From: Bacillota bacterium
GTDB taxonomy: Bacteria > Bacillota > Peptococcia > Peptococcales > BICA1-8
Reading direction: 5' to 3'
Assembly (NCBI GenBank): GCA_049323895.1
Contig: JBMOKT010000017.1
Span: 19,041-83,040 of the forward strand
DNA: 64,000 bases
Part shown: piece after piece, positions 1 through 64,000 of the stretch
Layout of the letters: every line of letters begins with the position of its first letter
How positions within the stretch are numbered: position 1 is the stretch's first letter
The notes under the pieces: model-generated
The model's database searches: none
The model's input: only the letters and a program-made list of their open reading frames with translations
Told to the model about the DNA's origin: nothing
Position numbers and translations under genes: made by a program

Positions 1-551
1 TTTAACTCATCCTTTAAGATATCAGTATCAACAATGGTATTTTCGGTAAAAGGTGTAATATTGGACTCCGTTATGATTTTCGTAATTTCTTCGTCCTTTT
101 GAAAAGCAGTAAGCAGCTTGCCCGAAGCGCCGCAAAACAGGGGTAATAAATCACCAATGGATGATATTCTTCTTAAAACATTGAAGCCTTCAACCTGTTC
201 AATGCACACCCGGTAAAGATTCTTCTTAATGTAAAGATTAATGGTTTCACCGGTTTTATCCCTTAAGTCAGTCATTATGGGAAGCGCCACATCTTTCAAA
301 TCATAATTTTTTAAAGCGAAATTTGATATTTTTATCAATTTAAGCCCCAACTGGTACTTGCCGTTTAATTCATTTTGCTCAATAAACCCCTTTTTTTCTA
401 AGGTTGAAATCAACCTGTAAGCGGTACTTTTGGGCAAATCTAATTTTTTGCAGATTTCCGGCAGGGTAAGCTGGGGTTTTCCTTCAGTAAAAGCAAAAAC
501 AATGTCAATTGCTTTTTCAACTGATTTTACAGTATCTAACTTACTCTCCAT
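1..551 (-). CDS. IclR-family transcriptional regulator; the 3' end runs off the left edge of the window
   Basis: Absent from the ORF track because it is edge-truncated. Hand translation of the minus strand from the ATG at 551-549 gives MESKLDTVKSVEKAIDIVFAFTEGKPQLTLPEICKKLDLPKSTAYRLISTLEKKGFIEQNELNGKYQLGLKL... This is a winged-HTH followed by the start of an IclR effector domain. GGAGG lies 8 nt upstream and the frame stays open to position 1. Confidence 0.75.
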   Translation of the reverse strand, partial: MESKLDTVKSVEKAIDIVFAFTEGKPQLTLPEICKKLDLPKSTAYRLISTLEKKGFIEQNELNGKYQLGLKLIKISNFALKNYDLKDVALPIMTDLRDKTGETINLYIKKNLYRVCIEQVEGFNVLRRISSIGDLLPLFCGASGKLLTAFQKDEEITKIITESNITPFTENTIVDTDILKDEL

Positions 552-677
552 GTATAAAGCCTCCTTTTCTTTTACTCCCGCATTGCGGGACTCATCATCC
601 GTATTGCGAGTTTGATTTATAATATTCAATAAACATGCAGAAACTCCTCCTTTTTCGTAAAAGTATACAGTATTTTT

Positions 678-751
678 AGTGGCTAGTTGTTAGTTGGCTA
701 GTGGCAAATAAAAGAAGTGACTGGTTACTGATTACTGGAATTTGGTTAAGT
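678..751 (+). repeat. Copy A of a ~75-bp GTGGCTAG/GTGACTGG intergenic element
   Basis: AGTGGCTAGTTGTTAGTTGGCTAGTGGCAAATAAAAGAAGTGACTGGTTACTGATTACTGGAATTTGGTTAAGT. It aligns almost base for base with 4096-4168 (reverse strand) and 34569-34642. Confidence 0.8.
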
Positions 752-803
752 ATGAAAGTTTGTGAGTGTGTTAGATTATGCTAAACTAGGTTATTAATTA
801 ACA

Positions 804-870
804 TTAAAGATTACGCTGCGCTAGATTAAGGCTTTTTAATCTAGTGCAACTTGTTGCACGAAATCTTTAA
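804..870. other. Nested inverted repeats able to form a three-way junction; function unknown
   Basis: An outer stem TTAAAGATT (804-812) / AATCTTTAA (862-870) encloses two hairpins. One is CTAGATTAA-ggcttt-TTAATCTAG (821-844). The other is GTGCAA-cttg-TTGCAC (844-859). A second hairpin follows, GAAATAC...GTATTTC (882-927). Confidence 0.5.
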
Positions 871-960
871 TCTAACAAAGTGAAATACTATTTTCTGCAG
901 CACTGTAGCATGGACATGCAGTATTTCCCTTAAGCTTAAGCAGGTAGAACTGTAGAAATA

Positions 961-990
961 AAAAATCAGCCCGCGTAGGACTGATTTTTA
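961..990 (-). terminator. Intrinsic terminator downstream of the synthase-like gene
   Basis: Minus strand reads AAAAATCAGTCC-tacgc-GGGCTGATTTTTATTT: a 9-bp stem with one G-U pair plus a T-run, about 70 nt after the stop at 1060. Confidence 0.75.
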
Positions 991-1059
991 TAATTTATAA
1001 TTTTTCCCTTAACCTTATCCTGTCATGCCGTATAACTCTGGGGCTTGCCTAGCCTTGGG

Positions 1060-2184
1060 CTATTTCCCTTCCAGGTATTCTGCATAAAGTAGAATAAGTT
1101 CCTTATCAAAAAGAGCACGCTTTAAAGAGACAGTCGTCTCCCTTATTTTACTTAAAAATTTTTGTGCATCTTCATCACTGATTTCAGTGCCGTATTCCCG
1201 GAACTTCTGTTTAACGGCGGCGGCACTGGAATGTTTGCCTATAATTATCTGCCTTTCCAGGCCAACTTCTTTAGGATCAAATATGTCATAGGCGTGAGGG
1301 CTCTTGGAGATGCCATCACTGTACCGACCCGAGTGGGTAAACATATTGGAGCCTACAACAGCTTTCCAGGAAGGAACTTCCCGGTTGGAGGCTTGGGCAA
1401 CATAATCGGAGATTTCCCTAAAACGAGTTGTATTGAGGCTTACTTTGTAATCCAAAACATATTTAAGGGCCATGGCAACTTCTTCTAAGGCAGCATTTCC
1501 TGCCCTTTCACCTAAACCATTAACGGTAACATTAACGTGGGTGGCACCTGCTGCCACACCAGCCACAGCATTGGCAGTAGCCATTCCAAAATTATTATGA
1601 GTATGCATCTCAATATCAATATCCACAGCTTGGATAAGGGTTTTTATTCTCTCAAATGTAGTAATAGGGTCTAATAATCCGACAGTATCACAGTAACGAA
1701 GCCTGTCAGCCCCTGCTTCTTTCGCGGCTTTGGTAAATCTCACCAAAAAATCCATATCTGTTCGGGAGGCATCCTCGGCACTAACTGATATGTATAAACC
1801 ATATGACTTGGCATGGCTGGTTGCAGCTACCATATCATGGACTACCTGGGATGGAGTGGACCCAAGCTTGTTAGCTATATGGATATGGGAGGTGGGTATA
1901 GAGATTGCAACAGCATCTACACCAGATCTGATAGATGCTTCAATATCCTCGATATTAGGTCTATTCCAGGCCATGATGCTGGCCCGATGATTGGATTCAA
2001 CCACCTGTTTAATGGCCTCTAATTCATCTCCGCCCATAACAGGAATACCTACCTCAATCTGGTCAACTCCAATTTCATCCAGCATTTTGGCAATCTGCAC
2101 CTTTTCCCGCAGGGCAAAAACTACGCCTGCAGTTTCTTCTCCATCCCTCAGAGTAGAATCTACAAAAGTGATTTTCCTTTTCAT
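1060..2184 (-). CDS. Homocitrate synthase / 2-isopropylmalate synthase family protein (HMGL-like aldolase, NifV/LeuA-like)
   Basis: Contains TFVDSTLRDGEE, EVGIP, the HTHNNFGMATANAVAGVAAGA motif and GLGERAGNAALEE. The start was moved to the ATG at 2184 (MKRKITF) because AAAGGAGG lies 7 nt upstream. The track ORF begins at 2211. Confidence 0.75.
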   Translation of the reverse strand: MKRKITFVDSTLRDGEETAGVVFALREKVQIAKMLDEIGVDQIEVGIPVMGGDELEAIKQVVESNHRASIMAWNRPNIEDIEASIRSGVDAVAISIPTSHIHIANKLGSTPSQVVHDMVAATSHAKSYGLYISVSAEDASRTDMDFLVRFTKAAKEAGADRLRYCDTVGLLDPITTFERIKTLIQAVDIDIEMHTHNNFGMATANAVAGVAAGATHVNVTVNGLGERAGNAALEEVAMALKYVLDYKVSLNTTRFREISDYVAQASNREVPSWKAVVGSNMFTHSGRYSDGISKSPHAYDIFDPKEVGLERQIIIGKHSSAAAVKQKFREYGTEISDEDAQKFLSKIRETTVSLKRALFDKELILLYAEYLEGK

Positions 2185-2307
2185 AATTATCCTCCTTTCT
2201 TTCCTAAACATGCTTAGTATTTCTATTATATAACAAACAATATTTTTTTGAAATAATTTCTAATCAAGGATGTTTTTGAAAAAAGTTAGGCCGGCAGTAT
2301 ACCGGCC

Positions 2308-2559
2308 CTACATTATTTCCAAAGGTACTAAGATATGTTTTTCATGGTCACATCCCCCGCAATTAAAGAGATGAATGCAGTTATCGTCGGACTCTTGCAA
2401 AATCGGAATATCATCCTGTTCCTCATAAGGGCTGTAGGGTGCATAATAATCCTCAATTCTCCCTAAATCATCCATTACCTGTTCACAATTATCACATATT
2501 TCCCCAATGCTTACAAAGCCGTTACAAACAGGACAGCCAAACTCCATAAAGCTTTTCAT
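2308..2559 (-). CDS. Small Cys-rich (zinc-ribbon-like) hypothetical protein
   Basis: 83-aa ORF with CPVC...CDNC...C...CGGC cysteine pairs. A GGGAGG lies at the start and a hairpin GGCCGG-cagtata-CCGGCC lies immediately after the stop. Confidence 0.5.
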   Translation of the reverse strand: MKSFMEFGCPVCNGFVSIGEICDNCEQVMDDLGRIEDYYAPYSPYEEQDDIPILQESDDNCIHLFNCGGCDHEKHILVPLEIM

Positions 2560-2629
2560 CCTCCCTAAGGTTATGATAGCTTAAGTGTTCCATAATTAGG
2601 CAAAGTATATCCAGACAAATATTTCTATT

Positions 2630-3463
2630 TTAATCGTCCTTTAACATAATTAGTCCGGCCAGCCTACCTGTTTTTCCGCTATAGTAACGATAAGAAAAGA
2701 GTAGTTGAGGATTGCAAAAAGTACAAATTTGGGCAACACTAATATTCGCGTCCGTTAAGCCTGCCTCCAGTAATTGCAAACGGTTTGCTTCCCATAGATT
2801 TAATTGGGCCTTGCCCTCCCCGGTGAAATTTAGAATTTTGGTCCATAGTAAGTGGCTCTCCTGAATTTTTTCTATAACCGGTTGGTCAACTTCATAATGA
2901 CAAGGTCCGATGGAAGGACATATGCCTGCTAAAATATTACCAGGATTGGAGTTAAAAGACTCCTTCATTTTTTCTACTGTTTTTGAGGCAATTTTTGCAG
3001 CAGTGCCCTTCCAACCGGCATGAATCACAGCAATGGCCTTTTGTACCGGATCCAGGAGCATAATAGGGACGCAGTCGGCATAAAAAGCAATTAAGGCTAC
3101 ACCCGGTTCATTTGTTATCAATGCATCTGTCTCCTTAATAACAGTTTCCTGTTCTAATGCGCCTTTACCACGGTCCAGCTTGCCTGCATTATAAATATTA
3201 TCCCCGTGAATCTGGTCAGCGGCAACTATATTTTCTGAAGGGATGCCAACGGCTTGGGCAAAAATTTTTCTGTTTTCCTTCACCTTCTCAAAATTATCCC
3301 CGCAATGGAAAGCAAGATTTAAGGAATCATAGGGTGTGTCACTCCTTCCCCCAATACGGGTGCTGAATCCATGCTTTACCAAGCCTGTTTCTGCAAAGGT
3401 AGGAACAATATAATATTTAACTCCGTTTTTTTCCACTAATTGAAAAGCTCCGATTATGAACAC
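2630..3463 (-). CDS. pgeF: Peptidoglycan editing factor PgeF (YfiH/YlmD, DUF152 laccase-domain family)
   Basis: Contains HGFSTRIGG, QIHG, DALIT, ADCVP and HAGWKGT motifs. The start is uncertain: the GTG at 3463 overlaps its own GGAGG, and an internal GTG about 27 nt downstream is possible. Confidence 0.85.
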   Translation of the reverse strand: MFIIGAFQLVEKNGVKYYIVPTFAETGLVKHGFSTRIGGRSDTPYDSLNLAFHCGDNFEKVKENRKIFAQAVGIPSENIVAADQIHGDNIYNAGKLDRGKGALEQETVIKETDALITNEPGVALIAFYADCVPIMLLDPVQKAIAVIHAGWKGTAAKIASKTVEKMKESFNSNPGNILAGICPSIGPCHYEVDQPVIEKIQESHLLWTKILNFTGEGKAQLNLWEANRLQLLEAGLTDANISVAQICTFCNPQLLFSYRYYSGKTGRLAGLIMLKDD

Positions 3464-3480
3464 CTCCCAATTTCCCTGCT

Positions 3481-3508
3481 TTAATACTATACTATAGTAT
3501 AGTATTAA
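3481..3508. repeat. Perfect 28-bp palindrome in the pgeF promoter region
   Basis: TTAATACTATACTA|TAGTATAGTATTAA. I checked both halves as exact reverse complements. Confidence 0.9.
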
Positions 3509-3525
3509 ATTTGCTAAATAATTAG

Positions 3526-3551
3526 GGAGGTAAAAATTTCCATTTACCTCC
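3526..3551 (-). terminator. Hairpin after nrdG (probable terminator with a weak T-tract)
   Basis: GGAGGTAAA-8 nt-TTTACCTCC, a 9-bp perfect stem 20 nt after the nrdG stop. The following tract CTAATTATTT is only moderately U-rich. Confidence 0.5.
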
Positions 3552-3570
3552 TCTAAACTTAGACCTATTG

Positions 3571-4080
3571 TTACGCATATTTAATTTGGTTATTGAAGGT
3601 TTTTAAAACAACGCTGTCCCCAGCAAAGGAGCCCGCTAAGTCTATAATGCGCTGGTTGAGGGAACCCTTGAAAAATAAGGAAATATCCTTTTGGGCTTCA
3701 ATATAGGGACCATCCACAAGGACATCCACCAGTTGAAGTATGGGCAAGTCCTTCACTTCCTCAAAAAGGTATCCTGTGTATAACCAAATATTAAGTTCCG
3801 GTCTTCGTTTTTTAAGATAAGTGATTACCTTCAGCAGGTTTTCATGCTGCAATAGGGGATCCCCCCCCGAAAACGTAATTCCGTTATGCCGGGGGGATAC
3901 TTTTCTTAATATTTCCTTGGCCAGATCCCGTTCTTCAATCTCCTTACCACCATAAGGGTCAAGAAGTTCTTGGTTATGGCAGCCTGGGCAAACTCTGGGG
4001 CAGCCCTGGAGAAAAGTCACTACCCTAATCCCCGGACCGTCAACTATAGAATCTGTCAATATATCAGCATATCGAATCAT
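3571..4080 (-). CDS. nrdG: Anaerobic ribonucleoside-triphosphate reductase activating protein (radical SAM)
   Basis: Contains DGPGIRVVTFLQGCPRVCPGCHN and GGDPL. The start was moved to the ATG at 4080 (MIRYADI) because GGAGG lies 9 nt upstream. Confidence 0.9.
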   Translation of the reverse strand: MIRYADILTDSIVDGPGIRVVTFLQGCPRVCPGCHNQELLDPYGGKEIEERDLAKEILRKVSPRHNGITFSGGDPLLQHENLLKVITYLKKRRPELNIWLYTGYLFEEVKDLPILQLVDVLVDGPYIEAQKDISLFFKGSLNQRIIDLAGSFAGDSVVLKTFNNQIKYA

Positions 4081-4095
4081 GTTAGTTTTCCTCCA

Positions 4096-4168
4096 ACTTA
4101 ACCAAATTCCAGTCACCCGTCACCAGTCACTTGTTTTACTAGCCACCAGCCACTAACAACTAGCCACT
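4096..4168 (-). repeat. Copy B of the GTGGCTAG/GTGACTGG element, in the nrdD-nrdG spacer
   Basis: The reverse complement reads AGTGGCTAGTTGTTAGTGGCTGGTGGCTAGTAAAACAAGTGACTGGTGACGGGTGACTGGAATTTGGTTAAGT. Confidence 0.8.
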
Positions 4169-4196
4169 GACCATAAAAATTAACCTATTAGGTTAG

Positions 4197-6305
4197 TCAC
4201 ATATGCTTAACCCTGTTTTTCTCTTCAGCCTTTTTAGCATCATTAAATAAGTCCAAAGTTGAAAGATAGCCCGTTATCCTTCTCACCCTACTTATCCTGC
4301 CCTCGGTTCCGCAGGCGGGACAAACTTCCGTATCAATGACCCCGTTGAAACCACATTCCTTGCAAACATCTACAGGGAAGTTAACGGCAGCATAACCCAT
4401 TTCCGCTTCATACATGGCATGGATAATATTTTCAAAGGCTTCTAAATTATTAGTAGGCGCAGAAGGCAACTCTACATAGGAAATATGCCCCGCATTGCAC
4501 ATTTGGTGATACGGTCCCTCAATGTTAATTTTTTCAATAGCACCAATTTTAAAATCTACCGGTATGTGAAAGGAGTTTGTATACCATTCCTTATCAGTAA
4601 TACCAGGGAGTTCTCCAAAAAGCTTTTTATCTTTTGCTACAAATTTCCCGCTTAAACCTTCAGCCGGGGTAGCCAGAAGGGAGAAGTTAAGTTTATATTT
4701 TTGAGTGGCTTCATCACATTTTCTGCGTAAATGTCCGACAATGGAGAGCCCCAAAGCTTGCGACTCCTTGCTTTCGCCGTGGTGTTTCCCCGTTAAGGCC
4801 TTCAATGCTTCCGCTAAGCCAATAAAGCCTAAGCTTAAGGTACCATGCTTGAGAGCTTCTTCAATACAGTCATCAGCAACTAAATTTTCACTGCCCATAT
4901 AAAGCTTTTGTCCCATTAAGAAAGGAAAGTCTTTTACTTTCAACCGCTTTTGAAAATCATAGCGGGTCAGGAGCTGCTTAATGGTCAGTTCTATTACTTT
5001 ATCCAAGCTGCTCCAGAATTCGGATAAATCTCCCTTGGATTTAATGGCTAAACGGGGCAGATTTATGGTAGTAAAAGAAAGGTTGCCTCTCCCATCGGTA
5101 ACTTCTGGTCCATTTACATTTCCGATGACACGGGTCCTGCAGCCCATATAAGCTACTTCATCTTCGTATACGGCATTGAAAGCGGAATCCTGGAAAGAAA
5201 AGTTAGGGAATAATCTTTTGCAGGCAACTTTCATGCTCAAAAGAAATAAGTCATAATTGGGGTCTTCAGGGTCATAATTTATACCGTCTTTAATTTTAAA
5301 ACAAATATTAGGGAAAATTGCAGCCTCCCCCTTGCCCAGACCCTTCTCGTAAGCTTTCAAAAGCTTCTTTGTTATCATTCTTCCGCCTCTGGACGTATCA
5401 GTACCAAGATTTATAGAGGAGAAGGGCACTTGGGCACCTGCCCGGGAATGCATTGTATTCAAGTTATAAATGAATCCTTCCATAGCCTGATAAACTTCAT
5501 CTTCTACCTGTTCCTGAACTATTTCACTTATTTTTCCATCATCACTTTCTAAACCAAGGGACGCTAAAGTATCCCTTAGCATTCTTTCCTGACGGATAAA
5601 CTCTTTTTCCACATACAAACCCATATCCCTGTCAAAGAAAGCAAAAGATTGCCCTCCATGGTGGTCATTCTGGTTGCTTTGCATTATTATGGCTGCTAAA
5701 GCCGCTGCGGTCTTAATGCCTTTAGGGGGTCGGATATAACCATGTCCGTTATTGAATCCCTCTTCCAAAAGTCTTCGCAAGGGAATCTGCAGGCAGGTGG
5801 TAGTTTTGCCATACCAGGCTAAATCATGTATGTAGATATCCCCATTAATATGGGCTTCTGCCTGTTCAGCAGGAATAACTCGTTTTAAGTAATAGTCTTT
5901 GGAGGCAATCTCCGATATCTGCAGGACCTTAGCCGAGGGGGAATTGCCTACATTAGCGTTTTCCCTGCTGGTTTCCCTAAGAACTTCTGCAACAGCGTCC
6001 ATTAGCTCCGATCTGGTTTCCCTAATTCTTGTCCGTCCATCCCTGTATAATATGTAAGCCTTTGCCGTTCTAGCATGCCCTTTCTCTATTAATACTTTTT
6101 CTACAGCATCCTGGACATCCTCCACAGTAAAGACATGACCATTGAACCTTTCCTTTAAATAACGCAAAACATCAATGGTCAATTCCATGGCTGTCTGCTT
6201 ATCTTCACCACCTACAGACTTAGCCGCCTTAAAGATGGCATCGGTTATCTTTCCTTCGTTGAAACCAACTTCCCGCCCATCCCTTTTGCGAATACTTGTA
6301 AACAT
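4197..6305 (-). CDS. nrdD: Anaerobic (class III) ribonucleoside-triphosphate reductase
   Basis: 702 aa. It has an N-terminal ATP-cone, a C-terminal Zn site CKECG...CPACG and the glycyl-radical motif RVRRITGYL. Confidence 0.95.
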   Translation of the reverse strand: MFTSIRKRDGREVGFNEGKITDAIFKAAKSVGGEDKQTAMELTIDVLRYLKERFNGHVFTVEDVQDAVEKVLIEKGHARTAKAYILYRDGRTRIRETRSELMDAVAEVLRETSRENANVGNSPSAKVLQISEIASKDYYLKRVIPAEQAEAHINGDIYIHDLAWYGKTTTCLQIPLRRLLEEGFNNGHGYIRPPKGIKTAAALAAIIMQSNQNDHHGGQSFAFFDRDMGLYVEKEFIRQERMLRDTLASLGLESDDGKISEIVQEQVEDEVYQAMEGFIYNLNTMHSRAGAQVPFSSINLGTDTSRGGRMITKKLLKAYEKGLGKGEAAIFPNICFKIKDGINYDPEDPNYDLFLLSMKVACKRLFPNFSFQDSAFNAVYEDEVAYMGCRTRVIGNVNGPEVTDGRGNLSFTTINLPRLAIKSKGDLSEFWSSLDKVIELTIKQLLTRYDFQKRLKVKDFPFLMGQKLYMGSENLVADDCIEEALKHGTLSLGFIGLAEALKALTGKHHGESKESQALGLSIVGHLRRKCDEATQKYKLNFSLLATPAEGLSGKFVAKDKKLFGELPGITDKEWYTNSFHIPVDFKIGAIEKINIEGPYHQMCNAGHISYVELPSAPTNNLEAFENIIHAMYEAEMGYAAVNFPVDVCKECGFNGVIDTEVCPACGTEGRISRVRRITGYLSTLDLFNDAKKAEEKNRVKHM

Positions 6306-6308
6306 CTT

Positions 6309-6776
6309 CTATTCCCTCCTATTACCTGTCCGTAAGAGACCTTCAATCTCTTTTATAAACGTATTAATATCCTTAAACTCCCTGTATACGGAAGCAAATC
6401 TAACATAAGAAACCTCATCCAATTCCTTTAGCTTGTCCATAACTAATTCACCAATCAAGGAAGAACTCACTTCCCTTTCCATACGGTTTCTAATATCCCT
6501 TTCAATTTCCTCAGTAACCCTTTCTAAAGCACGAGAAGAAACAGGCCTTTTCTCACACGCCTTAATTAAGCCATTTAAGATTTTGGTGGTTTCGAAAACT
6601 TCCCTCTTGCCATCTTTTTTAACTACTAATAAAGGTACATCTTCAATCTTTTCGTAGGTAGTAAACCTTTTAGAGCATTCCCCACATTCCCTGCGACGCC
6701 TAATGGAATTTCCTTCGTCTGCAGAACGTGTATCCAAAACTTTGGTGTCAAAAAAACCGCAAAATGGACAACGCAT
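6309..6776 (-). CDS. nrdR: Transcriptional repressor NrdR
   Basis: MRCPFCG...[12 protein letters not shown] zinc ribbon plus an ATP-cone. It lies 3 nt upstream of nrdD. Confidence 0.95.
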
Positions 6777-6919
6777 TTTGTTTCACTCCCATTAATAAAA
6801 TTAGGGGCAAGTAAACTTTGGGTAGATTTTTTGGAAAAGTTTTTTAGAAATCTTAGAGGGTTTTTCTGCCTGCAGCTAGAACATAGATTGTATGTATATA
6901 GAGTAAAAACACACAAATG

Positions 6920-6967
6920 TCACTATATTTAGTGACATTTACTATTTTATACTACTATATTTAGTAT
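6920..6967 (-). promoter_or_regulatory. Two tandem NrdR boxes overlapping the nrdR-nrdD-nrdG promoter
   Basis: tCACTATATTTAGTGa (6920-6935) and tACTATATTTAGTAt (6952-6967) share the core CTATATTTAG. Centre-to-centre spacing is 32 bp. Both fit the published NrdR-box palindrome acaCwAtATaTwGtgt. TATAAAAT lies between them on the coding strand. Confidence 0.7.
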
Positions 6968-7000
6968 GTCAAACCATAATTTTACAGAAACCAAAAACAA

Positions 7001-7025
7001 AAAAGCGCCTCATGGCGCTTTTTTC
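7001..7025. terminator. Bidirectional intrinsic terminator separating ylmC from the nrd operon
   Basis: AAAAAAGCGCC-tcat-GGCGCTTTTTT. Confidence 0.8.
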
Positions 7026-7122
7026 TCAGAAGCAGATGCATCCCTATATGTTCACCTTCATTGAATGCTTGCCTTATCCTAAGCCTCAACCTAGACCTTA
7101 ACCTAAAACCGCCTTGGCGGTT

Positions 7123-7419
7123 TTAGAGTTCCGCCTTTCTAACCCACTCTTCATTTTTATCCCTTCTAGGTAATTCAGTAAATTGTATTGCTTCTACCAG
7201 GATAACATCTATCCCAATTCTGATTATTTTTTCCCAGGGCACAATATAATCTTCTTTTTTATTGAAAATATTAAGGAACCTGCTGGCACCAGGAAGAATT
7301 AAAGCGGTTATTCTGCCTGTCTCCACATCAATATCGATATCCTTAATTGGTCCTAAACGTCTCCCATCAATTACATTAATTATTTCCCGTTCTTGCAAAT
7401 CCGAAACTTTAGCAAGCAT
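7123..7419 (-). CDS. ylmC: YlmC/YmxH-family sporulation protein (PRC-barrel)
   Basis: SDLQEREIINVIDGRRLGPIKDIDIDVETGRITALILPG matches the YlmC/YmxH signature. A hairpin AAAACCGCC-ttgg-GGCGGTTTT lies at the stop. Confidence 0.8.
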   Translation of the reverse strand: MLAKVSDLQEREIINVIDGRRLGPIKDIDIDVETGRITALILPGASRFLNIFNKKEDYIVPWEKIIRIGIDVILVEAIQFTELPRRDKNEEWVRKAEL

Positions 7420-7527
7420 GAGTACCCCTCCTTATAGATGGACAATATATGTATATGTGCAGTTGCAGTTTTAATGACAAAAAAATAAACCAGGCGAAAG
7501 AACCTGGTTGTATATGCAGTCAATTAT

Positions 7528-8154
7528 CTAAATTATTCTCCAAACCCCGGAAAAAAGTTGGAGGAAATTATGCCAAATCCGTTTAGGGGCGCCTAATGGT
7601 TCATTACTTTTTTCCTTAGATATTTTTGAATTTAAAGTTGGTACCGTCTTCTCATCTAAAACTAAAGACTTTTCAACTTTTTTTACCCAATCGCCATGAC
7701 AGATTGGAGGATAAAGAACACACCACCAATTGCCTCCTTTTCCTTCTCCAATTATTATCTTTAAAGCCATGTATTCACCAGCAGGCAAGACCAGTGAGTT
7801 ACTATATCTGCGCGCAGGAAACCTGCTTTTTCCCAATTCAATTTTTACTTTGTAGTTAAAGCCTTTATTTTCAATGTATTTTTCGATATGTTTTTTTTGC
7901 GCTCTGCTATTTTTGTTAATATAAGAGGAGACCTGATTTATGTTTTTAAGCTCCTTTAATTCAGCCATCTCCCTGAGTACTAAGTCCCTTATTTCTAATT
8001 TAAGGTTTTGATCTTCAGGACTGTCAGAATTTGCAATTATATGTAGGCGAATGATATCCTTCTCGACTTCATCGGCAATCAAGGGCTGATTTAAGCTCAA
8101 ACTCAAAAATATCAAAAAAACAATTGCGCTAAGCTTTAACTTCAAATTCAACAC
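7528..8154 (-). CDS. spoIIR: Stage II sporulation protein R (signal for pro-sigma-E processing)
   Basis: It has a signal/TM segment and then IRLHIIANSDSPEDQNLKLEIRDLVL, the SpoIIR family signature. Confidence 0.85.
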   Translation of the reverse strand: MLNLKLKLSAIVFLIFLSLSLNQPLIADEVEKDIIRLHIIANSDSPEDQNLKLEIRDLVLREMAELKELKNINQVSSYINKNSRAQKKHIEKYIENKGFNYKVKIELGKSRFPARRYSNSLVLPAGEYMALKIIIGEGKGGNWWCVLYPPICHGDWVKKVEKSLVLDEKTVPTLNSKISKEKSNEPLGAPKRIWHNFLQLFSGVWRII

Positions 8155-8158
8155 CCCT

Positions 8159-8935
8159 TTACATATGCTTTCGCATATGGGTTAGGGCTGCCTTTTCTAA
8201 TCTGCTGACCTGAGCCTGAGAAATACCGATTTCATCAGCTACTTCCATTTGGGTTTTGCCGTCAAAAAATCTTAAAGTCAATATCAGCCTTTCCCGTTCA
8301 TTAAGCTTACGCAAGGCCTCTTTGACAGCAATACTCTCCAGCCAGCTTAGATCTGAGTTTTTTTCGTCTCCTACTTGATCCATTACAAAAATAGGGTCTC
8401 CCCCGTCATGATAAATAGGCTCAAATAATGATACCGGCTCCTGGATAGCATCTAAGGCAAATACAATTTCCTCCCTGGGCAGTTTTAGCTCCTCGGCAAT
8501 TTCAGTTATGGTGGGTTCTTTAGAATGTTTATTGACTAGGGAATCCCTGACCTGCAATGCCTTATAGGCAATATCCCTTAAGGATCTGCTTACCCTAATG
8601 GGGTTGTTATCACGCAGATATCTCCTTATTTCACCAATAATCATAGGGACCGCATATGTTGAAAACTTAACATTTTGGCTTAAGTCAAAATTGTCTATAG
8701 CTTTCATCAAACCTATACACCCTACCTGAAATAAGTCATCCACATATTCACCCCTATTGGTAAACCTCTGGATGACGCTTAATACCAAACGTAAGTTTCC
8801 TTGGATTAACTTTTCTCTGGCTTCCTCATCATTGTTAGCTTGAAGGTTTTTAAACAATTCTCTCATTTTCACGTTAGATAATACGGGTAATTTTGCAGTG
8901 TCAACTCCACAAATTTCTACTTTGTTTATTATCAA
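8159..8935 (-). CDS. sigG: RNA polymerase sporulation sigma factor SigG
   Basis: NKVEICGVDTAKLPVL...GNLRLVLSVIQRFTNRGEYVDDLFQVGCIGLMKAIDNFD is near-identical in pattern to B. subtilis SigG. The start is TTG with GGGGG 8 nt upstream. Confidence 0.92.
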   Translation of the reverse strand: MIINKVEICGVDTAKLPVLSNVKMRELFKNLQANNDEEAREKLIQGNLRLVLSVIQRFTNRGEYVDDLFQVGCIGLMKAIDNFDLSQNVKFSTYAVPMIIGEIRRYLRDNNPIRVSRSLRDIAYKALQVRDSLVNKHSKEPTITEIAEELKLPREEIVFALDAIQEPVSLFEPIYHDGGDPIFVMDQVGDEKNSDLSWLESIAVKEALRKLNERERLILTLRFFDGKTQMEVADEIGISQAQVSRLEKAALTHMRKHM

Positions 8936-8967
8936 GCCATTTACCCCCTAAGTTCAGAGCTTATTTT

Positions 8968-8997
8968 AGTTATTGCCTTGGGAAGGGTTGATTATTC
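8968..8997 (-). promoter_or_regulatory. Candidate forespore (sigma-F/G type) promoter of sigG
   Basis: The coding strand reads GAATA-15 nt-GGCAATAACT. This resembles GywTA-N15-GGnrAnAnTw with one mismatch in each element. It lies about 30 nt upstream of the sigG RBS. Confidence 0.35.
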
Positions 8998-9099
8998 CAG
9001 GCAAAGGATAAAAATGGCTAAAATGGTTAAAGTCCTTTCATTCGGAGATTTGTGAATTTAGTAAAAAAACTTCAAATTGAATTTCTTTAGTGCCCAGTG

Positions 9100-9174
9100 G
9101 GGGGTGTCAGGGGACGGTTCTCTGTCACGGCTTGCGCCGAAGGGCGTGACAGAGAACCGTCCCCTGACACCCCC
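9100..9174. repeat. 30-bp perfect GC-rich inverted repeat with a 15-nt loop, between sigE and sigG
   Basis: GGGGGTGTCAGGGGACGGTTCTCTGTCACG (9100-9129) pairs perfectly with CGTGACAGAGAACCGTCCCCTGACACCCCC (9145-9174). The loop is GCTTGCGCCGAAGGG. Confidence 0.9.
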
Positions 9175-9195
9175 GACACCATAAATAAATACGAC

Positions 9196-9217
9196 AAAAC
9201 GGGCTTACGCCCGTTTT
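9196..9217 (-). terminator. Intrinsic terminator overlapping the sigE stop codon
   Basis: Minus strand reads TAA-AACGGGC-gtaa-GCCCGTTTTGTCGTATTT. Confidence 0.8.
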
Positions 9218-9950
9218 ACTCCATCCTTTGTATTTCTTTTTTCAGTCGTTTAATTATCCTTTTCTCCAATCTTGATATATATGACTGGGATATTCCTAGA
9301 AAATCAGCAACCTCCTTTTGTGTCTTTTCCTGCCCCCCCACCAGTCCGAACCTTAACTCCATTATTTTCTTCTCCCGGGGATTTAATTTTTTCATAGCTG
9401 AATTTAAAAGTTTCTTATCTACTTCCTCCTCTAAGGATTTATAAATAATATCATTCTCTGTACCAAGCACATCACTAAGCAGGAGTTCATTTCCATCCCA
9501 ATCAATATTTAACGGCTCATCAAAACTGACCTCTGATTTCGTTTTGTTGCTTCTTCGCAAATGCATTAAAATTTCATTTTCAATACACCGGGATGCATAG
9601 GTAGCCAATTTGATTCTTTTTACAGGGTCAAAGGTATTAACAGCCTTAATTAGACCAATAGTTCCTATGGAAACCAGGTCTTCTATGCCGATTCCTGTAT
9701 TTTCAAATTTGCGGGCTATATAAACCACTAAACGTAAATTTCTTTCGATTAGGATACTTTTAACGTTAGCATCGCCTGCCTCCAGGCGCTCTAACAAAAG
9801 TCCTTCCTCATCCTGGGTCAGAGGTGGCGGCAGAGCCTCGCTGCTGCCCACATAAAAAATGTCTTCAGAAAGTCCTAGTTTCTTTAAAAGCCTTAAAAAA
9901 ATAATTTTAAAATTTATCTTCCATCTTATTAATTGACCTTCTTGAATCAA
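9216..9950 (-). CDS. sigE: Pro-sigma-E, sporulation sigma factor SigE
   Basis: It has a pro-sequence followed by [17 protein letters not shown] and [37 protein letters not shown]. The start was moved to the TTG at 9950 because GGAGGTG lies 7 nt upstream. The track ORF begins at 9995. Confidence 0.9.
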
Positions 9951-9997
9951 AGATGTCCACCTCCGTTTATTTTGTCTTACAAAATTTCGCTGCAATA

Positions 9998-10924
9998 CTA
10001 TTCACCATTAAGCATATCCGGATGAATTAAAGCTTGGTAAGAACCCTGGGAGCACAACCTTAAATGATATATCCCTACAACAATCTTGGTATTGATAATT
10101 CGGTTTTCACCATCCCTAATCATTACTTTATCAGGCTTAAATCCAATCAACATTCCATTTTGATTCCCTAACGAGGAAAAGGGAATCAGTCTTAGCCTGG
10201 TTTGCCATTTATCATCCGAAAAAACACTTAACTGTTGGTCCAAAGGGGGTATTTCCTTCCTGCCCAGTATTTTCTCTAGTACCGGAGGCAAAACTGCGGC
10301 TAATTTTTTATACTCAATAACCATTACAGGTTCTTTACTGATAGGGTCAACTAACTGATTGCCTGTATCCACTAATGCATCAAAATCTATTAATTCACCA
10401 AAAATTTCTAAAGTACCTTTGACCAGCCAAGGTCCTTGATGTAAATTACGCCTTACGTAGCTGGCACCCCAAATTCCTAATATTATGGCAACTGCCAGCC
10501 CGACTAAGAGCCAGGCAGTCCTAAAATCAATTACATTCACCGCAATACCGTTCCACGTTTCAATAATATTTGGATTTGTATCAAACAGATACATGGATCC
10601 TAAAACCGCCCCACCCATGATGAATGAAACTAAATAAAAATAGGCGGCAGATTTTAAGAACCGCCTAAAATTGTAAAATCCATAAGCTGCCAGGAGCATT
10701 AGTATAGAACAGAATATTTTGGCAAAAACGGTACTTAACATAGTAAGTTGCGGTAAAAATATAAGTACAGCGTAACCAGCACCAATAAATGCACCAAAAC
10801 ACAATCTGGTGAAGGTTGTCCCTAACTTTCCAAGTTTTGCTGCCGCCCAGAGAATAAAGAAATCCATAGTGAAATTTATAAGAAAAACTAAATCAATGTA
10901 TACGTTAACATCGGGCGACACCAA
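9998..10924 (-). CDS. spoIIGA: Sigma-E processing peptidase SpoIIGA
   Basis: It has five N-terminal TM segments and then a C-terminal aspartic-protease region with [12 protein letters not shown]. It sits immediately upstream of sigE. Confidence 0.85.
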
Positions 10925-10968
10925 ACCACCCCCGCTTCAATTTTTTCAGGGAGAAGCTTCCTCTTAAC

Positions 10969-11012
10969 ATTATAAACCATCTTCTTCCAGAAACATGTCA
11001 TTTTTTGCGAAA
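10969..11012 (-). promoter_or_regulatory. Candidate spoIIG promoter with an over-long spacer and an adjacent 0A-box-like site
   Basis: The coding strand reads TTTCGCAAAA-a-ATGACA-21 nt-TATAAT. The -10 is at 10969-10974 and the -35-like element is at 10996-11001. Confidence 0.3.
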
Positions 11013-11051
11013 TTTAACTTTAGTTCAATTTATTTCCATTTGGGGCTAAAG

Positions 11052-11077
11052 AATTACACCCTCTAGGGGGTGTAATT
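11052..11077 (-). terminator. Hairpin after the MCP-like gene
   Basis: AATTACACCC-6 nt-GGGTGTAATT, a 10-bp perfect stem with a weak T-tract. Confidence 0.5.
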
Positions 11078-11083
11078 TGCCGA

Positions 11084-11941
11084 CTACTTATAAGTAATAT
11101 TGACATTTGTATACTCAAACAAATCAACAGCCATAGCAGCTAACTCTTGGCTTGATGATGAGATTTCCTGACAGGATTTCACTTGTTCTCGGACATTATT
11201 ATCCATACCTATGCAGCTGGATTCTACGGTCTTTACAGTTTGCTGAATTTGTTGGATAATTTCAGATATTTTCTTTACTGCTATGTTGCTGTCCGCGGCT
11301 AATTTCCTCACTTCATCAGCAACCACTCCAAAACCTCTGCCATTTTCACCAGCCCGTGCCGCTTCAATGGCTGCATTTAATCCTAAAAGATTGGTTTGAT
11401 TGGCAACTTTTTGAATAAAGCTAATTATTTGATCAGTTTCTGCGACCATTTGGCTGGCCTTTATTGTCAGTTGGGTCAGCTCTTGAGCAATAACCGACAA
11501 TTCATATGATTGGGCATTAAGGTTTTGAATTGATGCAGATATTTGCTGGCTGGAACTGCTTAGATCGTTGGCAGCTTGGCGGATAAAATCTTTTTCATCG
11601 GTTGTTTCCAGGGTAACTACCGCACCCACGGCATTACCACTTTCATCCAGCACAGGACAAGCGGTGGCAATGTAGGGTATACCAAAGGGAGAGGTCTCTT
11701 TGGTAAATTCATTAACTATCCTTCTTTTCTCTTTAATACATTTAGAGACTGCAGTTCCTTCAGCAATCTTTTCCCCAGCCTGTCGCTTTAAGTCAAGTTT
11801 CTTACTGGGAATATATGCTAAATAACGGTCATCTTCTACTACCGCTATTCCCATATCAGCAGAAGTAATATCATTTAAGTGGGGAGCAATGGCAAGAAAA
11901 TTCCTTAGTAATTCACGACCCTTACTTTTACTTTGGTCCAA
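11084..11941 (-). CDS. Soluble sensor protein: a PAS/Cache-like N-domain fused to a short methyl-accepting-chemotaxis signalling (hairpin tip) domain
   Basis: Contains [37 protein letters not shown]. No TM segment is present. The start is TTG with AAGGGGG upstream. Confidence 0.8.
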
Positions 11942-11984
11942 CCCTTGATACCCCCTTTACAGTTTTACTAAAAGATACCAATGT

Positions 11985-12050
11985 TTAGAAAAACACGGCT
12001 TGCGCCAAGCCTTTGGCGGCTGCGGAAAAGTTATGCTCCCTTATAAGTAT
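11985..12050 (+). repeat. Copy 1 of a ~60-bp TTAGAAAACACGGCTTGCGCC element
   Basis: TTAGAAAAACACGGCTTGCGCCAAGCCTTTGGCGGCTGCGGAAAAGTTATG... It aligns with 26430-, 56112- and 58193- (reverse strand). Confidence 0.75.
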
Positions 12051-12109
12051 TAAAAAGCCGAAACTGCAGCCATTAAAGCCACACCTCGGCTAAAGCAGTA
12101 TATTTGCTT

Positions 12110-12853
12110 CTATAGAACAGCTCCACCATCAACACATAATACCTCTCCGGTAACAAATGCCGCTTCATCAGAAGCCAGATACAAATACGCATTAGCTATA
12201 TCTTCAGAGGAACCCAGCCTTCCCAATGGAGATTTTGCCTTTAGCATATCAATTACTTTTTCCGGTACACTGTCCAGCATGGGAGTCATTGTATATCCAG
12301 GAGCAACCGCATTAACTCTGATACCTTTTCTGCCCAGTTCTTTTGCCCAGGTTTTAGTCATGCCAATCACGCCCCACTTAGTTGCAGCATAATTGGTCTG
12401 TCCAAAGTTGCCATAAACTCCTACGATGGAACTGGCATTAAGAATAACTCCGCCTTTTTCCTGTTCTGCCATTACCTTGGCCGCAGCCTGTCCGCAATTG
12501 TATACACCCTTTAAGTTTACGGCGATAACCTTATCAAATTGTTCTTCAGTCATTTTCAGAAGCTGGGCGTCTGCAGTGATGCCTGCGTTGTTAACCAAAA
12601 TATCAATTTTCCCAAATTTATCCAGAGTTTTTCGAATCATTTCATCCACATTTTCCCCATTTGTTACGTCTACAATCAGACCTAAAGCTTCCTGTCCCAA
12701 TGCCTGAATTTTTTGAGTAACTTCCGCAATATTCTGCTCATTGACGTCTGCTACAACAACATTAGCCCCCTCCTGGGCAAACCTAACAGCTGTAGCCTCA
12801 CCAATTCCTCTTCCACCACCCGTTACTATTGCAACCTTATCCTTTAACCGCAT
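12110..12853 (-). CDS. Short-chain dehydrogenase/reductase (FabG-like; candidate 3-hydroxybutyrate/3-oxoacyl reductase)
   Basis: Contains TGGGRGIG, NNAG and the catalytic triad context S...YAATK. Confidence 0.85.
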   Translation of the reverse strand: MRLKDKVAIVTGGGRGIGEATAVRFAQEGANVVVADVNEQNIAEVTQKIQALGQEALGLIVDVTNGENVDEMIRKTLDKFGKIDILVNNAGITADAQLLKMTEEQFDKVIAVNLKGVYNCGQAAAKVMAEQEKGGVILNASSIVGVYGNFGQTNYAATKWGVIGMTKTWAKELGRKGIRVNAVAPGYTMTPMLDSVPEKVIDMLKAKSPLGRLGSSEDIANAYLYLASDEAAFVTGEVLCVDGGAVL

Positions 12854-12876
12854 GTTGTACCCTCCTTTTTATGTTA

Positions 12877-14052
12877 TTATCTTTCAAATAAGGCAGCCAC
12901 ACCTTGCCCCCCGCCTATACAAAGGGTGGCCAATCCTTTCTTTGCATCCCTTTTTTGCATTTCATACAAAAGGGTTACCAGGATTCTTGCCCCGCTGGCA
13001 CCAATGGGGTGACCTAGTGCAATAGCGCCACCATTGACGTTAACCTTATCCATATCAAACTCTAGTTCTTTGGCTACCGCCAGAGACTGGGCAGCAAAAG
13101 CTTCGTTAGCTTCAACAAGATCCAAATCGGAAATTTGCCAGCCTGCCTTTTTCAAGGCCTTACGGGAGGCATCCACAGGTCCAATGCCCATAATTGCAGG
13201 GGCAACTCCAGCCGATGCTCCTGCCACAAAACGGGCTAGGGGCTCAACTCCCAGTTCCTTTGCTTTTTGAGCCGTGGAGACAATTAATACAGCAGCGCCA
13301 TCATTTATTCCCGATGCATTTCCTGCAGTAACCGTTCCATCCTTTTTAAAAGCCGGTCTTAGTTTCGATAGTGCTTCCACAGTAACTCCAGCCCTTGGAA
13401 ATTCATCGACGGAAAAATCTTCAAAGGATTTTTTAACTGGGACTTTAACCGGAATAATTTCCTGGGCAAAACGGTTCTCCACCATAGCCTTTTCAGCCTT
13501 ATTCTGGCTGCTGACAGCAAAGGCATCTTGTTCCTCCCTGGTGATTGCCCATTTTTCAGCGATATTCTCGGCAGTAATACCCATGTGATAGTCCTCCATG
13601 GCACACCATAATCCGTCTGTAATCATCTCATCTACTACTTCACCACTGCCCATCCTATATCCGAAACGCGCCTTTGGTAAAACATACGGTGCTTGAGACA
13701 TGTTTTCCGTTCCTCCGGCAACCACAATCTCTGCGTCTCCCAATGCCACAGCCTGCGCCGCCATCATTACAGCCTTCAAGCCAGAACCGCAAACTTTGTT
13801 TATAGTCAAGGCAGGAACGTTAATGGGAAGCCCCGCCGCTAATGCCGCTTGACGGGCAACGTTCTGCCCTAGGCCTGCCTGCAAAACACAACCCATTATT
13901 ACTTCGTCAACTTGCTCTTTGGCCACATTTCCCCGTTTTAGAGCCTCTTCAATTACTATACTCCCCAGGGTTGAGGCTGTAACACCTGCCAATCCCCCGC
14001 CAAAACTGCCTATGGGGGTCCTAACTCCGCTTAAAATAACAACTTCAACCAC
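12877..14052 (-). CDS. Acetyl-CoA C-acetyltransferase (thiolase II)
   Basis: Contains the VCGSGLKAV active-site Cys, [15 protein letters not shown] and the CIGGGQG tail. Confidence 0.9.
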
Positions 14053-14056
14053 TTCA

Positions 14057-15604
14057 CTAACCCCCTAATTCCATAGTTTCAGGTCTAAAAATCCGTGCAT
14101 CCATGAGTTTAGGATGCCCATCCATCTTTGGCATGAACTTCATTAAATCCAGAATTTCCTTCTGTAAATCTATCCCTGGAGCAATTTCTGTTAAATACAA
14201 GCCATCTCCACGCAGTTCAAAGACTGCCCGCTCAGTAATATACATAACCTGCTGCTTAGTTTCCCGGGCATAATTTCCGCTAAAGGTTATTTGACCAACA
14301 GCATCTACAAACTTACTTACCTTTCCTTCCTGTTTTATGGTAAGTTTTTCATTAACCTCAATTTCCAGTCCCCCTGCAGTAAATGTACCGCAAAAAATTA
14401 CTTTTTTAGCGTTTTGTGTTATATTGATAAAACCACCACAACCAACAACCCGCGAACCCAATTTGCTAACATTTACGTTTCCATCTTTATCAGCCTCTGC
14501 CATTCCCAGGAAGGCAATATCCAGACCGCCCCCATCATAAAAATCAAATTGGGAAGGCTGATCCAGGATGGACTCAGGGTTTATGGCGGCGCCAAAGCTT
14601 AAACCACCGGCAGGAATCCCCCCTACAGGACCCGATTCTACTGTTAGAGTCATATACTCTCCGATTCCTTCCTCATTGGCGACATTGGCTACTGTCTCAG
14701 GAATACCTATACCTAAGTTAACTATTGTGTTGGGTGTTAACTCCATAGCAGCCCTGCGGCCAATTACCTTTCGCTCATCCAGCTTTAGACTTTTAAGTTC
14801 ACGTACCGGAATTTTTATTTCTCCCGTATAGGAAGGATTATATTGTTCACCAAAAGTCTGCATATGTTTCGCAGCTTCTGCGACTACAACAGCATCTACA
14901 TAAATTCCCGGAATTTTAACCAATTTAGGGTCAAGTGTCCCGCCCTTAACTACCCGCTCTACCTGGACAATAACTTTCCCTCCGCTGTTTTTAACGGCTT
15001 GGGCTATTGCTGTAACTTCCAGGGACACCGCCTCTTTTTCCATGGTGATGTTACCTTTTTCATCAGCAGTAGTTCCTCGTACCAAAGCAGCATTAATAGG
15101 GAATGTCTTATAGAGAAGCCTTTCTTGTCCTGCAATATTTATTACTTCAACAATATCTTCAGTTGTTTTGGCGTTTAATTTCCCTCCCTCAACCCGAGGA
15201 TCGCAAAAAGTTTTCAATCCAACATGGGTAATAGTTCCCAGCTTTCCGGCGGCAATATCTCGAAACATATGAGTAATAACACCTTGTGGCAAATTATAGG
15301 CTTCAATAAGGTTATCAGCCGCCAGCTTGCCTAACTTAGGAGCAAGATTCCAATGACCGCCAATCACCCTGCCTACCAATCCCGGATGACCTAGATGATT
15401 AAGACCTTTTTCTTTTCCATCCCCTTGGCCTGCTGCATAAATCAGTCCGATATTTTGGGGAGTCCCCGTTTCTAAAAATCTCTCTTCCAAAGCTGAAGTC
15501 AAGGCTTCCGGATGGCAATTACCCACAAAACCGCCGGTTGCTACCATGTCACCATCTTTAATTAGTTCTACCGCTTCCCTGGCTGATAAAAATTTAGGTG
15601 CCAT
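14057..15604 (-). CDS. Family I acyl-CoA:acetate/3-ketoacid CoA-transferase, fused alpha-beta (YdiF/propionate CoA-transferase type)
   Basis: About 515 aa with a GGF...GNCHPE N-domain and the ESGPVGG glutamate motif. The start was moved to the ATG at 15604 because AAGGAG lies 9 nt upstream. Confidence 0.85.
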
Positions 15605-15667
15605 ATGATACAACTCCTTACCAAGTTAATTATTATTTGTGATTACTTGAAAATATCCTGCTTCATT

Positions 15668-15699
15668 AAACAGCTTCCGGTTTTGGCCGGAAGCTGTTT
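15668..15699 (-). terminator. Hairpin after the permease gene
   Basis: AAACAGCTTCCGG-6 nt-CCGGAAGCTGTTT, a 13-bp perfect stem. Confidence 0.7.
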
Positions 15700-15705
15700 A
15701 TCAAC

Positions 15706-17097
15706 TTATACAATACCAGTTAAAGTTGCAAGGATAATTACAAAGATTGTTGCAGAGAACGGAATTACTACAGAAACCATCCCGATGTCAGGATAGGATG
15801 CCCTGTGATTCAAACCGCAAATTGCCAACAAGGTAATAACAGCACCGTTATGAGGCAGACTGTCAAAACCACCGGAGGAAAGGGAGGCAATCTTGTGCAG
15901 CAGTTCCGGGTTAAGACCGACAGCATTACCCCACTCAAGATACCTTTGTCCCATTGCCTCAAGGGCAATACTCATACCACCTGATGCAGAACCGGTAATA
16001 CCGGCCAGCACGTTAACAGTAATAGCTTCGGAAACTAGTGGAGTCCCAGGGTCAATACTCATCATGAATTCAGCAACACTCTTGAAACCTGGCAAGCTGC
16101 GGACAACGTTGCCGTAACCGACTTCAGAAGCAGTATTCATAATAGCTAATAAGGAACCAATAGCACCTGCATTAAGGGCTTTAGCCAAGTTAGCTTCAGA
16201 CTTAATTTGTTTCCAGCCAAAGATTACTGCTAATACTATACCAATTACCAGAGCAGCGATAAGTGCCCAGATAGCAACTACTCCGCTGATTGCCACTTTA
16301 ATTCCTACTGCTTCCAGCTTGGCAGTATCCCAAGTCAATATCATTTTTGTAAATACAAAATTTAGAACAAGTACTGAAAGCAAAGGCAAAATAGCAAGGG
16401 CTGGACTCATTAATTCCTGCTCTTCCTTGCTGGCTACAGGCTCATTGACAAAATCATGCTTGCTGCCGTAGTTTTCACCGGCGGCAATAAATTTCTTCTT
16501 GCGGTACTCCAACCACATAACACCGCCCACAGCCATGATAATACCAGCTATCAGACCTATAGTAGGTGCTGCATAACCTGTAGTTCCAAAATATTTACCA
16601 GGAATTAAGTTTTGAATTTGTGGTGTTCCCGGGAATGCAGTCATAGTAAAGGTAAAGGAACCTAAGGCAATACAGGCCGGTATTAAACGCTTGGGAATAT
16701 CTGCTTCCTTAAACAAAGCAGCAGCAAAAGGATAAACAGCAAATGCTACAACAAATAAGCTTACTCCGCCATAAGTTAATACCGCACAGGCAAGTACAAC
16801 TGCAGTGATGGCTTTGCCGGAACCCAGCTTCTTAATGATCCACTGGGCAATAGACTTTGCCGCACCGCTTTCTTCCATGACCTTACCAAAAACTGCCCCT
16901 AACAGGAATACAGGAAAATAGCTCTTGGCATAGTTCATTGCATTGGGCATAAATACTTCAGTATAAGTCCCTAAAATAGGATAGCCTGCTGTAACGGCAG
17001 CTAAAAGGGCACACACCGGTGCAAAAAGAATAACTGAATAACCGCGATAAGCAATAAACATCAATAAGGCAAGTGATAAAATAATTCCGAGAACCAT
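15706..17097 (-). CDS. GntP-family (gluconate/hydroxy-acid:H+) permease
   Basis: 463 aa with about 12 TM segments and a GntP-like N-terminus. AAGGAGG lies upstream. Confidence 0.85.
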   Translation of the reverse strand: MVLGIILSLALLMFIAYRGYSVILFAPVCALLAAVTAGYPILGTYTEVFMPNAMNYAKSYFPVFLLGAVFGKVMEESGAAKSIAQWIIKKLGSGKAITAVVLACAVLTYGGVSLFVVAFAVYPFAAALFKEADIPKRLIPACIALGSFTFTMTAFPGTPQIQNLIPGKYFGTTGYAAPTIGLIAGIIMAVGGVMWLEYRKKKFIAAGENYGSKHDFVNEPVASKEEQELMSPALAILPLLSVLVLNFVFTKMILTWDTAKLEAVGIKVAISGVVAIWALIAALVIGIVLAVIFGWKQIKSEANLAKALNAGAIGSLLAIMNTASEVGYGNVVRSLPGFKSVAEFMMSIDPGTPLVSEAITVNVLAGITGSASGGMSIALEAMGQRYLEWGNAVGLNPELLHKIASLSSGGFDSLPHNGAVITLLAICGLNHRASYPDIGMVSVVIPFSATIFVIILATLTGIV

Positions 17098-17185
17098 ATA
17101 ACTCCTCCTTAAATATTATTTCTTTTAAAAAGGGAACCTTTAAAATTCACCTCCTTGAAAAAATAATTGCTTCAGGAAATAATAT

Positions 17186-17201
17186 TGCAAAAAACGTGCC
17201 A
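17186..17201 (-). promoter_or_regulatory. Sigma-54 (-24/-12) promoter of the permease / CoA-transferase / thiolase / SDR operon
   Basis: The coding strand reads TGGCACGTTTTTTGCA, an exact fit to TGGCAC-N5-TTGCW. It lies about 90 nt upstream of the start codon. Confidence 0.8.
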
Positions 17202-17253
17202 AGTTCTTTAAAGCGAGTAAACCAACAGAAGACATTCCCTAACCAATAAATAG

Positions 17254-17338
17254 TGTCTAAAATTATGGAATTGTATATAAAATTACTGACTTTTCAAACA
17301 AATACAAGGGGTTTTGGCTGTGTCTAAAATTTTAGAAA
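17254..17338. promoter_or_regulatory. Two candidate enhancer (UAS) sites for the sigma-54 activator
   Basis: GTCTAAAATTATGGA (about 17255) and GTCTAAAATTTTAGA (17322-17336) lie 55-135 bp upstream of the -24/-12 element. The second contains the perfect palindrome TCTAAAATTTTAGA. Confidence 0.5.
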
Positions 17339-17350
17339 CTTTCTATATTT

Positions 17351-18556
17351 CTAGACATCCCTGGTCCATAATGATGCCATAGCAGGTCCTCCCCCTACAC
17401 AAAGGGATGCTCCGCCAGTGTTTAAGCCCAGCCTTTCCATTTCATAATATAAGCTTACAATTATCCTCAGCCCTGTACACCCCACTGGATGTCCCAAGGC
17501 TATTCCAGAACCATTATGGTTAACCCGCTCCAAGTCCAGCTTCATATTAAACTCCTCTGCCAACATCCGTCCTACTCCCAGCCACTGGGCAGCAAAGGCT
17601 TCATTTACCTCCCAGTACTGAATGTCCTCAAAAACCATACCTGCTTGTTTTAAACATTTCGGTATTGCTAAAGCAGGACCTAGACCCATAATCTTGGGAT
17701 CCATACCTTCGGTGCAGATGTTGATTAGCTTCATCAGCGGCAATAAGCCTAATTCACCAGCCTTATCCCTGGACATGATGATTACCGCAGCAGCCCCGTC
17801 ATTAATACCCGAGGCGTTACCTGCAGTAACTACACCATCTTTTTTAAAGACAGGTTTCAGTTTGGTTAGATCTTCCATAGCAGCGTCCCTAATAGGATGC
17901 TCATCAACTTCAAAAAGACTTACACCTTTTTTGGTTTTAATTTCCACCGGTATTATTTCCCTGGTAAATCTTCCTTCTTTGAGGGCCTGATTTGCTCTGG
18001 TATGGCTGATTAATGCCAACTCATCGCATTCTTCCCTGGTAATTCCATATTTGACCGCAACATTTTCGGCGGTAAGCCCCATATGACCAGGCACAAGCTC
18101 ATCAATTAACCCGTCATGAAGCATGGCATCCTCTAAAGTGCCGTGGTTCATCTTATAACCCATTCGACCCTGGGGAAGGAGATAAGGCACATTAGTCATG
18201 CTTTCTACCCCTACTACCAGGGCAATTTCCGTCTTGCCCAGGATAATGTTGTGGGCAGCGATTTCCAAGGCTCTCATGCTGGAAGAACAATTTTGGTTCA
18301 CACTTACTGCACTGCTGCGATGAGGCAAACCTACCCTTATCCCTATCTGACGGGCAGGCAGAGAACCCTGCATTCCTGTATACAGTTGTCCAACCACTAT
18401 TTCATCAACCATTTCAGCTGAAATTCCCGCCCTCCGTACTGCTTCTTTACCGGCGATTATTGCCAATTCACGGGCACTGACATTTTGCAAGCCGCCCATA
18501 AATTTACCAATCGGCGTACGGCAGGCACTCATCATTACAACCTCATTTAACTTCAT
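17351..18556 (-). CDS. Acetyl-CoA C-acetyltransferase (second thiolase paralogue)
   Basis: Contains NQNCSSSMRAL, NGSGIALGHPVGCTG and the CVGGGPA tail. The start was moved to the ATG at 18556 because GGAGGAGG lies 5 nt upstream. Confidence 0.9.
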   Translation of the reverse strand: MKLNEVVMMSACRTPIGKFMGGLQNVSARELAIIAGKEAVRRAGISAEMVDEIVVGQLYTGMQGSLPARQIGIRVGLPHRSSAVSVNQNCSSSMRALEIAAHNIILGKTEIALVVGVESMTNVPYLLPQGRMGYKMNHGTLEDAMLHDGLIDELVPGHMGLTAENVAVKYGITREECDELALISHTRANQALKEGRFTREIIPVEIKTKKGVSLFEVDEHPIRDAAMEDLTKLKPVFKKDGVVTAGNASGINDGAAAVIIMSRDKAGELGLLPLMKLINICTEGMDPKIMGLGPALAIPKCLKQAGMVFEDIQYWEVNEAFAAQWLGVGRMLAEEFNMKLDLERVNHNGSGIALGHPVGCTGLRIIVSLYYEMERLGLNTGGASLCVGGGPAMASLWTRDV

Positions 18557-18595
18557 AGGTACCTCCTCCAAGAGTTATTCTGACAAAAATACTAT

Positions 18596-18611
18596 TGCAA
18601 GAAATATGCCT
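18596..18611 (-). promoter_or_regulatory. Second sigma-54 promoter, in front of the thiolase paralogue
   Basis: The coding strand reads AGGCATATTTCTTGCA. The GG and GC are 12 nt apart as in the consensus. It lies 40 nt upstream of the ATG. Confidence 0.7.
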
Positions 18612-18696
18612 AACCTAAATAGGTAAAATAAAAACCGCCTCGCCTAAAATCATAACGGGGAAAACCCCCAATAAATTATGAAAATCAGGCAAAGCA

Positions 18697-18730
18697 GTCT
18701 AAATAAATAGAAAAAGTCTAGAATTTTAGA
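18697..18730. promoter_or_regulatory. Two further copies of the candidate UAS
   Basis: GTCTAAATAAATAGA (18697-18711) and GTCTAGAATTTTAGA (18716-18730) lie 85-120 bp upstream of the 18596 promoter, abutting the activator gene stop. Confidence 0.45.
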
Positions 18731-18735
18731 AAAAT

Positions 18736-20802
18736 TTAGTCCAGCTTATATTTTTCAATTTTTTGATAGATATTGGCCCGGCTTATTCCCAGTTTCTTGG
18801 CAGCCTGGATCCTGTTGCCCTGGCAGATTTGCAGGGCATTGACTATGGTTATGCGCTCAGTTTCTTCGATAGCTTCCTTTAATAATTGTACTTCACCGCT
18901 CTTAGAGCTTATATCACTGTTCTTAATATGGTAGGGTAAATTAGCCGCTTTAATCACACCGCCGTCCAGGAAATTAAGGCATCTTTCCAAAATATTTTCC
19001 AGTTCCCTGATATTACCCGGCCAGTAATAGTTAACCATAATCTCCAATGCACACGGCTCAACGCTGGGAATAGTGCAGCCCATATTATTTGCTAGTTTAG
19101 CCAGAAGGTGGTTAATCAATTGGGGAATATCTTCTTTTCTGAACCTTAAGGGTGGAATTTTTAATTCTACAACATTCAGCCGATAATATAAATCAAGTCT
19201 AAACTTGTCTTCTTTGACCAAATCCTCTAAAGGTCTGTTAGTGGCCGCAATGACCCTCACATCAACAGGGATTGTTTTGGTTCCCCCAACCCTTTCAATT
19301 TCTTTCTCCTGCAAAACCCTTAAAAGCTTTACCTGCATATTCTGCGGCATGTCACCGATTTCATCCAGAAAAATAGTACCTCCATTTGCCAGTTCAAACT
19401 TACCGTATTTTCCGCCTTTTTTCGCACCTGTAAAAGCTCCTTCTTCATAACCAAACAACTCAGATTCCATTAGGCTTTCCGGTATGGCAGAACAATTTAC
19501 TTTAATAAATGGTTTATATTTACGGGTACTTTCATAATGGATAGCATGGGCAAAAAGTTCCTTCCCTGTACCGCTTTCCCCTCTAATGAGAACAGTGGAA
19601 TTGCTTTGGGCCAATTTTAAGGCCATAGCTTTTATTTCAGCTATCTCCGGACTGGAGCCTATAATGTTTTCAAAGGTGTAATGAGCACCCTGTATTTTTT
19701 TAACAACATCCTTATAATATTCTAATTCATTCTGTAAAGATTCTACCCTGTCCACTAAAGCGGTAAGTTCTTTGACATCTTTAAACATGGTTTTGCCTAC
19801 GGCACCCCAAATTTTTCCGCCTTTTTTGATGGGTATGCGGTTGCAAATCATTTCCCGCCCGCATATTTTTTGGAGATCCGCCATTTCAGCTTTACCAGTC
19901 TTGGCCACGATATGCATACGGGTATTTTCAATAATTTCAGTAACATGTCTTCCTATAGCCTTTTCACGAGGTACTCCTATGAATTTCTCATATGCTTTAT
20001 TAAACATGGTAATGATTCCGTCGGCATCTACTACTACAATACAATCATAGTCATTATCTACTACCGTTTCCAATAAGTCCTTGTACTGCTTGACATTAGT
20101 CAACTCTTCCATAATGCTTTGCAGTTCGGTTATATCCTGAAAAATTGCTACAGCCCCTACAACCTTGCCATTTTGAATAACGGGAGTCCGGTTGGTAATA
20201 AAGGTTTTTCCTCCATGGGTAAAATGCTGTCCAATTTCCGCTTTGCCGGAACGGGCAATTTCCGGCAGCCTGGTATTGGGAATGAATTTCTCTATATGAT
20301 GCCCCAAAACCTGTTCAGCATCGGTCTGGAGCAAATTTGCAGCGGATTTATTCAAATAAGAAATGTTACCCTGGCTATTGATACTGATAATACAGCTATT
20401 GCTGGTATCCATGATGGCATTCAAATTCTCACTGGCATTATCCCGCTGCTTCAAAAGGTGGTGGGCGACCTTATTTTGGGAAACTACCCCTAGAAAAGCC
20501 TGATTTGCATCAACTATAACAATTTTGTTGAGAGGATAATCCAAAATAGTTGTCAAAGTTACTTTTTCATTGATTATTATTGCTTCCTCAATAAATTTCT
20601 CAATAGCAGAATCCAAACCAAACCCTTGGTCCAGAGCCCTAATAAAGCCTTTCACAGTAAAAATACCCACAATCCTGTTGTCACAATCAACAACAGGAAC
20701 GGCACTCCCCCCCAATAAGGTAATATTATTAAGGGCTTCCCAGAGGGTATTTTTTACGGTACATGTTATCTTTTTAGAGGAAATCAGCTGATTTATCAGC
20801 AT
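18736..20802 (-). CDS. Sigma-54-dependent transcriptional activator (CBS pair, two PAS domains, AAA+ domain, Fis-type HTH)
   Basis: Contains GESGTGKELFAHAIH, the GAFTGA loop, DEIG, YYWPGNIRELEN and a C-terminal HTH QAAKKLGISRANIYQKI. Confidence 0.9.
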   Translation of the reverse strand: MLINQLISSKKITCTVKNTLWEALNNITLLGGSAVPVVDCDNRIVGIFTVKGFIRALDQGFGLDSAIEKFIEEAIIINEKVTLTTILDYPLNKIVIVDANQAFLGVVSQNKVAHHLLKQRDNASENLNAIMDTSNSCIISINSQGNISYLNKSAANLLQTDAEQVLGHHIEKFIPNTRLPEIARSGKAEIGQHFTHGGKTFITNRTPVIQNGKVVGAVAIFQDITELQSIMEELTNVKQYKDLLETVVDNDYDCIVVVDADGIITMFNKAYEKFIGVPREKAIGRHVTEIIENTRMHIVAKTGKAEMADLQKICGREMICNRIPIKKGGKIWGAVGKTMFKDVKELTALVDRVESLQNELEYYKDVVKKIQGAHYTFENIIGSSPEIAEIKAMALKLAQSNSTVLIRGESGTGKELFAHAIHYESTRKYKPFIKVNCSAIPESLMESELFGYEEGAFTGAKKGGKYGKFELANGGTIFLDEIGDMPQNMQVKLLRVLQEKEIERVGGTKTIPVDVRVIAATNRPLEDLVKEDKFRLDLYYRLNVVELKIPPLRFRKEDIPQLINHLLAKLANNMGCTIPSVEPCALEIMVNYYWPGNIRELENILERCLNFLDGGVIKAANLPYHIKNSDISSKSGEVQLLKEAIEETERITIVNALQICQGNRIQAAKKLGISRANIYQKIEKYKLD

Positions 20803-20917
20803 CTGCAGACCCCCAAACTACCAAAACTTATCTTGAATTAATTATACTTTTTTTCTTAGATTCCTTTTTTGTCCAAGTTGCCAATTCCAGTAAGGTATGT
20901 AATATTAAACCTTTTAG

Positions 20918-21694
20918 TTATACACCTTTAAAGTCAGGTTTTCTTTTATCCAAGAAAGCCGCCATTCCTTCCTTTTGTTCCTCCAAGGAGAAACATAAGC
21001 CAAAAATCTCCGCCTCATGATTATAAGCCGAAACATCATCCATGTTTAAGCCATTGTTAATTGCCGATTTGGCCAGCTTTACCGCCCAGGGTCCACGGCT
21101 CATTATTTTTTCTGCCATTTTCCTAGCCTCGTCCATCAATTGCTCCGGTTCAAAAATCTTATTAACCAAACCAATACGGTAAGCCTCTTGGGCATCAACC
21201 ATATCCCCCGTTACTATCATTTCCTTGGCAATTCCCTTGCCTACCAATCTGGGAAGCCGTTGTGTACCTCCGAAACCGGGAATTACTCCAAGATTTACCT
21301 CTGGCTGTGCGAATTTAGCCTTTGTAGAAGCAAGTCTAACATCACAGGCTAAGGCCAACTCACATCCCCCACCCAGGGCAAAGCCGTTTACCGCCGCAAT
21401 AACAATTTGCGGCAGGCTTTCAAGCTCTAGGAAAACCCTTTGTCCTAGTCGGCCAAATTCCCGCCCCTCAACTGAGTTTTTATCCCTCATTTCCGAAATA
21501 TCAGCACCTGCCACAAAAGCCTTTTCTCCTGCCCCGGTAACAATGACAACCCTTACCTCTTTGTTTTCAGAAAGCTGACCTACTACCTCCCTTAACTCAT
21601 TTAAAGTTTGACTGTTCAAAGCATTTAAAGCCTTAGGACGGTTTATAACTATTTCTGCAATACTTCCGTTAATCCTAAAAAGTATATTTTCCAT
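20918..21694 (-). CDS. Enoyl-CoA hydratase (crotonase family)
   Basis: Contains AFVAGADI and AAVNGFALGGGCELALACD. Confidence 0.9.
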   Translation of the reverse strand: MENILFRINGSIAEIVINRPKALNALNSQTLNELREVVGQLSENKEVRVVIVTGAGEKAFVAGADISEMRDKNSVEGREFGRLGQRVFLELESLPQIVIAAVNGFALGGGCELALACDVRLASTKAKFAQPEVNLGVIPGFGGTQRLPRLVGKGIAKEMIVTGDMVDAQEAYRIGLVNKIFEPEQLMDEARKMAEKIMSRGPWAVKLAKSAINNGLNMDDVSAYNHEAEIFGLCFSLEEQKEGMAAFLDKRKPDFKGV

Positions 21695-21779
21695 AACAAT
21701 CCTCCTGAATGTTTTATGATTTTATCTTAACAATTAATTGGTAAGCAGAAAAGCCTGTTTTTATACAGGCTTTTTTCCT

Positions 21780-22514
21780 TTATTGATTATTCAGCTTTTC
21801 TTGTAAAATTCCTCTAATTACCGAAAATTCCATACCATTTTCTACACAAAAATCCCTGACAGTCATCAAATTACCGGGAACCTTCTTTCCTATAATACCT
21901 TCTATTTCCTCCAAGGTCATACCCCATTCCAGCAGTTCTCCAAAGGTGGTTTTTCCTTTTATTGTTTTTTCCGGTTCCGTTACCTTTTCCCCCTCATCTG
22001 AATTAGATCGAACCAAAGCTTCAGGTGCTGCTTCTAAGATATGATCGCGCAAATAAGCAAGCTGCTCCCTGGTAATTTTACCTTTGTTTTCCAATATTTC
22101 CAGCGCAGGTTTAAGCAAAAAAACTTCTTCATCTAAACTATATGGCAGACCGTTATAAAATGCAGTAAACATCCGTACTGATCCAGTTCCAATTTCCTGT
22201 CCCGCAGCTTTTAGGTATTCATACATGCTTTCCAGCTCCTTTACCTGCATCACCTTAACCTTGTCAATATCAAGTAAATGGAAAGCCCGGGCAATATCCT
22301 CAAGGGGAATGCCAAATAAGCGGCTTACTTCATCAAAGGTATATGACCCTCTTATATCCGCAGGATTATAATTCCCGGCAAATTCCCCCTCTTTATAGCT
22401 AGCAGGAATTTTCGAAGATGTAGTAATCCATAAATCCAAAGCTTTGCTTACACCAATTCCACTAAACATCAATACAAATATAATTAGCCCCATTGCCCAC
22501 GGTTTTATTTTCAT
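21780..22514 (-). CDS. Hypothetical membrane-anchored/exported protein, translationally coupled to the upstream 4Fe-4S protein gene
   Basis: It has an N-terminal TM/signal segment and its start overlaps the upstream stop (ATGA). I recognise no family. A terminator hairpin AAAAGCCTGT-tttta-ACAGGCTTTT follows. Confidence 0.6.
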   Translation of the reverse strand: MKIKPWAMGLIIFVLMFSGIGVSKALDLWITTSSKIPASYKEGEFAGNYNPADIRGSYTFDEVSRLFGIPLEDIARAFHLLDIDKVKVMQVKELESMYEYLKAAGQEIGTGSVRMFTAFYNGLPYSLDEEVFLLKPALEILENKGKITREQLAYLRDHILEAAPEALVRSNSDEGEKVTEPEKTIKGKTTFGELLEWGMTLEEIEGIIGKKVPGNLMTVRDFCVENGMEFSVIRGILQEKLNNQ

Positions 22515-23344
22515 ATGCTTAAACCTCCTTTAGCAGTAAGTTCAACAGTATCAACTATGGGGCAGCTTTCATGGGAGGTACATCTCATACAACTAATACA
22601 CTGGTGGTTTCTAACAACTTCCTTTTGGGCTACGGTAATATTCATGGGGCATGTCCTGTTACAACTATTACAGTTAATGCACGTTGAAGCCTCCCGTCTA
22701 ATTTTAAAGACTCTAAAAAGGTTGGTTATACCTAATACTGCTCCATAGGGGCAGACATATTTACACCAGGGTCTTTCTACAAATAAGGAAAACCCTATTG
22801 TTAATCCTAGGATTACCAAGGCTGTGACAGCAACCTCACTAGTCCAGAAATTAAAGAGGGCAAAATATGGGTCATATTCCTGAAACAGCAGTTTTCCCGT
22901 TGAGCCAATTGCATATAAAACCCAGACAAGAATGAGGTAGCGGGTATGTCTCAGGTAATTATCAATTTTTTGAGGCATAAAATTATTGTACTTTTTGCCA
23001 AAAATCCTCCTCCCTATTTTGCCAAACCATTCTTGTACAGACCCCAGAGGGCAGATCCAACTGCAAAAAACGGGACCAAACAAAACAGCCAAAAGGAAAA
23101 CAATTATCATTAAGATAAAAGCAGATTGATGGATTTTCTGCACAAAAGTACCTACTGTTGCAAACTGATAGATAGAAACAACTCCGCCAAAGGGACACAA
23201 CCCGTGTAATGATGCAGAGGATAAAAAGGCTAAACCTTTGCTTCCTGCCTCAATTGCATACTTGTTAATGGATGTTAATAAAATAAGAAGAAAAAAGAAT
23301 AGCTGAACCATAAAACGGGGACTTGTTTTTGTATTTTTGCTCAT
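22511..23344 (-). CDS. Polytopic 4Fe-4S-binding membrane protein (NapH/MauN-like)
   Basis: It has CPFGG and CPLG motifs in TM loops, and a C-terminal CINCNSCNRTCP...CISCMRCTSHESCP. Confidence 0.8.
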   Translation of the reverse strand: MSKNTKTSPRFMVQLFFFLLILLTSINKYAIEAGSKGLAFLSSASLHGLCPFGGVVSIYQFATVGTFVQKIHQSAFILMIIVFLLAVLFGPVFCSWICPLGSVQEWFGKIGRRIFGKKYNNFMPQKIDNYLRHTRYLILVWVLYAIGSTGKLLFQEYDPYFALFNFWTSEVAVTALVILGLTIGFSLFVERPWCKYVCPYGAVLGITNLFRVFKIRREASTCINCNSCNRTCPMNITVAQKEVVRNHQCISCMRCTSHESCPIVDTVELTAKGGLSI

Positions 23345-23540
23345 TTAAATCAACCTTTCCTGAAATTAATAACTTTAGTATTATGTTAATAAATTTTTTT
23401 CAGGAAATTATTTGATAAATATTAAGATATTATTAAGAATAAGACGCCCTTAAAGGCGTCTCTGTCTTTAACTCATCTATTCATCTTTTCGCTAACTCGT
23501 CATTTAGTCAGTTCGTCATCTCTTCTTTTTCTGAGAAAGG

Positions 23541-23921
23541 TTAAATATATTTTTCCAATGAGGCTCCCAGCCATACGGCAAATAGTCCAATAATAACGCT
23601 AACTCCTATATATATTAAGGCAGTTTTTAGATTGTTTGACTTAATGAGATTCAGGATTTCCAGGCTAAAAGTTGAGAATGTAGTAAATGCACCCAGAAAA
23701 CCTATAGTAATGAATACTCTAAGATAATCGTGTAAAACATTCCTCTCCAGTGTGTAGGAATAAAAAAAGCCTAATAAAAAACAGCCTGTAATGTTAACAA
23801 CTAATGTTCCATAAGGGAAAAAATGCTGGAATCTATTAGTTACCCATCCGGAGACCAGATAACGGCTTAAGGCACCTAAAGCTCCCCCCAAGCCAATAAA
23901 TAAAATATTTAAATGTCCCAA
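23541..23921 (-). CDS. crcB: Fluoride ion channel CrcB/FluC
   Basis: Contains GGALGALSRY, GTLVVNITGCFLLG and GFLGAFTTFSTFS. Confidence 0.9.
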   Translation of the reverse strand: MGHLNILFIGLGGALGALSRYLVSGWVTNRFQHFFPYGTLVVNITGCFLLGFFYSYTLERNVLHDYLRVFITIGFLGAFTTFSTFSLEILNLIKSNNLKTALIYIGVSVIIGLFAVWLGASLEKYI

Positions 23922-23954
23922 TTCCCCCCACCCCTTTCAGTTATTAATATTAAA

Positions 23955-24350
23955 TTAAACAAGTCTAAAATATTTCTTGAGTTTTTCAACCAGCGGAATA
24001 TCTGCAGGGGCAAAAGAATATTTATTTAAATCCTGTACAGGAATAAACTTAATCTCTTTATGAACATGGGGCGTTAGCTGTCCCCCTTCCAGTACAGTCC
24101 AATAAGCAAGAAGCCTGACGGAGGCATGACTGTAATGGTAAATACTTTCCGCAAAGAAATTACCTACACTTACCTCCACATTAAACTCTTCCTTCATCTC
24201 CCGCACCAAGCATTGCTGGGGTGTTTCCCCTTCTTCAACTTTTCCGCCGGGGAATTCCCATAGGTTGGCTAAAAAATCTTCATCATCCCTCTTGGCAATC
24301 AGTATTAAATTATCCTTGATTAATATGGCTGCCGAAACATCAATCATCAA
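23955..24350 (-). CDS. Nudix hydrolase (MutT-like nucleoside triphosphate pyrophosphohydrolase)
   Basis: Nudix box GGKVEEGETPQQCLVREMKEEFNV. Confidence 0.85.
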   Translation of the reverse strand: MMIDVSAAILIKDNLILIAKRDDEDFLANLWEFPGGKVEEGETPQQCLVREMKEEFNVEVSVGNFFAESIYHYSHASVRLLAYWTVLEGGQLTPHVHKEIKFIPVQDLNKYSFAPADIPLVEKLKKYFRLV

Positions 24351-24433
24351 AAATATCCCCTATTTTTACTTTTTAGTATGATACCCTTTAATAATACTTT
24401 TAACCTTTATCCTTAATTTTTAACCGCCATACC

Positions 24434-24458
24434 AAAAACGGCCCCATGGGCCGTTTTA
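24434..24458 (-). terminator. Intrinsic terminator after ftsZ
   Basis: Minus strand reads AAAACGGCCC-atg-GGGCCGTTTTTGG. Confidence 0.85.
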
Positions 24459-24470
24459 CCTTTTATTTCC

Positions 24471-25508
24471 TTATCTTCTTCTGAGAAATTCAGGTATTGT
24501 CCAATCCTCAGCCTGATAATTCTTAAGGGTTATTTTTTCTTCAGGCTTGGGCGGATTTTGGTCAAAACCAGTTGCTATAACGGTTACCCTTATCTCGTCT
24601 TCTAATTTTTCATCTATAACTGCCCCAAAGATAATATTTGCCTCAGGGTCAGCAGCTTCAGCAATAATCTCCGCAGCTTCATTGACTTCAAACAGACCCA
24701 AACCTGAACCGCCCGTGATATTTAGGAGCACTCCCTTGGCCCCTTCAATTGAAGTTTCTAAGAGGGGAGAAGAAATAGCATTACGGGCAGCAGTAACAGC
24801 CCTGTTTTCGCCGGCAGCAGTGCCAATACCCATCAAAGCTGAACCGGTATTATGCATTATGGTTTTAACATCGGCAAAATCAAGGTTAATCAAACCAGGA
24901 ACGGCAATCAAATCAGAAATACCCTGTACCCCTTGCCTTAAAACATCATCTGCAATACGGAAAGCTTCATTGATCGAAGTATTTTTGTCGACTACTTGTA
25001 ATAAACGGTCATTAGGAATAGTAATCAAGGTGTCGACCTTTTCTTTTAAGCTGCCTATTCCGGTAAGCGCCTGCTGGGAACGTTTTCTGCCTTCAAAGGT
25101 AAATGGCTTAGTTACTACACCTACGGTTAATGCGCCCACCTCTTTGGCCACAGCCGCCACTACCGGTGCAGCTCCAGTGCCTGTCCCACCGCCCATACCG
25201 GCGGTAACAAAAACCATATCGGCACCTTTCAGTGCTTTTATTAGTTCATCGCGGCTTTCTTCAGCAGCATTTTTCCCTATTTCTGGATTAGCTCCAGCAC
25301 CAAGACCTCTTGTTAATTTTGTTCCAATCTGTATCTTCACTTCCGCTTGGGAAAGATATAAAGCTTGAGCATCAGTATTAATTGCAATAAATTCTACACC
25401 TTTTAGACCGGCTGCAATCATTCGGTTTACAGCGTTGCTTCCTCCGCCACCTACACCAATAACCTTTATCTGAGCAAATTGGTGAATATCCACATCAAAT
25501 TCCAGCAT
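24471..25508 (-). CDS. ftsZ: Cell division GTPase FtsZ
   Basis: MLEFDVD...[17 protein letters not shown] and [11 protein letters not shown]. The start was chosen at MLEF (25508) by analogy with FtsZ N-termini. The track ORF begins 12 nt earlier, at 25520. Confidence 0.95.
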
Positions 25509-25624
25509 GAAGCCATACAACCCCTTTCATCCTACTCTGCAATAATCATATATAATAACAAATACTACAAATCACTTACCATAAATTCCACATGATGAAT
25601 AAAATTCCCTTTTTTAAAAACCAA

Positions 25625-26413
25625 TTATTTTTTGCTTTTTATTACAGGCGGACCATTAAAACGAAGGTCAATATACTCAATGCTTTCGCTATCAACTCCC
25701 CTTTTTTGGAAATCGCCAAGGATTTCCCGCAAATTAGTCATTTTTTCTTTAATATTCTCAAAAGAACCTATTCTAATTTCTACTCCGGTTTCAGTATAAG
25801 CCAGTATATGTTTTTCATTGGCAATATTAATTTCCACCAGGTTGTGTAATAGTTCAGGCTCACTTTCATCTATGATACTGAGAGCCATTGTTAGAGCCTG
25901 ATTCTTAATTAGCTGCCCCGGACCAGGTATTTGTTCTAAACCGATTCCACTAATGACAGGCAGGGAATATTCTCCGATATCATTTACCAGTGTTAGAAAA
26001 TGACCTTCTGCACTAACCTGGATAAAACCGTCTGGAGACACCAAAAGACATACAGGCTTTCGTTCCTCAATAATAATTTCTAAGGTATTGGGAAGTTTGC
26101 GTTTAATATTTACTTCTTTTATTAAAGGATGGACAGATACCCTTTCTACTACTGCATCTCCGTTAATTTTCATTAAGTTTTGACCTGGTTTTAGCTGGCT
26201 TAAGGTTAATATCTTTTCTGTCTCTAATGAACTATTGCCTACGACAGTAATTTTTTTCAAAGCAAAAAAGGGTGAATGTATGAAAAAGTATAAACCCACT
26301 GCCAATAGTAATAAATAAATGACAGGGGTCGGTATTTTAACATTCTTTTTATTGTTTTTCTTCCTTCTCCTCTGATAATCATCCAGATAGGATACATCCA
26401 TTATAAATTTCAC
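25625..26413 (-). CDS. ftsQ: Cell division protein FtsQ/DivIB (POTRA domain)
   Basis: It has a basic N-terminus, a single TM segment, then KKITVVGNSSL, the start of a POTRA domain. It occupies the ftsQ position between murA and ftsZ. Confidence 0.8.
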   Translation of the reverse strand: MKFIMDVSYLDDYQRRRKKNNKKNVKIPTPVIYLLLLAVGLYFFIHSPFFALKKITVVGNSSLETEKILTLSQLKPGQNLMKINGDAVVERVSVHPLIKEVNIKRKLPNTLEIIIEERKPVCLLVSPDGFIQVSAEGHFLTLVNDIGEYSLPVISGIGLEQIPGPGQLIKNQALTMALSIIDESEPELLHNLVEINIANEKHILAYTETGVEIRIGSFENIKEKMTNLREILGDFQKRGVDSESIEYIDLRFNGPPVIKSKK

Positions 26414-26429
26414 CTATTTCGGCCAGAAA

Positions 26430-26480
26430 TTAGAAAACACGGCTTGTGCCGAGCCTTTGGCGAGTTCTCATAAATATAAA
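26430..26480 (+). repeat. Copy 2 of the TTAGAAAACACGGCTTGCGCC element
   Basis: TTAGAAAACACGGCTTGTGCCGAGCCTTTGGCGAGTTCTCATAAATAT. Confidence 0.75.
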
Positions 26481-26574
26481 AAATCCCTCGCCACTAATTA
26501 TAGCAAGCAGGCTATAAGTTGTCCAAGGTTTTCCTTTTCGAAAACGCAAACCAGGTTTGCGCTCCCAAATAAAT

Positions 26575-27864
26575 TTATTTTTCCAACCCACGCTGGGTGG
26601 TTTCAGTCACTCTAATAATCTTAGCCCCTAATCCTCGTAACTTTTGCTCAAAATTTTCATATCCTCGGTCAATATGATAGATGGAATCAATAATAGTTGC
26701 ATCTTCAGCAATTAAGCCGGCCAGGACTAACGCAGCACCTGCTCTGAGGTCTGTAGCATTTACAAAGGTTCCGCTTAAGGCGTTCTTATCCTTGCCCTTA
26801 ATGATGGCAATCCTTCCTTCCACTTTGATATCCGCTCCCATTCTACGCAGCTCATCTACATGTTTATATCTATTTTCAAAAATGTTTTCACTAATGACGC
26901 TGGTCCCTTTTACTGAGGCTAATAGTGCCATAATTTGTGGCTGCATATCTGTCGGAAATCCAGGATACGGCATAGTTTTTATATCAGCCGGTTTTATGTT
27001 ATCACTACCCACTACTTTGAGCGCACCATCCTCATCAAAAATATGCACTCCCATTTCTTTTAGCTTGGAAACAATGGCTTCCACATGTCTAGTATGAACA
27101 TTCTCAATTTTTATTGTACTTTTTGTAATTGCCGCAGCAACCATAAAGGTTCCGGCCTCAATCCGGTCGGGGATGACAGTATGTTCAGCAGGCACAAGTT
27201 GTTCAACACCTTGTATTGTTATTACATCTGTTCCTGCTCCTGATATTTGCGCCCCCATATTATTTAAAAACCGTTCCAAATCAACAATTTCTGGTTCTTT
27301 AGCTGCATTGGAAATCACCGTTTTACCCTTAGCCATGGTAGCCGCCATCATAATGTTCTCAGTAGCCCCTACACTAGGGAAATCCAGACATATTTCAGTC
27401 CCTCTTAATACTCCGCCTTCTGCTATGGCCTCAATAAAACCAAATTTTTCCTCAATCTTTGCACCCATAGCCTGTAAACCTTTAAGGTGAAGATCCATAG
27501 GACGGGAACCAATGGCACAGCCTCCCGGGAAGCTTAGTTTAGCAAACCCAAACTTAGCGAGGAGGGGACCCATTACCAGATTTGATGCCCGCATTTTACG
27601 CATTAAAAAGTCCGAAATTTCTATGGAATTTACTTTTGAACTGTCAATTTTCATAGTTGAGCCAGACCAGTCCACCGTACACCCCAAAAACTCTAAAACC
27701 TCTTTCATTACATGAACATCCCGTAGTCTGGGAACATCATAAATTACTGAGGTTTTTGGCGATAGTAGTGAAGCAGCCAGAATGGGTAAAACAGCATTTT
27801 TTGCACCGCTAATTCTTACGGAACCAGCAAGAGGATTTCCGCCCATAATAATATACTTTTCCAT
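26575..27864 (-). CDS. murA: UDP-N-acetylglucosamine 1-carboxyvinyltransferase
   Basis: Contains ISGAKNAVLPILAASLL and the active-site region PGGCAIGSRPMDLH. Confidence 0.95.
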   Translation of the reverse strand: MEKYIIMGGNPLAGSVRISGAKNAVLPILAASLLSPKTSVIYDVPRLRDVHVMKEVLEFLGCTVDWSGSTMKIDSSKVNSIEISDFLMRKMRASNLVMGPLLAKFGFAKLSFPGGCAIGSRPMDLHLKGLQAMGAKIEEKFGFIEAIAEGGVLRGTEICLDFPSVGATENIMMAATMAKGKTVISNAAKEPEIVDLERFLNNMGAQISGAGTDVITIQGVEQLVPAEHTVIPDRIEAGTFMVAAAITKSTIKIENVHTRHVEAIVSKLKEMGVHIFDEDGALKVVGSDNIKPADIKTMPYPGFPTDMQPQIMALLASVKGTSVISENIFENRYKHVDELRRMGADIKVEGRIAIIKGKDKNALSGTFVNATDLRAGAALVLAGLIAEDATIIDSIYHIDRGYENFEQKLRGLGAKIIRVTETTQRGLEK

Positions 27865-28772
27865 TAATATCCCCCCAAAACAAGTATCTCTGGTTCTAGT
27901 AAAATGTTATACTGATTCTTTACTTGGTATTGAATTTTTTCAATTAAATTTAATACATCGCAGCTGGAAGCACCACCTAAATTTATAATAAAATTAGCAT
28001 GTTTTTCCGATACCTGTGCCCTGCCAATCTGCCAGCCCTTAGCCCCAATAGATTCTATTAGGCGTCCTGCAGAATCTCCGGGAGGATTTTTGAAAACACT
28101 CCCAGCGTTAGGATATTCCCAAGGCTGCCCTGCTTTACGACGATTCAAATTATTAGCCATAATGCTTTTTATTTCCGAAACATCACCACTTTTCAATTTT
28201 AGGTGTATTTCAACAACAATTCCTTTAAAATGCTGCAGCTTACTTGACCGGTAGGAAAATTGTAAATCTTCTTTATTAAAATGCATTGTTTGCCCTGACA
28301 AATCCATAACAGTAACACCTTCTACAATATCACTGATGCTGCCGCTAAAAGCACCGGCATTCATTACTACTGCTCCACCAACGGTTCCGGGAATGCCTGA
28401 GGCAAATTCCAAACCCCTCAATCCCCTGTCTGCCGCCTGGCGAGCCAGATAAGGAAGTTTAACACCTCCTTGGACTGTTACCTCTGCACCATTAAATTTC
28501 AGTTTCCTTAAACCGCACAGGCTTATAACTAAACCTCTTATCCCTTCATCTTTAATTAATAAATTGGAACCACCACCGATAATTGTAACCGGCAGGTTAT
28601 GTTTTGAAGAGAAATTAAGAGCTTTTTCCAAATCGATTATATCTAGGGGAGTAAAGAATAAATCAGCCGGCCCCCCTATCTGCCATGTGGTATGCCGGCT
28701 CATGGACTCGGAAATTTTCACATCACCTTCAACAACGCTCCGAAGTAAAGTTGCTAAACTTGGAAAATCCAT
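27864..28772 (-). CDS. murB: UDP-N-acetylenolpyruvoylglucosamine reductase
   Basis: It has an FAD-binding domain (IIGGGSNLL) and GSVFKNP. Its TAA stop overlaps the murA ATG (TAATG). Confidence 0.92.
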   Translation of the reverse strand: MDFPSLATLLRSVVEGDVKISESMSRHTTWQIGGPADLFFTPLDIIDLEKALNFSSKHNLPVTIIGGGSNLLIKDEGIRGLVISLCGLRKLKFNGAEVTVQGGVKLPYLARQAADRGLRGLEFASGIPGTVGGAVVMNAGAFSGSISDIVEGVTVMDLSGQTMHFNKEDLQFSYRSSKLQHFKGIVVEIHLKLKSGDVSEIKSIMANNLNRRKAGQPWEYPNAGSVFKNPPGDSAGRLIESIGAKGWQIGRAQVSEKHANFIINLGGASSCDVLNLIEKIQYQVKNQYNILLEPEILVLGGY

Positions 28773-28785
28773 TTTTCATCCTCCA

Positions 28786-30186
28786 CTAAACAGATGCTAA
28801 GGTTTCCCGTTTTGCTAAAACATCTGCCAAATCAGCGCCAACCTTCCATATGTTCCCTGCCCCTAAGGTTAGAATTAAATCACCTGACCTTGCTACCTCA
28901 GCTAAATAATTTTCCAGTGATTCCCTATTTTTAAAATAATTTAAATCTGTATGGGGGGGTATATGGTCTGCTATTAATTGGGTTGATACACCTGAAATAG
29001 GTTTTTCACCCGCTGAGTAAACCTCATCTAAAATCAGTTTGTCGGCTAAATCAAAGCTTTTTGCAAATTCCTTTGCTAAAAATTGGGTCCTTGTAAACCT
29101 ATGGGGTTGAAAAACAGCAATAATCCTGCCGGAATGACTACTCCTGGCTGCTTGGAGAGTTGCTTTAATTTCTGTTGGGTGATGGGCATAATCATCAACT
29201 ATTAAAATATCATTAATGTTTGCTATTATTTGGAAACGCCTTTGTACTCCACGGAAGTTAGAAAGTGCCTGGTTTATCTTTTCAAAGCTGATGCCAAATT
29301 CAAGACCAACGGCAACGGCAGCTAATGCGTTACTTATATTATGCTTTCCAGGCACATTTAGTTCCAATTGGCCTATAAATTTATCACCATAGAATATATC
29401 CGCCATACTTGTTAAACCGTTGTATATAATATTTTTCGCTGTATAGTCAGCATCTTCAGCTAAGCCATAAGTTATCAATTTTCCAGGAATATGGTCAGCA
29501 AGTTGCCTGACATAAAAATTATCGTTGCAAAGGACTGAAAATCCTTGAGGACTTCCAAGATCAACAAATTCATTAAATGCTTTTATTATATTCTCCAGGG
29601 AACCGTAATAATCCAAATGGTCATCTTCGATGTTTGTTATTACTGTAGACCATGGTTTAAGCTTGAGGAAGGAACCATCACTTTCGTCGGCTTCAGCAAC
29701 CAGATACTCACCTCTCCCTAACTTTGCATTTCCGCCGATATCATTTAGTTCTCCTCCTACAACTACCGTAGGATCAAATTCATTCTTTTCCAAAACCAAG
29801 GCAATCATTGAAGTTGTTGTGGTTTTTCCATGGGCTCCGGCAATACAAATCCCTTTCTGCCGCTCCATCAGCTGACTAAGCATCTCGGCCCTTTGTAAAA
29901 TAGGAATATTTAATTCCTTTGCCCGCTGAACCTCCTGGTTTTCTTCAGGGATTGCTGTGGAGACCACTACCTTATCCACTCCCTGCTGAATATTTATTGC
30001 CTTGTGCCCGGCATAGACAATCGCACCATTTTCTTCCAGTCTTTTTGTTGTTTCTGATACATTCAAATCTGACCCAGAAACCCTATAGCCTAAATCTAAT
30101 AAAACCTTGGCAATGCCACTCATTCCGGCACCACCAATTCCTACAAAATGTATCCATTCTTTTTTTGCTTTAGTCAAAACTTTCAA
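28786..30186 (-). CDS. murC: UDP-N-acetylmuramate--L-alanine ligase
   Basis: Contains HFVGIGGAGMSGIA, GAHGKTTTTSMI and DDYAHHP. Confidence 0.95.
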   Translation of the reverse strand: MKVLTKAKKEWIHFVGIGGAGMSGIAKVLLDLGYRVSGSDLNVSETTKRLEENGAIVYAGHKAINIQQGVDKVVVSTAIPEENQEVQRAKELNIPILQRAEMLSQLMERQKGICIAGAHGKTTTTSMIALVLEKNEFDPTVVVGGELNDIGGNAKLGRGEYLVAEADESDGSFLKLKPWSTVITNIEDDHLDYYGSLENIIKAFNEFVDLGSPQGFSVLCNDNFYVRQLADHIPGKLITYGLAEDADYTAKNIIYNGLTSMADIFYGDKFIGQLELNVPGKHNISNALAAVAVGLEFGISFEKINQALSNFRGVQRRFQIIANINDILIVDDYAHHPTEIKATLQAARSSHSGRIIAVFQPHRFTRTQFLAKEFAKSFDLADKLILDEVYSAGEKPISGVSTQLIADHIPPHTDLNYFKNRESLENYLAEVARSGDLILTLGAGNIWKVGADLADVLAKRETLASV

Positions 30187-30303
30187 CTCCTTCCAGCCAT
30201 TCTAGCACAACGCAAATATAAAGGCGGAGTATATTCTTTACTTTATATGCAGCATCATGAAAAGATGTTACAACTGCTCCCTTTAGAAGATAATCCTGGT
30301 GAC

Positions 30304-30332
30304 TATTATTGGCTTATGTATAGTATTGTCAA
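30304..30332 (-). promoter_or_regulatory. Candidate sigma-A promoter for murC, downstream of the repeat array
   Basis: The coding strand reads TTGACA-17 nt-ATAATA. Confidence 0.45.
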
Positions 30333-30447
30333 AAAAAAATTGTTCTACATAATGATAAAAAAAAATAAATAGGAACATTAGCAGGCCTGTCCATGCTTTC
30401 TTTAGAGCAAAACTCTTGAGACAGACATGCCAAGCAGCTGTCCTTTT

Positions 30448-30905
30448 GGGTCTGACAATACTAATAATGCGATACTTGGGGTCTGTCTTGGTCAGTTTAT
30501 TGCGTCTGATATACTTCTCGGTCAATTTATTGCGTCCGATATACTTGAGGGTCTAGCTGTTGCGTCTGACATGAACTTTTTGGTCAGTCTATTTCGTCTG
30601 ACATACTTAAGGGTTTAGCTGTTGCGTCTGACACAAGCATTGCATGTTAATCCAAAAGTAGTCAGACTAACAATCTTACTCTGAAGTATATCAGACTAAA
30701 AATGTCCACCCAGAAGCAATTGTCAGACTAGCAATGTTTACCCATTAGAATATCAGACTAACAATGTCACCCAAAAGTATATCAGACCAGTAATCTTCAC
30801 CTAAAAGCAAATCAGACTAGCAATGTTGACTATGAAGAATTGTCAGACGCTCAATCTTCACCCAGAAGTTTATCTGGCAAGCAATCTTCACCCTGAAGTA
30901 AGATC
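30448..30905. repeat. Head-to-head array of about 15 degenerate 28-33-bp units (locus 1)
   Basis: About 6 units of type GGTCAnTTTATTGCGTCTGATATACTT occupy 30448-30638. The centre (30639-30653) contains AAGCATTGCATG. About 8.5 units of type AAGTATATCAGACTAaCAATcTTCACCC occupy 30654-30905. Confidence 0.9.
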
Positions 30906-32000
30906 TTGAAGAACCTTCATTATTTTCTCCAAAGAATCGGGATTTCCTGCTTTTTTCATGTTTACAGACATTTCCTTAAGTTTGTTGGAATCATTAATTA
31001 GCCCTGCAATGGTATTATATAGATTATCCCTATTCAGGTCTTTTTCTAAAATCATGGCTGCACCTTTACTTGCAACTAGTGATCGGGCATTAAATTCTTG
31101 GTGGTTTTCGGCAGCAAAAGGATAAGGAATTAAAATTCCTGGAAGCCCCAGAGAAGTAATTTCTGCAATGAATGTGGCCCCTGCCCTGCCCACACATAAA
31201 TCAGCAGCATTTAGAGCATATTCCATTTCATATATGTATGGCTTAAGAATAATTTTTCCGTATTTTTCCAAATTTATACCCATTGTTGTCAATTTTTCTA
31301 CAATTTGAGTATACCCTTCCTCCCCGGTAGTATGGATCAACTGCAAATTAGGTATGGTTAAAAGTTGAGGATAAATTTCAACCATGGCATTATTGATGCT
31401 TTTTGCTCCCCTGCTGCCCCCGCTGACTAAAAGGGTAAATTTATCTTCCTGGAGACCAAAATATTGGCTAGCTTCTTTTTTGCCAATGTTAAAAATTTCC
31501 TCCCGAACAGGCAAACCTGTTAATATTGTTTTGTTAGGATTGGGGAAATATTTCTGCGAATCGGGAAAAGTTATCATTATTTTATTTACAATACGGGCTA
31601 AGGTTTTATTAGTAAGTCCCGGCAGAGCATTTTGTTCGTGAATAACGGCAGGAATTTGCAAAAGGGATGCAGCTAAAACTACAGGTCCGCACACATATCC
31701 CCCGGTTCCCATCACTACCTGGGGACGGAATTTCCTAATGATATTAAAGGCCTGGGTTCCACCCTGGACTGCTTTTAAACCAGCCCGAGCAGCCTGCCAG
31801 GAAAACTTTCTCTGCCATCCTTCAACTTCAATGGTTGCAAAAGCAATACCTGCCTCAGGTACTATTTTTGACTCTAAACCTCTTTTAGTCCCAACATAAA
31901 GAACTTCTGCCTGCGGATAATTATTTAAGATATGTTTGGCTACAGCCAGGGCAGGATATACATGCCCCCCGGTTCCCCCGCCTGTAAAAAGGATTCTCAT
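30888..32000 (-). CDS. murG: Undecaprenyldiphospho-muramoylpentapeptide beta-N-acetylglucosaminyltransferase
   Basis: Contains TGGGTGGHVYPALAVA and GGSRGA. Confidence 0.95.
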   Translation of the reverse strand: MRILFTGGGTGGHVYPALAVAKHILNNYPQAEVLYVGTKRGLESKIVPEAGIAFATIEVEGWQRKFSWQAARAGLKAVQGGTQAFNIIRKFRPQVVMGTGGYVCGPVVLAASLLQIPAVIHEQNALPGLTNKTLARIVNKIMITFPDSQKYFPNPNKTILTGLPVREEIFNIGKKEASQYFGLQEDKFTLLVSGGSRGAKSINNAMVEIYPQLLTIPNLQLIHTTGEEGYTQIVEKLTTMGINLEKYGKIILKPYIYEMEYALNAADLCVGRAGATFIAEITSLGLPGILIPYPFAAENHQEFNARSLVASKGAAMILEKDLNRDNLYNTIAGLINDSNKLKEMSVNMKKAGNPDSLEKIMKVLQDLTSG

Positions 32001-32088
32001 AAAAAAACCACCATCCCCAAATAGCTTTACGCCTTTTTGCTTTATGTTTAACTTTGGATAAACACAAAAACCAAAAGGCGTAACGAGA

Positions 32089-33186
32089 TTATTTATTGCA
32101 ATACCTGGAAATATTTAGAAGTATTCCCACGCCTACTAAAGAAAGTGTCAATGATGAACCCCCGTAGCTGACAAAAGGAAGGGTTATACCCGTTACTGGA
32201 AGGCTGCCAGTAACTACACCCATATTAATTACCGACTGAACTGCAACGATACTCGTAAGACCAACGGCTACCAGTGAGGCAAAGCGGTCAGGAGCATATA
32301 AGGCAATCCGATAACCCCTCCAGATAAACAAGAAAAACAGGAGAATTACTAAAAGAATTCCGATAAAACCTAACTCTTCACCAATAATCGCAAAAATAAA
32401 GTCAGTATGCCTTTCTGGCAGATAGAGGAATTTTTGCCGACTGTTCCCTAACCCGATGCCAAACAGCCAGCCTGAACCAAGTGCATATAAAGACTGTACA
32501 GTTTGGTAACCTTCATTGCTAGCCGTTTCAAAAGGTTTGAGGTATCCTACAATCCTTTTTAAGCGGTAAGGTTCCTGAATAATAAGAGCTACTACCCCCA
32601 TTATACCCGTTAAGGCCAAACCAAACAGGTGGGTAAACCGTGACCCGGCAGCAAGAAACATACAAAAAGCTGTACCGGCAACGGCAATGGTAGTACCTAA
32701 GTCAGGCTGCTTTAGTAAAAGGGCAGCTACTATTCCCAAAATCCCTAATAAATATAGAAATCCTTTAAAGTTCTTTATTTTTTCGGGTTCTAAACTCATA
32801 ATTCTGGCAAAGAAAAAAACTATGGCCAGTTTTACTATCTCTGAAGGTGCTAAATTAAGAGGACCCAGTACAATCCATCTGCTGGAGCCGTTTACATTTT
32901 TACCTATCCCGGGAATTAAGACCATCACCAAGAGAATAAGCGTTATAACAAATCCTGTTACAATCAGCCTTCTGGTTTTATAATAATCAAAGTTCATAAA
33001 GAAAAACATGGCAGCTATGCCTAGACCGGCCCACATCATTTGCCTTTTTAAAAAATGGTATGGGTCATCATAAAATAACATGGCATGATAAGAACTGGCA
33101 CTTAAAACCATAATCACACCAATGCTCAATAAGAGGAAGGTTGTTAAGAATAGAACGATATCGGGCTGCTTTCTTTTAAAGCTCAC
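32089..33186 (-). CDS. ftsW: SEDS-family peptidoglycan glycosyltransferase FtsW/SpoVE
   Basis: It has 10 TM segments and contains QPDLGT, SNEGYQ and PFVSYGGSS. Confidence 0.9.
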   Translation of the reverse strand: MSFKRKQPDIVLFLTTFLLLSIGVIMVLSASSYHAMLFYDDPYHFLKRQMMWAGLGIAAMFFFMNFDYYKTRRLIVTGFVITLILLVMVLIPGIGKNVNGSSRWIVLGPLNLAPSEIVKLAIVFFFARIMSLEPEKIKNFKGFLYLLGILGIVAALLLKQPDLGTTIAVAGTAFCMFLAAGSRFTHLFGLALTGIMGVVALIIQEPYRLKRIVGYLKPFETASNEGYQTVQSLYALGSGWLFGIGLGNSRQKFLYLPERHTDFIFAIIGEELGFIGILLVILLFFLFIWRGYRIALYAPDRFASLVAVGLTSIVAVQSVINMGVVTGSLPVTGITLPFVSYGGSSLTLSLVGVGILLNISRYCNK

Positions 33187-33190
33187 CCAC

Positions 33191-34549
33191 TCACCCCCTT
33201 AACTGGAAAACCAGTTCCTTAAATACATCGCCCCGATGCTCAAAATTATTGAACATATCATAACTGGAACAGGCAGGAGATAAGAGAACCAAATCCCCTT
33301 TTTGTGCAAAATGGTAAGCAGTCTGAACAGCATCTGCAAAGCTTTCTGCTAAATAAATATTTTTAAAGCCCTCATCCGCCATCGCTTTTTTCAATTCTGC
33401 CGCAGCTTCCCCAACCAAAATTACCTGTTTTACACTTTCTTTGATTTTAGCCGCTAATTCCCGAAAATCACTACCCTTGTTTTTACCGCCGGCTATTAAA
33501 ATTATGGGGTCATTATAAGCTTCCAAAGCTTTAATACTAGCATCGGGATTGGTCCCCTTGGAATCATTGACAAACTTGACTCCATTTATTTCCGCAACTA
33601 ATTCCAAACGATGGGGTACTCCGGGAAAATTAATCAAAGAGGTACTGATTTCTTCTGGTTCAAGCCCTAATAAATAACCGGCTGCCACTGCCGCCATAGC
33701 ATTTTCCAGATTATGGTTTCCTTTGATGCTCACCTGGTCACGGCTGCAAATAACAACGGGTCCTTCTCCAATATCAATTACTATCTGATTATCTGCTAAA
33801 TATACCCCTTCTTCTAACTTATTCCGCCTAGAAAAAAATATCACATGACTTTTAGCTCCGTGAGCTAATTCTTTAACTAAAGGATCGTCAAAATTAAGAA
33901 TAAGAAAATCTTCTTCAGTCTGATTCTTAAAAATCCTTGCTTTGACTGCCCGGTAATTATCCATAGTACCGTGCCTGTCTAAATGGTCAGGAGTTAAATT
34001 AAGGAATACTGCCACCCTGGGTTTGAATTTATCAATGGTTTCCAATTGAAAACTGCTGACCTCTGCAACTATCAGGTCCTTAGCAGTAATATCTTCTACA
34101 TAGTTTATGAGGGGCAATCCAATATTCCCCCCAATTATCACCTTTTTTTGAGCATCTTTAAAAATCTGTCCTATTAGGGCTGTTGTAGTAGTTTTCCCAT
34201 TAGTTCCTGTTACAGCAATAAAAGGAGCTGAAGAATATCTGTAAGCCAGTTCAATTTCACCAATGACAGGAATGCCTTTTATATTTGCTTCAACCAAGGG
34301 TCTAATATTTATTGGAATGCCGGGACTGACAATAATTAAATCGGGTAATAATTGGTTAATTTCCGGCTGTACTCCCCACAAGGTTTGAATACCCAAAGAT
34401 GTAATTTCCTGCTCTACCTGCTTCATAGCCGATGGCTCTTTTATATCAGTTAAGGTGACTTTGGCACCTTTATTTGCTAAAAATTTACTTGCGGCAATGC
34501 CGCTGCGCGCAGCACCCATTATTAATACCTTTTTTCCGGCTGCTTCCAT
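33191..34549 (-). CDS. murD: UDP-N-acetylmuramoylalanine--D-glutamate ligase
   Basis: Contains GAARSGIAASKFL, VTGTNGKTTTTALI and DSKGTNP. Confidence 0.95.
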   Translation of the reverse strand: MEAAGKKVLIMGAARSGIAASKFLANKGAKVTLTDIKEPSAMKQVEQEITSLGIQTLWGVQPEINQLLPDLIIVSPGIPINIRPLVEANIKGIPVIGEIELAYRYSSAPFIAVTGTNGKTTTTALIGQIFKDAQKKVIIGGNIGLPLINYVEDITAKDLIVAEVSSFQLETIDKFKPRVAVFLNLTPDHLDRHGTMDNYRAVKARIFKNQTEEDFLILNFDDPLVKELAHGAKSHVIFFSRRNKLEEGVYLADNQIVIDIGEGPVVICSRDQVSIKGNHNLENAMAAVAAGYLLGLEPEEISTSLINFPGVPHRLELVAEINGVKFVNDSKGTNPDASIKALEAYNDPIILIAGGKNKGSDFRELAAKIKESVKQVILVGEAAAELKKAMADEGFKNIYLAESFADAVQTAYHFAQKGDLVLLSPACSSYDMFNNFEHRGDVFKELVFQLRG

Positions 34550-34568
34550 GGCTACACACTCCTTCTTA

Positions 34569-34642
34569 AGTGGCTAGTTGTTAGTGGCTAGTGGCTAGAA
34601 AAATAAGTGACTGGTGCACTAGTTTGATAGTTTGATAGTTGG
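34569..34642 (+). repeat. Copy C of the GTGGCTAG/GTGACTGG element
   Basis: AGTGGCTAGTTGTTAGTGGCTAGTGGCTAGAAAAATAAGTGACTGGTGCACTAGTTTGATAGTTTGATAG. Confidence 0.8.
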
Positions 34643-34800
34643 CATCTGCTTCTGGGTGAAAATTGTTAGTCCGATTACCTTTAGGAGTAGCTTGCAATGC
34701 TTGTGTCAGACGCAATAAATTGACCAAGAAGTATTCAGACTAAAAAGCTAGACCCTTAAGTACATCAGACCCAACAGCTAAACCCTTAAGTATAATTATA
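34643..34800. repeat. Short head-to-head array of the ~30-bp unit family (locus 2)
   Basis: One unit CTGGGTGAAAATTGTTAGTCCGATTACC is followed by the centre GCTTGCAATGCTT, which is the reverse complement of the locus-1 centre. Three to four opposite units follow: GTGTCAGACGCAATAAATTGACC, AAGTATTCAGACTAAAAAGCTAGACCC, TTAAGTACATCAGACCCAACAGCTAAACCC. Confidence 0.85.
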
Positions 34801-35745
34801 ACTCATCAGCCCTGCTACAACTAATAACGCGGCGGCGGTCCAGAAGGTAAGAACTACCCTTTCTTCCGACCATCCCTTAAGTTCAAAATGGTGATGGAGG
34901 GGACTCATCAAGAATATCCTTTGCCCAGTTAGCTTAAAGGAAATTACTTGCATGATTACCGACAGGGCTTCTAGTACATAAACTCCGCCGATAATGGGCA
35001 GAAACAACTCGGTTTTCGTGAAAACAGCCAGGGCTGCTATTGCGCCACCTAATGCCAAAGAACCAGTATCCCCCATAAAGACTTTGGCAGGATGGATATT
35101 AAAAAACAGAAAACCTAAACAGCTCCCTACTAAAGCTGCACTAAAAACTGTAATACTGAAAAGCTCCTCAGAAAATCCCAATAAAACATAACCTAAGGAA
35201 ACAAAAAGGGTGATTCCGGCAGCCAACCCATCCAAACCGTCTGTCAGATTAACAGCATTGGTAGTGCCTATGGCAACAAATACTACGAAAGGAATGTAAA
35301 ATACACCCAAATCAAAGGTGTTGCCAATAAAAGGAACAAGCAATTGGGTTCCCCTGCCTAGGTAATTTACCGCAGACCACGCCAAGAGCACCGACAATAT
35401 CAACTGACCTATCAGCTTATCCCTGGCTTTTAACCCCAGAGACCTTTTTTTAATAATTTTAATATAATCATCAATAAAACCAATGAGTCCATAACCCAAG
35501 GTAAAAATAAGCAGAACATAAGTAATAAGGCTTTCCTGTGCCACGAATACAGTTCCCAAGGTTAAGCTGAAAAGAAACATAACACCTCCCATGGTGGGAG
35601 TGCCTTGCTTTTGCAAATGTCTTTTGGGGCCATCATCCCTTACACTTTGTCCAAACTTGAGCCGCCTCAGGGCAGGAATTAAGAATGGTCCTAGTACCAG
35701 GCACGCGCCTGTGCTTACAAAAAATGCTATTAAAATATCTTTCAC
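34786..35745 (-). CDS. mraY: Phospho-N-acetylmuramoyl-pentapeptide transferase
   Basis: Contains PTMGG, NAVNLTDGLDGLA and MGDTGSLALGG. Confidence 0.95.
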   Translation of the reverse strand: MKDILIAFFVSTGACLVLGPFLIPALRRLKFGQSVRDDGPKRHLQKQGTPTMGGVMFLFSLTLGTVFVAQESLITYVLLIFTLGYGLIGFIDDYIKIIKKRSLGLKARDKLIGQLILSVLLAWSAVNYLGRGTQLLVPFIGNTFDLGVFYIPFVVFVAIGTTNAVNLTDGLDGLAAGITLFVSLGYVLLGFSEELFSITVFSAALVGSCLGFLFFNIHPAKVFMGDTGSLALGGAIAALAVFTKTELFLPIIGGVYVLEALSVIMQVISFKLTGQRIFLMSPLHHHFELKGWSEERVVLTFWTAAALLVVAGLMSYNYT

Positions 35746-35752
35746 CTGGTTA

Positions 35753-37132
35753 TCACCCCACTAATCCCTGCACAATATTCTCCATTTTCATACCCCTGCT
35801 GCCTTTCACTAGTACAACGTCACCTTTGCTAATATTTTTTTGCAGATATTCCAATGCATCATCATTAGTTTGAGCCAGGATAACACTTTCCTGCCTCATT
35901 CCGGCATCCATCGCTCCCATACCGATGAGCATTCCTAAATCTCCAACAGCTACAATTATATCGATTTTTTCCTTATAAGCCACTGCCCCCATTCTTTTGT
36001 GACCCTCTTCCTGGTATCTTCCCAGTTCATACATATCACCTAAAACAGCTATTTTCCTTTGGCCAGACATCCCGGCAAGGACCTTAAGGGCGGCTTCCAT
36101 AGAGGTAGGATTTGCATTATATGTATCATTGACAATTTGCGCTCCCCCTTTACCCTTGACTATCTGTAAACGCATATCCGTTAATTTTACTTCAGCTAAA
36201 CCTTGCTTTATTTCTGCCCAGGAAAGGTTAAGGCTTCTGGCAACCCCTATGGCCGCCAAAGCATTACTGATATTATGTTCTCCCGGGATATTTAAAGTAA
36301 TAACCTCGGTCTGGTCTAGATAATGCACTCTAAATTGGCTCCCGGCTTCCCCCATAATTTTAATTTGGGAGGCAAAAATATCGCTGGGTCCGTGCAACGA
36401 ATACCATTGGACCTCTGCTTTACATTCCTTAAGCCAAGGTTCTATCAACTTTCTATCCTGCAAGTTTAAAAAGGCAGTACCTTCCTGGGGAAGGTTTTTT
36501 AATAGCTCTGCTTTAGCCTGGGCAATTTTTTCCTGGGACCCCAAGAGTTCGGCATGAACCTCACCAATGTTTGTAATGATTCCATGGGTTGGTTTGGCTA
36601 GTTGACACAAGAAATCAATCTGACCCAACCCCCTCATTCCCATTTCCAAGACAACTGCTTCATGGGATTTATTCAGCCCGCACAGGGTAAGGGGCATTCC
36701 CAGTTCATTGTTATAATTTCCTTGGGTATTAAGGGTATTATATCTTTGGGAAAGGAGATGGGAAACCAAATCTTTGGTTGTTGTTTTTCCGGTGCTGCCG
36801 GTAATACCTATAACCGGAATACTTAAATTTTGTCTAACCAATTTTGCTAAATCCTGCAAAAACCTTAAGGGATCCTCGCAAATAATAAGATTTTTGGATT
36901 CAGGATTTGCTACTGCTTTTAAATTATTGATAACGGCACCCACTGCTCCCTGCTGAAGGGCATTTTCCACAAATTCATGTCCATCAACCCTGTGTCCAGG
37001 GAGAGCAAAAAATAAATCTCCGGGCTGGGCTGTTCTGCTGTCTATAATAGCCCTTTGAGGGTAAATATTTGAGTTGCCCTGGTAACGTGCACCTAAAAGT
37101 TTGGCTAGATTTTGCAGATTCAAATCCAACAT
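35753..37132 (-). CDS. murF: UDP-N-acetylmuramoyl-tripeptide--D-alanyl-D-alanine ligase
   Basis: Contains ITGSTGKTTTKDL and DTYNANP. Confidence 0.92.
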   Translation of the reverse strand: MLDLNLQNLAKLLGARYQGNSNIYPQRAIIDSRTAQPGDLFFALPGHRVDGHEFVENALQQGAVGAVINNLKAVANPESKNLIICEDPLRFLQDLAKLVRQNLSIPVIGITGSTGKTTTKDLVSHLLSQRYNTLNTQGNYNNELGMPLTLCGLNKSHEAVVLEMGMRGLGQIDFLCQLAKPTHGIITNIGEVHAELLGSQEKIAQAKAELLKNLPQEGTAFLNLQDRKLIEPWLKECKAEVQWYSLHGPSDIFASQIKIMGEAGSQFRVHYLDQTEVITLNIPGEHNISNALAAIGVARSLNLSWAEIKQGLAEVKLTDMRLQIVKGKGGAQIVNDTYNANPTSMEAALKVLAGMSGQRKIAVLGDMYELGRYQEEGHKRMGAVAYKEKIDIIVAVGDLGMLIGMGAMDAGMRQESVILAQTNDDALEYLQKNISKGDVVLVKGSRGMKMENIVQGLVG

Positions 37133-37134
37133 TT

Positions 37135-38616
37135 TTACACCTTCTTTGATAAAACTTTTAATATTTCTTCGGCAACTTCCTTATCATCAAAGGGATATTT
37201 CTGCCCTTTTATTTCTTGGTATGTTTCATGTCCTTTGCCGGCAATGATTACAATGTCTCCCCTGTCTGCCATATTGAGAGCCTCTTCAATAGCCTTTTTC
37301 CTGTCAATTACTACCTTATACTTCTCCTGAGTGGAAATCTCCTGCAAGCCGGGCAGAATATCACCTATTATCCTTTCAGGTTCCTCTGACCTAGGATTAT
37401 CCGATGTAACAATACAAAAATCACTATATTGGGCTGCAGCTTTGCCCATGATGGGTCTCTTAGTCCTATCACGGTCACCGCCACAGCCAAAAACAGTTAT
37501 TATTCTTCCTTGTACAAACTCCTGAGCAGTGGCCAAAATATTTATCAGGCTGTCAGGGGTATGGGCATAGTCAACAATCACTGCAAAATCATCAGTACCT
37601 TCTACCAGTTGGAAACGACCGGAAACTGCCATTTGCTTTAGGCTCTGGGCAGCAGCCTGCAGAGGTATGCCAAGGTTAGCTACTACAGCTAGGGCAGCTA
37701 AGGAGTTATATACATTAAATTTCCCTGTCAGCTGCAACTGAACCAAACTATCATTTACTGAATAAGAGACACCAGTGGAAGCTATTTGAATATCTTCTGC
37801 TTTAAAATCAACTGTACTATTAATGCCATAGGTTACGGTTTTGACTTTTGTATCTTTGAGAAGTTTTTGACCCCAGGGGTCGTCACCATTGATCACAGCT
37901 AATTTTTCCCTTGCTTTTGGTGACTTACTCCCTAGTAAACGGGTAAATAAAGCTGCCTTCGCCTGGTAATATTTTTCCATAGTATGGTGATAATCCAGAT
38001 GGTCCTGGGTTAAATTAGTGAAAACAGCAACATCAAAATCGCTGCCCCGTACCCTATGTAAATCTAAAGCATGGGAACTTACTTCCATAATAACACTATC
38101 TACTTTGTTTTCTACCATTTCCTTAAACAGCTGCTGTAAATCTAATGATTCAGGTGTTGTTCGCTCAACCGGAATTATCTTATTACCAATTCTATTATGA
38201 ATAGTTCCTATTAATCCTACCTTATGTCCTTGATCCTCTAAAACTTTTGCAATAAGGTTAGTAGTGGTGGTTTTGCCATTGGTTCCTGTTACACCAATTA
38301 ACAAAAACTCCCGAGAAGGATGGTCATTAAAAGCTGCACTCAAATCGGCAAGAACCTCTCGGCTTGAATTTACTAAAAGCCAGGGGTATCTATCTGAACG
38401 ATAAGCAGCATCCTCGATTACAACTGCACACGCACCATTTGCAATAGCTTTTTCTATATATTTATGACCGTCAGTCTTAAAACCTCTTATTGCAACAAAT
38501 AAGTCATCCTTAGTAACCTGCCTGGAATCATATTTTATACCTTTAATAGCTAAGCCTTCTATCCTGGAAATACTATTTAACTCTATCCCTTCCAGCAGTG
38601 ATGACAACAAAACCAT
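37135..38616 (-). CDS. murE: UDP-N-acetylmuramoyl-L-alanyl-D-glutamate--2,6-diaminopimelate ligase
   Basis: Contains GVTGTNGKTTTTNLI, DYAHTPD, GCGGDRD and the DNPRSE motif. Confidence 0.95.
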   Translation of the reverse strand: MVLLSSLLEGIELNSISRIEGLAIKGIKYDSRQVTKDDLFVAIRGFKTDGHKYIEKAIANGACAVVIEDAAYRSDRYPWLLVNSSREVLADLSAAFNDHPSREFLLIGVTGTNGKTTTTNLIAKVLEDQGHKVGLIGTIHNRIGNKIIPVERTTPESLDLQQLFKEMVENKVDSVIMEVSSHALDLHRVRGSDFDVAVFTNLTQDHLDYHHTMEKYYQAKAALFTRLLGSKSPKAREKLAVINGDDPWGQKLLKDTKVKTVTYGINSTVDFKAEDIQIASTGVSYSVNDSLVQLQLTGKFNVYNSLAALAVVANLGIPLQAAAQSLKQMAVSGRFQLVEGTDDFAVIVDYAHTPDSLINILATAQEFVQGRIITVFGCGGDRDRTKRPIMGKAAAQYSDFCIVTSDNPRSEEPERIIGDILPGLQEISTQEKYKVVIDRKKAIEEALNMADRGDIVIIAGKGHETYQEIKGQKYPFDDKEVAEEILKVLSKKV

Positions 38617-38690
38617 TAGATTTGACCTCCATCCTATATTTTCCTATAAGTAATATTATAGCCCAACAATACAATGGTTAGAACAATATT

Positions 38691-38734
38691 AATACAAAAG
38701 AGGAAACAGGTCCTTAAGGACCAATTGTTTCCTC
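38691..38734 (-). terminator. Intrinsic terminator overlapping the PBP stop codon, inside the dcw cluster
   Basis: Minus strand reads GAGGAAACAATTGGTCC-TTAA-GGACCTGTTTCCTC-TTTTGTATT. The loop TTAA contains the stop codon. Confidence 0.6.
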
Positions 38735-40837
38735 ATGGGGTTCCTCGTTTGGCGAGGAAAATTGCACTTTTACAATGGTACCCTGCTCCACCTCTGTGCC
38801 TGGATAAGGTTCCTGCAGGGCAGCCAAACCACTTCCTTGAGGAGCCATGCGCAAACCAATATCATTTAATATTTTACTGGCTTCCTTAATAGTTCTGCCT
38901 GTTAAATCCGGTACCACAATTTGTTGGGACTCATTCAACTGGGAATACAATACTACTAAACTGCCTTTTTGAACTGGAGTGCCCGCCGGCGGCAACTGGC
39001 TGATTATCTTATCGCCGTTCCCTTCAACTTTTACTTCAAGTTTTAGGGCTTTTAGTTCTTTGACAGCTGCCTCAGTGTTTTTGTCCTTGACATCTGGCAC
39101 AGTTATTTGCCCACTGGCAGTTTGCGGTTTTTGCTCTAATTCCGGTGGTATCTGCAAATACCGTAATGTATCCAGTATAATATTTCTAAATACAGGTCCG
39201 GCTACCTGTCCCCCATAATATATACCCTGAGGTGAATCAACAATTACCAATGCAGCAATTCGGGGATTGTCGGCAGGTGCAAAGCCGGCGAAAGACGCTA
39301 TATACTCACTGGTAGAATATCCTCCACCGGGAAGTATTTTTTGTGCAGTACCCGTTTTGCCCGCAACCTTATAACCCTCAATATACGCCTTAGAACCAGT
39401 TCCATCACTTACCACTGTCTCTAAAATAGCCCTTAGTTCTTCTGATGTTGTTTTAGAAATTACCTGTCTCTGCGGCTCTGGGTCATTTTTTCTAACCAAT
39501 TTACCTTCATAATCCCTTATTTCCTTTACCAACTGGGGCTTCATCAGCCATCCATCATTGGCAATAGCAGCGACGGCTCTTGTTAACTGAATAGGTGTAA
39601 CTGCATTGGCCTGCCCTATTGACATGGTTGCCAAGTCAATATCCTTAGCCCTAGTCTTGGGTACCAATATCCCATTAGCTTCACCGGGAAGTTCTATGCC
39701 GGTCTTTTGACCAAACCCGAATCCCTCCAAATACTTATAAAAACGGTCCTTCCCCTGCCGTAAGCCTACAGTTACAAAAACAGGGTTGCAAGAATTCTGC
39801 ACCCCCTCTATAAAAGATTGGCTGCCATGGGGGGTCCGGGACCAGCATTTGATAGTTTCCTTTCCTACTTTTATATAGCCCGGGTCATAGAACCTATCAT
39901 TGGGCTTTACAACATTTTCTTCCATAGCTCCCGCAGCGGTTACCGTTTTAAAGGTTGAACCCGGTTCATATGCATCAGATATAGCAAAATTCCGCCAGGT
40001 GCCTTTGTCATAGTCGGCGTAATTATTAGGATCAAAAACAGGTCTATTCGCCAAGGCCAGAATCTCTCCTGTTTTTACATCCAGTACGAGGATAGCACCC
40101 CTTTTTGCCTGCTTAATCTTCATGACCTGGTCCAATTCACGCTCAATTATGTATTGAATAGTCTCATCAATAGTTAAATAAATACTGTTTCCATCAATAG
40201 GAGGAATATATTGGTGCATAGCATTGGGGATTTCCCGGCCCGCTGCATCGTACTCGATCATGATTTTCCCGGAAACGCCCCTCAGTTCCTTATCATATGT
40301 AAGTTCAATACCGTTAAGTCCCTGGTTGTCAATGCCTGCAAAGCCCAAGATATGGGCTCCCAGGGTGCCTTTAGGGTAATAACGCTGGTTTTCCTCTACA
40401 AAATTGATGCCCGGCAAATCCAGTTCCTTTAATTCCTTAACTTTTTCATCAGGCACCCTGCGTTTTATCCATTCAAAAGCTACCTTTTTATTTATCTTTG
40501 CCAGTATTTCTTCTTTATCCAGTTCTAAAACCTTGCTTAAAGTTTCGGCAATTTCATCTGCCCTTTGGGATCGGCGTATTTGGGACGGGACTGCATAAAC
40601 AGAATCAGCACTTACACTAATTGCTAATGGACTACCATTTCGGTCATAAATAATGCCTCGCTTTGCCTTTACGTCGATATTTCTTAATCGACTATCAATG
40701 GCTTTGGCCTGGAGTTCCTTTCCCATTATTAACTGAATCCAGGCAGCCCTAGCCACTAAAAGGCCTAACAGCAAGGCTGAAATTAAAAAGATAAAGCTGA
40801 TTCTTTTTTTCATAGTTAAACTAACCAAGTTGCCCAC
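38714..40837 (-). CDS. Class B penicillin-binding protein (FtsI/PBP2B/SpoVD type) with two C-terminal PASTA domains
   Basis: It has an N-terminal TM segment, a dimerisation domain, transpeptidase motifs STFK, SCN and KTGT, then two PASTA repeats (VPDV..., VPDLTGRT...). Confidence 0.92.
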   Translation of the reverse strand: MGNLVSLTMKKRISFIFLISALLLGLLVARAAWIQLIMGKELQAKAIDSRLRNIDVKAKRGIIYDRNGSPLAISVSADSVYAVPSQIRRSQRADEIAETLSKVLELDKEEILAKINKKVAFEWIKRRVPDEKVKELKELDLPGINFVEENQRYYPKGTLGAHILGFAGIDNQGLNGIELTYDKELRGVSGKIMIEYDAAGREIPNAMHQYIPPIDGNSIYLTIDETIQYIIERELDQVMKIKQAKRGAILVLDVKTGEILALANRPVFDPNNYADYDKGTWRNFAISDAYEPGSTFKTVTAAGAMEENVVKPNDRFYDPGYIKVGKETIKCWSRTPHGSQSFIEGVQNSCNPVFVTVGLRQGKDRFYKYLEGFGFGQKTGIELPGEANGILVPKTRAKDIDLATMSIGQANAVTPIQLTRAVAAIANDGWLMKPQLVKEIRDYEGKLVRKNDPEPQRQVISKTTSEELRAILETVVSDGTGSKAYIEGYKVAGKTGTAQKILPGGGYSTSEYIASFAGFAPADNPRIAALVIVDSPQGIYYGGQVAGPVFRNIILDTLRYLQIPPELEQKPQTASGQITVPDVKDKNTEAAVKELKALKLEVKVEGNGDKIISQLPPAGTPVQKGSLVVLYSQLNESQQIVVPDLTGRTIKEASKILNDIGLRMAPQGSGLAALQEPYPGTEVEQGTIVKVQFSSPNEEPHEETIGP

Positions 40838-40839
40838 TC

Positions 40840-41379
40840 CTAGTTTTTACTTTTCCCCAATAACCAGTGATAAAAAAAATCCTGTACTGTACCCAACCAA
40901 GCCTGTTGTGCAGCAATATTGCCAGTTTGGGAAGACATTGTGTTATTGTCCGGCGCAACAAGCCCTGTTATTTGCACAATGGATGTTTCATTATTTCTAT
41001 GGTTATTTTGTGAAAAAATATAATGAATGGATTGGTTTTGGGGATAGACCATGCCCATCTTCAGTGCAGATTCCTCTATTTTTTCCAAGGAACCAAAACT
41101 TGCTATCTTTAATTTTAACTTCTCATTATTTACTTGTATATTATTAATATTTTTATTCAATTGGGCAATTTGATAGCCTAAAAAATTGATCCAAACATGC
41201 TGAGCAACAAATGCCATCCCCGTTATGAATATTAAGACAATTAAGACCATTGCCGGCGTAGCTTTAAAGAGCCACCATGACTTTTTGGAGGTTGGAACCT
41301 TGTTTGCATTTTTTTTGCTATCTGAGTAGTTCTCCGGTACATAATCTGTACCCACTACCTTTTTATATGCCATTACCAA
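40840..41379 (-). CDS. ftsL: Cell division protein FtsL (longer than usual, 179 aa)
   Basis: It has a single TM segment and then a coiled coil LNKNINNIQVNNEKLKLKIASFGSLEKIEESALKMGMVYP. It occupies the ftsL position between rsmH and the PBP gene. Confidence 0.65.
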   Translation of the reverse strand: MVMAYKKVVGTDYVPENYSDSKKNANKVPTSKKSWWLFKATPAMVLIVLIFITGMAFVAQHVWINFLGYQIAQLNKNINNIQVNNEKLKLKIASFGSLEKIEESALKMGMVYPQNQSIHYIFSQNNHRNNETSIVQITGLVAPDNNTMSSQTGNIAAQQAWLGTVQDFFYHWLLGKSKN

Positions 41380-41606
41380 GGTATTCTCCCTCCTTCAAAT
41401 TTAGAACAAAATTCGTTGATTGGTCTGTTCGTCAAGTCGTCTTTTCGCTCTATATCTGTACTAAAAATAGTTATTGGTGACTGGTGACTAATAAAAATAA
41501 TTAATATATCTGTGTCCACCCGTGTGTGAAAGTCATCCGTGGCTAAATTTTCTCTTTCGACTGGTGCTTGCAACATGTGGGTCTGTGGCCCTGGATCATT
41601 CTCATG

Positions 41607-42542
41607 TCAGAGTTTCAGTGCTGCGCGGAATTTGGCACTCCTTGATCTGGGATTTTTTTTCAATTCAGCTTGAGAGGCTGTTACCGGCTTTCTTGTGAGA
41701 ATCTTTATTTCGGATTGTTTTACACATTGACAAATGGGCAGCTCCGGCGGACAAATACAATCTAATGCTATGTGCTTAAATTTTTCCTTTACAATACGAT
41801 CTTCCAAAGAGTGAAAAGAAATAACACCTATTCTCCCTCCTTTTTTTAACCACTTTACTGCTGTATCTAAAGTATTTTCCAATACTTCTAATTCTCTGTT
41901 AACAGCAATTCTTATGGCCTGAAAGGTTCTTTTAGCTGGATGGGGTCCTTCTTTTCTAGCACCTGCGGGAATCGCGGCCTTTATTATGTCTACTAATTGA
42001 CCGGTAGTTTCAATAGGGGTTTCCTTTCTTCTTGCAACAATAAATTCCACAATACGTTTTGCCCATTTTTCTTCACCGTAATCCTGGATTATTTCAGTTA
42101 ATTGTGTCGGAGAAAAATTATTAATTATGTCATGGGCCGTTAAACTGCCCTCTTGATTCATGCGCATATCAAGGGGTGCATCTTGCATATAGCTAAATCC
42201 CCTCTCCCCTTCATCCAACTGATGGGAGGAAACACCTAAATCAAATAATATTCCGTTAACACCCTGGGGACAGTGTATTTTTAAAACATCGCCCAATCTT
42301 TCATAATTACTGTGCACAAAAATGACATTTTCTTTATACTCCTCAAGGTTTTTTTCCGCAGCTTGCAGGGCGTTGCTGTCCTGATCAATACCAATTAATA
42401 CCCCGCCGGGTTTTAATCTTTTAACAAACTCTTTGCTGTGTCCCCCGCCCCCCAAGGTGCAGTCAACAAAAACTTCACCTGGTTGAGGATCCATTATTTC
42501 AACTATTTCATCCAATAAAACCGGTACGTGTTCGAAATTCAT
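41607..42542 (-). CDS. rsmH: 16S rRNA (cytosine1402-N4)-methyltransferase
   Basis: Contains HVPVLLDEIVE, DCTLGGGGHS and SFHSLEDRIVK. Confidence 0.95.
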   Translation of the reverse strand: MNFEHVPVLLDEIVEIMDPQPGEVFVDCTLGGGGHSKEFVKRLKPGGVLIGIDQDSNALQAAEKNLEEYKENVIFVHSNYERLGDVLKIHCPQGVNGILFDLGVSSHQLDEGERGFSYMQDAPLDMRMNQEGSLTAHDIINNFSPTQLTEIIQDYGEEKWAKRIVEFIVARRKETPIETTGQLVDIIKAAIPAGARKEGPHPAKRTFQAIRIAVNRELEVLENTLDTAVKWLKKGGRIGVISFHSLEDRIVKEKFKHIALDCICPPELPICQCVKQSEIKILTRKPVTASQAELKKNPRSRSAKFRAALKL

Positions 42543-42555
42543 TGTTTACACTTCC

Positions 42556-42993
42556 TTACAGTCCTATATCAAAATCAACCATTTTCTCTGCCAGTTCCTC
42601 ATAAGAGGATTCAGCTTTATTGCTATAGTCTTCCCAAACTTCCTTGCTCCATATTTCTAATCTGGAAGAAACTCCAATAATAAATGTATCTTTTATTAAC
42701 TGGGCATGCTCCCGTAAATTTGTAGGCAGTAATATTCTGCCCTGTTTATCAAGTTCACACTCGGTAGCACCCGAGAAAAAGAAACGGGCAAATGCCCTGG
42801 CGTCAGCTTTTGTAAAGGGAAGGTTGCGCAGTTTGCTTTCCAAGACCTTCCACTCCTCCATAGGATAAACAAACAAACATCCGTCCAAACCTTTAGTTAC
42901 TATAAATTTATCCCCTAAATCATCCCTAAACTTAGCAGGCATGATAAGACGACCTTTATCATCAATTGTATGCTGATATTCACCCATAAACAT
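42556..42993 (-). CDS. mraZ: Transcriptional regulator MraZ
   Basis: [23 protein letters not shown], followed by a second SpoVT-AbrB repeat DKQGRILLP. The start was moved to 42993 because AAAGGTGGTG lies upstream. Confidence 0.92.
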
Positions 42994-43013
42994 GCCGTCC
43001 CACCACCTTTCCC

Positions 43014-43059
43014 CCACTTCAATCCACTTTAAACCATTTTATACCACTTGTACCCACTT
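43014..43059 (-). promoter_or_regulatory. Four phased MraZ boxes around the dcw promoter
   Basis: The coding strand carries AAGTGG at 43059, 43049, 43029 and 43019, giving spacings of 10, 20 and 10 bp. An extended -10, TGGTATAAA, lies at about 43038-43046 between boxes 2 and 3. Confidence 0.6.
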
Positions 43060-43167
43060 TATTCGCTGTCCAAGTTAATTTCCCTGCAAAATTATTAAAA
43101 ATTTTTTTTCAAAAAAATTTCGAAAAAAAAACCGGTTTAATCCGGGTAAAAAATGAAACCAATTATT

Positions 43168-43743
43168 CTATTTTTTAGACTTTTTCAGTATAATGTTTTT
43201 TTCTTCATCATTTTTTTTGATAAGGATTTTTTTGGAGACCGGCAAAGGCTTAAAGCGGGCAATCCCTTGATTTGGCACTTTCTCTTGCTCAGTTCTGCAG
43301 ACCAGTTTAGTAAAGAAGGCTAGGGCAAAACCATAACCAAAATGGGCGACGATAGTCACAAATATTCCAGATACATTTTGGGGTATCTTTGCTGCTACTG
43401 ACTGTCCCAGCAAACTCCCGAAGAGCACAACCCAAACGAAAAGCCCAAAGCCTATTCCCTTAATCCATAAATCCCTGTTGCCAAAAATATAAATGAAATA
43501 GACAAACGCTACCCCTAAACCTGCTGATACAGTAATATCGGCAACAGCACCTACTATCAAAGCCGGTGTACCAAATAAATACTCCTTAGCTAGAAAACGG
43601 GAAGCAGTAATTTGCCAAAATACTACGTCGGTATATCCCAGAAGAAAAGACATGAAATTAATGGTAAGTTTTACTGCATCTGCCAGCAATCCCACCGCTA
43701 TTCCCTGTAAAATTTTGTCTTTAATCATTTTATCTTTAATCAT
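43168..43743 (-). CDS. Hypothetical 4-TM membrane protein with a Lys-rich tail
   Basis: The start was moved to the ATG at 43743 because AAGGAG lies 9 nt upstream. The first 30 nt are a 15-bp tandem duplication (MIKDK MIKDK). Confidence 0.6.
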   Translation of the reverse strand: MIKDKMIKDKILQGIAVGLLADAVKLTINFMSFLLGYTDVVFWQITASRFLAKEYLFGTPALIVGAVADITVSAGLGVAFVYFIYIFGNRDLWIKGIGFGLFVWVVLFGSLLGQSVAAKIPQNVSGIFVTIVAHFGYGFALAFFTKLVCRTEQEKVPNQGIARFKPLPVSKKILIKKNDEEKNIILKKSKK

Positions 43744-43923
43744 TTGATTTTTCTCCTTAAGTACTTTTGACAATAGTTTTTCCAGGATAATAAAAAATAT
43801 TAAACTGACCTAGCTCAGTTTGGTCAATAGTCCATGGTCGAAAGCTATTGTTATTTTGAAAAAATAAAAAGCCCCCTTCCAACGATTCACTACGTCAGAA
43901 AAGGGCTTAAAATAATTATCGTT

Positions 43924-45261
43924 TTACAAGGAATGGATTGGTTTGTGAAACACGGCATGGGCGGCTTCCAGCATAGCTTCAGAAAGAGTGGGATGGGCAT
44001 GTATCGTTTCCGCAACCTGCTCAACAGTAAGGCCCCAGCGGACAGCTAAAGTCAGTTCATGAATTAACTCAGAAGCATTGGGTCCTAAGATATGACCGCC
44101 TAGTATGCGCCCCGTTTCTTCCTGGGCAATAATCTTTACCATACCGTAAGCAGCATCCTGGGTTAATGCCCTGCCGTTTGCACTAAAGGGAAATTTACCT
44201 GCTTTATAGTTTAATCCCTGTATTTTTGCTTGGTTTTCATCTATCCCAACCCCTGCTAATTCAGGATGTGTATACACACATGAAGGTATTGCGCTATAAT
44301 TTGCCTGTGCTTCTAATCCACAAACTACCTTCATTGCAACTTCCCCTTCATAGGAGGCAACATGTGCCAGCATGGGGCTCTTTACCAAATCTCCTATGGC
44401 AAAAACATTGGAAAGATTAGTCTGCATTTTTTCATCAACTTCTATAAACTTCCCATCCATTGCCAAACCCAGTTCTTGGGGATCGATTCCCTGCAAGTTG
44501 GGTTCTCTGCCTGCAGCAGACAGGACTAAATCCGCCTCCAGAATTTCTTCCTTTTTGCCTGACACTTTTACAAAAAAGACACCATCCTTATCTTCCAATT
44601 CCATTACCCTGGTCCCTGTTAATATCTCAATTCCTTGTTTCTTCAAAACAGGCTGCAGCCGGCGTACTAATTCTTCATCCAGGTTGGCTAATATTTTAGG
44701 AAGCATTTCTACAATAGTAACCTTAGAACCTAAACCGGCAAATATCTGGGCAAATTCCAGCCCTATTACTCCACCACCAATTATTAAAAGACTTTGGGGG
44801 ATTTCCTCCAACTCCAAAATACCTTTGCTGTCCACTACCCTTGGGGCATCAATACCTTTAATAGGTAAATTAATACTGCGGGAACCTGTTGCCAATATCA
44901 AAACATCATTTTCCACTAACCTTTTTGTGCCGTCAGAAAGCATTACTTCCACCTGACGAGGTGAAATGACCCGGCCTTCACCCCTGATAAACTCAACCTT
45001 GTTTTTATGTATTAAGGTCTCTACTCCCCCCACCAGTTGTGCTACAATATTATCTTTTTTATTTTTCAATTCCTTTAAATTTTTTGGATACCCTGCAACC
45101 CCTTCGATGTATGATTTGGTAGGAATACAGCCCCAATTCAGACAGGTTCCCCCTACCGATGTTTTTTCTATCAATGTGACCTGGGCACCGGCCTGGGCCC
45201 CCCTGATAGCTGCTGTATACCCTCCTGGTCCACCGCCTAACACTGTTATTCGCTTATTCAT
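43924..45261 (-). CDS. lpd: Dihydrolipoyl dehydrogenase (no adjacent E1/E2 or glycine-cleavage genes)
   Basis: Contains VLGGGPGGYTAA, the redox-active GGTCLNWGCIPTK and a C-terminal HAHPTLSE. The start was moved to 45261 because GGAAAGGAGAG lies upstream. Confidence 0.9.
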   Translation of the reverse strand: MNKRITVLGGGPGGYTAAIRGAQAGAQVTLIEKTSVGGTCLNWGCIPTKSYIEGVAGYPKNLKELKNKKDNIVAQLVGGVETLIHKNKVEFIRGEGRVISPRQVEVMLSDGTKRLVENDVLILATGSRSINLPIKGIDAPRVVDSKGILELEEIPQSLLIIGGGVIGLEFAQIFAGLGSKVTIVEMLPKILANLDEELVRRLQPVLKKQGIEILTGTRVMELEDKDGVFFVKVSGKKEEILEADLVLSAAGREPNLQGIDPQELGLAMDGKFIEVDEKMQTNLSNVFAIGDLVKSPMLAHVASYEGEVAMKVVCGLEAQANYSAIPSCVYTHPELAGVGIDENQAKIQGLNYKAGKFPFSANGRALTQDAAYGMVKIIAQEETGRILGGHILGPNASELIHELTLAVRWGLTVEQVAETIHAHPTLSEAMLEAAHAVFHKPIHSL

Positions 45262-45300
45262 CTCAACTCTCCTTTCCACAACCTTAAAAAAGCAGCCATA

Positions 45301-45474
45301 TTAATCTTGGCTGCCCCCTTTCTTTTCTCCTTCTAAATTGAAAAAAAATTTGTTTTTATTTAACTTTTTTAAATCTGTGACTAAGGCTTCACTTGCCTCA
45401 TTTTCTTCCCTACCCAAACCTATGGTTGACATTTTTTCACGCAGTCTTTGGTGCTCTTTATTGCTACCTTGCAA
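45301..45474 (-). CDS. Candidate 57-aa ORF below the track threshold; weak resemblance to Spo0E-like phosphatases
   Basis: GGAGGTGG lies 6 nt before a TTG start. Translation: MQGSNKEHQRLREKMSTIGLGREENEASEALVTDLKKLNKNKFFFNLEGEKKGGSQD. Confidence 0.3.
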   Translation of the reverse strand: MQGSNKEHQRLREKMSTIGLGREENEASEALVTDLKKLNKNKFFFNLEGEKKGGSQD

Positions 45475-45509
45475 AATACCACCTCCCTAGAGGTAGTTTT
45501 TACTGTTAG

Positions 45510-46058
45510 CTATTTCTTATGCCTCTTCTTTTTAACGAAGTAAATAATGATAATTAATAATACCACTAATAAAAATAATTCAAAATCATATAGGTAGCCA
45601 GCCAATTCTTTTGCCCCTGCACTGGCTAAGGTAACTAACAATCCTGCCAACAGCATGCCCAAGGTTAAAGCTGCAAAAGCAAACCTAAACCGGATGCCAA
45701 ATAGAAAAGCTAATATTGCTCCTGAATAGATACCTGTACCTGGTAGAGGAACAGCCACAAAAAGGAGAAGCCCTAATGCGCCATATTTTTCAACTTGGGC
45801 TCCTTTGGTACGGGTTCTATTTATTATTTTGAAATAGATATTATTTATAAGAGGAATCCTGGCAATAAAACTGCTGAGGGGTTCCAAAAGCAGCAAAACC
45901 GGTGCAATTGGTATAAAATTGCCAATACAAGCGAGAAGGTAACTTTTTAAAGGACTCATTCCCATGGCAAATGCAATAGGAATTGATAATCTTAATTCAG
46001 TTAAAGGCAAAGCCGATAAGAAAATTATCTGTAGTTCTTGGGAATCAAAAAATACCAT
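45510..46058 (-). CDS. Small integral membrane protein of the putative small multidrug export family (COG2426-like)
   Basis: LPLTELRLSIPIA...VAVPLPGTGIYSGA pattern. Confidence 0.65.
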   Translation of the reverse strand: MVFFDSQELQIIFLSALPLTELRLSIPIAFAMGMSPLKSYLLACIGNFIPIAPVLLLLEPLSSFIARIPLINNIYFKIINRTRTKGAQVEKYGALGLLLFVAVPLPGTGIYSGAILAFLFGIRFRFAFAALTLGMLLAGLLVTLASAGAKELAGYLYDFELFLLVVLLIIIIYFVKKKRHKK

Positions 46059-46098
46059 ACAATCCTCCTTTGGGCTGCCTTAACATTGGGGTTTGCTC

Positions 46099-47121
46099 CT
46101 AACGGTTACTTTCCAGGAGATTCACTATATCTTCAGAAGTTAAGTAATCTATCAGGTTTTTGGCAAGAAAGAATATCTTGTCGTAATTAATCAGCACTTG
46201 GTTATCCAATGAAGTATGGTTTTTGTTTAACCAGTTGGCAGCTAGAATGGTAATTGCGGGAATTTGTGCCTGGGAGAAGGGCTTGTGATCACTGGAATTT
46301 TGGGTTGTATTTTCTAAGACAAATTCTCCACCCTCAAGTTCTTGTAAGTGGGAGTAAATTCCTTGCACAATCTTGCCGGCATCCCCGTTCCAGATTATAA
46401 AGTCATTATCTGCACCGGAACCTATGCTGTCCAAGTTTATTACCATTCTTACCTGTGCAGGGTCCACAACAGGATTTTCAACAAAGTAGCTGGAACCTAA
46501 CAGCCCCATTTCCTCACCACCCCAAAAAGCAATAATTACTGAGTAGGGCAGATGCTCCTTAGATTTTAAAACCCGTGCCATTTCTAAAACTGCTGCTACA
46601 CCTGATGCATTGTCATTAGCCCCTGGATAAAGCTGGTTGTCAAGGCTTCCCAAATGATCATGATGAGCCGAGATAATTATGTATTCACCAGGTCTTACCG
46701 GACTCTCCAGCAAAGCCAAAACATTATCTGTGAGAAGTTTTGATTTCTCATTTATTAGATAGTAGACTAACCGATTATCTTCCCATTTCAGACCGGTTAA
46801 GGGCAGATGAAAGGTTTGAAAGTAAGTAGTATTCTTTCCTAATGGTTTTAAATTCATTTTTTTTAACTCTTGAGCTAAATATAGTACAGTCTCCCCATCC
46901 CCTGAAGTACCAGCCCTGCGCCCCTCAAGTTCTTTGGAGGTCAATATCTTTATATGCTTCTTAATATTTTCCTTTTCTAAGACAGTCTGGGGCTTAAGTC
47001 CCTTTTCTTCTTGGGTTAATTGTTTCCTCGCCGGTTGGCACCCTATAAACAGCCCTAAACCGATTACAAGTATAACTATCAGGCTGTAAACTGATCCGGT
47101 AAGTATTTTTGATTTATTCAC
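46099..47121 (-). CDS. M28-family aminopeptidase, membrane-anchored or lipoprotein
   Basis: Contains HHDHLG, PGANDNASGVAAVLE and WGGEEMGLLGS. Confidence 0.8.
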   Translation of the reverse strand: MNKSKILTGSVYSLIVILVIGLGLFIGCQPARKQLTQEEKGLKPQTVLEKENIKKHIKILTSKELEGRRAGTSGDGETVLYLAQELKKMNLKPLGKNTTYFQTFHLPLTGLKWEDNRLVYYLINEKSKLLTDNVLALLESPVRPGEYIIISAHHDHLGSLDNQLYPGANDNASGVAAVLEMARVLKSKEHLPYSVIIAFWGGEEMGLLGSSYFVENPVVDPAQVRMVINLDSIGSGADNDFIIWNGDAGKIVQGIYSHLQELEGGEFVLENTTQNSSDHKPFSQAQIPAITILAANWLNKNHTSLDNQVLINYDKIFFLAKNLIDYLTSEDIVNLLESNR

Positions 47122-47223
47122 ATTCTACCTCCTAGGCAGAAACAACGTTGAAAGAATAATGACTTCCCTGGTCCATTATATTCCTATTTAAGTATTATTA
47201 TAATCGTAACTATATTTTAGCTG

Positions 47224-48186
47224 CTAGTTATTCCTTTGTCCCTGCATATTTTTCCTTTTTAGTATCTCTCTGATACTCATTTCACTCTCGAAAACAAAGA
47301 TATCAGTTTTAGCGATTATCCTATCGGTCAGCCTTTGCCCATAGTTTCTTTGCAGCTCCGAAATACTTAAATTGCTGTTAATAATCCAAGGTTTGCTTAG
47401 ATTGTTTCTTTCATCAATTAGTATCCTAATTTGGTTTTCCGCAAAAGGAGTAATATTTTCAGAGCCTAAGTCATCAATAATTAATAAATCAACATTCTTT
47501 AATAGGTTTAACTGGTTATCATTGGGATTATTTTCGCCTTCCCTCTGGAATTTATTATCCCTGATGATATCTAACAGTTCTTCAATCCTTTTATAAACAA
47601 CAGTAATCCCTCGCTTTAGGGATTCATTGGCAATGGCTGCAGAAAGATGGGTTTTTCCCCGACCCACATCACCTAAAAATAAAAGGTTGTTTTGTTTTTC
47701 TCCCGCTGCTAAATTCTCCAGGAATTTTTTACACCGTCGTAATTTTTCCTCTATCACCAAGGGGTCTTTATAATAGGATGTATCAAAGGAGGCAAAGGTT
47801 TGGTTTTCCATATCCCCTTTTATGCCGCTCTGCCGGAAAAAGGCATCCAAGCGTTCCTGTTTATAACACTCACAAAGAATTCCGGGAGTAGTATAACCCC
47901 TATCCTTGCATTTAGGACAGTCCCATTCCGGTTCATAAATGTTATCAGCAATAGAATTAGCTTTTAAAATAAACTCTTTTTCCTTAATTAATAATTTTAC
48001 CTGTCGATCTATTTCATTTACCCTGCTGTTATTTTTTTTAAGTATGCCGTTATTTATCCTTTCATAGCTTAGGCGGCTGATTTCATCAGCAATTTCCTTT
48101 AGTCTAGGAAAGCTTTCATGAAGTCTCTCTATTTTTTTTTCACAGTCACTTATTTTTCTTTGGATTAATATTTCCCTGTTTAGCAT
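47224..48186 (-). CDS. dnaI: Helicase loader DnaI/DnaC-like AAA+ protein
   Basis: It has an N-terminal Zn motif CPKCKDRGY...CEC, Walker A GDVGRGKTH and Walker B LLIIDDLG. Confidence 0.85.
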   Translation of the reverse strand: MLNREILIQRKISDCEKKIERLHESFPRLKEIADEISRLSYERINNGILKKNNSRVNEIDRQVKLLIKEKEFILKANSIADNIYEPEWDCPKCKDRGYTTPGILCECYKQERLDAFFRQSGIKGDMENQTFASFDTSYYKDPLVIEEKLRRCKKFLENLAAGEKQNNLLFLGDVGRGKTHLSAAIANESLKRGITVVYKRIEELLDIIRDNKFQREGENNPNDNQLNLLKNVDLLIIDDLGSENITPFAENQIRILIDERNNLSKPWIINSNLSISELQRNYGQRLTDRIIAKTDIFVFESEMSIREILKRKNMQGQRNN

Positions 48187-48197
48187 GGGTGCAACTC

Positions 48198-49124
48198 CTA
48201 TTCTACCAAATCGTTTAAATCCCTAATATAGCTGTTTACATATTGTTTTTTGCTGCTTTGCCCCCCACCATCTGTCCCTCGATTCTGTTTTTTATAATTT
48301 TTTCTCTTTTCCAGATAGGGTGTTAAGGCATCAGGGGTTTTAACACCGGCTTGATGCCAGTTTTCCAGAATTTTATCTATGTAGCTGAAGGAGGGATCTG
48401 TGGCATGGATAGTCTGTTCCACAGCCAATAAAATCATTTCATGGGAAAACTTCCATTCATTGAACCATTTTTGGTAGCACTCTTTTTCTACCTCTGTAGG
48501 ATTATTTTTTTGACCCAGTCTTCTTTTTACCTCGATAACCTTGTAAAGGGTATAGTTAAGCTTTTCAATGAACAGCCCCAAACTCTCCCGATCTTGTACC
48601 TTAGCCCCAAAAGCCATTTGAGCAAAAAAGGCAAAGGCGTAATGTCGTCTAAAGCTGCTCTGGAAAAAAATATACATATCCAAAAGCAGGTCATAGGACC
48701 AGTTGTATTGCTGAACTACTTTTTGCAGCTCTACCTTTTCTTTGACAGATAAGAACCTGGCCAGTTTTTTTTCTAAGCTTTTAATAAATTGTGAATAATT
48801 CATTTCATCTTGAGTAACAGCAGTTTCAATAATAGCAGGATGAGCGCCCAGGTTATTGGCAATTAGATCAAACATGGGTGAAAAATCGACTTTGCCAATG
48901 TCTGGGTGCCAAAATACCAGGTTTTTCTTATGCAAACTCCTAATGGCTTCCATGGCATAAGAATCATTTTTATTGATTTGGTCACAGCCACAGTATAATA
49001 AATAAACGATCTTGCCTAAATCATCAAAGGTTAATCCTAATGGTTCCATTAATCCTAAGAGATTTTTGGGGATGCCTACAAATCCGCTCTCCATGAACCA
49101 TGCCGTCATGTTTTGGTTTGCCAT
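48198..49124 (-). CDS. DnaD-domain replication initiation protein (B. subtilis DnaB/DnaD type)
   Basis: It has the C-terminal DnaB_2/DnaD signature FSYIDKILENWHQAGVKT and sits immediately upstream of dnaI. Confidence 0.8.
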   Translation of the reverse strand: MANQNMTAWFMESGFVGIPKNLLGLMEPLGLTFDDLGKIVYLLYCGCDQINKNDSYAMEAIRSLHKKNLVFWHPDIGKVDFSPMFDLIANNLGAHPAIIETAVTQDEMNYSQFIKSLEKKLARFLSVKEKVELQKVVQQYNWSYDLLLDMYIFFQSSFRRHYAFAFFAQMAFGAKVQDRESLGLFIEKLNYTLYKVIEVKRRLGQKNNPTEVEKECYQKWFNEWKFSHEMILLAVEQTIHATDPSFSYIDKILENWHQAGVKTPDALTPYLEKRKNYKKQNRGTDGGGQSSKKQYVNSYIRDLNDLVE

Positions 49125-49156
49125 ATCATCACTCCTGAATCTTATGAAGCTTTACT

Positions 49157-49975
49157 CTAATCTACATGCAGGCTCTTGATGCGTACATCCACCCGCAGGA
49201 CATTTAACCCTGTCAAGTTTTCAATCAGTTCAATAGTTGCTTTTTGATATCTTTCTCCAACCATTTTTAGTACTGCGCCATATCTGGCAGTTACCTCAGC
49301 AGAAATAGAAACTCCGTCTTCATCCATAGCCACTTGAACTTTTAAAACCTGCTTTATTGACTCCTGCTTTTCAGCCGCAGCCTTGGCAAGCTGTTCAATA
49401 ACATTTTCTGAAATCAGGAGCTTCCCTAACATATTGAATCTAGGACGGATAATTGATTTCTCGCCCACCTTCCTCAGGTCCTTTTTTTTAAAGAAAAACT
49501 GTAAGGGGTCTATTAAGTAATTAGGAAAATCTTTTTTTACTTCAATGGTGGGTAGGGGAATTACATGCTTGCCAAAGTCATTCCTCATTTTTTTAGCCTT
49601 AATAATATCCAGTTCTGAAGAAATTTCCTCAATAAATATAAGGTTTTGTGCTGGGGGCAAATCCAAGGCTTGGGTAATTTTTTCGATCATTTTCACCGAT
49701 GTTCCCAAAATCAGTATTCTTTCAGGATTTACCCTTTCTATCTCCTTTTTAACAACCTCCGCGTGCTCAGGTTCCATAAATATGGCCCTTTTAACAGCCT
49801 GAATAGAGGTTAACTCTCGTTTTGCTGAGAAACCCGCCAATTTTCGACCATCTTTAATTAAGAGACCATCATCGATAATAGTGTCAATTCCTTTTTCTGC
49901 AGCCACCAACATAGCCTTATGGCTTTTACCGGTTCCGCTCTCACCAATCAAGGCATAAATTTCTATTATAATCAC
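49157..49975 (-). CDS. Uncharacterised fusion of a P-loop NTPase N-domain and an Asp23/Gls24-like C-domain
   Basis: Walker A GESGTGKS is at residues 11-18. The C-terminal roughly 100 aa (GKLLISENVIEQLAKAAA...GVSISAEVTARYGAVLKMVGERYQKATIELIENLTGLNVLRVDVRIKSL) has the Asp23 pattern. Confidence 0.6.
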   Translation of the reverse strand: MIIIEIYALIGESGTGKSHKAMLVAAEKGIDTIIDDGLLIKDGRKLAGFSAKRELTSIQAVKRAIFMEPEHAEVVKKEIERVNPERILILGTSVKMIEKITQALDLPPAQNLIFIEEISSELDIIKAKKMRNDFGKHVIPLPTIEVKKDFPNYLIDPLQFFFKKKDLRKVGEKSIIRPRFNMLGKLLISENVIEQLAKAAAEKQESIKQVLKVQVAMDEDGVSISAEVTARYGAVLKMVGERYQKATIELIENLTGLNVLRVDVRIKSLHVD

Positions 49976-50274
49976 CCCCGGAAACCTAGCACCTATCTCT
50001 ATAGTATTTTCTATTCGTAAATTTCGCTTTAATTTGACAAAATTCCTTCAACAAAACACTTATCTTTGGTTTCAGATTAGACATCTTCTATTAGTTTACC
50101 AAATAAATAGTCCATTTTAGTCCTATCCCACCTAATTGGCAACATATTACACAGCTGTATTTGTTATAATAATACCATATAATTTGTAAACTTTTTTTCC
50201 TCATTATCACAAGGGAGGAATAGATTAGAGAATTGAGAATTAAAATCTTCATAGCGAAAGGGATGATAATTAAT

Positions 50275-51345
50275 ATGGATAGATTAAAATTAATTCAAGA
50301 ACTGACTGAGCTCCATGGGGTATCAGGCTTTGAAGAAGAGGTAAGGCATTACATAAAGGACAGAATGGAAAAGATTTCCGAAATATCTTATGACAATCTG
50401 GGAAGCATCATCTGCCGCAAACAAGGTACAGATGAGAATCCCCGCATTATGCTGCCCGGGCATATGGATGAAATTGGCTTCTTAGTAAGTGCTATTACCA
50501 AGGACGGGTATCTTAAATTTATACCCCTAGGCGGCTGGTGGGACCAGGTTTTATTAGCCCATAAAGTAATAGTTAAAACTTCCAAAGGAAAAATACCCGG
50601 TATAATCGGTTCTACCCCTCCGCATCTCTTGGATGCAAAAGAGCGGGAAAAGATTGTAGAAAAAAAGGTTATGTTTATTGACGTTGGTGCGGAAAGCAAG
50701 GAAGAAGCCATGGAAAAATTCGGAATTAGACCGGGAGATGTGGTAATCCCAGAGAGTTCTTTCACCCTCATGCATAACCCTAGATACATAATGTCGAAGG
50801 CCTTGGATGACCGCTTGGGGGTAGCTTTATTTATGGAAACCATTGAGGAATTAAGCAAAATAGAACATCCCAATACGGTTTATGGGGTGGGAACAGTTCA
50901 AGAAGAAGTGGGACTGCGGGGTGCACAAACTTCTACAGACTTAATTAAACCCGACATCACCTTTGTCTTGGATGTGGGCATAGCAGGTGATACCCCCGGC
51001 TTAGAGAGCCTGCACATAGATGTCAAGTTAGGAAAAGGTCCCATTCTTCTACTGGCCGACGCTTCCATGATACCTAACAGGACACTTCGGGATTTTGTAA
51101 TAGATACGGCAGCAAGCCAAGGTATTCCCTTGCAATTTACCACCATGATGGGTGGGGGTACTGACGGAGGAGCTATCCACAAGTATGGGGCAGGTGTACC
51201 TTCCGTTGCTTTTGGCATTCCAACCCGTTATATCCATAGCCATAGCAGTCTTTTCCACCGGGAGGATTATGAAAATCTTCTCAGGCTTTTGATTGAAATG
51301 ATAAAAAAACTAGACGCCAGCACTGCAGATTTAATTAGAAAGTAA
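50275..51345 (+). CDS. M42-family glutamyl aminopeptidase (FrvX/CelM type)
   Basis: Contains LTELHGVSGFEE, HMDEIG, DDRLG and QEEVGLRGA. The start was chosen at MDRLKL (50275). The track ORF begins at a TTG at 50233. Confidence 0.88.
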   Translation: MDRLKLIQELTELHGVSGFEEEVRHYIKDRMEKISEISYDNLGSIICRKQGTDENPRIMLPGHMDEIGFLVSAITKDGYLKFIPLGGWWDQVLLAHKVIVKTSKGKIPGIIGSTPPHLLDAKEREKIVEKKVMFIDVGAESKEEAMEKFGIRPGDVVIPESSFTLMHNPRYIMSKALDDRLGVALFMETIEELSKIEHPNTVYGVGTVQEEVGLRGAQTSTDLIKPDITFVLDVGIAGDTPGLESLHIDVKLGKGPILLLADASMIPNRTLRDFVIDTAASQGIPLQFTTMMGGGTDGGAIHKYGAGVPSVAFGIPTRYIHSHSSLFHREDYENLLRLLIEMIKKLDASTADLIRK

Positions 51346-51391
51346 AAATTTAGATAAAACCATTTTTAAGAAGGAAAAACATAATATCTTA

Positions 51392-51423
51392 AAGAAATAA
51401 GTCGAAAGCTTATTTCTTTTTTT
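51392..51423 (+). terminator. Intrinsic terminator after the M42 peptidase gene
   Basis: AAGAAATAAG-tcgaaag-CTTATTTCTT-TTTTT. Confidence 0.8.
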
Positions 51424-51471
51424 GTACTTACAAGAAAACTTTTACAAGATAAAGGAAACGGGGGCAGTTAT

Positions 51472-52320
51472 ATGTCTTGGATTCACCAAATACCAAAAGA
51501 TTTAGCTGAAAAGGTTGTTCAAATGCTGCATGAGGTTACTGGGAGCAATGTGCATGTCCAAGGGGAAGAGGGTGAAATCATCGCAACTACCCAACCCCAC
51601 AGATTAGGATTCAAACACCCGGCGGCAAAAGCTGTAATGGAAGGCAGCAAACCCTTTGTTGCTATTACGGATGAAGAAGCCGCAAAAATGGAAGGAGTTT
51701 TGGCAGGTTATACCGGTCCCATTATAATGAACGGTAAAAGAATTGCATGTGTAGGTATCACCGGTAACCCTAATTTTGTGGCTCCCCTGCAAAAATTAGC
51801 AGCTGTAATTGTTACCGAAGAAATCCAAAAAGCTGAAATTAATACGGCAAAACAATTGATTATTGATAAGGTTGCTGCAAGGGTTCAGGAAATATCAGCT
51901 GCAGTCCAAGAAATTTCTGCAGGAGCGGAAGAAATTGCCGGTACTAGCAGTTCCTTGGAAAATGTAGCAAAAACTCTGGAAAACCAGGTTAATGATATTA
52001 ATAAAGTTCTAGAACTTATTAGAAACATTGCAGGTCAAACCAACCTGTTGGGTTTGAATGCTGCTATTGAGGCTGCCAGGGCCGGTGAACAAGGGCGTGG
52101 CTTTGCAGTTGTTGCCGACGAAGTGAGAAAATTATCCAGCCATTCAACAAATTCTTTAAAAGACATAAACCAGGTTCTGAATGAAATAAAATCGCTGATC
52201 TTTGATATAACAACTGGTGTCCAGCAAAATGCTACTACAACAAATGAACAAGCTTTAGCACTGCAACAGGTTACCAAAAGCATTTTGGAAATCCAGCAGG
52301 AAATAATGGGATTAACGTAA
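51472..52320 (+). CDS. Soluble fusion of a sugar-diacid-recognition (CdaR N-terminal type) domain and a short MCP signalling tip
   Basis: The N-domain ([23 protein letters not shown]...[30 protein letters not shown]) matches the Diacid_rec pattern. The C-terminal part carries [37 protein letters not shown]. Confidence 0.8.
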
Positions 52321-52322
52321 AA

Positions 52323-52353
52323 AACCGGGCAGTTTTAATTGAACTGCCCGGTT
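52323..52353. terminator. Bidirectional terminator between convergent genes
   Basis: AACCGGGCAGTT-7 nt-AACTGCCCGGTT, a 12-bp perfect stem. Confidence 0.8.
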
Positions 52354-52355
52354 CC

Positions 52356-53228
52356 TTATTCCCCTGCTAAATACCTTACTATCTCCTTATAAATATCGGG
52401 ACTGTATTGGTCTTCTAATCCGGCATCAATATTAGGGTTATCATTAACCTCAATTACATAATAGTCACCATCTACCTCTTTTATATCAATGCCATAAAGG
52501 CTGTTGCCAATTGCCTTAGCTGCTTTGACGGCTGTCTCCAAAAGCATGGGACTTGCATTTTCTGCTCGTAAACCTTGCACAGAGCAATGCTCACCATCCT
52601 GGGACCTATCCATCAACCGCCAGGTATTCCTGGCAAAAATATATTTTACCACGGCCAGGACTTTTCCATTAAGGACCAGTATTCTCCAATCAAAATCACT
52701 GGGCATATACTGCTGTACAATAATCCTATCGGCCCTGCGCAAAAATCTCTTGCCCACCTTGATAAATTCATCTACCGATTTTACTTTTTCAACATAGGCA
52801 GAAAAACTGGAATTAGGAGCTTTTAATACTAAAGGTATCCCTAACGTCTCAAATAGCTCCTTGGCATTTTCTTTAGTAACTTCTTTGGTATCTAAAAAAG
52901 CTGTTTGTGGTATGGGGACTTCCTTGGCAATCAGTCTTTTGTACATGTTTGCTTTGTCACAACATATTCTAATGCTTTCGGGCTCATCAATTACTCTTAG
53001 TCCTTTCATTTGCGCCATCCTGGCGACAACATAGCTGGTATTCAGCGGGTCAGTCAATGCCCTGATAAATACCGCATCATAATTTCCCAGGTATTTTAAC
53101 TCACTGCGGAAAAGAAAATCCAGTTGGTGTCCCAATTCAAATGCCGCAAGGCGGTAATTGGTCAAAGCGGCAAGTTCCACAGAGCTTCTGATAGTGTACC
53201 GTTCAGTAAAAATTGCTATTTTTGCCAT
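52356..53228 (-). CDS. rimK: RimK-family ATP-grasp alpha-L-glutamate ligase
   Basis: It has the ATP-grasp fold pattern (PLVLKAPNSSFS...IVQQYMPSDFDWRILVLNGK...YVIEVNDNP). Confidence 0.85.
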   Translation of the reverse strand: MAKIAIFTERYTIRSSVELAALTNYRLAAFELGHQLDFLFRSELKYLGNYDAVFIRALTDPLNTSYVVARMAQMKGLRVIDEPESIRICCDKANMYKRLIAKEVPIPQTAFLDTKEVTKENAKELFETLGIPLVLKAPNSSFSAYVEKVKSVDEFIKVGKRFLRRADRIIVQQYMPSDFDWRILVLNGKVLAVVKYIFARNTWRLMDRSQDGEHCSVQGLRAENASPMLLETAVKAAKAIGNSLYGIDIKEVDGDYYVIEVNDNPNIDAGLEDQYSPDIYKEIVRYLAGE

Positions 53229-53824
53229 GTCCCTGACTCCTCAATGATTTTTTTCTCTTTTAATGTAAGCTCATCAAATAACAGCGGCTCTATTGCAGAA
53301 AACAAATAGCGGGAGGTTGTAACAATAACCCTGATTTTCATTAAAGGAATCCTAAAGACCTGGAAGACCGCCTGGGTAAACTCCTCATATTCCTTGACCA
53401 AGGTCTTGCCTAAAACACACCGGACAATATCAATACGGTAGTCTTCCGGCAATCTTTGGCATAGGGTGGCATATTTACCGCTCATGGTGACGGTATTAAG
53501 TTTTTGTTTGAGGTTGTCACTATCTGTAATAACCTCAAACTTGGAAGTATAGGGGTTTATAGGATAGGCTAAAACCGGCGGCACAATTTTTTCGGTAACA
53601 ATCTCATATTCCGGGGTAAAAATATTGTTTAACTTGGCTTTTTCCATTGCAAGGGGTACTACATAAGCGTCCAATGCTTCTTCTGTTGTGGGCATTATCT
53701 TCTCATCCGCCAATTCGGCATCTAACGAAATGTAATACCCAGCAGTGAGATAGGTATAGTCACCAAACATATTTAGAAAAAAATCACCATCATTTTTTAG
53801 CTTAAAAAGAATGGCATTACTCAT
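53216..53824 (-). CDS. RimK-like ATP-grasp N-terminal (RLAN) domain protein, encoded as a separate ORF
   Basis: TYLTAGYYISLDAELADEKIMPT resembles the RLAN motif. Its 3' end overlaps the rimK start by 13 nt. The start was moved to 53824 because GGGGG lies 6 nt upstream. Confidence 0.55.
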   Translation of the reverse strand: MSNAILFKLKNDGDFFLNMFGDYTYLTAGYYISLDAELADEKIMPTTEEALDAYVVPLAMEKAKLNNIFTPEYEIVTEKIVPPVLAYPINPYTSKFEVITDSDNLKQKLNTVTMSGKYATLCQRLPEDYRIDIVRCVLGKTLVKEYEEFTQAVFQVFRIPLMKIRVIVTTSRYLFSAIEPLLFDELTLKEKKIIEESGTWQK

Positions 53825-53861
53825 TTTCTGCCCCCATTCCACACAATAATCTACGTTCTAT

Positions 53862-55187
53862 TTATAATCCTTTTTCGATAAGTTTACAAGGCAAAAAATT
53901 GGCATTTTCTAAATTACTATCCGACTTCATACTGTAACATTTTTGCAGAAAAAGTTTATATTCACTGACAGCTACCTCTTGGGCCAGAAGAGTACGCCTG
54001 TTAATTTCTTCATAATTTATTAATAACAAGTCAACTACATTTTTATCCAACGCCATATTATCAACCATTTTTTTTAGTATATTTATTACTTGGCTTTTGG
54101 GCATACCTTTTCTATATGGCCGGTCTTCCGTCAAAGCTGTAAAGACATCTGCAACAGCCATAATGCGGGAGCCCAAGGAAAGGCTGTCTTCGTTCAAATT
54201 AAATGGATAACCGCTTCCATCCAGTTTTTCATGGTGTAATGATGCCCAATTATTAATTACATTTAATTCTTTGATAGGAAAAAGAGTCCGGTATGTATAA
54301 AAAGTATGGGTTTTAATAATATTAAATTCGTCTTTTGTCAACTGCCCTGGTTTCTCCAAAATTTCACCAGGCACAGCCAGTTTGCCAATATCATGAAGGA
54401 AACCAGCCACTCTCATCATCTTTTGTTCTACAATGGAAAAGGATGACAACTGTGCCAGGCTTTCCGCTGCAGAGGCAACACCGCTGGAATGGCGGGCGGT
54501 AAAAGCTGACCTGAAATCAATAAGATGGGAGAATACTTTGGTAACTGATAACAACTCATCTATGGAAATAGTAAAGTCCCCTAGATTAACCTTGTCTTTT
54601 AATATGGGAACAGTATAATGGGATGCAGCTTCCAGCCAAATATATACCTTGGGGAGCAAATCCTGAAATAGGTGAACTAAATCAGGCATAAACATTTTGC
54701 CTTTTTGTTGGGAAATGGTCTGATATATTCTATCCATTTGGTTTAATATATCTTTTTGAGGATTAATCAAAACTGCAATACGATCGGCTAAATGAACTAT
54801 ATAGCTGCCCAGGGGAATTTCCTGGTTTTCACGGGATTTTTCCCACCAGCAGTGGTGATGCCTAATAATCTCCGCAGCCTTAGCAAAAGGCTGATGTTTG
54901 CTAAGCAGGAGAAACCCATTTATACTATGGTCCGAATCCTTTAATTCAAACTCCAAGGCATCGATTCTTTCCTTTAAAGTTAATCCCCCTATATCATGCA
55001 AAGCAGCAGCCAGGAAAATATCATTTCTTTCTTCCCTGGAAAGTCCCAATTCTTCTGCAAAGCAGTAGGAAAGATAGGCTACCCGCTTATGGTGGTCAAC
55101 TAAAGTAGGGCTGATTAGATCTACTGTATTAGTAATACTCATTACCAGGTCAAACAAAGGTATATTTAAGTTTTTCATAGAATGCAT
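53862..55187 (-). CDS. Tandem HD / HD-GYP domain protein (candidate c-di-GMP phosphodiesterase)
   Basis: The first HD domain carries HHKRV...ALHDIGG. The second carries HSSGV...FLHDIGK...HHEKLDGSGYP. Confidence 0.85.
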   Translation of the reverse strand: MHSMKNLNIPLFDLVMSITNTVDLISPTLVDHHKRVAYLSYCFAEELGLSREERNDIFLAAALHDIGGLTLKERIDALEFELKDSDHSINGFLLLSKHQPFAKAAEIIRHHHCWWEKSRENQEIPLGSYIVHLADRIAVLINPQKDILNQMDRIYQTISQQKGKMFMPDLVHLFQDLLPKVYIWLEAASHYTVPILKDKVNLGDFTISIDELLSVTKVFSHLIDFRSAFTARHSSGVASAAESLAQLSSFSIVEQKMMRVAGFLHDIGKLAVPGEILEKPGQLTKDEFNIIKTHTFYTYRTLFPIKELNVINNWASLHHEKLDGSGYPFNLNEDSLSLGSRIMAVADVFTALTEDRPYRKGMPKSQVINILKKMVDNMALDKNVVDLLLINYEEINRRTLLAQEVAVSEYKLFLQKCYSMKSDSNLENANFLPCKLIEKGL

Positions 55188-55221
55188 CTAACTCCGTTCT
55201 AAACTATATTCAATCCTTAAA

Positions 55222-56055
55222 CTAGGATACTTCCGATATATTTATTGAATTCTTACCGCTGTCTTTTGCCGAATACATTACCCTGTCAGCTGTCTTTACA
55301 AGCTCATTAACATCATTAGGTGCAGTGTTATATACTACTACACCAATACTGAAAGTAATAAACCAGACATTTTGTTTCATGGCATTTAATAAATCCTGCT
55401 GTATCCTTTTGAGAATCAGTTCAGCTTGTTGGCAGCCGCTTTCGGGCATTAGTATTGCAAACTCATCCCCTCCTAATCTGGCAACAAGATCTGTTTTTCT
55501 AATATTTTTCTCAATAACTGAGCCTACTACCGTTAATACCCTATCTCCTACCTCGTGACCTAAAATATCATTCACTGCTTTAAAATTATCTAAATCAAGA
55601 TAAGCAACTGACAGGGGACGCTTATTCCTGCGCAAACGTTCCATTTCCACTTCTGCCCGCTCATAGAAAGCCCTCCGGTTCGCAATCCCAGTTAAGGAAT
55701 CCTCCCGGGCAAAGTTTTTTTCTGAATCCAAAGTACTTCTTAGCATATACAAAGCTAAAACAATAATCATCAGAAAGGAAAATCTTAAGGCGGAGTTGAT
55801 ATAGAAAATACCTGAAGAGAAATTTTCAGGAATTAAGAAGATTTCAATAACGGTCCAAATTATTCCGCTTAAAATTGACATAAATAGACCCGCACCTTCA
55901 CCCACATACCAAGTAACGTAAGAGATAGGAATAAAGTAAAAATAGGAGAAATGGATATCTTTTCCTAGAAAAAAGTCAATAGTGGCAATAAATAGTATTT
56001 GCACAAGCCCGGTGCTAACATAAAATTTATTTGTATGAATACTGTTCGGATTCAA
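55222..56055 (-). CDS. Membrane-bound diguanylate cyclase (GGDEF)
   Basis: Four N-terminal TM segments are followed by DSLTGIANRR and the RLGGDEFAIL active site. No RxxD I-site is evident upstream of GGDEF. Confidence 0.88.
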   Translation of the reverse strand: MNPNSIHTNKFYVSTGLVQILFIATIDFFLGKDIHFSYFYFIPISYVTWYVGEGAGLFMSILSGIIWTVIEIFLIPENFSSGIFYINSALRFSFLMIIVLALYMLRSTLDSEKNFAREDSLTGIANRRAFYERAEVEMERLRRNKRPLSVAYLDLDNFKAVNDILGHEVGDRVLTVVGSVIEKNIRKTDLVARLGGDEFAILMPESGCQQAELILKRIQQDLLNAMKQNVWFITFSIGVVVYNTAPNDVNELVKTADRVMYSAKDSGKNSINISEVS

Positions 56056-56111
56056 TTTATTCCCTTCCTTCTACTTACATACCCTTCTCTACCAATAATT
56101 TCATTTACAAA

Positions 56112-56170
56112 TTAGAAAACAGGGCTTACACCGAACCTATGGCAACCGCGGAAGCCGATGTTGTACTTAT
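56112..56170 (+). repeat. Copy 3 of the TTAGAAAACACGGCTTGCGCC element
   Basis: TTAGAAAACAGGGCTTACACCGAACCTATGGCAACCGCGGAAGCCGATGTTGTACTTAT. Confidence 0.75.
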
Positions 56171-56210
56171 ATTTATTACCTTGCAAAAATTATACTTTCT
56201 AAATAAGTAT

Positions 56211-56238
56211 AAAAAATCCTGCTTTCGCAGGATTTTTT
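56211..56238 (-). terminator. Intrinsic terminator after the GH18 gene
   Basis: AAAAAATCCTGC-tttc-GCAGGATTTTTT. Confidence 0.85.
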
Positions 56239-56252
56239 ATTTTTTCAATTGT

Positions 56253-57932
56253 CTATCGTTTATTAATAAAATCAGTTATAACAGGCCAAAAGCCCTCCCG
56301 CTCAAAACCCCTCCGCCAACCGGAAATACCCGCCAAATGGTATTTTTTCATTAAATTTATCCTTTGCTCCATAGAAAACTCGTCTTCCAGCCATATGCTG
56401 TATTTAACCCCATCCTTTTCAAGTTCCACATAGTTTTGACCAGTCAGGGGATCCTGAATCGGCTGGAGTTTGTTTTCTTTAACCCAGGCTTCAGCCCTTG
56501 TCATAGAAATGGCTTTGGAGGTCAATTTCCTGTTGCCCTTTTCATCTGTACTCTCTTCCCAGAGCCTGGTGTAAAAGGGCACGCCTAAAATAATCTTCTC
56601 ATTTGGTATCTCTTTCAATATTTGACGTAAGCCTTCCTCAACCCAGGGCAGGGAGGCAACTGAACCTGGATAATTGCTGAAAGTACCATGTTCATCGTAG
56701 GCCATTACTGTCACATAATCCACTATTTCACCCAGGCTTTGGCGGTCATAGCACATAGACCAGTTTTCACTACGGGAAATAAAGGTGACATTTACTGAAA
56801 TGGAGCGGTCCTTCTCATGGAGAAGGGGTGCCAGTTCCCTGACAAATTGAACATAACCTTCTTTGTCTTTTAAATACATGTTTTCAAAATCCAGATTGAT
56901 GCCATCCAGTTGATAGAGATCAACATAAGTAAGTAATTGTTTAATGACCTTAATCCGCAATTCCGGACTGGACAGGAATTGATGGGTTAAATCTTTGTCA
57001 AAACTATTATCAAATAAGCCCCACACCTGGCGTCCTGTTTCATGAGCCCATTGCACATACCTTACGTCACCCTGATTTTTTACTAAACCATCCTTTTCCA
57101 GGCTAAACCATGTCGGTGATACAACATGTAGCCCGGAAAGGTTGGGCAAATTTTTAGGATCTACCGTCTTCCCCCATGCCCCTTCCCAAGTCATTATAAT
57201 TTTTTCTCCTAAGGGGTTCCAAGGCTGGTAGTATTCCCTTGCAATTTCTGCTGTTTTTATTCCTGTCAGCCGTACCATTTTTTTGTCAAGGTAACCCATT
57301 TGTCCACTGATAGTTTCCACCCAGTAGTGACCATTTTCTTCCCGCATAATATAAACATTTTCCCCTTGGCTTATTTCCTCCAGCCAGGGGGATCTATCCG
57401 CAGGATTTTGCCGCAGTTTTCCTGCAGTCAGGACAGTGCCCTCAGTTAAAGGGACCTGAAAATTATGAATTATTGCTACCGATTGTTCCTGCAGATATTG
57501 TATATTCAACTGGTAATATTCATCCAGGGGCTCCGCGGGCAGATAAATATTGCCCTGGTTTTTTACCACAGGGTAGCTGAAGGGATATGGCTCAAGATTC
57601 AGCATCCCCTCCCTTTTTCCCAAGGGAAGGTGGTACACCTCATTGGGTGTTGTAATAATTACCCTTTGTCCTTGTTCGTCCCATTGAATATTAGGGTCAA
57701 TTTTACTCTTGATAAAAGACAGAGGCAGGTATAACTGCTCCTCGTTCAAGAGGGCTGAATCAACTTTTTCCCCCAAATAGTAAATGTGGATATCTTCCGT
57801 TGAATTAAGGGGCACCTTCTTCATAGCAGGCAAATAGTAAACAAAAATTATGGCTAAAAGAACAGCGGCCACTACTACATAACCCAATGGGTTTGCTTTT
57901 GCTTCATGTACTTTTTTAATTTCCGTGGACAT
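56253..57932 (-). CDS. Glycoside hydrolase family 18 protein of the spore peptidoglycan hydrolase type (YaaH/YdhD-like), with N-terminal anchor and SH3-like region
   Basis: It has a TM anchor and the GH18 catalytic region GINLDFENM (DxxDxDxE type). Confidence 0.8.
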   Translation of the reverse strand: MSTEIKKVHEAKANPLGYVVVAAVLLAIIFVYYLPAMKKVPLNSTEDIHIYYLGEKVDSALLNEEQLYLPLSFIKSKIDPNIQWDEQGQRVIITTPNEVYHLPLGKREGMLNLEPYPFSYPVVKNQGNIYLPAEPLDEYYQLNIQYLQEQSVAIIHNFQVPLTEGTVLTAGKLRQNPADRSPWLEEISQGENVYIMREENGHYWVETISGQMGYLDKKMVRLTGIKTAEIAREYYQPWNPLGEKIIMTWEGAWGKTVDPKNLPNLSGLHVVSPTWFSLEKDGLVKNQGDVRYVQWAHETGRQVWGLFDNSFDKDLTHQFLSSPELRIKVIKQLLTYVDLYQLDGINLDFENMYLKDKEGYVQFVRELAPLLHEKDRSISVNVTFISRSENWSMCYDRQSLGEIVDYVTVMAYDEHGTFSNYPGSVASLPWVEEGLRQILKEIPNEKIILGVPFYTRLWEESTDEKGNRKLTSKAISMTRAEAWVKENKLQPIQDPLTGQNYVELEKDGVKYSIWLEDEFSMEQRINLMKKYHLAGISGWRRGFEREGFWPVITDFINKR

Positions 57933-58134
57933 ATTTCAACCCCTTATTGCTTTCTTTTTGACTCCTTTGCTTTATTCGCTAATAAGGCATACTATCCTTT
58001 TGTTAATTAATGCAAAAGAAAAAGCACCGGGGACAGGTACTTTTGCTTGTAAATTACAATAAAGGAACGACCCGAGGTCCATTCCTTATTTATACATATC
58101 AGAAGGTATAAAACCTCCCAAAAAGGTAATAAGC

Positions 58135-58193
58135 ATAAGTGCAACATCGGCTTCCGCAGTCGCCAAAGACTCGGCGCAAGCTATGTTTTCTAA
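58135..58193 (-). repeat. Copy 4 (inverted) of the TTAGAAAACACGGCTTGCGCC element
   Basis: The reverse complement reads TTAGAAAACATAGCTTGCGCCGAGTCTTTGGCGACTGCGGAAGCCGATGTTGCACTTAT. Confidence 0.75.
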
Positions 58194-58196
58194 TAC

Positions 58197-58634
58197 CTAT
58201 GTTATTTTCATTTTACTTAAAACCTCATTAATTTCCTTACGACCTTTCCCAACCTCTTGCAGTTTATCTTGCAATATGGCTTGGGCTGTTTCCAGAAGCT
58301 GATCAACAAAGTCCTGCGCCTCTGCAATAACCTTTTGGGCATTTTCCTCGTACCCATTACATGACTCCTGGTGGTTATTTTCCACTGCTGCTTCCACAGG
58401 ATTTGTTTCCTTTTGGCAAGTCAACGCCCCTTCCCCCTTCTCGTAGCTTTCATAAAGCTTTTTCATTTCTTTCATCTCTTTAGGAAGTTTGCTGCGCAAT
58501 TTGTCAAGATAGTCATAAACTATGTCTTTATCCACAATTACCTTATTGCTAAAAGGAATAGCTTTGCTTTCCATAATATATGTTTCTAAATCCATTATAA
58601 ACTTATATGTTTCTATCGCGGATTTGAACTCCAT
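58197..58634 (-). CDS. Hypothetical coiled-coil protein
   Basis: 145-aa ORF. The N-terminal IPFSNKVIVDKD pattern recurs in uncharacterised Firmicute proteins. I cannot assign a function. Confidence 0.55.
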   Translation of the reverse strand: MEFKSAIETYKFIMDLETYIMESKAIPFSNKVIVDKDIVYDYLDKLRSKLPKEMKEMKKLYESYEKGEGALTCQKETNPVEAAVENNHQESCNGYEENAQKVIAEAQDFVDQLLETAQAILQDKLQEVGKGRKEINEVLSKMKIT

Positions 58635-58816
58635 CCCTACCTGCCTCCATTTAAAAGTAGAATATTGTCGAACTATTACTATTTTACTACTTAAAGGAAA
58701 AATCAGCTAGTACTGGTTGGAAAGTGTTTTTATTGAAACAACTGTAACACAAAAGACCTCCCATTAATAATATGTTACGAAACAAAACAATATTTTTAAG
58801 GAGGCGACCGTTTGTA

Positions 58817-59821
58817 ATGAAAAAGTTTATATGTTGGACCTTAATTTTTTTCTTTAGTGTCCTGGCCATGTTTTCTTTTACCGGTTGTGGAGAAGAAAAG
58901 TTAACCAAAGTAAAATTAAATGAAGTAACCCATTCTGTTTTTTATGCACCCCTTTATGCAGCAATAAATAACGGATTTTTCCAGGAAGAGGGTATAGAAC
59001 TGGAGCTTACCACCGGTCAGGGTGCAGACAAAGTAATGACAGCAATCCTCTCCGGCCAAGCCGATATCGGTTTTATGGGACCTGAAGCAACTGTCTACGT
59101 ATTTAACGAAGGTAAAGAAGACTATGCAGTGAATTTTGCCCAGCTAACTAAGAGGGATGGCTCCTTCTTGGTTGCCAGGGAACCTGATCCAAATTTCACC
59201 TGGGAAAAAGTTAAAGGAAAAACCATTATCGGTGGACGCAAGGGCGGAATGCCGGAAATGACCCTGGAATATGTGCTGAAAAACAAAGGTATTATGCCCA
59301 ATAAGGATGTTGAGGTTTTGACTAATATCCAGTTTGCCTTAATGGCAGGAGCCTTTACCGGAGGAACAGGGGATTATGTCACATTATTCGAGCCCGTGGC
59401 AGCAACCCTTGAAAAACAAGGTGCGGGCTATGTAGTGGCTTCAGTTGGTCTAGACAGCGGTGAAATACCCTACACAGTCTTTTCCGCCAAGAAAAGCTAT
59501 CTGGAAAAGAACAAGGACATAATTCAAAAGTTCACTAATGCTATTTATAGAGGACAAAAGTGGATACAAGAAAAATCCCCCGAAGAAATAGCCAAAGCCA
59601 TTAAACCTTCTTTTCCTGATTCGGACGAAGCAGTCTTAACAGCTGTTGCCAAACGTTACAAGGAAATAGATGCCTGGGCTAAAGATCCTTTATTCAGCCC
59701 CGAAGCCTTTGAAAGAATGCAAGATGTGATGGAACTGGCCGGGGAGCTAAATAAAAGGGCTCCTTATGCTAAACTTGTCACTAATAGTTTTGCTGAGGAA
59801 GCAAAAAAACTGGCTAAATAA
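58817..59821 (+). CDS. ABC transporter substrate-binding lipoprotein (NMT1/THI5-like, nitrate/sulfonate/bicarbonate family)
   Basis: Lipobox FSFTGC is present. The start was moved to MKKFICW because AAGGAGG lies upstream. The track ORF begins at 58772. Confidence 0.85.
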   Translation: MKKFICWTLIFFFSVLAMFSFTGCGEEKLTKVKLNEVTHSVFYAPLYAAINNGFFQEEGIELELTTGQGADKVMTAILSGQADIGFMGPEATVYVFNEGKEDYAVNFAQLTKRDGSFLVAREPDPNFTWEKVKGKTIIGGRKGGMPEMTLEYVLKNKGIMPNKDVEVLTNIQFALMAGAFTGGTGDYVTLFEPVAATLEKQGAGYVVASVGLDSGEIPYTVFSAKKSYLEKNKDIIQKFTNAIYRGQKWIQEKSPEEIAKAIKPSFPDSDEAVLTAVAKRYKEIDAWAKDPLFSPEAFERMQDVMELAGELNKRAPYAKLVTNSFAEEAKKLAK

Positions 59822-59859
59822 GTCAATCCACATACAGTCTTAAGGGGAGATGATATTTA

Positions 59860-60633
59860 GTGGAGGCTAAACCTTTAGTAACAATTAGAAACATTTCAAT
59901 GAAATACCAGAGCCCGGAAGGTGAAATAGAAGCCTTACGAAACGTCTCTCTGGAAATTTTGGAGGGAGAATTCATCAGCATCGTAGGACCAAGCGGCTGC
60001 GGCAAATCTACCCTATTAAATATTATTGCCGGTCTGATTGAACCTTCCGACGGGGAAATACTTATAAATAATAAAATTGTAAAAAAGCCCACCGGAATGG
60101 TGGGCTATATGCCCCAAAGAGACCAACTGTTTGAATGGAGGAGCATCTGGAAAAACGTAGTCTTAGGCTTAGAAATTCAAGATAAAGTGAATGATACTAC
60201 AGCCGCATTTGCACACAAGCTTTTAAAGGACTATGGACTCGAGGAATTTAAATATAAGTTTCCTAACCAGCTTTCTGGAGGTATGCGCCAAAGGGTAGCC
60301 CTTATCCGTACCCTGGCAATTAATCCGGAAATCCTTCTGCTGGACGAGGCTTTTTCCGCCCTGGATTATCAGACCAGACTGGTAGTAACCGATGAGGTAA
60401 AGGAAATAATCAGGAAGGAAAACAAAACCGCGATTTTAGTAACCCATGACTTGTCTGAAGCAATAAGCATGGCTGACAGGGTTGTGGTTTTAACCCAAAG
60501 GCCAGGAACAGTTAAGAACATTCATAATATCCGATTGACCTGTGATATCCATACGCCTCTAGGCTGCCGGGAAGCACCGGAGTTTAAGGACTACTTTAAC
60601 AAGATATGGAGGGAGTTGGATGTCCGTGTCTAA
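59860..60633 (+). CDS. ABC transporter ATP-binding protein (SsuB/TauB type)
   Basis: Contains Walker A GPSGCGKST, the LSGGMRQRVALIR signature and LLLDEAFSALD. Confidence 0.92.
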   Translation: MEAKPLVTIRNISMKYQSPEGEIEALRNVSLEILEGEFISIVGPSGCGKSTLLNIIAGLIEPSDGEILINNKIVKKPTGMVGYMPQRDQLFEWRSIWKNVVLGLEIQDKVNDTTAAFAHKLLKDYGLEEFKYKFPNQLSGGMRQRVALIRTLAINPEILLLDEAFSALDYQTRLVVTDEVKEIIRKENKTAILVTHDLSEAISMADRVVVLTQRPGTVKNIHNIRLTCDIHTPLGCREAPEFKDYFNKIWRELDVRV

Positions 60634-61441
60634 TCAAAAACAAGTACAGGGTTTCTCACCCGAACATCTAGCCTATTTAAGGGAAAGAAGACAGTACCGT
60701 TGGAAGGTCTTGTCAACTCAAATACTTTTATTGGCAGGGATAATTGCACTGTGGGAAACAGCCGGTCAGCTTGGCTGGATTGATTCCTTTATTACCAGTC
60801 AGCCTACCCGTATATGGAAAACCCTAATTAACCTTCATCGGGAAGGTTCTCTATATTACCATATTGGAATTACTGTTTTTGAAACAGTAATTGGTTTTGT
60901 ATCTGGAACAATTCTGGGTACAATAATTGCAATTGTATTATGGTGGTCGGATTTTATTTCCGAAGTCCTTGACCCGTACTTAGTAGTATTAAATGCTTTG
61001 CCAAAAATTGCATTAGGACCAATCTTAATTGTATGGATTGGAAATGGGGCACCTGCTATCATTGCAATGGCCCTCTTTATCTCCCTAATTGTTACTATAT
61101 TAGGGGTATATTCAGGTTTTTCTCAGGTTGATAAAGATAAGATAAAACTTCTGAAGACCTTTGGAGCAACTAAGTTGCAAATACTTCAAAAAGCCATTTT
61201 ACCGGCAAGTGTTCCTACAATTATCTCTGCCCTTAAAATTAATGTAGGCTTATCATGGGTCGGTGTTATTGTTGGTGAATTTTTAGTCTCCAAAGCAGGC
61301 TTGGGCTATTTAATAGTATATGGGGGTCAAGTATTTAAACTGGATTTAGTAATGACTAGTGTGATTATACTTTCAATTGCAGCGGCAATTATGTATAAAG
61401 CCATTGTGCTTTTAGAGCAGTTATTCATGAAGTGGAGGTAA
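60620..61441 (+). CDS. ABC transporter permease (SsuC/TauC type)
   Basis: It has six TM segments and the EAA-like loop KLLKTFGATKLQILQKAILPAS. Its start overlaps the ATPase gene by 14 nt. Confidence 0.9.
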   Translation: MSVSNQKQVQGFSPEHLAYLRERRQYRWKVLSTQILLLAGIIALWETAGQLGWIDSFITSQPTRIWKTLINLHREGSLYYHIGITVFETVIGFVSGTILGTIIAIVLWWSDFISEVLDPYLVVLNALPKIALGPILIVWIGNGAPAIIAMALFISLIVTILGVYSGFSQVDKDKIKLLKTFGATKLQILQKAILPASVPTIISALKINVGLSWVGVIVGEFLVSKAGLGYLIVYGGQVFKLDLVMTSVIILSIAAAIMYKAIVLLEQLFMKWR

Positions 61442-61711
61442 AACGGCTAAGACCTTTTCAATACTCCGTACCCAGTAACCAGTGCCGATATCTTTATGGT
61501 AAGCATGCCATTTTCGGGATTAACATCAGCCATTTTTTCACCAAGTTTAAAATCAGTTGCCGTATTTCCTTATAATCTAAGTATAAATCAGGAATTCATT
61601 TAATTCTGTAAATTACTTCAATTTAAATAACTTTGGCAGGATTCTAAATATTCCGCAGCGAATTTAACTATTTTCAAAGCTGTTTATCTATGAAAAATGG
61701 AGGGATGGTTA

Positions 61712-62227
61712 ATGGATAAAAAGTTAGTCTTTTGCTTATGTGCTTTGCTTGTACTAATCTTCCTTTTAATTCCTGGTACAGTTTTTGCAGCCTTTGATGA
61801 GTATGGCTATAATGAAACAGCCTGTATTTTTAACGGTTCTTTTGAAAACTGGGAAAATTTCGTATACGGCTTACCTTCAGCACCAGTTGATTGGGAAACA
61901 AAAAATGTCCAGTTTTTAGTGAGAAAATGGAGCAAGGATTTTGACCAAGCTATGTTCCACGGGATGCCGTGGAAAGATGGCGCCTGGCAAATGGCTCATT
62001 TTTACCAGTATCTATCAGGGGAACAGGAAGGTTGGACCTGGAATTGGGACTTTAAAATAGTTTTCTCTGCGGTTCCTGTTGCAGGAGCAATAGATACCGG
62101 AGGGAACTTCTGGCTTATTCAAAGTAAAACCTGGCTTTTAGGTCCACAAGGTGAAGAAATTGAGGTGCCGGATATGTACACCTTAAAAGCAATTCCTCCC
62201 TCCTTAGGTGGAGGAACATACAGATAA
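61712..62227 (+). CDS. Secreted hypothetical protein
   Basis: Signal peptide MDKKLVFCLCALLVLIFLLIPGTVFA|AF. The start was moved to 61712 because GGAGGG lies 8 nt upstream. The mature part is Trp-rich and I recognise no family. Confidence 0.55.
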   Translation: MDKKLVFCLCALLVLIFLLIPGTVFAAFDEYGYNETACIFNGSFENWENFVYGLPSAPVDWETKNVQFLVRKWSKDFDQAMFHGMPWKDGAWQMAHFYQYLSGEQEGWTWNWDFKIVFSAVPVAGAIDTGGNFWLIQSKTWLLGPQGEEIEVPDMYTLKAIPPSLGGGTYR

Positions 62228-62434
62228 ATAAGCAATGCTCATTTATGTGTATGTTAGGTAAAGGTAAGCTGCTGGGTTAACATATTGGGACAGGTAAAGG
62301 TTAAGAAAATAAGTGAGCTGCTTTGTTAGTTAGATGTAATTCTTACTGATGCATACTAGCTGAATACAAAAAGTTTAAGATTTATTTAAGCCCTACCTTT
62401 TTTTAAAAAGACAGGGCTTTTAAATTAAGTTTAA

Positions 62435-63046
62435 TTAAAAAATGCTAGACCAGATGGCATAGACTCCAAAACCGGCAATAACAGTACCTGAGAACCTATT
62501 GATAAGTCTTAGGCCTCCTTCAGTGACTTTATTTTTGACCAAACCAACTCCCTGGCTCAGGATAAACCACCACAAGGCAGAACCCATAAATACCCCTGCA
62601 ACCAAAGTTGCCGCCGCAGCATAGCTGCTATCAACCATAGCAACACCCAGACCGGCAAAAACAGCAATATAATATATGATGGCAATAGGATTGGTAATGG
62701 CAACAATAAAGGAAGAAGCAAAAGCAGTCAATAAACCATAGCCTGTTGCTGAAGCGTCATCTACTGCAGGCTTAGTGATAAATATCTTATAGCCTAGATA
62801 GATGATAAAGGTTCCCCCAATAAGACGGAAAATATTTTGCTGACTAACCAGAAAATTAGAAATCATTGTCAAACCAAAGCCTCCTATGGAGGCATAAATT
62901 AAATCTGTGACTGCAGCACCCATTCCTGTCACAAAACCATATAATCTGCCCCCGGCTAAGGTTCTCCTGATGCACAAAACCCCTATGGGACCTACAGGTG
63001 CAGCTATTGACAAACCAATTATAAATCCTTGCAGCCAAATTTCCAT
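62435..63046 (-). CDS. LysE/RhtB-family amino-acid exporter
   Basis: Contains GLSIAAPVGPIGVLCIRRTL and about 6 TM segments. Confidence 0.85.
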   Translation of the reverse strand: MEIWLQGFIIGLSIAAPVGPIGVLCIRRTLAGGRLYGFVTGMGAAVTDLIYASIGGFGLTMISNFLVSQQNIFRLIGGTFIIYLGYKIFITKPAVDDASATGYGLLTAFASSFIVAITNPIAIIYYIAVFAGLGVAMVDSSYAAAATLVAGVFMGSALWWFILSQGVGLVKNKVTEGGLRLINRFSGTVIAGFGVYAIWSSIF

Positions 63047-63069
63047 AAAAACACCTTCTTATATTTTTT

Positions 63070-63430
63070 TAAGGAATTCATTCTATGTCAGTTATATCTA
63101 AAAGGATTCATTTTTGGTCAGTTTCTTGCTCACGGGATTCATTGTTGATTAGTTAGTTCTAGTGGGATTCATGCTTTGTCAGTTATTTCTTAAGGGATTC
63201 ATTTTGAGTCAGTTATATCTGTGTGATTCATTGTTTGTAAGTTACTTCTATTGTAATCTTCGATTGTCAGTTAAAAACTGACTAACAATGTTCACCTAGA
63301 AGCATCAACTGACTAACAATCTCAACCCTTAAGCATTGTCTGACTAGCAATCTACACCCATTAGCCTTATCTGACTAGCAATCTTCACCCAAAAGCATTA
63401 TCTGACCTACAATGTTTACCCATTAGCCTT
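63070..63430. repeat. Head-to-head array of about 12 units of the ~30-bp family (locus 3)
   Basis: About 7 units of type GGGATTCATTTTGAGTCAGTTATATCT occupy 63070-63262. The centre is ATTGTCAGTT-AAAA-ACTGACTAACAAT. About 5.5 opposite units of type TTAAGCATTGTCTGACTAGCAATCTTCACCC run to 63430. Confidence 0.9.
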
Positions 63431-64000
63431 GAGCCTTTCTGCTAACTTCGTATTCCGCTGGCTGACGGTGTTATTTTTCACTGCCATGGCAAGGGCTCTG
63501 GCTGAACCGACCAATACCAGCACTTTTTTGGCCCTGGTCACACATGTGTATAGGAGGTTTCTCTGCAGCATCATATAGTGCTGTGTAACCAAAGGAGCTA
63601 CTACAATCTTATACTCACTCCCCTGGCTTTTATGTACTGTAGTAGCATAGGCCAGTACAACTTCATCCAGTTCAGTCACATCATATTCTACGTCTACGTC
63701 ATCAAATCTGATTTTTACCTGTTTATCTTCCAGATCAATATGGGTTATCCGGCCGATATCACCATTAAAAACATTTTTCTCATAATTATTCTTAATCTGC
63801 ATTACTTTATCATAAAGCTTATACTTAACGCCCCCATTATTAAGAAATGTATTGTTGGGGTTTAACGCCTCCTGCAAAACTTCATTAAGGTTGCGTGCCC
63901 CTGCCTCCCCCCTCTGCATGGGGGTAATGACCTGTATATCACCTACTGGATCCACTCTGTAAAAGGCAGGTAGTCTTGTCTTGCAGAGGGATTTTATATG
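63416..64000 (-). CDS. recD2: RecD2-type SF1 DNA helicase, C-terminal part; the 5' end runs off the right edge
   Basis: Contains ATTVHKSQGSEYKIVV (helicase motif VI region) and LLYTCVTRAKK. The frame stays open to position 64000. Confidence 0.85.
   Translation of the reverse strand, partial: HIKSLCKTRLPAFYRVDPVGDIQVITPMQRGEAGARNLNEVLQEALNPNNTFLNNGGVKYKLYDKVMQIKNNYEKNVFNGDIGRITHIDLEDKQVKIRFDDVDVEYDVTELDEVVLAYATTVHKSQGSEYKIVVAPLVTQHYMMLQRNLLYTCVTRAKKVLVLVGSARALAMAVKNNTVSQRNTKLAERLKANG

What the first reader, a model, noticed from the sequence alone, without database searches (positions are those of the whole stretch)
30448..30905. Roughly 460-bp head-to-head array of degenerate 30-bp units splitting murG from murC inside the dcw operon
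A 700-bp non-coding gap sits in an otherwise tightly packed dcw cluster. It holds about 6 units of GGTCAnTTTATTGCGTCTGATATACTT (30448-30638). A short centre with AAGCATTGCATG follows, then about 8.5 units of the opposite orientation, AAGTATATCAGACTA(A/G)CAAT(C/G)TTCACCC (30654-30905).

Units are 28-33 bp, about three helical turns, and abut without unique spacers. They keep a core ATCAGAC/GTCTGAT. The two arms are complementary only in 9-13-bp blocks, so RNA or extruded DNA would form a long segmented hairpin.

murC has its own TTGACA-17-ATAATA promoter just downstream, which suggests the array partitions the operon. I do not recognise this architecture as a described repeat class. It is not CRISPR (no spacers, no cas genes). 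It is larger and differently organised than REP/BIME. There are no terminal inverted repeats with target duplications and no transposase.

Alternative readings are an mRNA processing, termination or stabiliser element, a helically phased protein-binding array, or a selfish expanding repeat.
Basis: seen in the sequence. Interest (0 to 1): 0.7.

Follow-up and report, generated by a model that had tools for sequence, protein, structure and literature searches.

The report
Two-armed 30-bp intergenic repeat family
The murG-murC gap holds one copy of a previously undescribed, fast-changing family of non-coding repeats (two opposed arms of ~30-bp units around a small conserved core) that fills gene-to-gene spacers in a group of uncultured Peptococcaceae-like bacteria. 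It most likely behaves as selfish or neutral DNA, not as a device that splits the cell-wall operon.

Summary
Window 30443-30905 holds about 6 reverse and 8 forward units of 29-33 bp, facing each other across a 28-bp core. The motif matches 10 times in the window against 0.01 expected by chance.

It is not a one-off. Two more elements with the same layout lie at 34640-34800 (mraY-murD) and 63071-63427. Related arrays occur in other Peptococcaceae-like MAGs and metagenome contigs.

Units share TCAGACGC...ACCC..AAGTA. In most arrays the two arms carry different unit variants. One side of the core reads ATGCTTGTG|TCAGACGC.

Arrays fill spacers, mostly between co-directional genes, in either orientation. 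In all three window copies the upstream gene's stop codon lies inside the outermost unit.

Eight relatives lack the murG-murC array, yet all keep a 290-530-bp gap with a conserved block upstream of murC. The operon break is therefore ancestral.

Close relatives (roughly 90% nucleotide identity by eye in coding DNA) differ at all four sites compared. Single units do not fold. Arm-to-arm pairing shows no sign of selection.

There were no hits in Rfam, phages, plasmids or viral contigs, and only one chance hit in GTDB representative genomes.

Best reading: a new variant of bacterial interspersed intergenic repeats, with arms that grow and shrink by slippage. How it spreads is unknown.

The parts
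30443..30633 (.). Arm 1 ('A-type' units, reverse-oriented on the + strand). Five clear units have TCAGAC ends at 30509, 30539, 30569, 30601 and 30631. One or two degenerate outer units lie at 30443-30482. Unit variants are TCAGACGCAATAAATTGACC.. and TCAGACGCAACAGCTAGACCC..AAGTA.
   Evidence: TRF period 30; unit HMM hits; layout printed
30634..30661 (.). Core between the arms (CAAGCATTGCATGTTAATCCAAAAGTAG). With the last bases of arm 1 it reads CACAAGCATTGCATGTTAAT. That string is identical in a metagenome element (L015), and its GCTTGTG|TCAGACGC part recurs in most two-armed copies compared.
30662..30905 (.). Arm 2 ('B-type' units, forward on the + strand). Eight units of TCAGACTAGCAATCTTCACCCAAAAGTATA type start at 30662, 30691, 30723, 30753, 30782, 30812, 30843 and 30873. 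The last unit overlaps the 3' end of murG.
30888..32000 (-). murG. Its TGA stop (30888-30890) is the complement of TCA inside CTTCACCC of the outermost unit. The C-terminus reads ..DLTSG*, where the relative L006 has ..DLSF*.
   Evidence: NCBIfam TIGR01133, 1.8e-93; C-terminal alignment
28786..30186 (-). murC, 262 nt downstream of the array
   Evidence: NCBIfam TIGR01082, 1e-163
30305..30332 (-). Sigma-70-like promoter match TTGACA-16-AATAAT (11 of 12), between the array and murC. Specific to this window.
   Evidence: not aligned to a conserved block in relatives
30187..30275 (-). Ancestral murC upstream block (..GTAACA..GCATATAAAGTAAAGA..CCGCC..AGAATGGCTGGAAGGAGTTGAA), conserved in all the relatives fetched, none of which carries the array
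   Evidence: no Rfam match
34640..34800 (.). Second element of the family, between mraY and murD, in the opposite orientation. It has one B unit (reverse), the core ..GCTTGCAATGCTTGTG, then three A units. The mraY stop TAA (34786-34788) lies inside the last unit.
   Evidence: the relative L006 has a large array at the same junction
63071..63427 (.). Third element, between a RecD2-like helicase gene and a LysE-family gene. It has about 6 reverse units of a third variant (GGGATTCATTnTTTGTCAGTTATTTCT) facing 5 forward B-like units (CTGACTAGCAATCTTCACCCAAAAGCATTAT). The helicase stop TAA (63416-63418) lies inside the last unit.

Best explanation
The array is one copy of a lineage-specific, high-density family of non-coding interspersed repeats. 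I describe it as a palindrome-organised minisatellite.

The ancestral module is a roughly 70-90-bp imperfect palindrome: one unit, a short conserved core, and an inverted unit of a different variant. Copies sit in gene-to-gene spacers. They usually start within the last codons of the upstream gene, so the outermost unit supplies the stop codon.

Each arm then grows and shrinks on its own by slipped-strand mispairing or unequal recombination. This produces higher-order blocks of 2-3 units and unequal arm lengths.

The element is probably transcribed with its flanking genes, and the RNA can fold into a long bulged hairpin. I regard that hairpin as a by-product of the inverted layout, not a selected structure.

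At murG-murC the element colonised a spacer that already existed and already carried murC's own conserved upstream block. Its effect on the dcw genes is probably small: at most some REP-like stabilisation or processing of RNA 3' ends.

Shown: family membership, architecture, position rules, absence from orthologous sites, and turnover between relatives. Inferred: the slippage mechanism, co-transcription, and selfish or neutral status. Unknown: what disperses the module.
For: Family and architecture:
- There are three elements in 64 kb with the same layout.
- The same layout appears in L006 and in 9 loci of JGI metagenome Ga0209643. Related units also appear in BICA1-8 (L031) and in ENA bioreactor contigs (L016, L022).
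- In every two-armed copy the TCAGAC ends face the core.
- The motif ATGCTTGTG|TCAGACGC recurs, exactly or with one or two changes, at most cores compared. L015 and the murG-murC copy share CACAAGCATTGCATGTTAAT.

Arms are differentiated, not mirror images:
- Mean unit identity is 0.70-0.77 at separations of 1-3 units within an arm.
- It is 0.67 between loci.
- It is only 0.62 between the two arms of one array.

Arm-specific tandem duplication:
- Higher-order periods of 62 and 91-95 bp appear in single arms, at up to 93-100% identity in L006 and L021.
- Arm unit counts are unequal.

Position rules:
- In most copies the outer unit lies within about 20 nt of the upstream gene's end, and it often overlaps that end.
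- In many copies the inner edge stops 5-50 nt before the next start codon.
- Most copies lie between co-directional genes, in both orientations.
- The stop codon lies inside the terminal unit in all 3 window copies (sequence).

Not locus-specific:
- The array is absent from murG-murC in 8 relatives that keep the gap and the conserved murC upstream block.
- L013 and L031 are roughly 90% identical by eye in coding DNA. They differ at three TCAGAC sites, one of them a clean 121-bp, 4-unit indel.
- The tktN-tktC spacer has four different contents in four relatives.

No selection for the hairpin:
- In-register partner units are no more alike than out-of-register pairs (0.629 against 0.623).
- Mismatches are not enriched for G-U-compatible changes (35 compatible, 47 incompatible).

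Not coding for anything recognised:
- Unit spacing varies from 29 to 33 bp.
- There is no Rfam match.
Against: - Ten unit positions are at least 95% invariant across genomes whose MurG proteins are only about 70% identical. Drift alone would not preserve that. Some sequence-specific agent must act on the units, such as a mobilising enzyme, a binding protein or frequent gene conversion, and I did not identify it. Those percentages are inflated because the units were selected with an HMM.
- Slippage cannot write a unit over the last codons of a gene. The stop-codon overlap therefore implies real insertion or conversion events, whose mechanism is unknown.
- The ~31-bp period equals three helical turns, and the conserved patches recur about once per turn. 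That would suit a protein-binding array.
- No transcript data exist, so co-transcription is inferred only from the short distance to downstream start codons.
- All genomes involved are MAGs or metagenome contigs. Array lengths could be mis-assembled; L006 contains N gaps inside its array.
Confidence: 0.55

Rival explanations
1. The array is a protein-binding platform. Each ~31-bp unit (three helical turns) would be a site for a lineage-specific DNA-binding protein that loads at the core and spreads outwards in both directions. The arrays would then act as nucleoid-organising, roadblock or titration sites.
For: - The period is tightly 29-33 bp.
- Conserved patches TCAGACGC, A12/T15-T16 and ACCC..AAGTA recur about every 10 bp.
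- They are conserved across genomes with about 70% MurG identity.
- Single units have no structure of their own, so any recognition would act on duplex sequence.
- The two arms always face the core.
Against: - Copies are gained and lost between close relatives at all four sites compared, and they are replaced by unrelated repeats.
- Unit numbers range from 1 to 11 per arm, with no preferred number.
- No candidate protein gene is linked to any copy. The flanking genes looked at are ordinary housekeeping or transport genes.
- Binding cannot be tested with these tools.
Confidence: 0.2
2. The array is a non-autonomous derivative of an unknown transposon whose ends carry multiple transposase-binding sites. 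Comparable multi-site ends are known in Tn7, Mu, IS21 and the IR/DR ends of Tc1-like elements. The two arms would be the left and right ends with the interior deleted, mobilised in trans.
For: - The asymmetry of two different arm variants around a conserved core is kept in different genomes.
- Unit sequence is conserved in a way that implies recognition.
- Terminal units overlap gene 3' ends, which implies insertion events.
Against: - No copy with an internal gene was found in the roughly 40 loci examined.
- There is no target-site duplication at the one exactly delimited indel.
- One-armed arrays and solo units exist (L013 7207-7327; L037).
- Arm-specific higher-order duplications show that much of the growth is local.
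- No similarity to plasmids, phages or viral contigs.
- The units' TCAGAC ends point inwards, so the outer termini are the least conserved part of the element.
Confidence: 0.15
3. The array is a selected RNA element. The long hairpin in the murG-murC transcript would act as an RNase III processing site, a 3'-end stabiliser or an insulator that sets the relative expression of the two halves of the dcw cluster.
For: - The minus-strand RNA folds to -151.6 kcal/mol, z = -5.95.
- A minimal unit-core-unit module folds to -15.7 kcal/mol, z = -4.9.
- The element starts at the stop codon of the upstream gene, as many REP elements do.
- REP and BOX elements are known to act on mRNA (PMC3184786).
Against: - Elements occur in both orientations relative to transcription.
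- The arms are unequal, and they are less alike than random unit pairs.
- There is no excess of wobble-compatible mismatches and no in-register preference.
- No terminator-like site was found.
- The array is absent from the same junction in 8 relatives.
- No Rfam family matches.
Confidence: 0.12
4. The array is an artefact or a degenerate known element, such as a mis-assembled repeat, a decayed CRISPR array, or REP sequences of a RAYT transposase.
For: - The source is a MAG.
- The Logan contig breaks at the neighbouring repeat zone.
- A RayT-like gene lies next to a one-armed array in L013.
Against: - The Logan contig is identical over the whole array.
- The same architecture appears in assemblies from unrelated samples.
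- Units abut with no spacers.
- Units do not form hairpins, whereas the GTAGGGGCG..CGTCCGC hairpins around and inside the RayT gene do fold (-8.8 kcal/mol).
- The RayT ortholog in BICA1-8 has no array beside it.
- No RayT homolog is present in the window.
Confidence: 0.03

Closest known systems
REP / BIME / REPIN elements of Proteobacteria (mobilised by RAYT, a Y1 HUH transposase)
   Same: - Short (20-40 bp) extragenic units at high copy number.
- Located after gene 3' ends inside operons and co-transcribed.
- Inverted arrangement gives hairpins.
- Clusters of variable size.
(PMC2817692, PMC3116915, PMC3333891, listed.)
   Different: - REP units are themselves GC-rich palindromes preceded by GTAG. 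These units are unstructured.
- In BIMEs the orientation alternates from unit to unit (PMC2817692 abstract). Here units are direct tandem copies, with a single switch of orientation at the core.
- The RayT gene found in a related genome has its own, different REP-like hairpins.
BOX elements of Streptococcus pneumoniae (boxA-(boxB)n-boxC)
   Same: - Modular, non-autonomous intergenic element.
- An internal module is tandemly repeated a variable number of times.
- The ends are complementary, so the whole element folds.
- It is transcribed with its neighbours.
(PMC3184786; module details from my own knowledge.)
   Different: - BOX has one tandem module between two unique end modules.
- Here both arms are tandem arrays, in opposite orientation, around a unique core.
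- The unit is about 30 bp, against 45 bp for boxB.
- The host phylogeny and the sequence are unrelated.
MIRU (mycobacterial interspersed repetitive units) and similar operon-internal minisatellites
   Same: - Tandem units in spacers within operons.
- Part of polycistronic mRNA.
- Element ends overlap the adjacent genes.
- Absent from homologous sites in related species.
(PMC3184786.)
   Different: - MIRU units are 40-100 bp and all in one orientation.
- They carry small ORFs in frame with their neighbours.
- Here units are 29-33 bp, of variable length, in two opposed arms.
Cyanobacterial STRR heptamers, LTRR and small dispersed repeats (my own knowledge; not verified in the held library)
   Same: - Genomes whose spacers hold many co-existing families of short tandem and dispersed repeats that nest in one another.
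- The same kind of heptamers (for example CCAGTCA, CACTAGT) occur in this clade.
   Different: - A different phylum.
- To my knowledge, no described cyanobacterial family has two opposed arms of 30-bp units around a core.
Multi-site transposon ends (Tn7, Mu, IS21, IR/DR ends of Tc1-like elements) (my own knowledge)
   Same: - Several direct copies of a 20-32-bp recognition site in each end.
- The two ends are inverted relative to each other.
- The left and right ends are not identical.
   Different: - Those ends carry 2-4 sites and flank transposition genes.
- Here there are up to 11 units per arm and nothing between the arms except a 20-30-bp core.
- No target-site duplication was seen.
CRISPR arrays
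   Same: Unit length is about 30 bp, in tandem.
   Different: - There are no spacers: start-to-start spacing equals unit length.
- Units are degenerate.
- There are two opposed arms.
- Copies are dispersed in operon spacers.

Membership tests
REP / REPIN / BIME | Each unit is an imperfect palindrome that folds into a stable stem-loop | tested here: not met
   Four representative units fold at 0 to -0.8 kcal/mol, no better than shuffles. The control hairpin from the RayT locus folds at -8.8 kcal/mol.
REP / REPIN / BIME | Units occur as inverted pairs, or alternate in orientation along a cluster | tested here: not met
   Within an arm all units have the same orientation. There is one switch per element, at the core.
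REP / REPIN / BIME | A RAYT (Y1 transposase) gene in the genome, flanked by the cognate repeats | tested here: inconclusive
   - No RayT homolog is present in the 64-kb window.
- A RayT-like gene in L013 has a one-armed array on one side.
- Its 90%-identical ortholog in L031 has none, and both copies are flanked by different GTAGGGGCG-type hairpins.
- The whole genome was not available.
MITE | Terminal inverted repeats at defined ends, plus a target-site duplication | tested here: not met
   - The arms are inverted as wholes, but the outer units are the most degenerate part.
- The one exactly delimited indel (121 bp, L013 against L031) has no flanking direct repeat.
MITE | Sequence relationship to the ends of an autonomous IS or transposon | tested here: inconclusive
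   No similarity to plasmid or phage records. No copy with an internal ORF among the loci fetched. No IS database was available.
CRISPR | Repeats separated by unique spacers of similar length | tested here: not met
   Start-to-start spacing of 29-33 bp equals unit length. The sequence was read directly.
CRISPR | Adjacent cas genes | tested here: not met
   The genes flanking the three window copies are murG/murC, mraY/murD and recD2-like/lysE. Not every ORF in the window was scanned.
BOX element | boxA and boxC end modules with boxB repeated between them; sequence similarity to pneumococcal BOX | not tested
   No BOX reference sequence was available in the tools. The architecture differs (two tandem arms instead of one internal tandem module).
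MIRU-like operon minisatellite | Tandem units in one orientation within operon spacers, with ends overlapping the flanking genes | tested here: inconclusive
   Location and overlap with gene ends are met. Single orientation and a 40-100-bp unit are not met.
Iteron array of a replication origin or partition site | Linked rep or par gene, and one or a few loci per replicon | tested here: not met
   There are three copies in 64 kb and many in related contigs. The neighbouring genes looked at are ordinary chromosomal genes, not rep or par genes.
Any Rfam RNA family | Covariance-model match | tested here: not met
   0 matches at gathering threshold over the window. 0 matches at E <= 1 over 30150-30950.

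The most novel reading that the evidence does not exclude
The units are multi-copy recognition sites of an unidentified, lineage-specific machinery: a transposase, a recombinase or a DNA-binding protein that reads the tripartite TCAGACGC / ACCC / AAGTA pattern. That machinery would insert the unit-core-unit module at gene 3' ends.

This would make the family a new class of prokaryotic non-autonomous element. Its defining feature would be two opposed, self-expanding arms of binding sites. It would also help explain why spacers in this clade turn over so fast.
Probability: 0.2. Interest if true: 0.7.

Novelty: new variant of a known kind. Interest (0 to 1): 0.45.

Why it matters
Most of what is known about bacterial interspersed repeats comes from a few cultured groups, through families such as REP/REPIN, BOX, MIRU and Correia.

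This family comes from uncultured subsurface and bioreactor Firmicutes and has a layout I could not find described: two opposed tandem arms of different unit variants around a conserved core. It is dense (about one copy per 20 kb in this window). It reaches into the last codons of essential genes. It is replaced by other repeat families between close relatives.

If a dedicated mobilising or binding factor exists, it would be a new system. If none exists, the family is still a clear natural case of how spacers inside essential operons tolerate large structured inserts. It is also a practical cause of contig breaks in MAGs of this clade.

For the dcw cluster itself the result is deflationary. 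The murG/murC split and the conserved block upstream of murC are older than the array.

Tried and rejected
- CRISPR remnant: rejected, because there are no spacers.
- REP/RAYT: followed up through the weak Y1_Tnp hit next to an array in L013. Rejected as the cognate system, for three reasons: the RayT locus carries its own GTAGGGGCG hairpins, the ortholog lacks the array, and the units do not fold.
- Known RNA family: none found.
- Phage or plasmid origin: no blastn hit in 'distant' mode, and three viral-contig pattern scans were empty.
- GTDB representative genomes: the scan with a B-type two-unit pattern gave one hit, which lies in a cyanobacterial sequence without tandem structure. I judge it to be chance. 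The scan used a pattern specific to this window's variant, so it does not exclude other variants in GTDB genomes.
- Nested self-insertion as the source of the symmetric layout: not supported. Higher-order repeats are arm-specific, and in-register partner units are not special.
- Growth from the core outwards: HMM score shows no gradient with rank from the core.
- Promoter inside the units: a TG-n-TATACT motif occurs in three units of this copy (by eye), but it is not conserved in the family. The scan reports no site in the array.
- Literature: searches by sequence strings and by keywords found no description of such elements. The library holds open-access papers only, so this is weak evidence of novelty.
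- Orthologous comparison of Ga0209643 loci with the window: there are no shared loci, so gains and losses could not be dated in the window's own lineage.

Full report
**The observation**

The region is as described.
- Tandem Repeats Finder gives two period-30 arrays. One is at 30486-30633 (4.9 copies). The other is at 30644-30893 (8.3 copies). They show higher-order periods of 62 and 91 bp.
- A unit HMM resolves 5 clear reverse units, plus 1-2 degenerate outer ones back to about 30443. It resolves 8 forward units starting at 30662 through 30873.
- The consensus matches 10 times in the window, against 0.01 expected.
- The arms are 71-79% complementary in blocks of 22-39 nt. One 14-nt block is perfectly complementary.
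- All flanking genes are on the minus strand: murD, spoVE/ftsW, murG (30888-32000), the 701-bp gap, then murC (28786-30186), murB and murA.
- A Logan assembly contig of run SRR32167787 is identical to window 20888-34595, array included. The structure is therefore not peculiar to one assembler.

**It is a family, not a singleton**

Two more elements lie in the same window.
- One is between mraY and murD (34640-34800).
- The other is between a RecD2-like helicase gene and a LysE-family gene (63071-63427).

A metagenome pattern scan returned 15 loci.
- Nine are from JGI metagenome Ga0209643, on contigs of about 40% GC. They carry arrays of TGTCAGACGCAAAATGTTCACCCAGAAGTAC-type units, several of them clearly two-armed.
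- Two ENA bioreactor contigs carry a related variant.

A Peptococcaceae MAG (L006, GCA_049366715.1) has a large two-armed array at the mraY-murD junction. That is the same junction as the window's second copy. BICA1-8 (L031) has a few units of the family in both orientations.

**Anatomy, from about 95 units**
- The period is 29-33 bp.
- Near-invariant positions are C2, G4, A5, C6, A12, T15, C19, C20, A25 and G26. The skeleton is TCAGACGC-..A..T(T)..ACC(C)..AAGTA. These frequencies are inflated because the units were chosen with an HMM.
- In every two-armed copy the TCAGAC ends face the core.
- By eye, in roughly three quarters of the two-armed copies one arm is dominated by a 'B' variant (CAATnTTCACCC). 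The other arm is dominated by an 'A' variant (CAAGCTAGACC or AATAAATTGACC). L021 and L031 are mixed.
- Units of opposite arms of one array are less alike (0.62) than units from different loci (0.67) or from the same arm (0.70-0.77 at separations of 1-3 units).
- The core is short. It reads GTCTGAT-AAA.. on one side in several copies and ..ATGCTTGTG|TCAGACGC, or a close variant, on the other side in most copies.
- The murG-murC copy and L015 share CACAAGCATTGCATGTTAAT exactly.
- Some cores hold nested repeats of other families (L021, L023, L024).

**Position rules**

Copies fill spacers.
- In most copies the outer unit lies within about 20 nt of the upstream gene's end, and it often overlaps that end.
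- In many copies the inner edge stops 5-50 nt before the next start codon, leaving only the ribosome-binding site.
- Most copies lie between co-directional genes. By my reading about 7 have one orientation relative to transcription and 3 the other.

In all three window copies the upstream gene's stop codon lies inside the terminal unit.
- murG: TGA at 30888-30890, in CTTCACCC.
- mraY: TAA at 34786-34788, in ACCCTTAAGTA.
- The helicase gene: TAA at 63416-63418, in GTTTACCC.

MurG ends ..DLTSG*, where the relative L006 has ..DLSF*.

**The operon split is older than the array**

The source is an NCBI 'Bacillota bacterium' MAG. The nearest MurG proteins are 69-73% identical and come from Peptococcaceae or Clostridia MAGs.

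I fetched eight distinct related genomes with the same order, murD-spoVE-murG-gap-murC-murB-murA-ftsQ-ftsZ. They are L003/L004/L005 (one sequence), L006, L007, L009, L026, L027, L029 and L030.
- None has a 30-bp array between murG and murC.
- All have a 290-530-bp gap.
- All have a conserved block just upstream of murC..GTAACAnAATTT..TTGCATATAAAGTAaAGAAC..CCGCTTTA..AGAATGGCTGGAAGGAGTTGAAG. It is window 30187-30275 on the minus strand.

It is not part of that conserved block.

**Turnover between close relatives**

L013 (Ga0209643) and L031 (BICA1-8) are collinear, mbl-rayT-flgF-flgG. By eye they are roughly 90% identical in coding DNA. They differ at three TCAGAC sites.
- A clean 121-bp, 4-unit indel between rayT and flgF, with no flanking direct repeat.
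- Three units against one degenerate unit between flgF and flgG.
- A two-armed array against unrelated GTAGGGGCG hairpins after flgG.

The tktN-tktC spacer has four different contents in four relatives.
- A 329-bp two-armed array (L017).
- A 21-mer repeat plus heptamers (L034).
- An unrelated 324 bp plus heptamers (L035).
- A solo degenerate unit plus heptamers (L037).

L017 and L037 share the same stop-codon overlap, TCTTAAGGG. This suggests a common terminal unit with later expansion or contraction.

**Structure tests**
- The minus-strand RNA folds as a long bulged hairpin: -151.6 kcal/mol, z = -5.95. The DNA strand gives z = -4.1.
- A minimal unit-core-unit module folds at -15.7 kcal/mol, z = -4.9. 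It pairs exactly at the conserved blocks and leaves the A/B-specific middle as internal loops.
- Single units have no structure, at 0 to -0.8 kcal/mol.
- In-register partner units of the two arms are no more alike than out-of-register pairs (0.629 against 0.623).
- Mismatches are not enriched for changes that would keep G-U pairs in the transcribed strand (35 against 47).
- HMM score shows no gradient from the core outwards.

**The RayT lead**

An ORF 70 bp from a one-armed array in L013 gave a sub-threshold Y1_Tnp hit. Read in full, it is a frameshifted member of a large family that sources name 'REP element-mobilizing transposase RayT'.

Its intact ortholog in BICA1-8 sits at the same place without an array. 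Both copies are flanked by, and contain, GC-rich GTAGGGGCG..CGTCCGC hairpins. Those hairpins look like classical REPs and do fold. The window has no homolog. I therefore do not link RayT to the TCAGAC units.

**Comparison with known elements**
- Nothing matched in Rfam, plasmids, phages or viral contigs.
- The single hit in GTDB representative genomes is in my judgement a chance match.
- Literature searches found no description.
- Functionally the nearest analogues are REP/BIME/REPIN, BOX and MIRU elements (PMC2817692, PMC3116915, PMC3184786).
- The defining features of REP (palindromic unit, alternating orientation), MITE (defined ends, target duplication) and CRISPR (spacers) were tested and not met.

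**Conclusion**

The finding is a genuine copy of an apparently undescribed interspersed repeat family with an unusual two-armed tandem layout.

The best-supported account has three parts. A small palindromic module is dispersed by an unknown agent. The arms then grow and shrink by slippage. The inverted layout gives a hairpin as a by-product.

The strong conservation of unit positions across distant genomes, and the overlap with stop codons, are not explained by slippage alone. They keep open a protein-recognition or transposon-end reading.

The array does not create the murG/murC break.

Noticed in passing
window 677-705, 34569-34598, 41475-41489; L007 2550-2580 and 2867-2898; L009 6978-7052; L029 2432-2466; L031 17-178 and 11654-11718; L034, L035, L037 tkt spacers: Tandem heptamers (AGTGGCT, CACTAGT, CCAGTCA and similar) lie in many spacers of this Firmicute clade, often just upstream of ribosome-binding sites. 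In L007 they form two opposed runs at the two ends of the mraY-murD gap. They resemble cyanobacterial STRR repeats.
   Followed up: partly
window 30187-30275 (minus strand) and the murC upstream regions of L003, L006, L007, L009, L026, L027, L029: A conserved block lies upstream of murC in all the genomes compared: GTAACAnAATTT..TTGCATATAAAGTAaAGAAC..CCGCTTTA..AGAATGGCTGGAAGGAGTTGAAG. It contains a possible TAAAG/CTTTA stem. It may be a promoter, perhaps for an alternative sigma factor, plus a leader. No Rfam family matches.
   Followed up: partly
L013 6460-7137; L031 9800-10486 and 12560-12720; L024 2048-2073: A RayT-family gene sits between mbl and flgF. It is flanked by, and interrupted in frame by, GTAGGGGCGnnCATTGCnCGTCCGC hairpins, which look like a classical REP/RAYT pair. 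The L013 copy lacks an in-frame start (apparent frameshift). None of this occurs in the window.
   Followed up: yes
window about 9085-9175: A near-perfect palindrome with arms of about 30 nt, GGGGGGTGTCAGGGGACGGTTCTCTGTCACG..CGTGACAGAGAACCGTCCCCTGACACCCCC, lies in the spacer 8936-9215. It is a different element from the 30-bp arrays.
   Followed up: no
L013 8095-8410 against L031 11330-11400; window 7078-7107: A hexamer tract (AAGGYT)n is about 300 bp long in one genome and about 60 bp in its close relative. A short complement of the same tract is present in the window.
   Followed up: no
L013 1859-1940; L023 6761-6804; L024 3543-3593; L031 3473-3523, 11382-11431, 15349-15399; L034 about 1000-1040; window about 830-860: A 21-bp tandem or dispersed repeat, AGATTAAGATTCCGCTACGCT, recurs in several genomes of the clade. 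It is sometimes nested in the core of the 30-bp elements.
   Followed up: no
L021 8130-8230; L013 8690-8800; L031 11580-11660: A MITE-like element of about 100 bp with ends TGTCATCGCGAGCG.../...CTTCGCAATGACA. In L021 it is inserted in the core of a two-armed array.
   Followed up: no
L001 (Logan SRR32167787 contig), which ends at window 34595: The Logan contig stops inside the heptamer and array zone upstream of murD. L006 has runs of N inside its array. These repeats break or scaffold-gap short-read assemblies of the clade.
   Followed up: partly

Follow-up and report, generated by a model that had tools for sequence, protein, structure and literature searches.

Oriented two-armed arrays of 30-nt repeat units and the 3' ends of murG, mraY and recD2 in a clostridial genome

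Genes and repeat arrays in the window

The window (the whole stretch of DNA that was analysed, 64,000 nucleotides) carries on its minus strand a cell-wall and division (dcw) gene cluster with the genes mraZ, rsmH, ftsL, ftsI, murE, murF, mraY, murD, ftsW, murG, murC, murB and on. The murG gene (30888..32000, minus strand) codes for a protein of 370 aa in which the Pfam domains Glyco_transf_28 and Glyco_tran_28_C were found, the C-terminal one ending at residue 357. The mraY gene (34786..35745, minus strand) codes for 319 aa, close relatives having mostly 320-322 aa, with the domains Glycos_transf_4 and MraY_sig1. A third minus-strand gene is present by its 3' part (63416..64000) and continues past the window end; its SH3_13 and UvrD_C_2 domains correspond to the C-terminus of a RecD-like helicase, and HHH_RecD2 is present at the locus of a close homologue, so that it is called recD2 here. 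The window MurG is 71-73% identical to the proteins of metagenome-assembled genomes labelled Clostridiaceae BRH_c20a, Peptococcaceae BICA1-8 and others, and the window MraY shares 72% identity with its Desulfonispora thiosulfatigenes counterpart.

The last codons of murG are ctt act tca ggg TGA, those of mraY tat aat tat act TAA, followed by ggg, and those of recD2 aag gct aat ggg TAA. The three stop codons (30888-30890, 34786-34788 and 63416-63418, respectively) each lie within the outermost unit of a repeat array, as the preliminary description had stated with correct coordinates. The gene-proximal units score as true units against the unit profile and reach into the coding sequence of all three genes: the first murG unit (30871-30900, 18.3 bits) extends 10 nt upstream of the stop, the first mraY unit (34764-34793, 14.2 bits) 5 nt and the first recD2 unit (63399-63427, 16.0 bits) 9 nt. 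When the sequence is split at the GTCWGA motif, the final codons and the stop of each gene fall in the first unit of the array. Furthermore, the first murG unit TTACTTCAGGGTGAAGATTGC matches the following unit AAACTTCTGGGTGAAGATTGA, the first recD2 unit AAGGCTAATGGGTAAACATTG and unit 3 AAGGCTAATGGGTGTAGATTG have AAGGCTAATGGGT in common, and the mraY end TACTTAAGGGTTTAGCT is identical to unit 2 TACTTAAGGGTCTAGCT at 16/17 positions. The preliminary description had attributed the stops to the junction between units. They are indeed carried by the units, but not all at the junction: on the 30-nt profile the stop occupies positions 11-13 in murG (GGG-TGA) and in recD2 (GGG-TAA), and positions 5-7 in mraY (ACT-TAA-GGG). 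A single reading frame relative to the unit is common to the three ends.

Tandem Repeats Finder reported repeats with a period of 30-31 nt at 30486-30633, 30644-30893, 34735-34792, 63071-63250 and 63278-63427. The 21-nt unit core, with up to 3 mismatches, was matched 7 times in the window for 0.01 expected. With the unit profile, arrays were detected at three places only in the 64 kb; one further match (39213-39233) is isolated and weak (6.2 bits, E = 5).

The murG-murC element is composed of a gene-proximal arm on the minus strand (30661..30900), a centre or loop to which no strand is assigned (30634..30660) and a distal arm on the plus strand (30486..30633). The gene-proximal arm contains 8 head-to-tail units of 29-32 nt (period 30 and 8.3 copies in Tandem Repeats Finder), of which the outermost (30871..30900) holds the last three to four murG codons (L-T-S-G) and the TGA. 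The centre starts with the border GTCTGACA/CAAGCATTGCATG, which is common to other elements, and the 5 opposite-orientation units of the distal arm alternate between subtypes, resulting in a higher-order period of 62 nt. The mraY-murD element has a gene-proximal arm of 3 units on the minus strand (34704..34793), the first giving the codon ACT (Thr) and the TAA of mraY, a centre (34677-34703) with the border GCTTG/TGTCAGAC and a lone opposite-orientation unit on the plus strand, recognized with the unit profile (34647..34675). In the recD2 element, the gene-proximal arm on the minus strand (63276..63427) is made of 5 units of 31 nt, the first with the codons (K)ANG and the TAA, and the distal arm on the plus strand (63068..63271) of 6-7 diverged units (GGGATTCAT...GTCAGTTA) that continue as far as the ribosome-binding site of the adjacent LysE-family ORF (62435-63046). 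Each of the arrays directly abuts the stop codon upstream of it, although the murG-murC and mraY-murD spacers (701 and 236 nt, respectively) are far longer than the arrays.

Structure of the elements and reading frames through the units

A 30-nt consensus, TACTTCTGGGTGAAGATTTTGCGTCTGACA, was obtained from an iterated unit profile. The elements are not simple tandem repeats, each of them consisting of a run of 30-nt units, a short centre and a run of inverted units. Among the elements of the window and of its relatives, adjacent arm pairs are convergent in 24/24 cases and divergent in none, the TACTT-nn-GGGT end of the unit being turned outward and the GCGTCTGACA end toward the centre. The near-invariant positions of the unit are TACTT, GGGT, A14, T17 and GCGTCTGACA, the others being variable, and this conservation is inflated by the method of unit finding. 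With the same detection bias, the near-invariance of some positions holds across loci that are 71-84% identical overall and across genera. The innermost units run on into a palindrome, GCGTCTGACA-CAAGC...GCTTG-TGTCAGACGC. The centres measure 16-200 nt and have conserved borders; the long ones hold further tandem modules, themselves inverted, namely heptamers, a GCGAAGCGAAA module and CTTAAC hexamers. Within an element, the arms often differ in unit subtype. Positional mutual information in the units separates two subtypes, GGGTGAAnA and GGGTCTAGC, and does not reflect base pairing. Of the unpaired GTAG and CGTC tags that are conserved at one end of REPs, CGTC is found inside GCGTCTGACA in the commonest subtype, although it does not terminate a palindrome, and the gene-proximal arms of the window have TAGTCTGA or TAGTCAGA instead.

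Folding of whole elements as long hairpins gave z-scores of -8.0 (murG-murC) and -4.0 (recD2); two elements of metagenome contigs reached -14.7 and -13.1, whereas the short mraY-murD element (z = -1.0) was no more stable than shuffled sequence. The single unit is not palindromic: six units folded as single-stranded DNA had minimum free energies of 0 to -2.7 kcal/mol and z-scores of -1.4 to +1.1, and their sole stem, in one subtype, is a CTTC/GAAG stem of 4-5 bp. A mini-hairpin in each unit (CTTC-UGGGU-GAAG) was rejected, since single units fold no better than shuffles and the mutual information reflects the subtypes. A CRISPR array was also discarded: the units are contiguous, with a period equal to the unit length (30-31 nt) and without spacers, and the arms are inverted. 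Rfam 15 gave no match in the window at gathering thresholds and none at E<=1 in 30150-30950, and the terminator scans revealed no intrinsic-terminator-like site within any of the three window arrays. A strong promoter-like site on the minus strand (TTGACA-16-AATAAT, 30332-30305) lies between the murG-murC element and murC. An informal comparison by eye of the unit with operator consensuses (MraZ, CtsR, Spo0A, LexA and others) gave no convincing resemblance.

Read in the frame ACT-Tnn-GGG-Tnn, 156/156 full units contain a stop, at the latest the TGA of GTC-TGA-CA (positions 26-28), and in 65/156 (~40%) a TAA, TAG or TGA is additionally present at positions 5-7 or 11-13. The remaining two frames meet a stop in 55/156 and 41/156 units. 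The three window genes are read in the ACT-Tnn-GGG-Tnn frame, where a stop follows after 1-3 codons; reading in the other frames would lengthen the proteins by up to 13-26 codons. As the arms converge, the TACTT end is outward on both sides, so that a gene coming from either side reads the units in one sense, and in that sense one frame is always closed by a stop within the unit. The same frame is used at other loci (gat act ttg ggg TAA in L010, act caa ggg tcg agc TAA in L069, tct TAA ggg in L040) and at other mraY ends (ACT TTG GGG TGA in L001, ACT ATG GGG TAA in L003, ACT ATT GGG TGA in L004); a different frame is used at two junctions, the left one of L010 and that of L046. The L010 element provides the stops of both its convergent neighbours. 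All frames through the arrays are broken by stops, the longest open stretch (17-33 codons) falling short of the next start.

Native C-termini, placement and distribution of the arrays

The C-termini of MurG, MraY and RecD2 were compared with those of orthologues lacking arrays, as proposed with the preliminary description. MurG has 370 aa in the window and 369-370 aa in four relatives (71-73% identical) that have no array after murG. After the sequence KIMKVL, the tails of these relatives are EEVATNKK, EETIG, GDLSF and EEVATIRK, versus QDLTSG in the window. Comparison of the L003 murG tail (GAT CTT AGT TTC TGA, DLSF*) with that of the window (GAT CTT ACT TCA GGG TGA, DLTSG*) places the junction within the short homology CTTAnTT, with at most 2-3 residues changed. 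The last conserved motif of RecD2 is RNTxLAxRL; the tails beyond it have about 1-15 residues, a range that includes the KANG tail of the window. The motif Y-x-x-T-(F/L) belongs to the native MraY sequence and is kept down to 60% identity (at 60-66%, for example, YHITLTNL and YALTMGNIRI). The MraY of close relatives ends in YNYTFG or HDYTLG and has 321 aa, as do the array-free proteins of Desulfonispora DSM 11270 (tat act ttt atg TAG, 15-nt spacer) and L002 (TAT ACT TTT AGT TAA). The window MraY is 2 aa shorter than these relatives. The identity of the mraY end with unit 2 at 16 of 17 positions points to homogenisation with the array, by which the gene gained its TAA and lost the two residues.

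The Pfam domains of MurG, MraY and RecD2 end ahead of the variable tails. As array-free orthologues are of equal length and RecD2 tails are naturally variable, only 1-4 residues, non-conserved and terminal, are repeat-derived, and nothing conserved is truncated. The proposal that the arrays had replaced the native C-termini thus holds for these few unconstrained residues and fails for any conserved part of the proteins, in agreement with the orthologue lengths and tails. The opposite possibility, a stop position conserved irrespective of any repeat, largely applies to mraY; for murG and recD2, the contribution of the repeat does not exceed 3-4 non-conserved residues. An apparent truncation of RecD2 in its closest homologue (P0002) is a frameshift artefact of a 1.5x-coverage assembly and not a repeat insertion.

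The element boundaries comprised 23 stop-facing and 25 start-facing sites. Among the former, the stop is inside the first detected unit in 7 and 4-19 nt upstream of it in 8 more; at several of the remaining ones a degenerate unit, judged by eye, stands in between. Most of the start-facing boundaries are located 7-70 nt upstream of the start codon, a distance that accommodates a ribosome-binding site. Elements were found in co-directional, convergent and divergent spacers, and that of L046 (2749-3271) lies between divergent genes, in a spacer without any stop codon. Arrays thus fill nearly all the dispensable spacer, adjoin starts and occur between divergent genes, which shows that they are not tied to stop codons and disagrees with the idea that they nucleate exactly there. 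Nor are repeat-supplied gene ends specific to the 30-mers: in L084, the last murG codons and the stop (gcc att agt caa TAG tcaatagtcgatag) are given by a heptamer, (AGTCAAT)n.

A pattern scan of metagenome contigs yielded 71 stretches, about 30 of them with real arrays. Most of the array stretches come from one metagenome, Ga0209643, in which the BRH_c20a organism is represented, L048 matching L001 in the mraY-murD region. The family was found in a narrow clade of Clostridia (Bacillota) and is apparently undescribed; in a non-exhaustive literature search, neither a named family in Peptococcaceae/Clostridia nor bacterial foldback elements were found. A phage origin was not retained, just two isolated pattern matches having been obtained in viral contigs, neither with an array. 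Among the genomes compared, the murG-murC array is present in the window only. The mraZ-rsmH spacer holds an array in L030/L035 and in L084, and measures 13 nt, without array, in the window. Repeats of the 30-mer family occupy the mraY-murD spacer in the window, in L001/L048 and in L003, with a remnant in L084, and the Desulfonispora dcw cluster has no array. Between BRH_c20a and BICA1-8, the flanking coding sequences are about 90% identical, and the spacers are essentially unalignable, a unit-by-unit correspondence being limited to one shared 19-mer.

Elements at different loci are 71-84% identical, and four identical units within an arm of L047 indicate recent local amplification. Taken with the different subtypes of the two arms, these values point mainly to local tandem turnover. 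Recent transposition was rejected, since the only 100%-identical copies represent the same locus assembled twice (L030=L035, L034=L067 and L001=L048).

Origin of the gene ends and relation to known repeat families

The contact between units and gene ends is probably a passive by-product of the way in which these foldback-like elements are built and tolerated, and not the outcome of a stop-codon-specific mechanism. The elements would occupy essentially all dispensable spacer DNA, and the outermost unit would have become joined to a few unconstrained codons at the 3' end of the upstream gene, probably by short-homology deletion or by gene conversion at a TACTT-like native sequence. Only fusions in which a stop is reached after a few codons would be retained by selection, and such a stop is provided by every unit in one frame. 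This fusion is what we infer, since neither a target-site duplication nor a clean empty-versus-filled junction was recovered. The elements stand between co-oriented genes, two of them inside the dcw cluster, and have no terminator of their own; they are therefore most likely co-transcribed with their neighbours and would form long imperfect hairpins in the RNA. They would most probably act like REP/BIME elements, as a structural obstacle or a site of processing within the mRNA, in addition to persisting selfishly by local tandem amplification.

A selected placement, in which a hairpin at or in the stop tunes the upstream gene by ribosome stalling and trans-translation or by protection against 3' exonucleases, seems rather unlikely to us. 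It would be in agreement with the predicted murG-murC fold, where, at the base of the hairpin, the last murG codons pair with the far end of the distal arm and the UGA lies within the stem, with the 15/23 stop-facing boundaries at which the first detected unit contains the stop or lies <20 nt downstream of it, with the location of elements in an essential operon where relative cistron levels matter, and with the constraint suggested by the invariant unit positions. REP elements, which stabilise mRNA and, when located within 15 nt of the stop codon, reduce translation, offer a precedent in E. coli: Liang, Rudd and Deutscher (2015) reportedly found that a REP within this distance lowers expression through stalling and trans-translation. 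However, the elements are equally tight against start regions and are present where no stop exists; in relatives, heptamers and not 30-mers follow the mraY stop, and the murG-murC array is absent. In addition, the poor folding of the mraY-murD element speaks against such a role, and in elements whose arms differ in subtype the hairpin is maintained only via the conserved blocks.

Mobile foldback or miniature transposon-like elements, inserting site-specifically at targets that resemble their own TACTT..GGG end and happen to be present at some gene ends, would account for the presence or absence of elements at orthologous spacers, for the long terminal inverted arms in strict orientation and for the TACTT-like sequence in native tails at two junctions; the assemblies also break at the arrays. 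We consider this origin distinctly improbable, because the identity between loci does not suggest recent transposition, a comparison by eye of the filled mraZ-rsmH site with the empty one shows no target-site duplication (a weak negative, the boundaries being fuzzy) and the recD2 junction is without TACTT. Still more doubtful, to the point of being very improbable, is a birth of the family from a gene end, the mraY 3' end (TAT ACT TTx GGG TGA) and its spacer having been tandemly duplicated before the unit spread. It is true that the mraY-murD spacer has family repeats in the widest set of genomes and that the array-free outgroup mraY end agrees with the unit at its conserved 5' positions, but this resemblance covers about 11-13 nt only and GCGTCTGACA, the most conserved block, has no counterpart in the outgroup spacer. 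Moreover, the data do not indicate the direction of copying, and a chance homology anchor explains them as well.

Some observations sit less easily with a passive by-product. In the window, each of the three arrays abuts its stop codon, and the register is the same throughout; this small and tidy sample would fit selected placement too. The near-invariant unit positions, a signal inflated by detection bias, hint at a sequence-specific function. Finally, the array-free Desulfonispora mraY end (TATACTTTTATGTAG) resembles the 5' half of a unit, which under the passive reading is taken as a fortunate homology anchor.

Repeat-supplied stop codons are already known from REPs, and the consequence for the MurG, MraY and RecD2 proteins is negligible. 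In a survey of REPs, which names no Firmicutes or Clostridia, the ends of the repeat are described as a frequent source of stop codons for neighbouring ORFs, and oppositely oriented copies as forming larger hairpins (PMC3733652). Like these high-copy intergenic repeats, which are found mostly downstream of genes and in operons, the 30-mer elements are intergenic, lie mainly downstream of ORFs and sometimes give the stop codon. Unlike the REP unit, which is a palindrome of 20-40 bp, single 30-mer units do not fold, and their inverted symmetry exists only between whole arms of direct tandem units. REPs are also associated with a RAYT (Y1) transposase gene, which they flank. MIRUs are tandem intercistronic units that overlap gene ends and are thought to be mobile, inserting with minimal effect on expression (PMC12548453). 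The 30-mer elements share with them the tandem units in the intercistronic spacers of operons and the overlap with the ends of flanking genes. The MIRU, however, has a short ORF coupled to the downstream start and a single orientation, whereas 30-mer units of 30-31 nt shift the frame, close all frames and form two inverted arms.

The closest architectural match is found among the Foldback elements of Drosophila, whose long terminal inverted arms are made of tandem subrepeats (10, 20 and 31 bp) around a centre that is short or missing. Those elements are eukaryotic, and their mobility and associated transposase are documented. The 30-mer elements have the terminal inverted repeats of MITE or foldback elements, with arms inverted in all 24 elements and outward ends TACTT.../...AAGTA; a target-site duplication (at mraZ-rsmH) and near-identical dispersed copies were not found, a weak negative in view of the fuzzy boundaries. 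The BOX element of Streptococcus pneumoniae is an intergenic repeat of a Firmicute, boxA-(boxB)n-boxC, with a variable tandem of 45-nt boxB and complementary ends that form a hairpin. The 30-mer elements are likewise modular, with tandem units and a hairpin, but have no sequence similarity to BOX; the latter has one central tandem module between unique ends, whereas in the former the tandem units make both inverted arms and the centre holds nested repeat modules.

The more interesting by-product of this analysis is the element family itself, i.e. strictly oriented two-armed 30-nt arrays, nested with other tandem repeats and located in essential operons of uncultured subsurface Clostridia. As a tentative and rather unlikely extension, it may represent an undescribed bacterial class of foldback elements (30-nt units with near-invariant blocks, heptamers and other modules nested in the centre) kept across genera by a sequence-specific trans-acting factor, either a dedicated recombinase or a protein that binds DNA or RNA, the contact with the stop then serving post-transcriptional control of operon cistrons, for example in dcw. 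Were such a factor or an RNA-level role shown, the family would provide the REP/BIME and MIRU systems with a counterpart from the Firmicutes. As to annotation, repeat arrays shape both gene 3' ends and contig breaks in this clade, so that little should be read into short differences between the C-termini of orthologues.

Nested modules and the 3' block of the 30-nt unit

Within the two-armed intergenic elements, long centres were found to hold nested tandem modules which are themselves inverted, namely heptamers, a CTTAATCTAGCGAAGCGAAAT module and CTTAAC hexamers. Such centres occur in the related contigs L013 (1697-1900), L039 (420-580), L052 (662-811 and 9246-9395), L046 (6193-6317) and L070 (12497-12633), and this inversion within the centre gives the elements a multi-layer foldback structure.

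A 19-mer, CTATTGGGTT(A/G)AGATATT, is common to BRH_c20a (contig L001, 7100-7140) and BICA1-8 (contig L004, 2590-2630); the sequence that follows it is GCGTCTGACA in the former and GGATGCATCC in the latter. As judged from this shared 19-mer with different continuations, the conserved 3' block of the unit seems to have been exchanged between genomes. Units of the GATGCATC type were also detected in the related contig L084, and one copy is present in the window spacer 6777-7527.

Heptamer repeats in spacers and at the end of murG

The 3' block of the window's unit also contains the core CTAGTCA, one of the tandem heptamers (CTAGCCA, CTAGTCA and CCAGTCA) present in several spacers; a CAGTGnT variant was observed in relatives. 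In the window, 9 heptamer matches were obtained for 0.44 expected, with tandem repeats at 34570-34598 (-), 4109-4167 (+), 679-705 (-) and 41477-41491 (-). Among the relatives, they were found in BRH_c20a (L001, 7060-7110), in BICA1-8 (L004, 2535-2570) and in the L082/L084 spacers located 5' of murD and murF. In several spacers, for example before murD and murF, a ribosome-binding site lies immediately 3' of the heptamers. These spacer repeats of the window and its relatives are reminiscent of the cyanobacterial STRR heptamers.

In L084, from another genome, murG ends within a heptamer array, (AGTCAAT)n (14610-14637), which provides its TAG stop and the two codons before it; the same heptamer is seen again in the rsmH-ftsL spacer of this genome. 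The contig ends in the heptamers following murG, and L006, a Logan contig (SRR32167787), starts in the mraY-murD array. In both cases the short-read assembly breaks exactly at a repeat array, so that array-adjacent gene ends are liable to be cut off in MAGs.

Other intergenic motifs of the window

Upstream of murC, the window carries the motif GCATATAAAGTAAAGAAyATAC...CTAGAATGGCTGGAAGGAGTTGAAG (about 30205-30250, (-)), a candidate leader sequence or regulatory element. By eye, it recurs in L001-L004 and L082, and the remainder of the spacer differs in length and content between the window and these contigs. A strong promoter-like site is located nearby (30332-30305, (-)).

A second dispersed intergenic repeat, CGCCAAAGGCTTGGCGCAAGCCGTGTTTTCTAA, gave 2 matches in the window at no more than 3 mismatches for 0 expected, at 11986-12018 (-) and 26430-26462 (-). 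Weaker copies were recognized, only by eye, in the spacers 56056-56252, 8936-9215 and 57933-58771.

Follow-up and report, generated by a model that had tools for sequence, protein, structure and literature searches.

The spacer between mraY and murD in the window (the whole 64,000-nt stretch of DNA analysed here) carries a small member of a dispersed repeat family, and we favour, with moderate confidence, the reading of it as a truncated and flipped copy of a mosaic, non-coding repeat that has spread by copying and fills gaps at near-neutral cost. This copy, locus 2 (34646–34793), comprises four units of ∼30 nt, one on the minus strand, then a centre, then three on the plus strand, within a 236-nt gap. 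The family is best read as a new mosaic interspersed repeat whose lifestyle is closest to that of BIME, BOX and MIRU elements, though it is a member of none of them; the architecture of its element ends is closest to multi-site transposon ends. The 30-nt family is apparently undescribed, as full-text searches of the literature turned up no account of it. Its anatomy, distribution, gene context and turnover are observed and are described below.

The minus strand of the window holds the complete dcw cluster of a spore-forming Bacillota. The gene names mraY, murD, murG and murC in the initial annotation are borne out by NCBIfam equivalogs, which name the following genes:

38714–40837, minus strand: spoVD (NCBIfam equivalog)
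37135–38616, minus strand: murE (NCBIfam equivalog)
35753–37132, minus strand: murF (NCBIfam equivalog)
34786–35745, minus strand: mraY (NCBIfam equivalog)
33191–34549, minus strand: murD (NCBIfam equivalog)
32089–33186, minus strand: spoVE/ftsW (NCBIfam equivalog)
30888–32000, minus strand: murG (NCBIfam equivalog)
28786–30186, minus strand: murC (NCBIfam equivalog)

The exact MurD protein is matched only in one NCBI record and one Logan contig. Over 11.4 kb, locus 1 (the related array between murG and murC) included, the Logan contig agrees with the window at every position. It ends 46 nt upstream of murD, within a heptamer module, as assemblies commonly do when they break at a repeat; locus 2 therefore rests on one assembly. 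The window's own lineage is represented by one other contig, and more than 20 contigs from the population of Clostridiaceae bacterium BRH_c20a are identical. The synteny flanking mraY and murD is intact. Elsewhere in the cluster, a murC leader (GCATATAAAGTAAAGAA...CTAGAATGGCTGGAAGGAGTTGAAGG, ∼30190–30332, minus strand) is conserved in the window and five related genomes, is preceded by a sigma-70-like promoter that matches at 11 of 12 positions (30332–30305), and may be an unrecognised cis-regulatory leader.

Read in the TCAGAC-first orientation, and with the body subtypes defined below, the features of the mraY–murD gap are as follows:

34765–34793, plus strand: outermost long-arm unit, c-type body AGCTAAACCC, with the mraY stop TAA inside
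34735–34763, plus strand: second long-arm unit, c-type body AGCTAGACCC
34706–34734, plus strand: innermost long-arm unit, b-type body AAATTGACC, 93% identical to the locus-1 unit at 30511–30539
34675–34705, no strand: polar centre, a degenerate half-unit plus the motif TGCAATGCTTGTG running into the first core
34646–34674, minus strand: lone short-arm unit, a-type, TCGGACTAACAATTTTCACCCAGAAGCAG on the minus strand, unit score 32.7
34620–34640, no strand: run of TAGTTTGA, 2.6 copies, bridging the array and the heptamer module
34569–34616, no strand: heptamer module, GTGGCTA copies, then GAAAAATAA, then GTGACTG, 94% complementary to 4121–4168
34559–34564, minus strand: murD ribosome-binding site AAGGAG, 9 nt ahead of the ATG at 34549

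The initial annotation had described one unit in one orientation and three to four in the other, running into the mraY stop. The opposed layout holds, with three opposed units, not four, and the stop TAA (34786–34788, minus strand) does fall within the CTTAAG of the outermost unit. A possible overwriting of the MraY tail by the repeat was considered and not sustained: the tail ...(Y/F/V)T(F/L/I)(G/S/M)* also occurs in relatives without arrays, so the TATACTT at the end of mraY is native sequence that resembles the outer end of a unit. At the other end of the gap, the heptamer module lies 20–67 nt upstream of the murD start, its part at 34569–34598 has a period of 7 and 4.3 copies, and the murD ribosome-binding site beside the repeats is intact. 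Array, TAGTTTGA run and heptamer module stand together here, a co-localisation of repeat families that had been claimed from the first reading.

The likeness of locus 2 to locus 1 goes far beyond what AT-rich sequence offers by chance, the objection against which the initial annotation had asked for a check. The unit at 34765–34793 differs from the locus-1 unit at 30603–30631 at 1 of 29 positions (expected 0 in 100 dinucleotide shuffles), and one locus-2 unit used as a query recovers locus-1 units at 1 and 3 mismatches per 29 (expected 0). The 23-mer TGCAATGCTTGTGTCAGACGCAA, which spans the centre and the first core, has exactly two copies in the window, at 34693–34715 (plus) and 30622–30644 (minus; expected 0), and a 13-position skeleton, TCWGAC-N11-ACC-N3-AAG, matches 10 times, each time in one of the three repeat loci (expected 0.02). 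A repeat search between loci 1 and 2 returned matches of 29 nt (97% identity), 29 nt (93%) and 56 nt (79%). As the initial annotation had it, the centre motif of locus 2 is the reverse complement of that of locus 1, the 23-mer being identical in opposite orientation. Locus 2 is a shorter, inverted relative of locus 1. It follows all the architecture rules of the family, with 3 + 1 units and flipped relative to locus 1 in the same operon; it is a small, flipped and probably decaying family member. Scans for promoter and terminator consensus found none inside locus 2, and the only strong promoter is that of murC, outside the array. Rfam 15 gave no match in the window at gathering score and, at E≤1, none inside either array; four weak, chance-level matches lie elsewhere in the interval searched (30100–35000).

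The window contains further members of the family and of the heptamer modules:

30481–30901, no strand: locus 1, full-size member in the murG–murC gap, with the murG stop TGA in the outermost unit
63071–63431, no strand: locus 3, variant cores CTGAC and (other arm) TAACTGAC, ∼6 units on one arm and 5 on the other
4096–4194, no strand: heptamer module with one weak 30-nt unit (4166–4194)
677–751, no strand: third copy of the heptamer module

In transcript direction locus 1 consists of 8 a-type units, the centre and 5 c/b-type units, with higher-order periods of 62 and 91 nt. Locus 3 is flanked by a fragment of a RecD-like helicase gene and by a lysE-type gene, and its centre is a short palindrome, TTGTCAGTTAAAAACTGACTAACAA. 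At all three window loci the upstream stop codon sits inside the outermost unit (mraY, murG and the ORF at 63416–63955). The module and unit at 4096–4194 fill the whole gap from the stop of the ORF at 4197–6305 to the next start codon. Heptamer modules, as runs of GTGGCTA and GTGACTG, are found upstream of minus-strand starts, the three larger copies 14–40 nt away; a further heptamer run is present at 41475–41489. Locus 3 also contains the string TAACTGA, the heptamer described in Beggiatoaceae, possibly by coincidence. Two other repeat features of the window may be recorded. A dispersed repeat beginning TTAGAAAACACGGCTTGYGCCGAGCCTTTGGCG has four copies (11972–12017, 26416–26461, 56098–56182 on the plus strand and 58123–58194 on the minus strand); this repeat has no relation to the 30-nt family and no Rfam match at gathering score. 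At 9097–9177, between two minus-strand ORFs, there is a GC-rich near-perfect palindrome of 81 nt, with 40-nt arms that are 90% complementary and a predicted RNA fold of −77.6 kcal/mol.

A position weight matrix built from the window's units collected 299 units from the window and related loci, against 8 false matches in 509 kb of shuffled sequence. The unit consensus is TCAGACGCAAAA(T/G)NTTNACCCNNAAGTA; across the 299 units, positions 1–6, 8, 12, 15, 18–21, 25–26 and 28 are near-invariant, and the core with its neighbouring base forms GTC(T/A)GAC, a 7-bp palindrome. Two body subtypes dominate, the a-type (ATNTTCACC) and the c-type (AGCTAGACC). A full element has a first arm of a-type units (TACT..GGGTGAA..GCGTCTGA), a polar centre of ∼20 nt (GATAAA..AAGCTTGTG), often placed around a heptamer run, and an opposed second arm of c/b-type units (TCAGACGC..AGCTAGACCC..AAGTA). 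The centre is no unit itself: one side reads GTCTGA-TAAA and the other AAGCTTGTG-TCAGAC; TAAA faces the a-type arm and GCTTGTG the c/b-type arm. This asymmetric motif recurs across genomes. A heptamer run (GTGCCCA and similar) followed by an A-run lies inside the centre in 8 of 31 two-armed elements. The initial annotation was thus right that the array in the mraY–murD gap is joined to the heptamer element, and wrong that the two are unrelated.

The orientation of the units is strict. Among neighbouring units within 300 nt of each other, 112 junctions join two minus units, 97 join two plus units and 31 are divergent (minus then plus), with no convergent junction (plus then minus); an element accordingly always consists of units pointing away from a single centre. 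Spacing from start to start is 29–33 nt with a mode of 31 (40 cases at 30 nt, 77 at 31 nt and 55 at 32 nt). Elements are 150–650 nt long, with up to 13 units per arm. Units of the same arm are 70% identical, against a genome background of 67%. Within units, covariation analysis gave only subtype and register signals; conservation plotted against unit rank from the centre or the edge, a test of growth polarity, showed no gradient; and any ORFs within the elements are short and due to chance.

Only a small clade of uncultured, Peptococcaceae-like Bacillota carries the family. When one genome per species (596 Gb) was scanned with a stringent two-unit pattern, 43 loci matched. Of these, 40 belong to five metagenome-assembled genomes of related organisms, namely Clostridiaceae bacterium BRH_c20a (abundant in Mont Terri borehole samples), Peptococcaceae bacterium BICA1-8, Clostridia bacterium DJKA51_ANT-F21_bin.3, Clostridia bacterium AS01afH2WH_13 and Peptococcaceae bacterium Bins.048. 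The three remaining singletons are isolated chance matches in unrelated phyla. In metagenomes the pattern was found at 23 loci from a few samples. It had no match in viral contigs, and BLAST of locus 1 against plasmids and phages returned none, so a phage, plasmid or viral origin was set aside for those collections. MurD of the family-bearing organisms is 65–72% identical to that of the window. In the cultured relative Desulfonispora thiosulfatigenes (59% MurD identity) the dcw region is without units, and the pattern has no match.

Arrays occupy a defined place between genes. In two-armed arrays the first unit follows the upstream stop codon at a median distance of 3 nt (17 of 21 within −29 to +16), and the last unit ends a median of 20 nt short of the downstream start, which leaves just the ribosome-binding site. 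The preferred context that the initial annotation suspected is therefore real, as a fit to stop-to-start gaps. Flanking ORFs are co-directional for 21 of 24 two-armed arrays, which is not above the 91% of adjacent ORFs in the same loci, so co-directional gene pairs as such are not enriched; one apparent exception, in L029, is an artefact of the ORF length cut-off, and that array too lies between small co-directional genes. The genes that flank arrays are of ordinary kinds, with a PHP-domain gene followed by rapZ, uvrA by uvrC, cpaB by a cpaE-like gene, a P-type ATPase gene by dapF and a RecD-like gene by a lysE-type gene. Among 377 ORFs (∼0.4 Mb of related loci) neither a recurrent neighbour nor a transposase was found beside the arrays. 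The first reading had also stressed that two essential-gene junctions of one operon carry the same family. Both do, and the pattern is incidental, with dozens of loci lying beside ordinary genes.

Comparison of the mraY–murD gap across relatives shows turnover at this site:

Desulfonispora (L052): gap of 15 nt, empty
L054: gap of 27 nt, empty
L048, the closest relative: gap of 29 nt, heptamers only
Window: gap of 236 nt, locus 2
BRH_c20a (L045): gap of 349 nt, heptamers and three units
L047: gap of 361 nt, units with the GATGCATC core
BICA1-8 (L046): gap of 394 nt, units with the GATGCATC core
Bins.048 (L053): gap of 739 nt, near-identical units

In BICA1-8 (L046, 2600–2760) and L047 (9730–9860) the unit bodies are those of the window's family, with GATGCATC, an 8-bp palindrome, in place of the usual core; cores seem to be exchangeable modules. 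The Bins.048 gap (L053, 9261–10000) contains near-identical units, perfect 61-nt dimers and two runs of N, from which we conclude that the array expanded recently and is longer than the assembly resolves. BRH_c20a and BICA1-8 are 88–90% identical across the dcw genes and the murG–murC gap, and their mraY–murD gaps are unalignable. With gaps of 15–29 nt free of 30-nt units in three relatives as well, conservation of the array at this junction, which the initial annotation had proposed to examine by synteny, does not hold. The broader comparison of spacers came out divided: the family is conserved across the clade, and individual arrays are not.

Other sites show both persistence and change. One orthologous array is ∼95% identical between BRH_c20a and BICA1-8, species that are ∼90% identical overall; in another, units have been gained or lost at the centre and the edge, and the length of the heptamer run has changed. 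The murG–murC gap is ∼290 nt without an array in most relatives, so the window's array, an extra 408 nt, is an addition at the murG stop. BRH_c20a and L047 have an array between mraZ and mraW, where the window's gap is 13 nt. A search for a filled and an empty site in close strains found no such pair, and mobility of the elements is accordingly inferred, not seen. The gaps of relatives also hold other tandem modules (L045 17618–17679, L047 17936–17961 and L045 9863–9902), including AGGCTA ×10 and 21-mers CTTAATCTAACGAAACGAAAT; a 37-nt piece is common to different dcw gaps of sister species; and a conserved segment upstream of murD (CTGTAGAACTGTAGGTTCGGAAA..., L045 ∼9925–9985 and L047 ∼9910–9975) is absent from the window.

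The 30-nt family resembles several known repeat systems in part. REP units are imperfect palindromes with a stem of at least 5 bp and a GTAG or CGTC tag; their stems measure 5–13 bp, and the same survey reported no REPs in Firmicutes (PMC3733652, Di Nocera et al. 2013). Like the BIME/REP sequences of Enterobacteria and Pseudomonas, the family is high-copy, non-coding and extragenic, is located mostly downstream of coding regions between co-directional genes, and is a mosaic of two opposed unit subtypes with specific linker motifs that can form large hairpins. CGTC does occur in GCGTCTGA, and CGTC-type REPs likewise have no dedicated transposase, none being seen for the 30-nt family either. The best stem within a unit is only 4 bp (positions 14–17 with 23–26), however, and only 54% of 280 units have complementary bases at the pair 17/23. 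Whereas BIME units alternate in orientation, those of the 30-nt family run head to tail within each arm and switch once per element (209 same-orientation junctions against 31 switches). No RAYT (IS200/IS605-type) gene was found among the 377 ORFs in ∼0.4 Mb of array loci.

BOX elements of Streptococcus pneumoniae, reportedly described by Croucher et al. in 2011, are said to iterate boxB between unique boxA and boxC modules. They too are modular intergenic repeats of a Firmicute, with one module iterated in variable number, pairable ends and co-transcription with neighbouring genes, which for the 30-nt family is presumed. Their iterated module is central, whereas the 30-nt family iterates both arms round a unique centre, and the two have no sequence similarity. 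The MIRU of Mycobacterium, as Supply et al. are said to have reported in 1997, are units of 46–101 bp with small ORFs, in direct arrays only. In both systems tandem units fill operon gaps, touching the upstream stop and the region of the downstream start, and copy number varies between lineages; the medians of 3 nt and 20 nt given above show the same gap filling. MIRU have no opposed arm or centre, whereas the present elements are two-armed, use both orientations and have a period, mostly 31 nt, that is not a multiple of three.

The heptamer modules have parallels of their own. STRR heptamer repeats of heterocystous cyanobacteria were reportedly described by Mazel et al. in 1990, and Elhai et al. 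are said to have found in 2008 that heptamer runs of Nostoc are associated with other small dispersed repeats. Heptamer direct repeats such as TAACTGA occur upstream of start codons in Beggiatoaceae, Cyanobacteria and Bacteroidetes, and Firmicutes are not among the phyla given for them (PMC4679880, MacGregor 2015). The modules described here are similarly short intergenic 7-nt runs, a few to tens of nucleotides before starts, and at least two tandem 7-nt units stand near a start at 34569–34598, 4096–4168 and 677–751. They differ in their units (GTGGCTA, GTGACTG and GTGCCCA), in their Firmicute host and in that runs are built into the centres of 30-nt elements.

The elements also share features with MITEs and with the ends of multi-site transposons, being small, non-coding and dispersed, with mutually inverted arms and unidirectional units in each arm; the opposed arms and the size of 150–650 nt fit terminal inverted repeats of this kind. 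The ends of Tn7 and Mu carry several transposase-binding sites, and Tn7-L and Tn7-R differ, as the two arms of the present elements differ in subtype. The family departs from MITEs and transposons in its ill-defined terminal sequence, its up to 13 units per arm and in that no target-site duplication was found: the longest common substring of the flanks averaged 4.07, against 3.96 for mismatched flanks (expected 4.04), a comparison that short duplications could escape, the element ends being fuzzy. No autonomous, transposase-bearing partner was found in the array loci examined, and there were no phage, plasmid or viral matches. The units are unlike CRISPR repeats, being contiguous at 29–33 nt from start to start, without spacers, and set in two opposed arms.

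Alternatively, the arrays might act as a platform at the level of DNA, their phased units bound by a putative dimeric, clade-specific protein such as a nucleoid-associated protein, recombinase or transposase. We think this unlikely but a genuine contender, and extend the same limited credence to its corollary that the protein would load in opposite directions from the centre and that arrays would be kept through the protein's use of them. The palindromic nature of the invariant core speaks for such binding, the more so as the swapped GATGCATC core of the relatives is again palindromic on the same bodies. The usual spacing of 31–32 bp approximates three helical turns, and the 31-to-0 polarity recalls multi-site transposon ends. 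The same positions are conserved on both arms, regardless of the direction of transcription, and in-register cross-arm pairs show no G·U asymmetry (412 sense, 396 antisense). These duplex-DNA features would suit either a host protein or an enzyme that copies the element. Against a platform, there is no candidate protein and no gene recurrently linked to the arrays, which lie in gaps between stop codons and ribosome-binding sites, not at promoters. Unit number varies freely between sister species, whole gaps are replaced, and a spacing range of 29–33 nt is loose for cooperative phasing.

It is also conceivable, although we regard it as rather improbable, that the elements are host-selected in cis at the level of RNA, with the two arms pairing in the operon mRNA as a long interrupted hairpin. 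Such a hairpin would set the processing, stability or translational uncoupling of neighbouring cistrons, as REP/BIME and BOX can, an effect to which we attach equally little weight. The arrays do lie between co-directional genes without a terminator consensus, loci 1 and 3 fold into long interrupted hairpins (z = −5.95 and −4.5), and 18 of 19 elements fold better than shuffles (z from −2.4 to −14.7), but locus 2 is no better than its shuffles (core z = −0.7, whole-gap z = +0.16, neither significant). The sense strand is the more stable in 14 of 19 elements and has the more negative z in 15 of 19, and the polarity of the centre agrees with the direction of transcription in 11 of 15; as wobble asymmetry is absent, the energy difference between strands may reflect composition. 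Loci 1 and 2, moreover, are oppositely oriented in the same operon. Co-evolution across arms is rejected, since the arms of one element are 62.8% alike, against 66.9% for random units of the same genome, and none reaches 85%. In-register pairing covers only ∼18 of 29 positions, and covariation within units is absent. The pairing potential is thus real and shows no sign of selection, with neither G·U excess, arm similarity nor covariation, and hairpin potential alone leaves the 31-to-0 polarity unexplained.

A chance likeness in AT-rich spacer or a metagenome assembly artefact is highly improbable and effectively refuted: the Logan contig does break in the heptamer module and the L053 arrays do contain N gaps, but the shuffle controls expect ∼0 matches, locus 1 is identical in the Logan contig, independent assemblies of several species have the same architecture, and the synteny flanking mraY–murD is intact.

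The best explanation, in our inference, remains a near-neutral mosaic repeat that is copied between gaps. Whole elements would be copied to new sites, and the recurrence of the same asymmetric centre at many loci in several genomes argues for this over local generation. Arms would then grow or shrink by slippage or unequal recombination, in single units and in blocks of two to three; the 62/91-nt periods of locus 1, the 61-nt dimers and the unit indels between species point to local duplication and loss. Elements would persist where they are harmless, after one gene's stop codon and ahead of the following ribosome-binding site, and are presumably co-transcribed there. At the mraY–murD junction the copy supplies the context of the mraY stop codon and spares the murD ribosome-binding site. 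With no promoter or terminator consensus, too little length for a significant fold and an intact ribosome-binding site, the effect of locus 2 on the dcw operon is probably near neutral.

Two observations sit uneasily with the filler reading. The ∼16 conserved unit positions have stayed fixed although MurD is only 65–72% identical between these genomes and the window, which argues for a sequence-specific constraint that harmless filler leaves unexplained and keeps protein binding alive as a reading. The orthologous array that is ∼95% identical in species ∼90% identical overall likewise counts against filler. It is conceivable, if doubtful, that units and heptamers form the cis half of a clade-specific system with a putative dimeric protein or pair of paralogues; as a long shot, such protein(s) would match the cores GTCWGAC and GATGCATC, load at a phase of ∼31 bp and spread from a centre between cistrons. 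If so, the system could mobilise the element to stop-proximal sites or set expression within operons; either role would make it a novel type of multi-site mobile element or of operon punctuation for the Firmicutes, in parallel with the unexplained heptamer repeats of cyanobacteria and Beggiatoaceae.

For the dcw operon itself the near-neutral repeat probably has little consequence, and relatives manage with a mraY–murD spacer of 15–29 nt. The arrays break short-read assemblies, they shift gene ends because the repeat supplies stop codons, and they could serve as strain markers. More broadly, the family shows that the intergenic repeats of a subsurface, anaerobic Bacillota lineage match those of Nostoc or the enterobacterial BIMEs in density and modularity, and its architecture is unusually strict, with 31 divergent against 0 convergent junctions, swappable palindromic cores and a polar centre. 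Should there be a binding protein or a copying enzyme, the family would be a clean and simple substrate for finding it.
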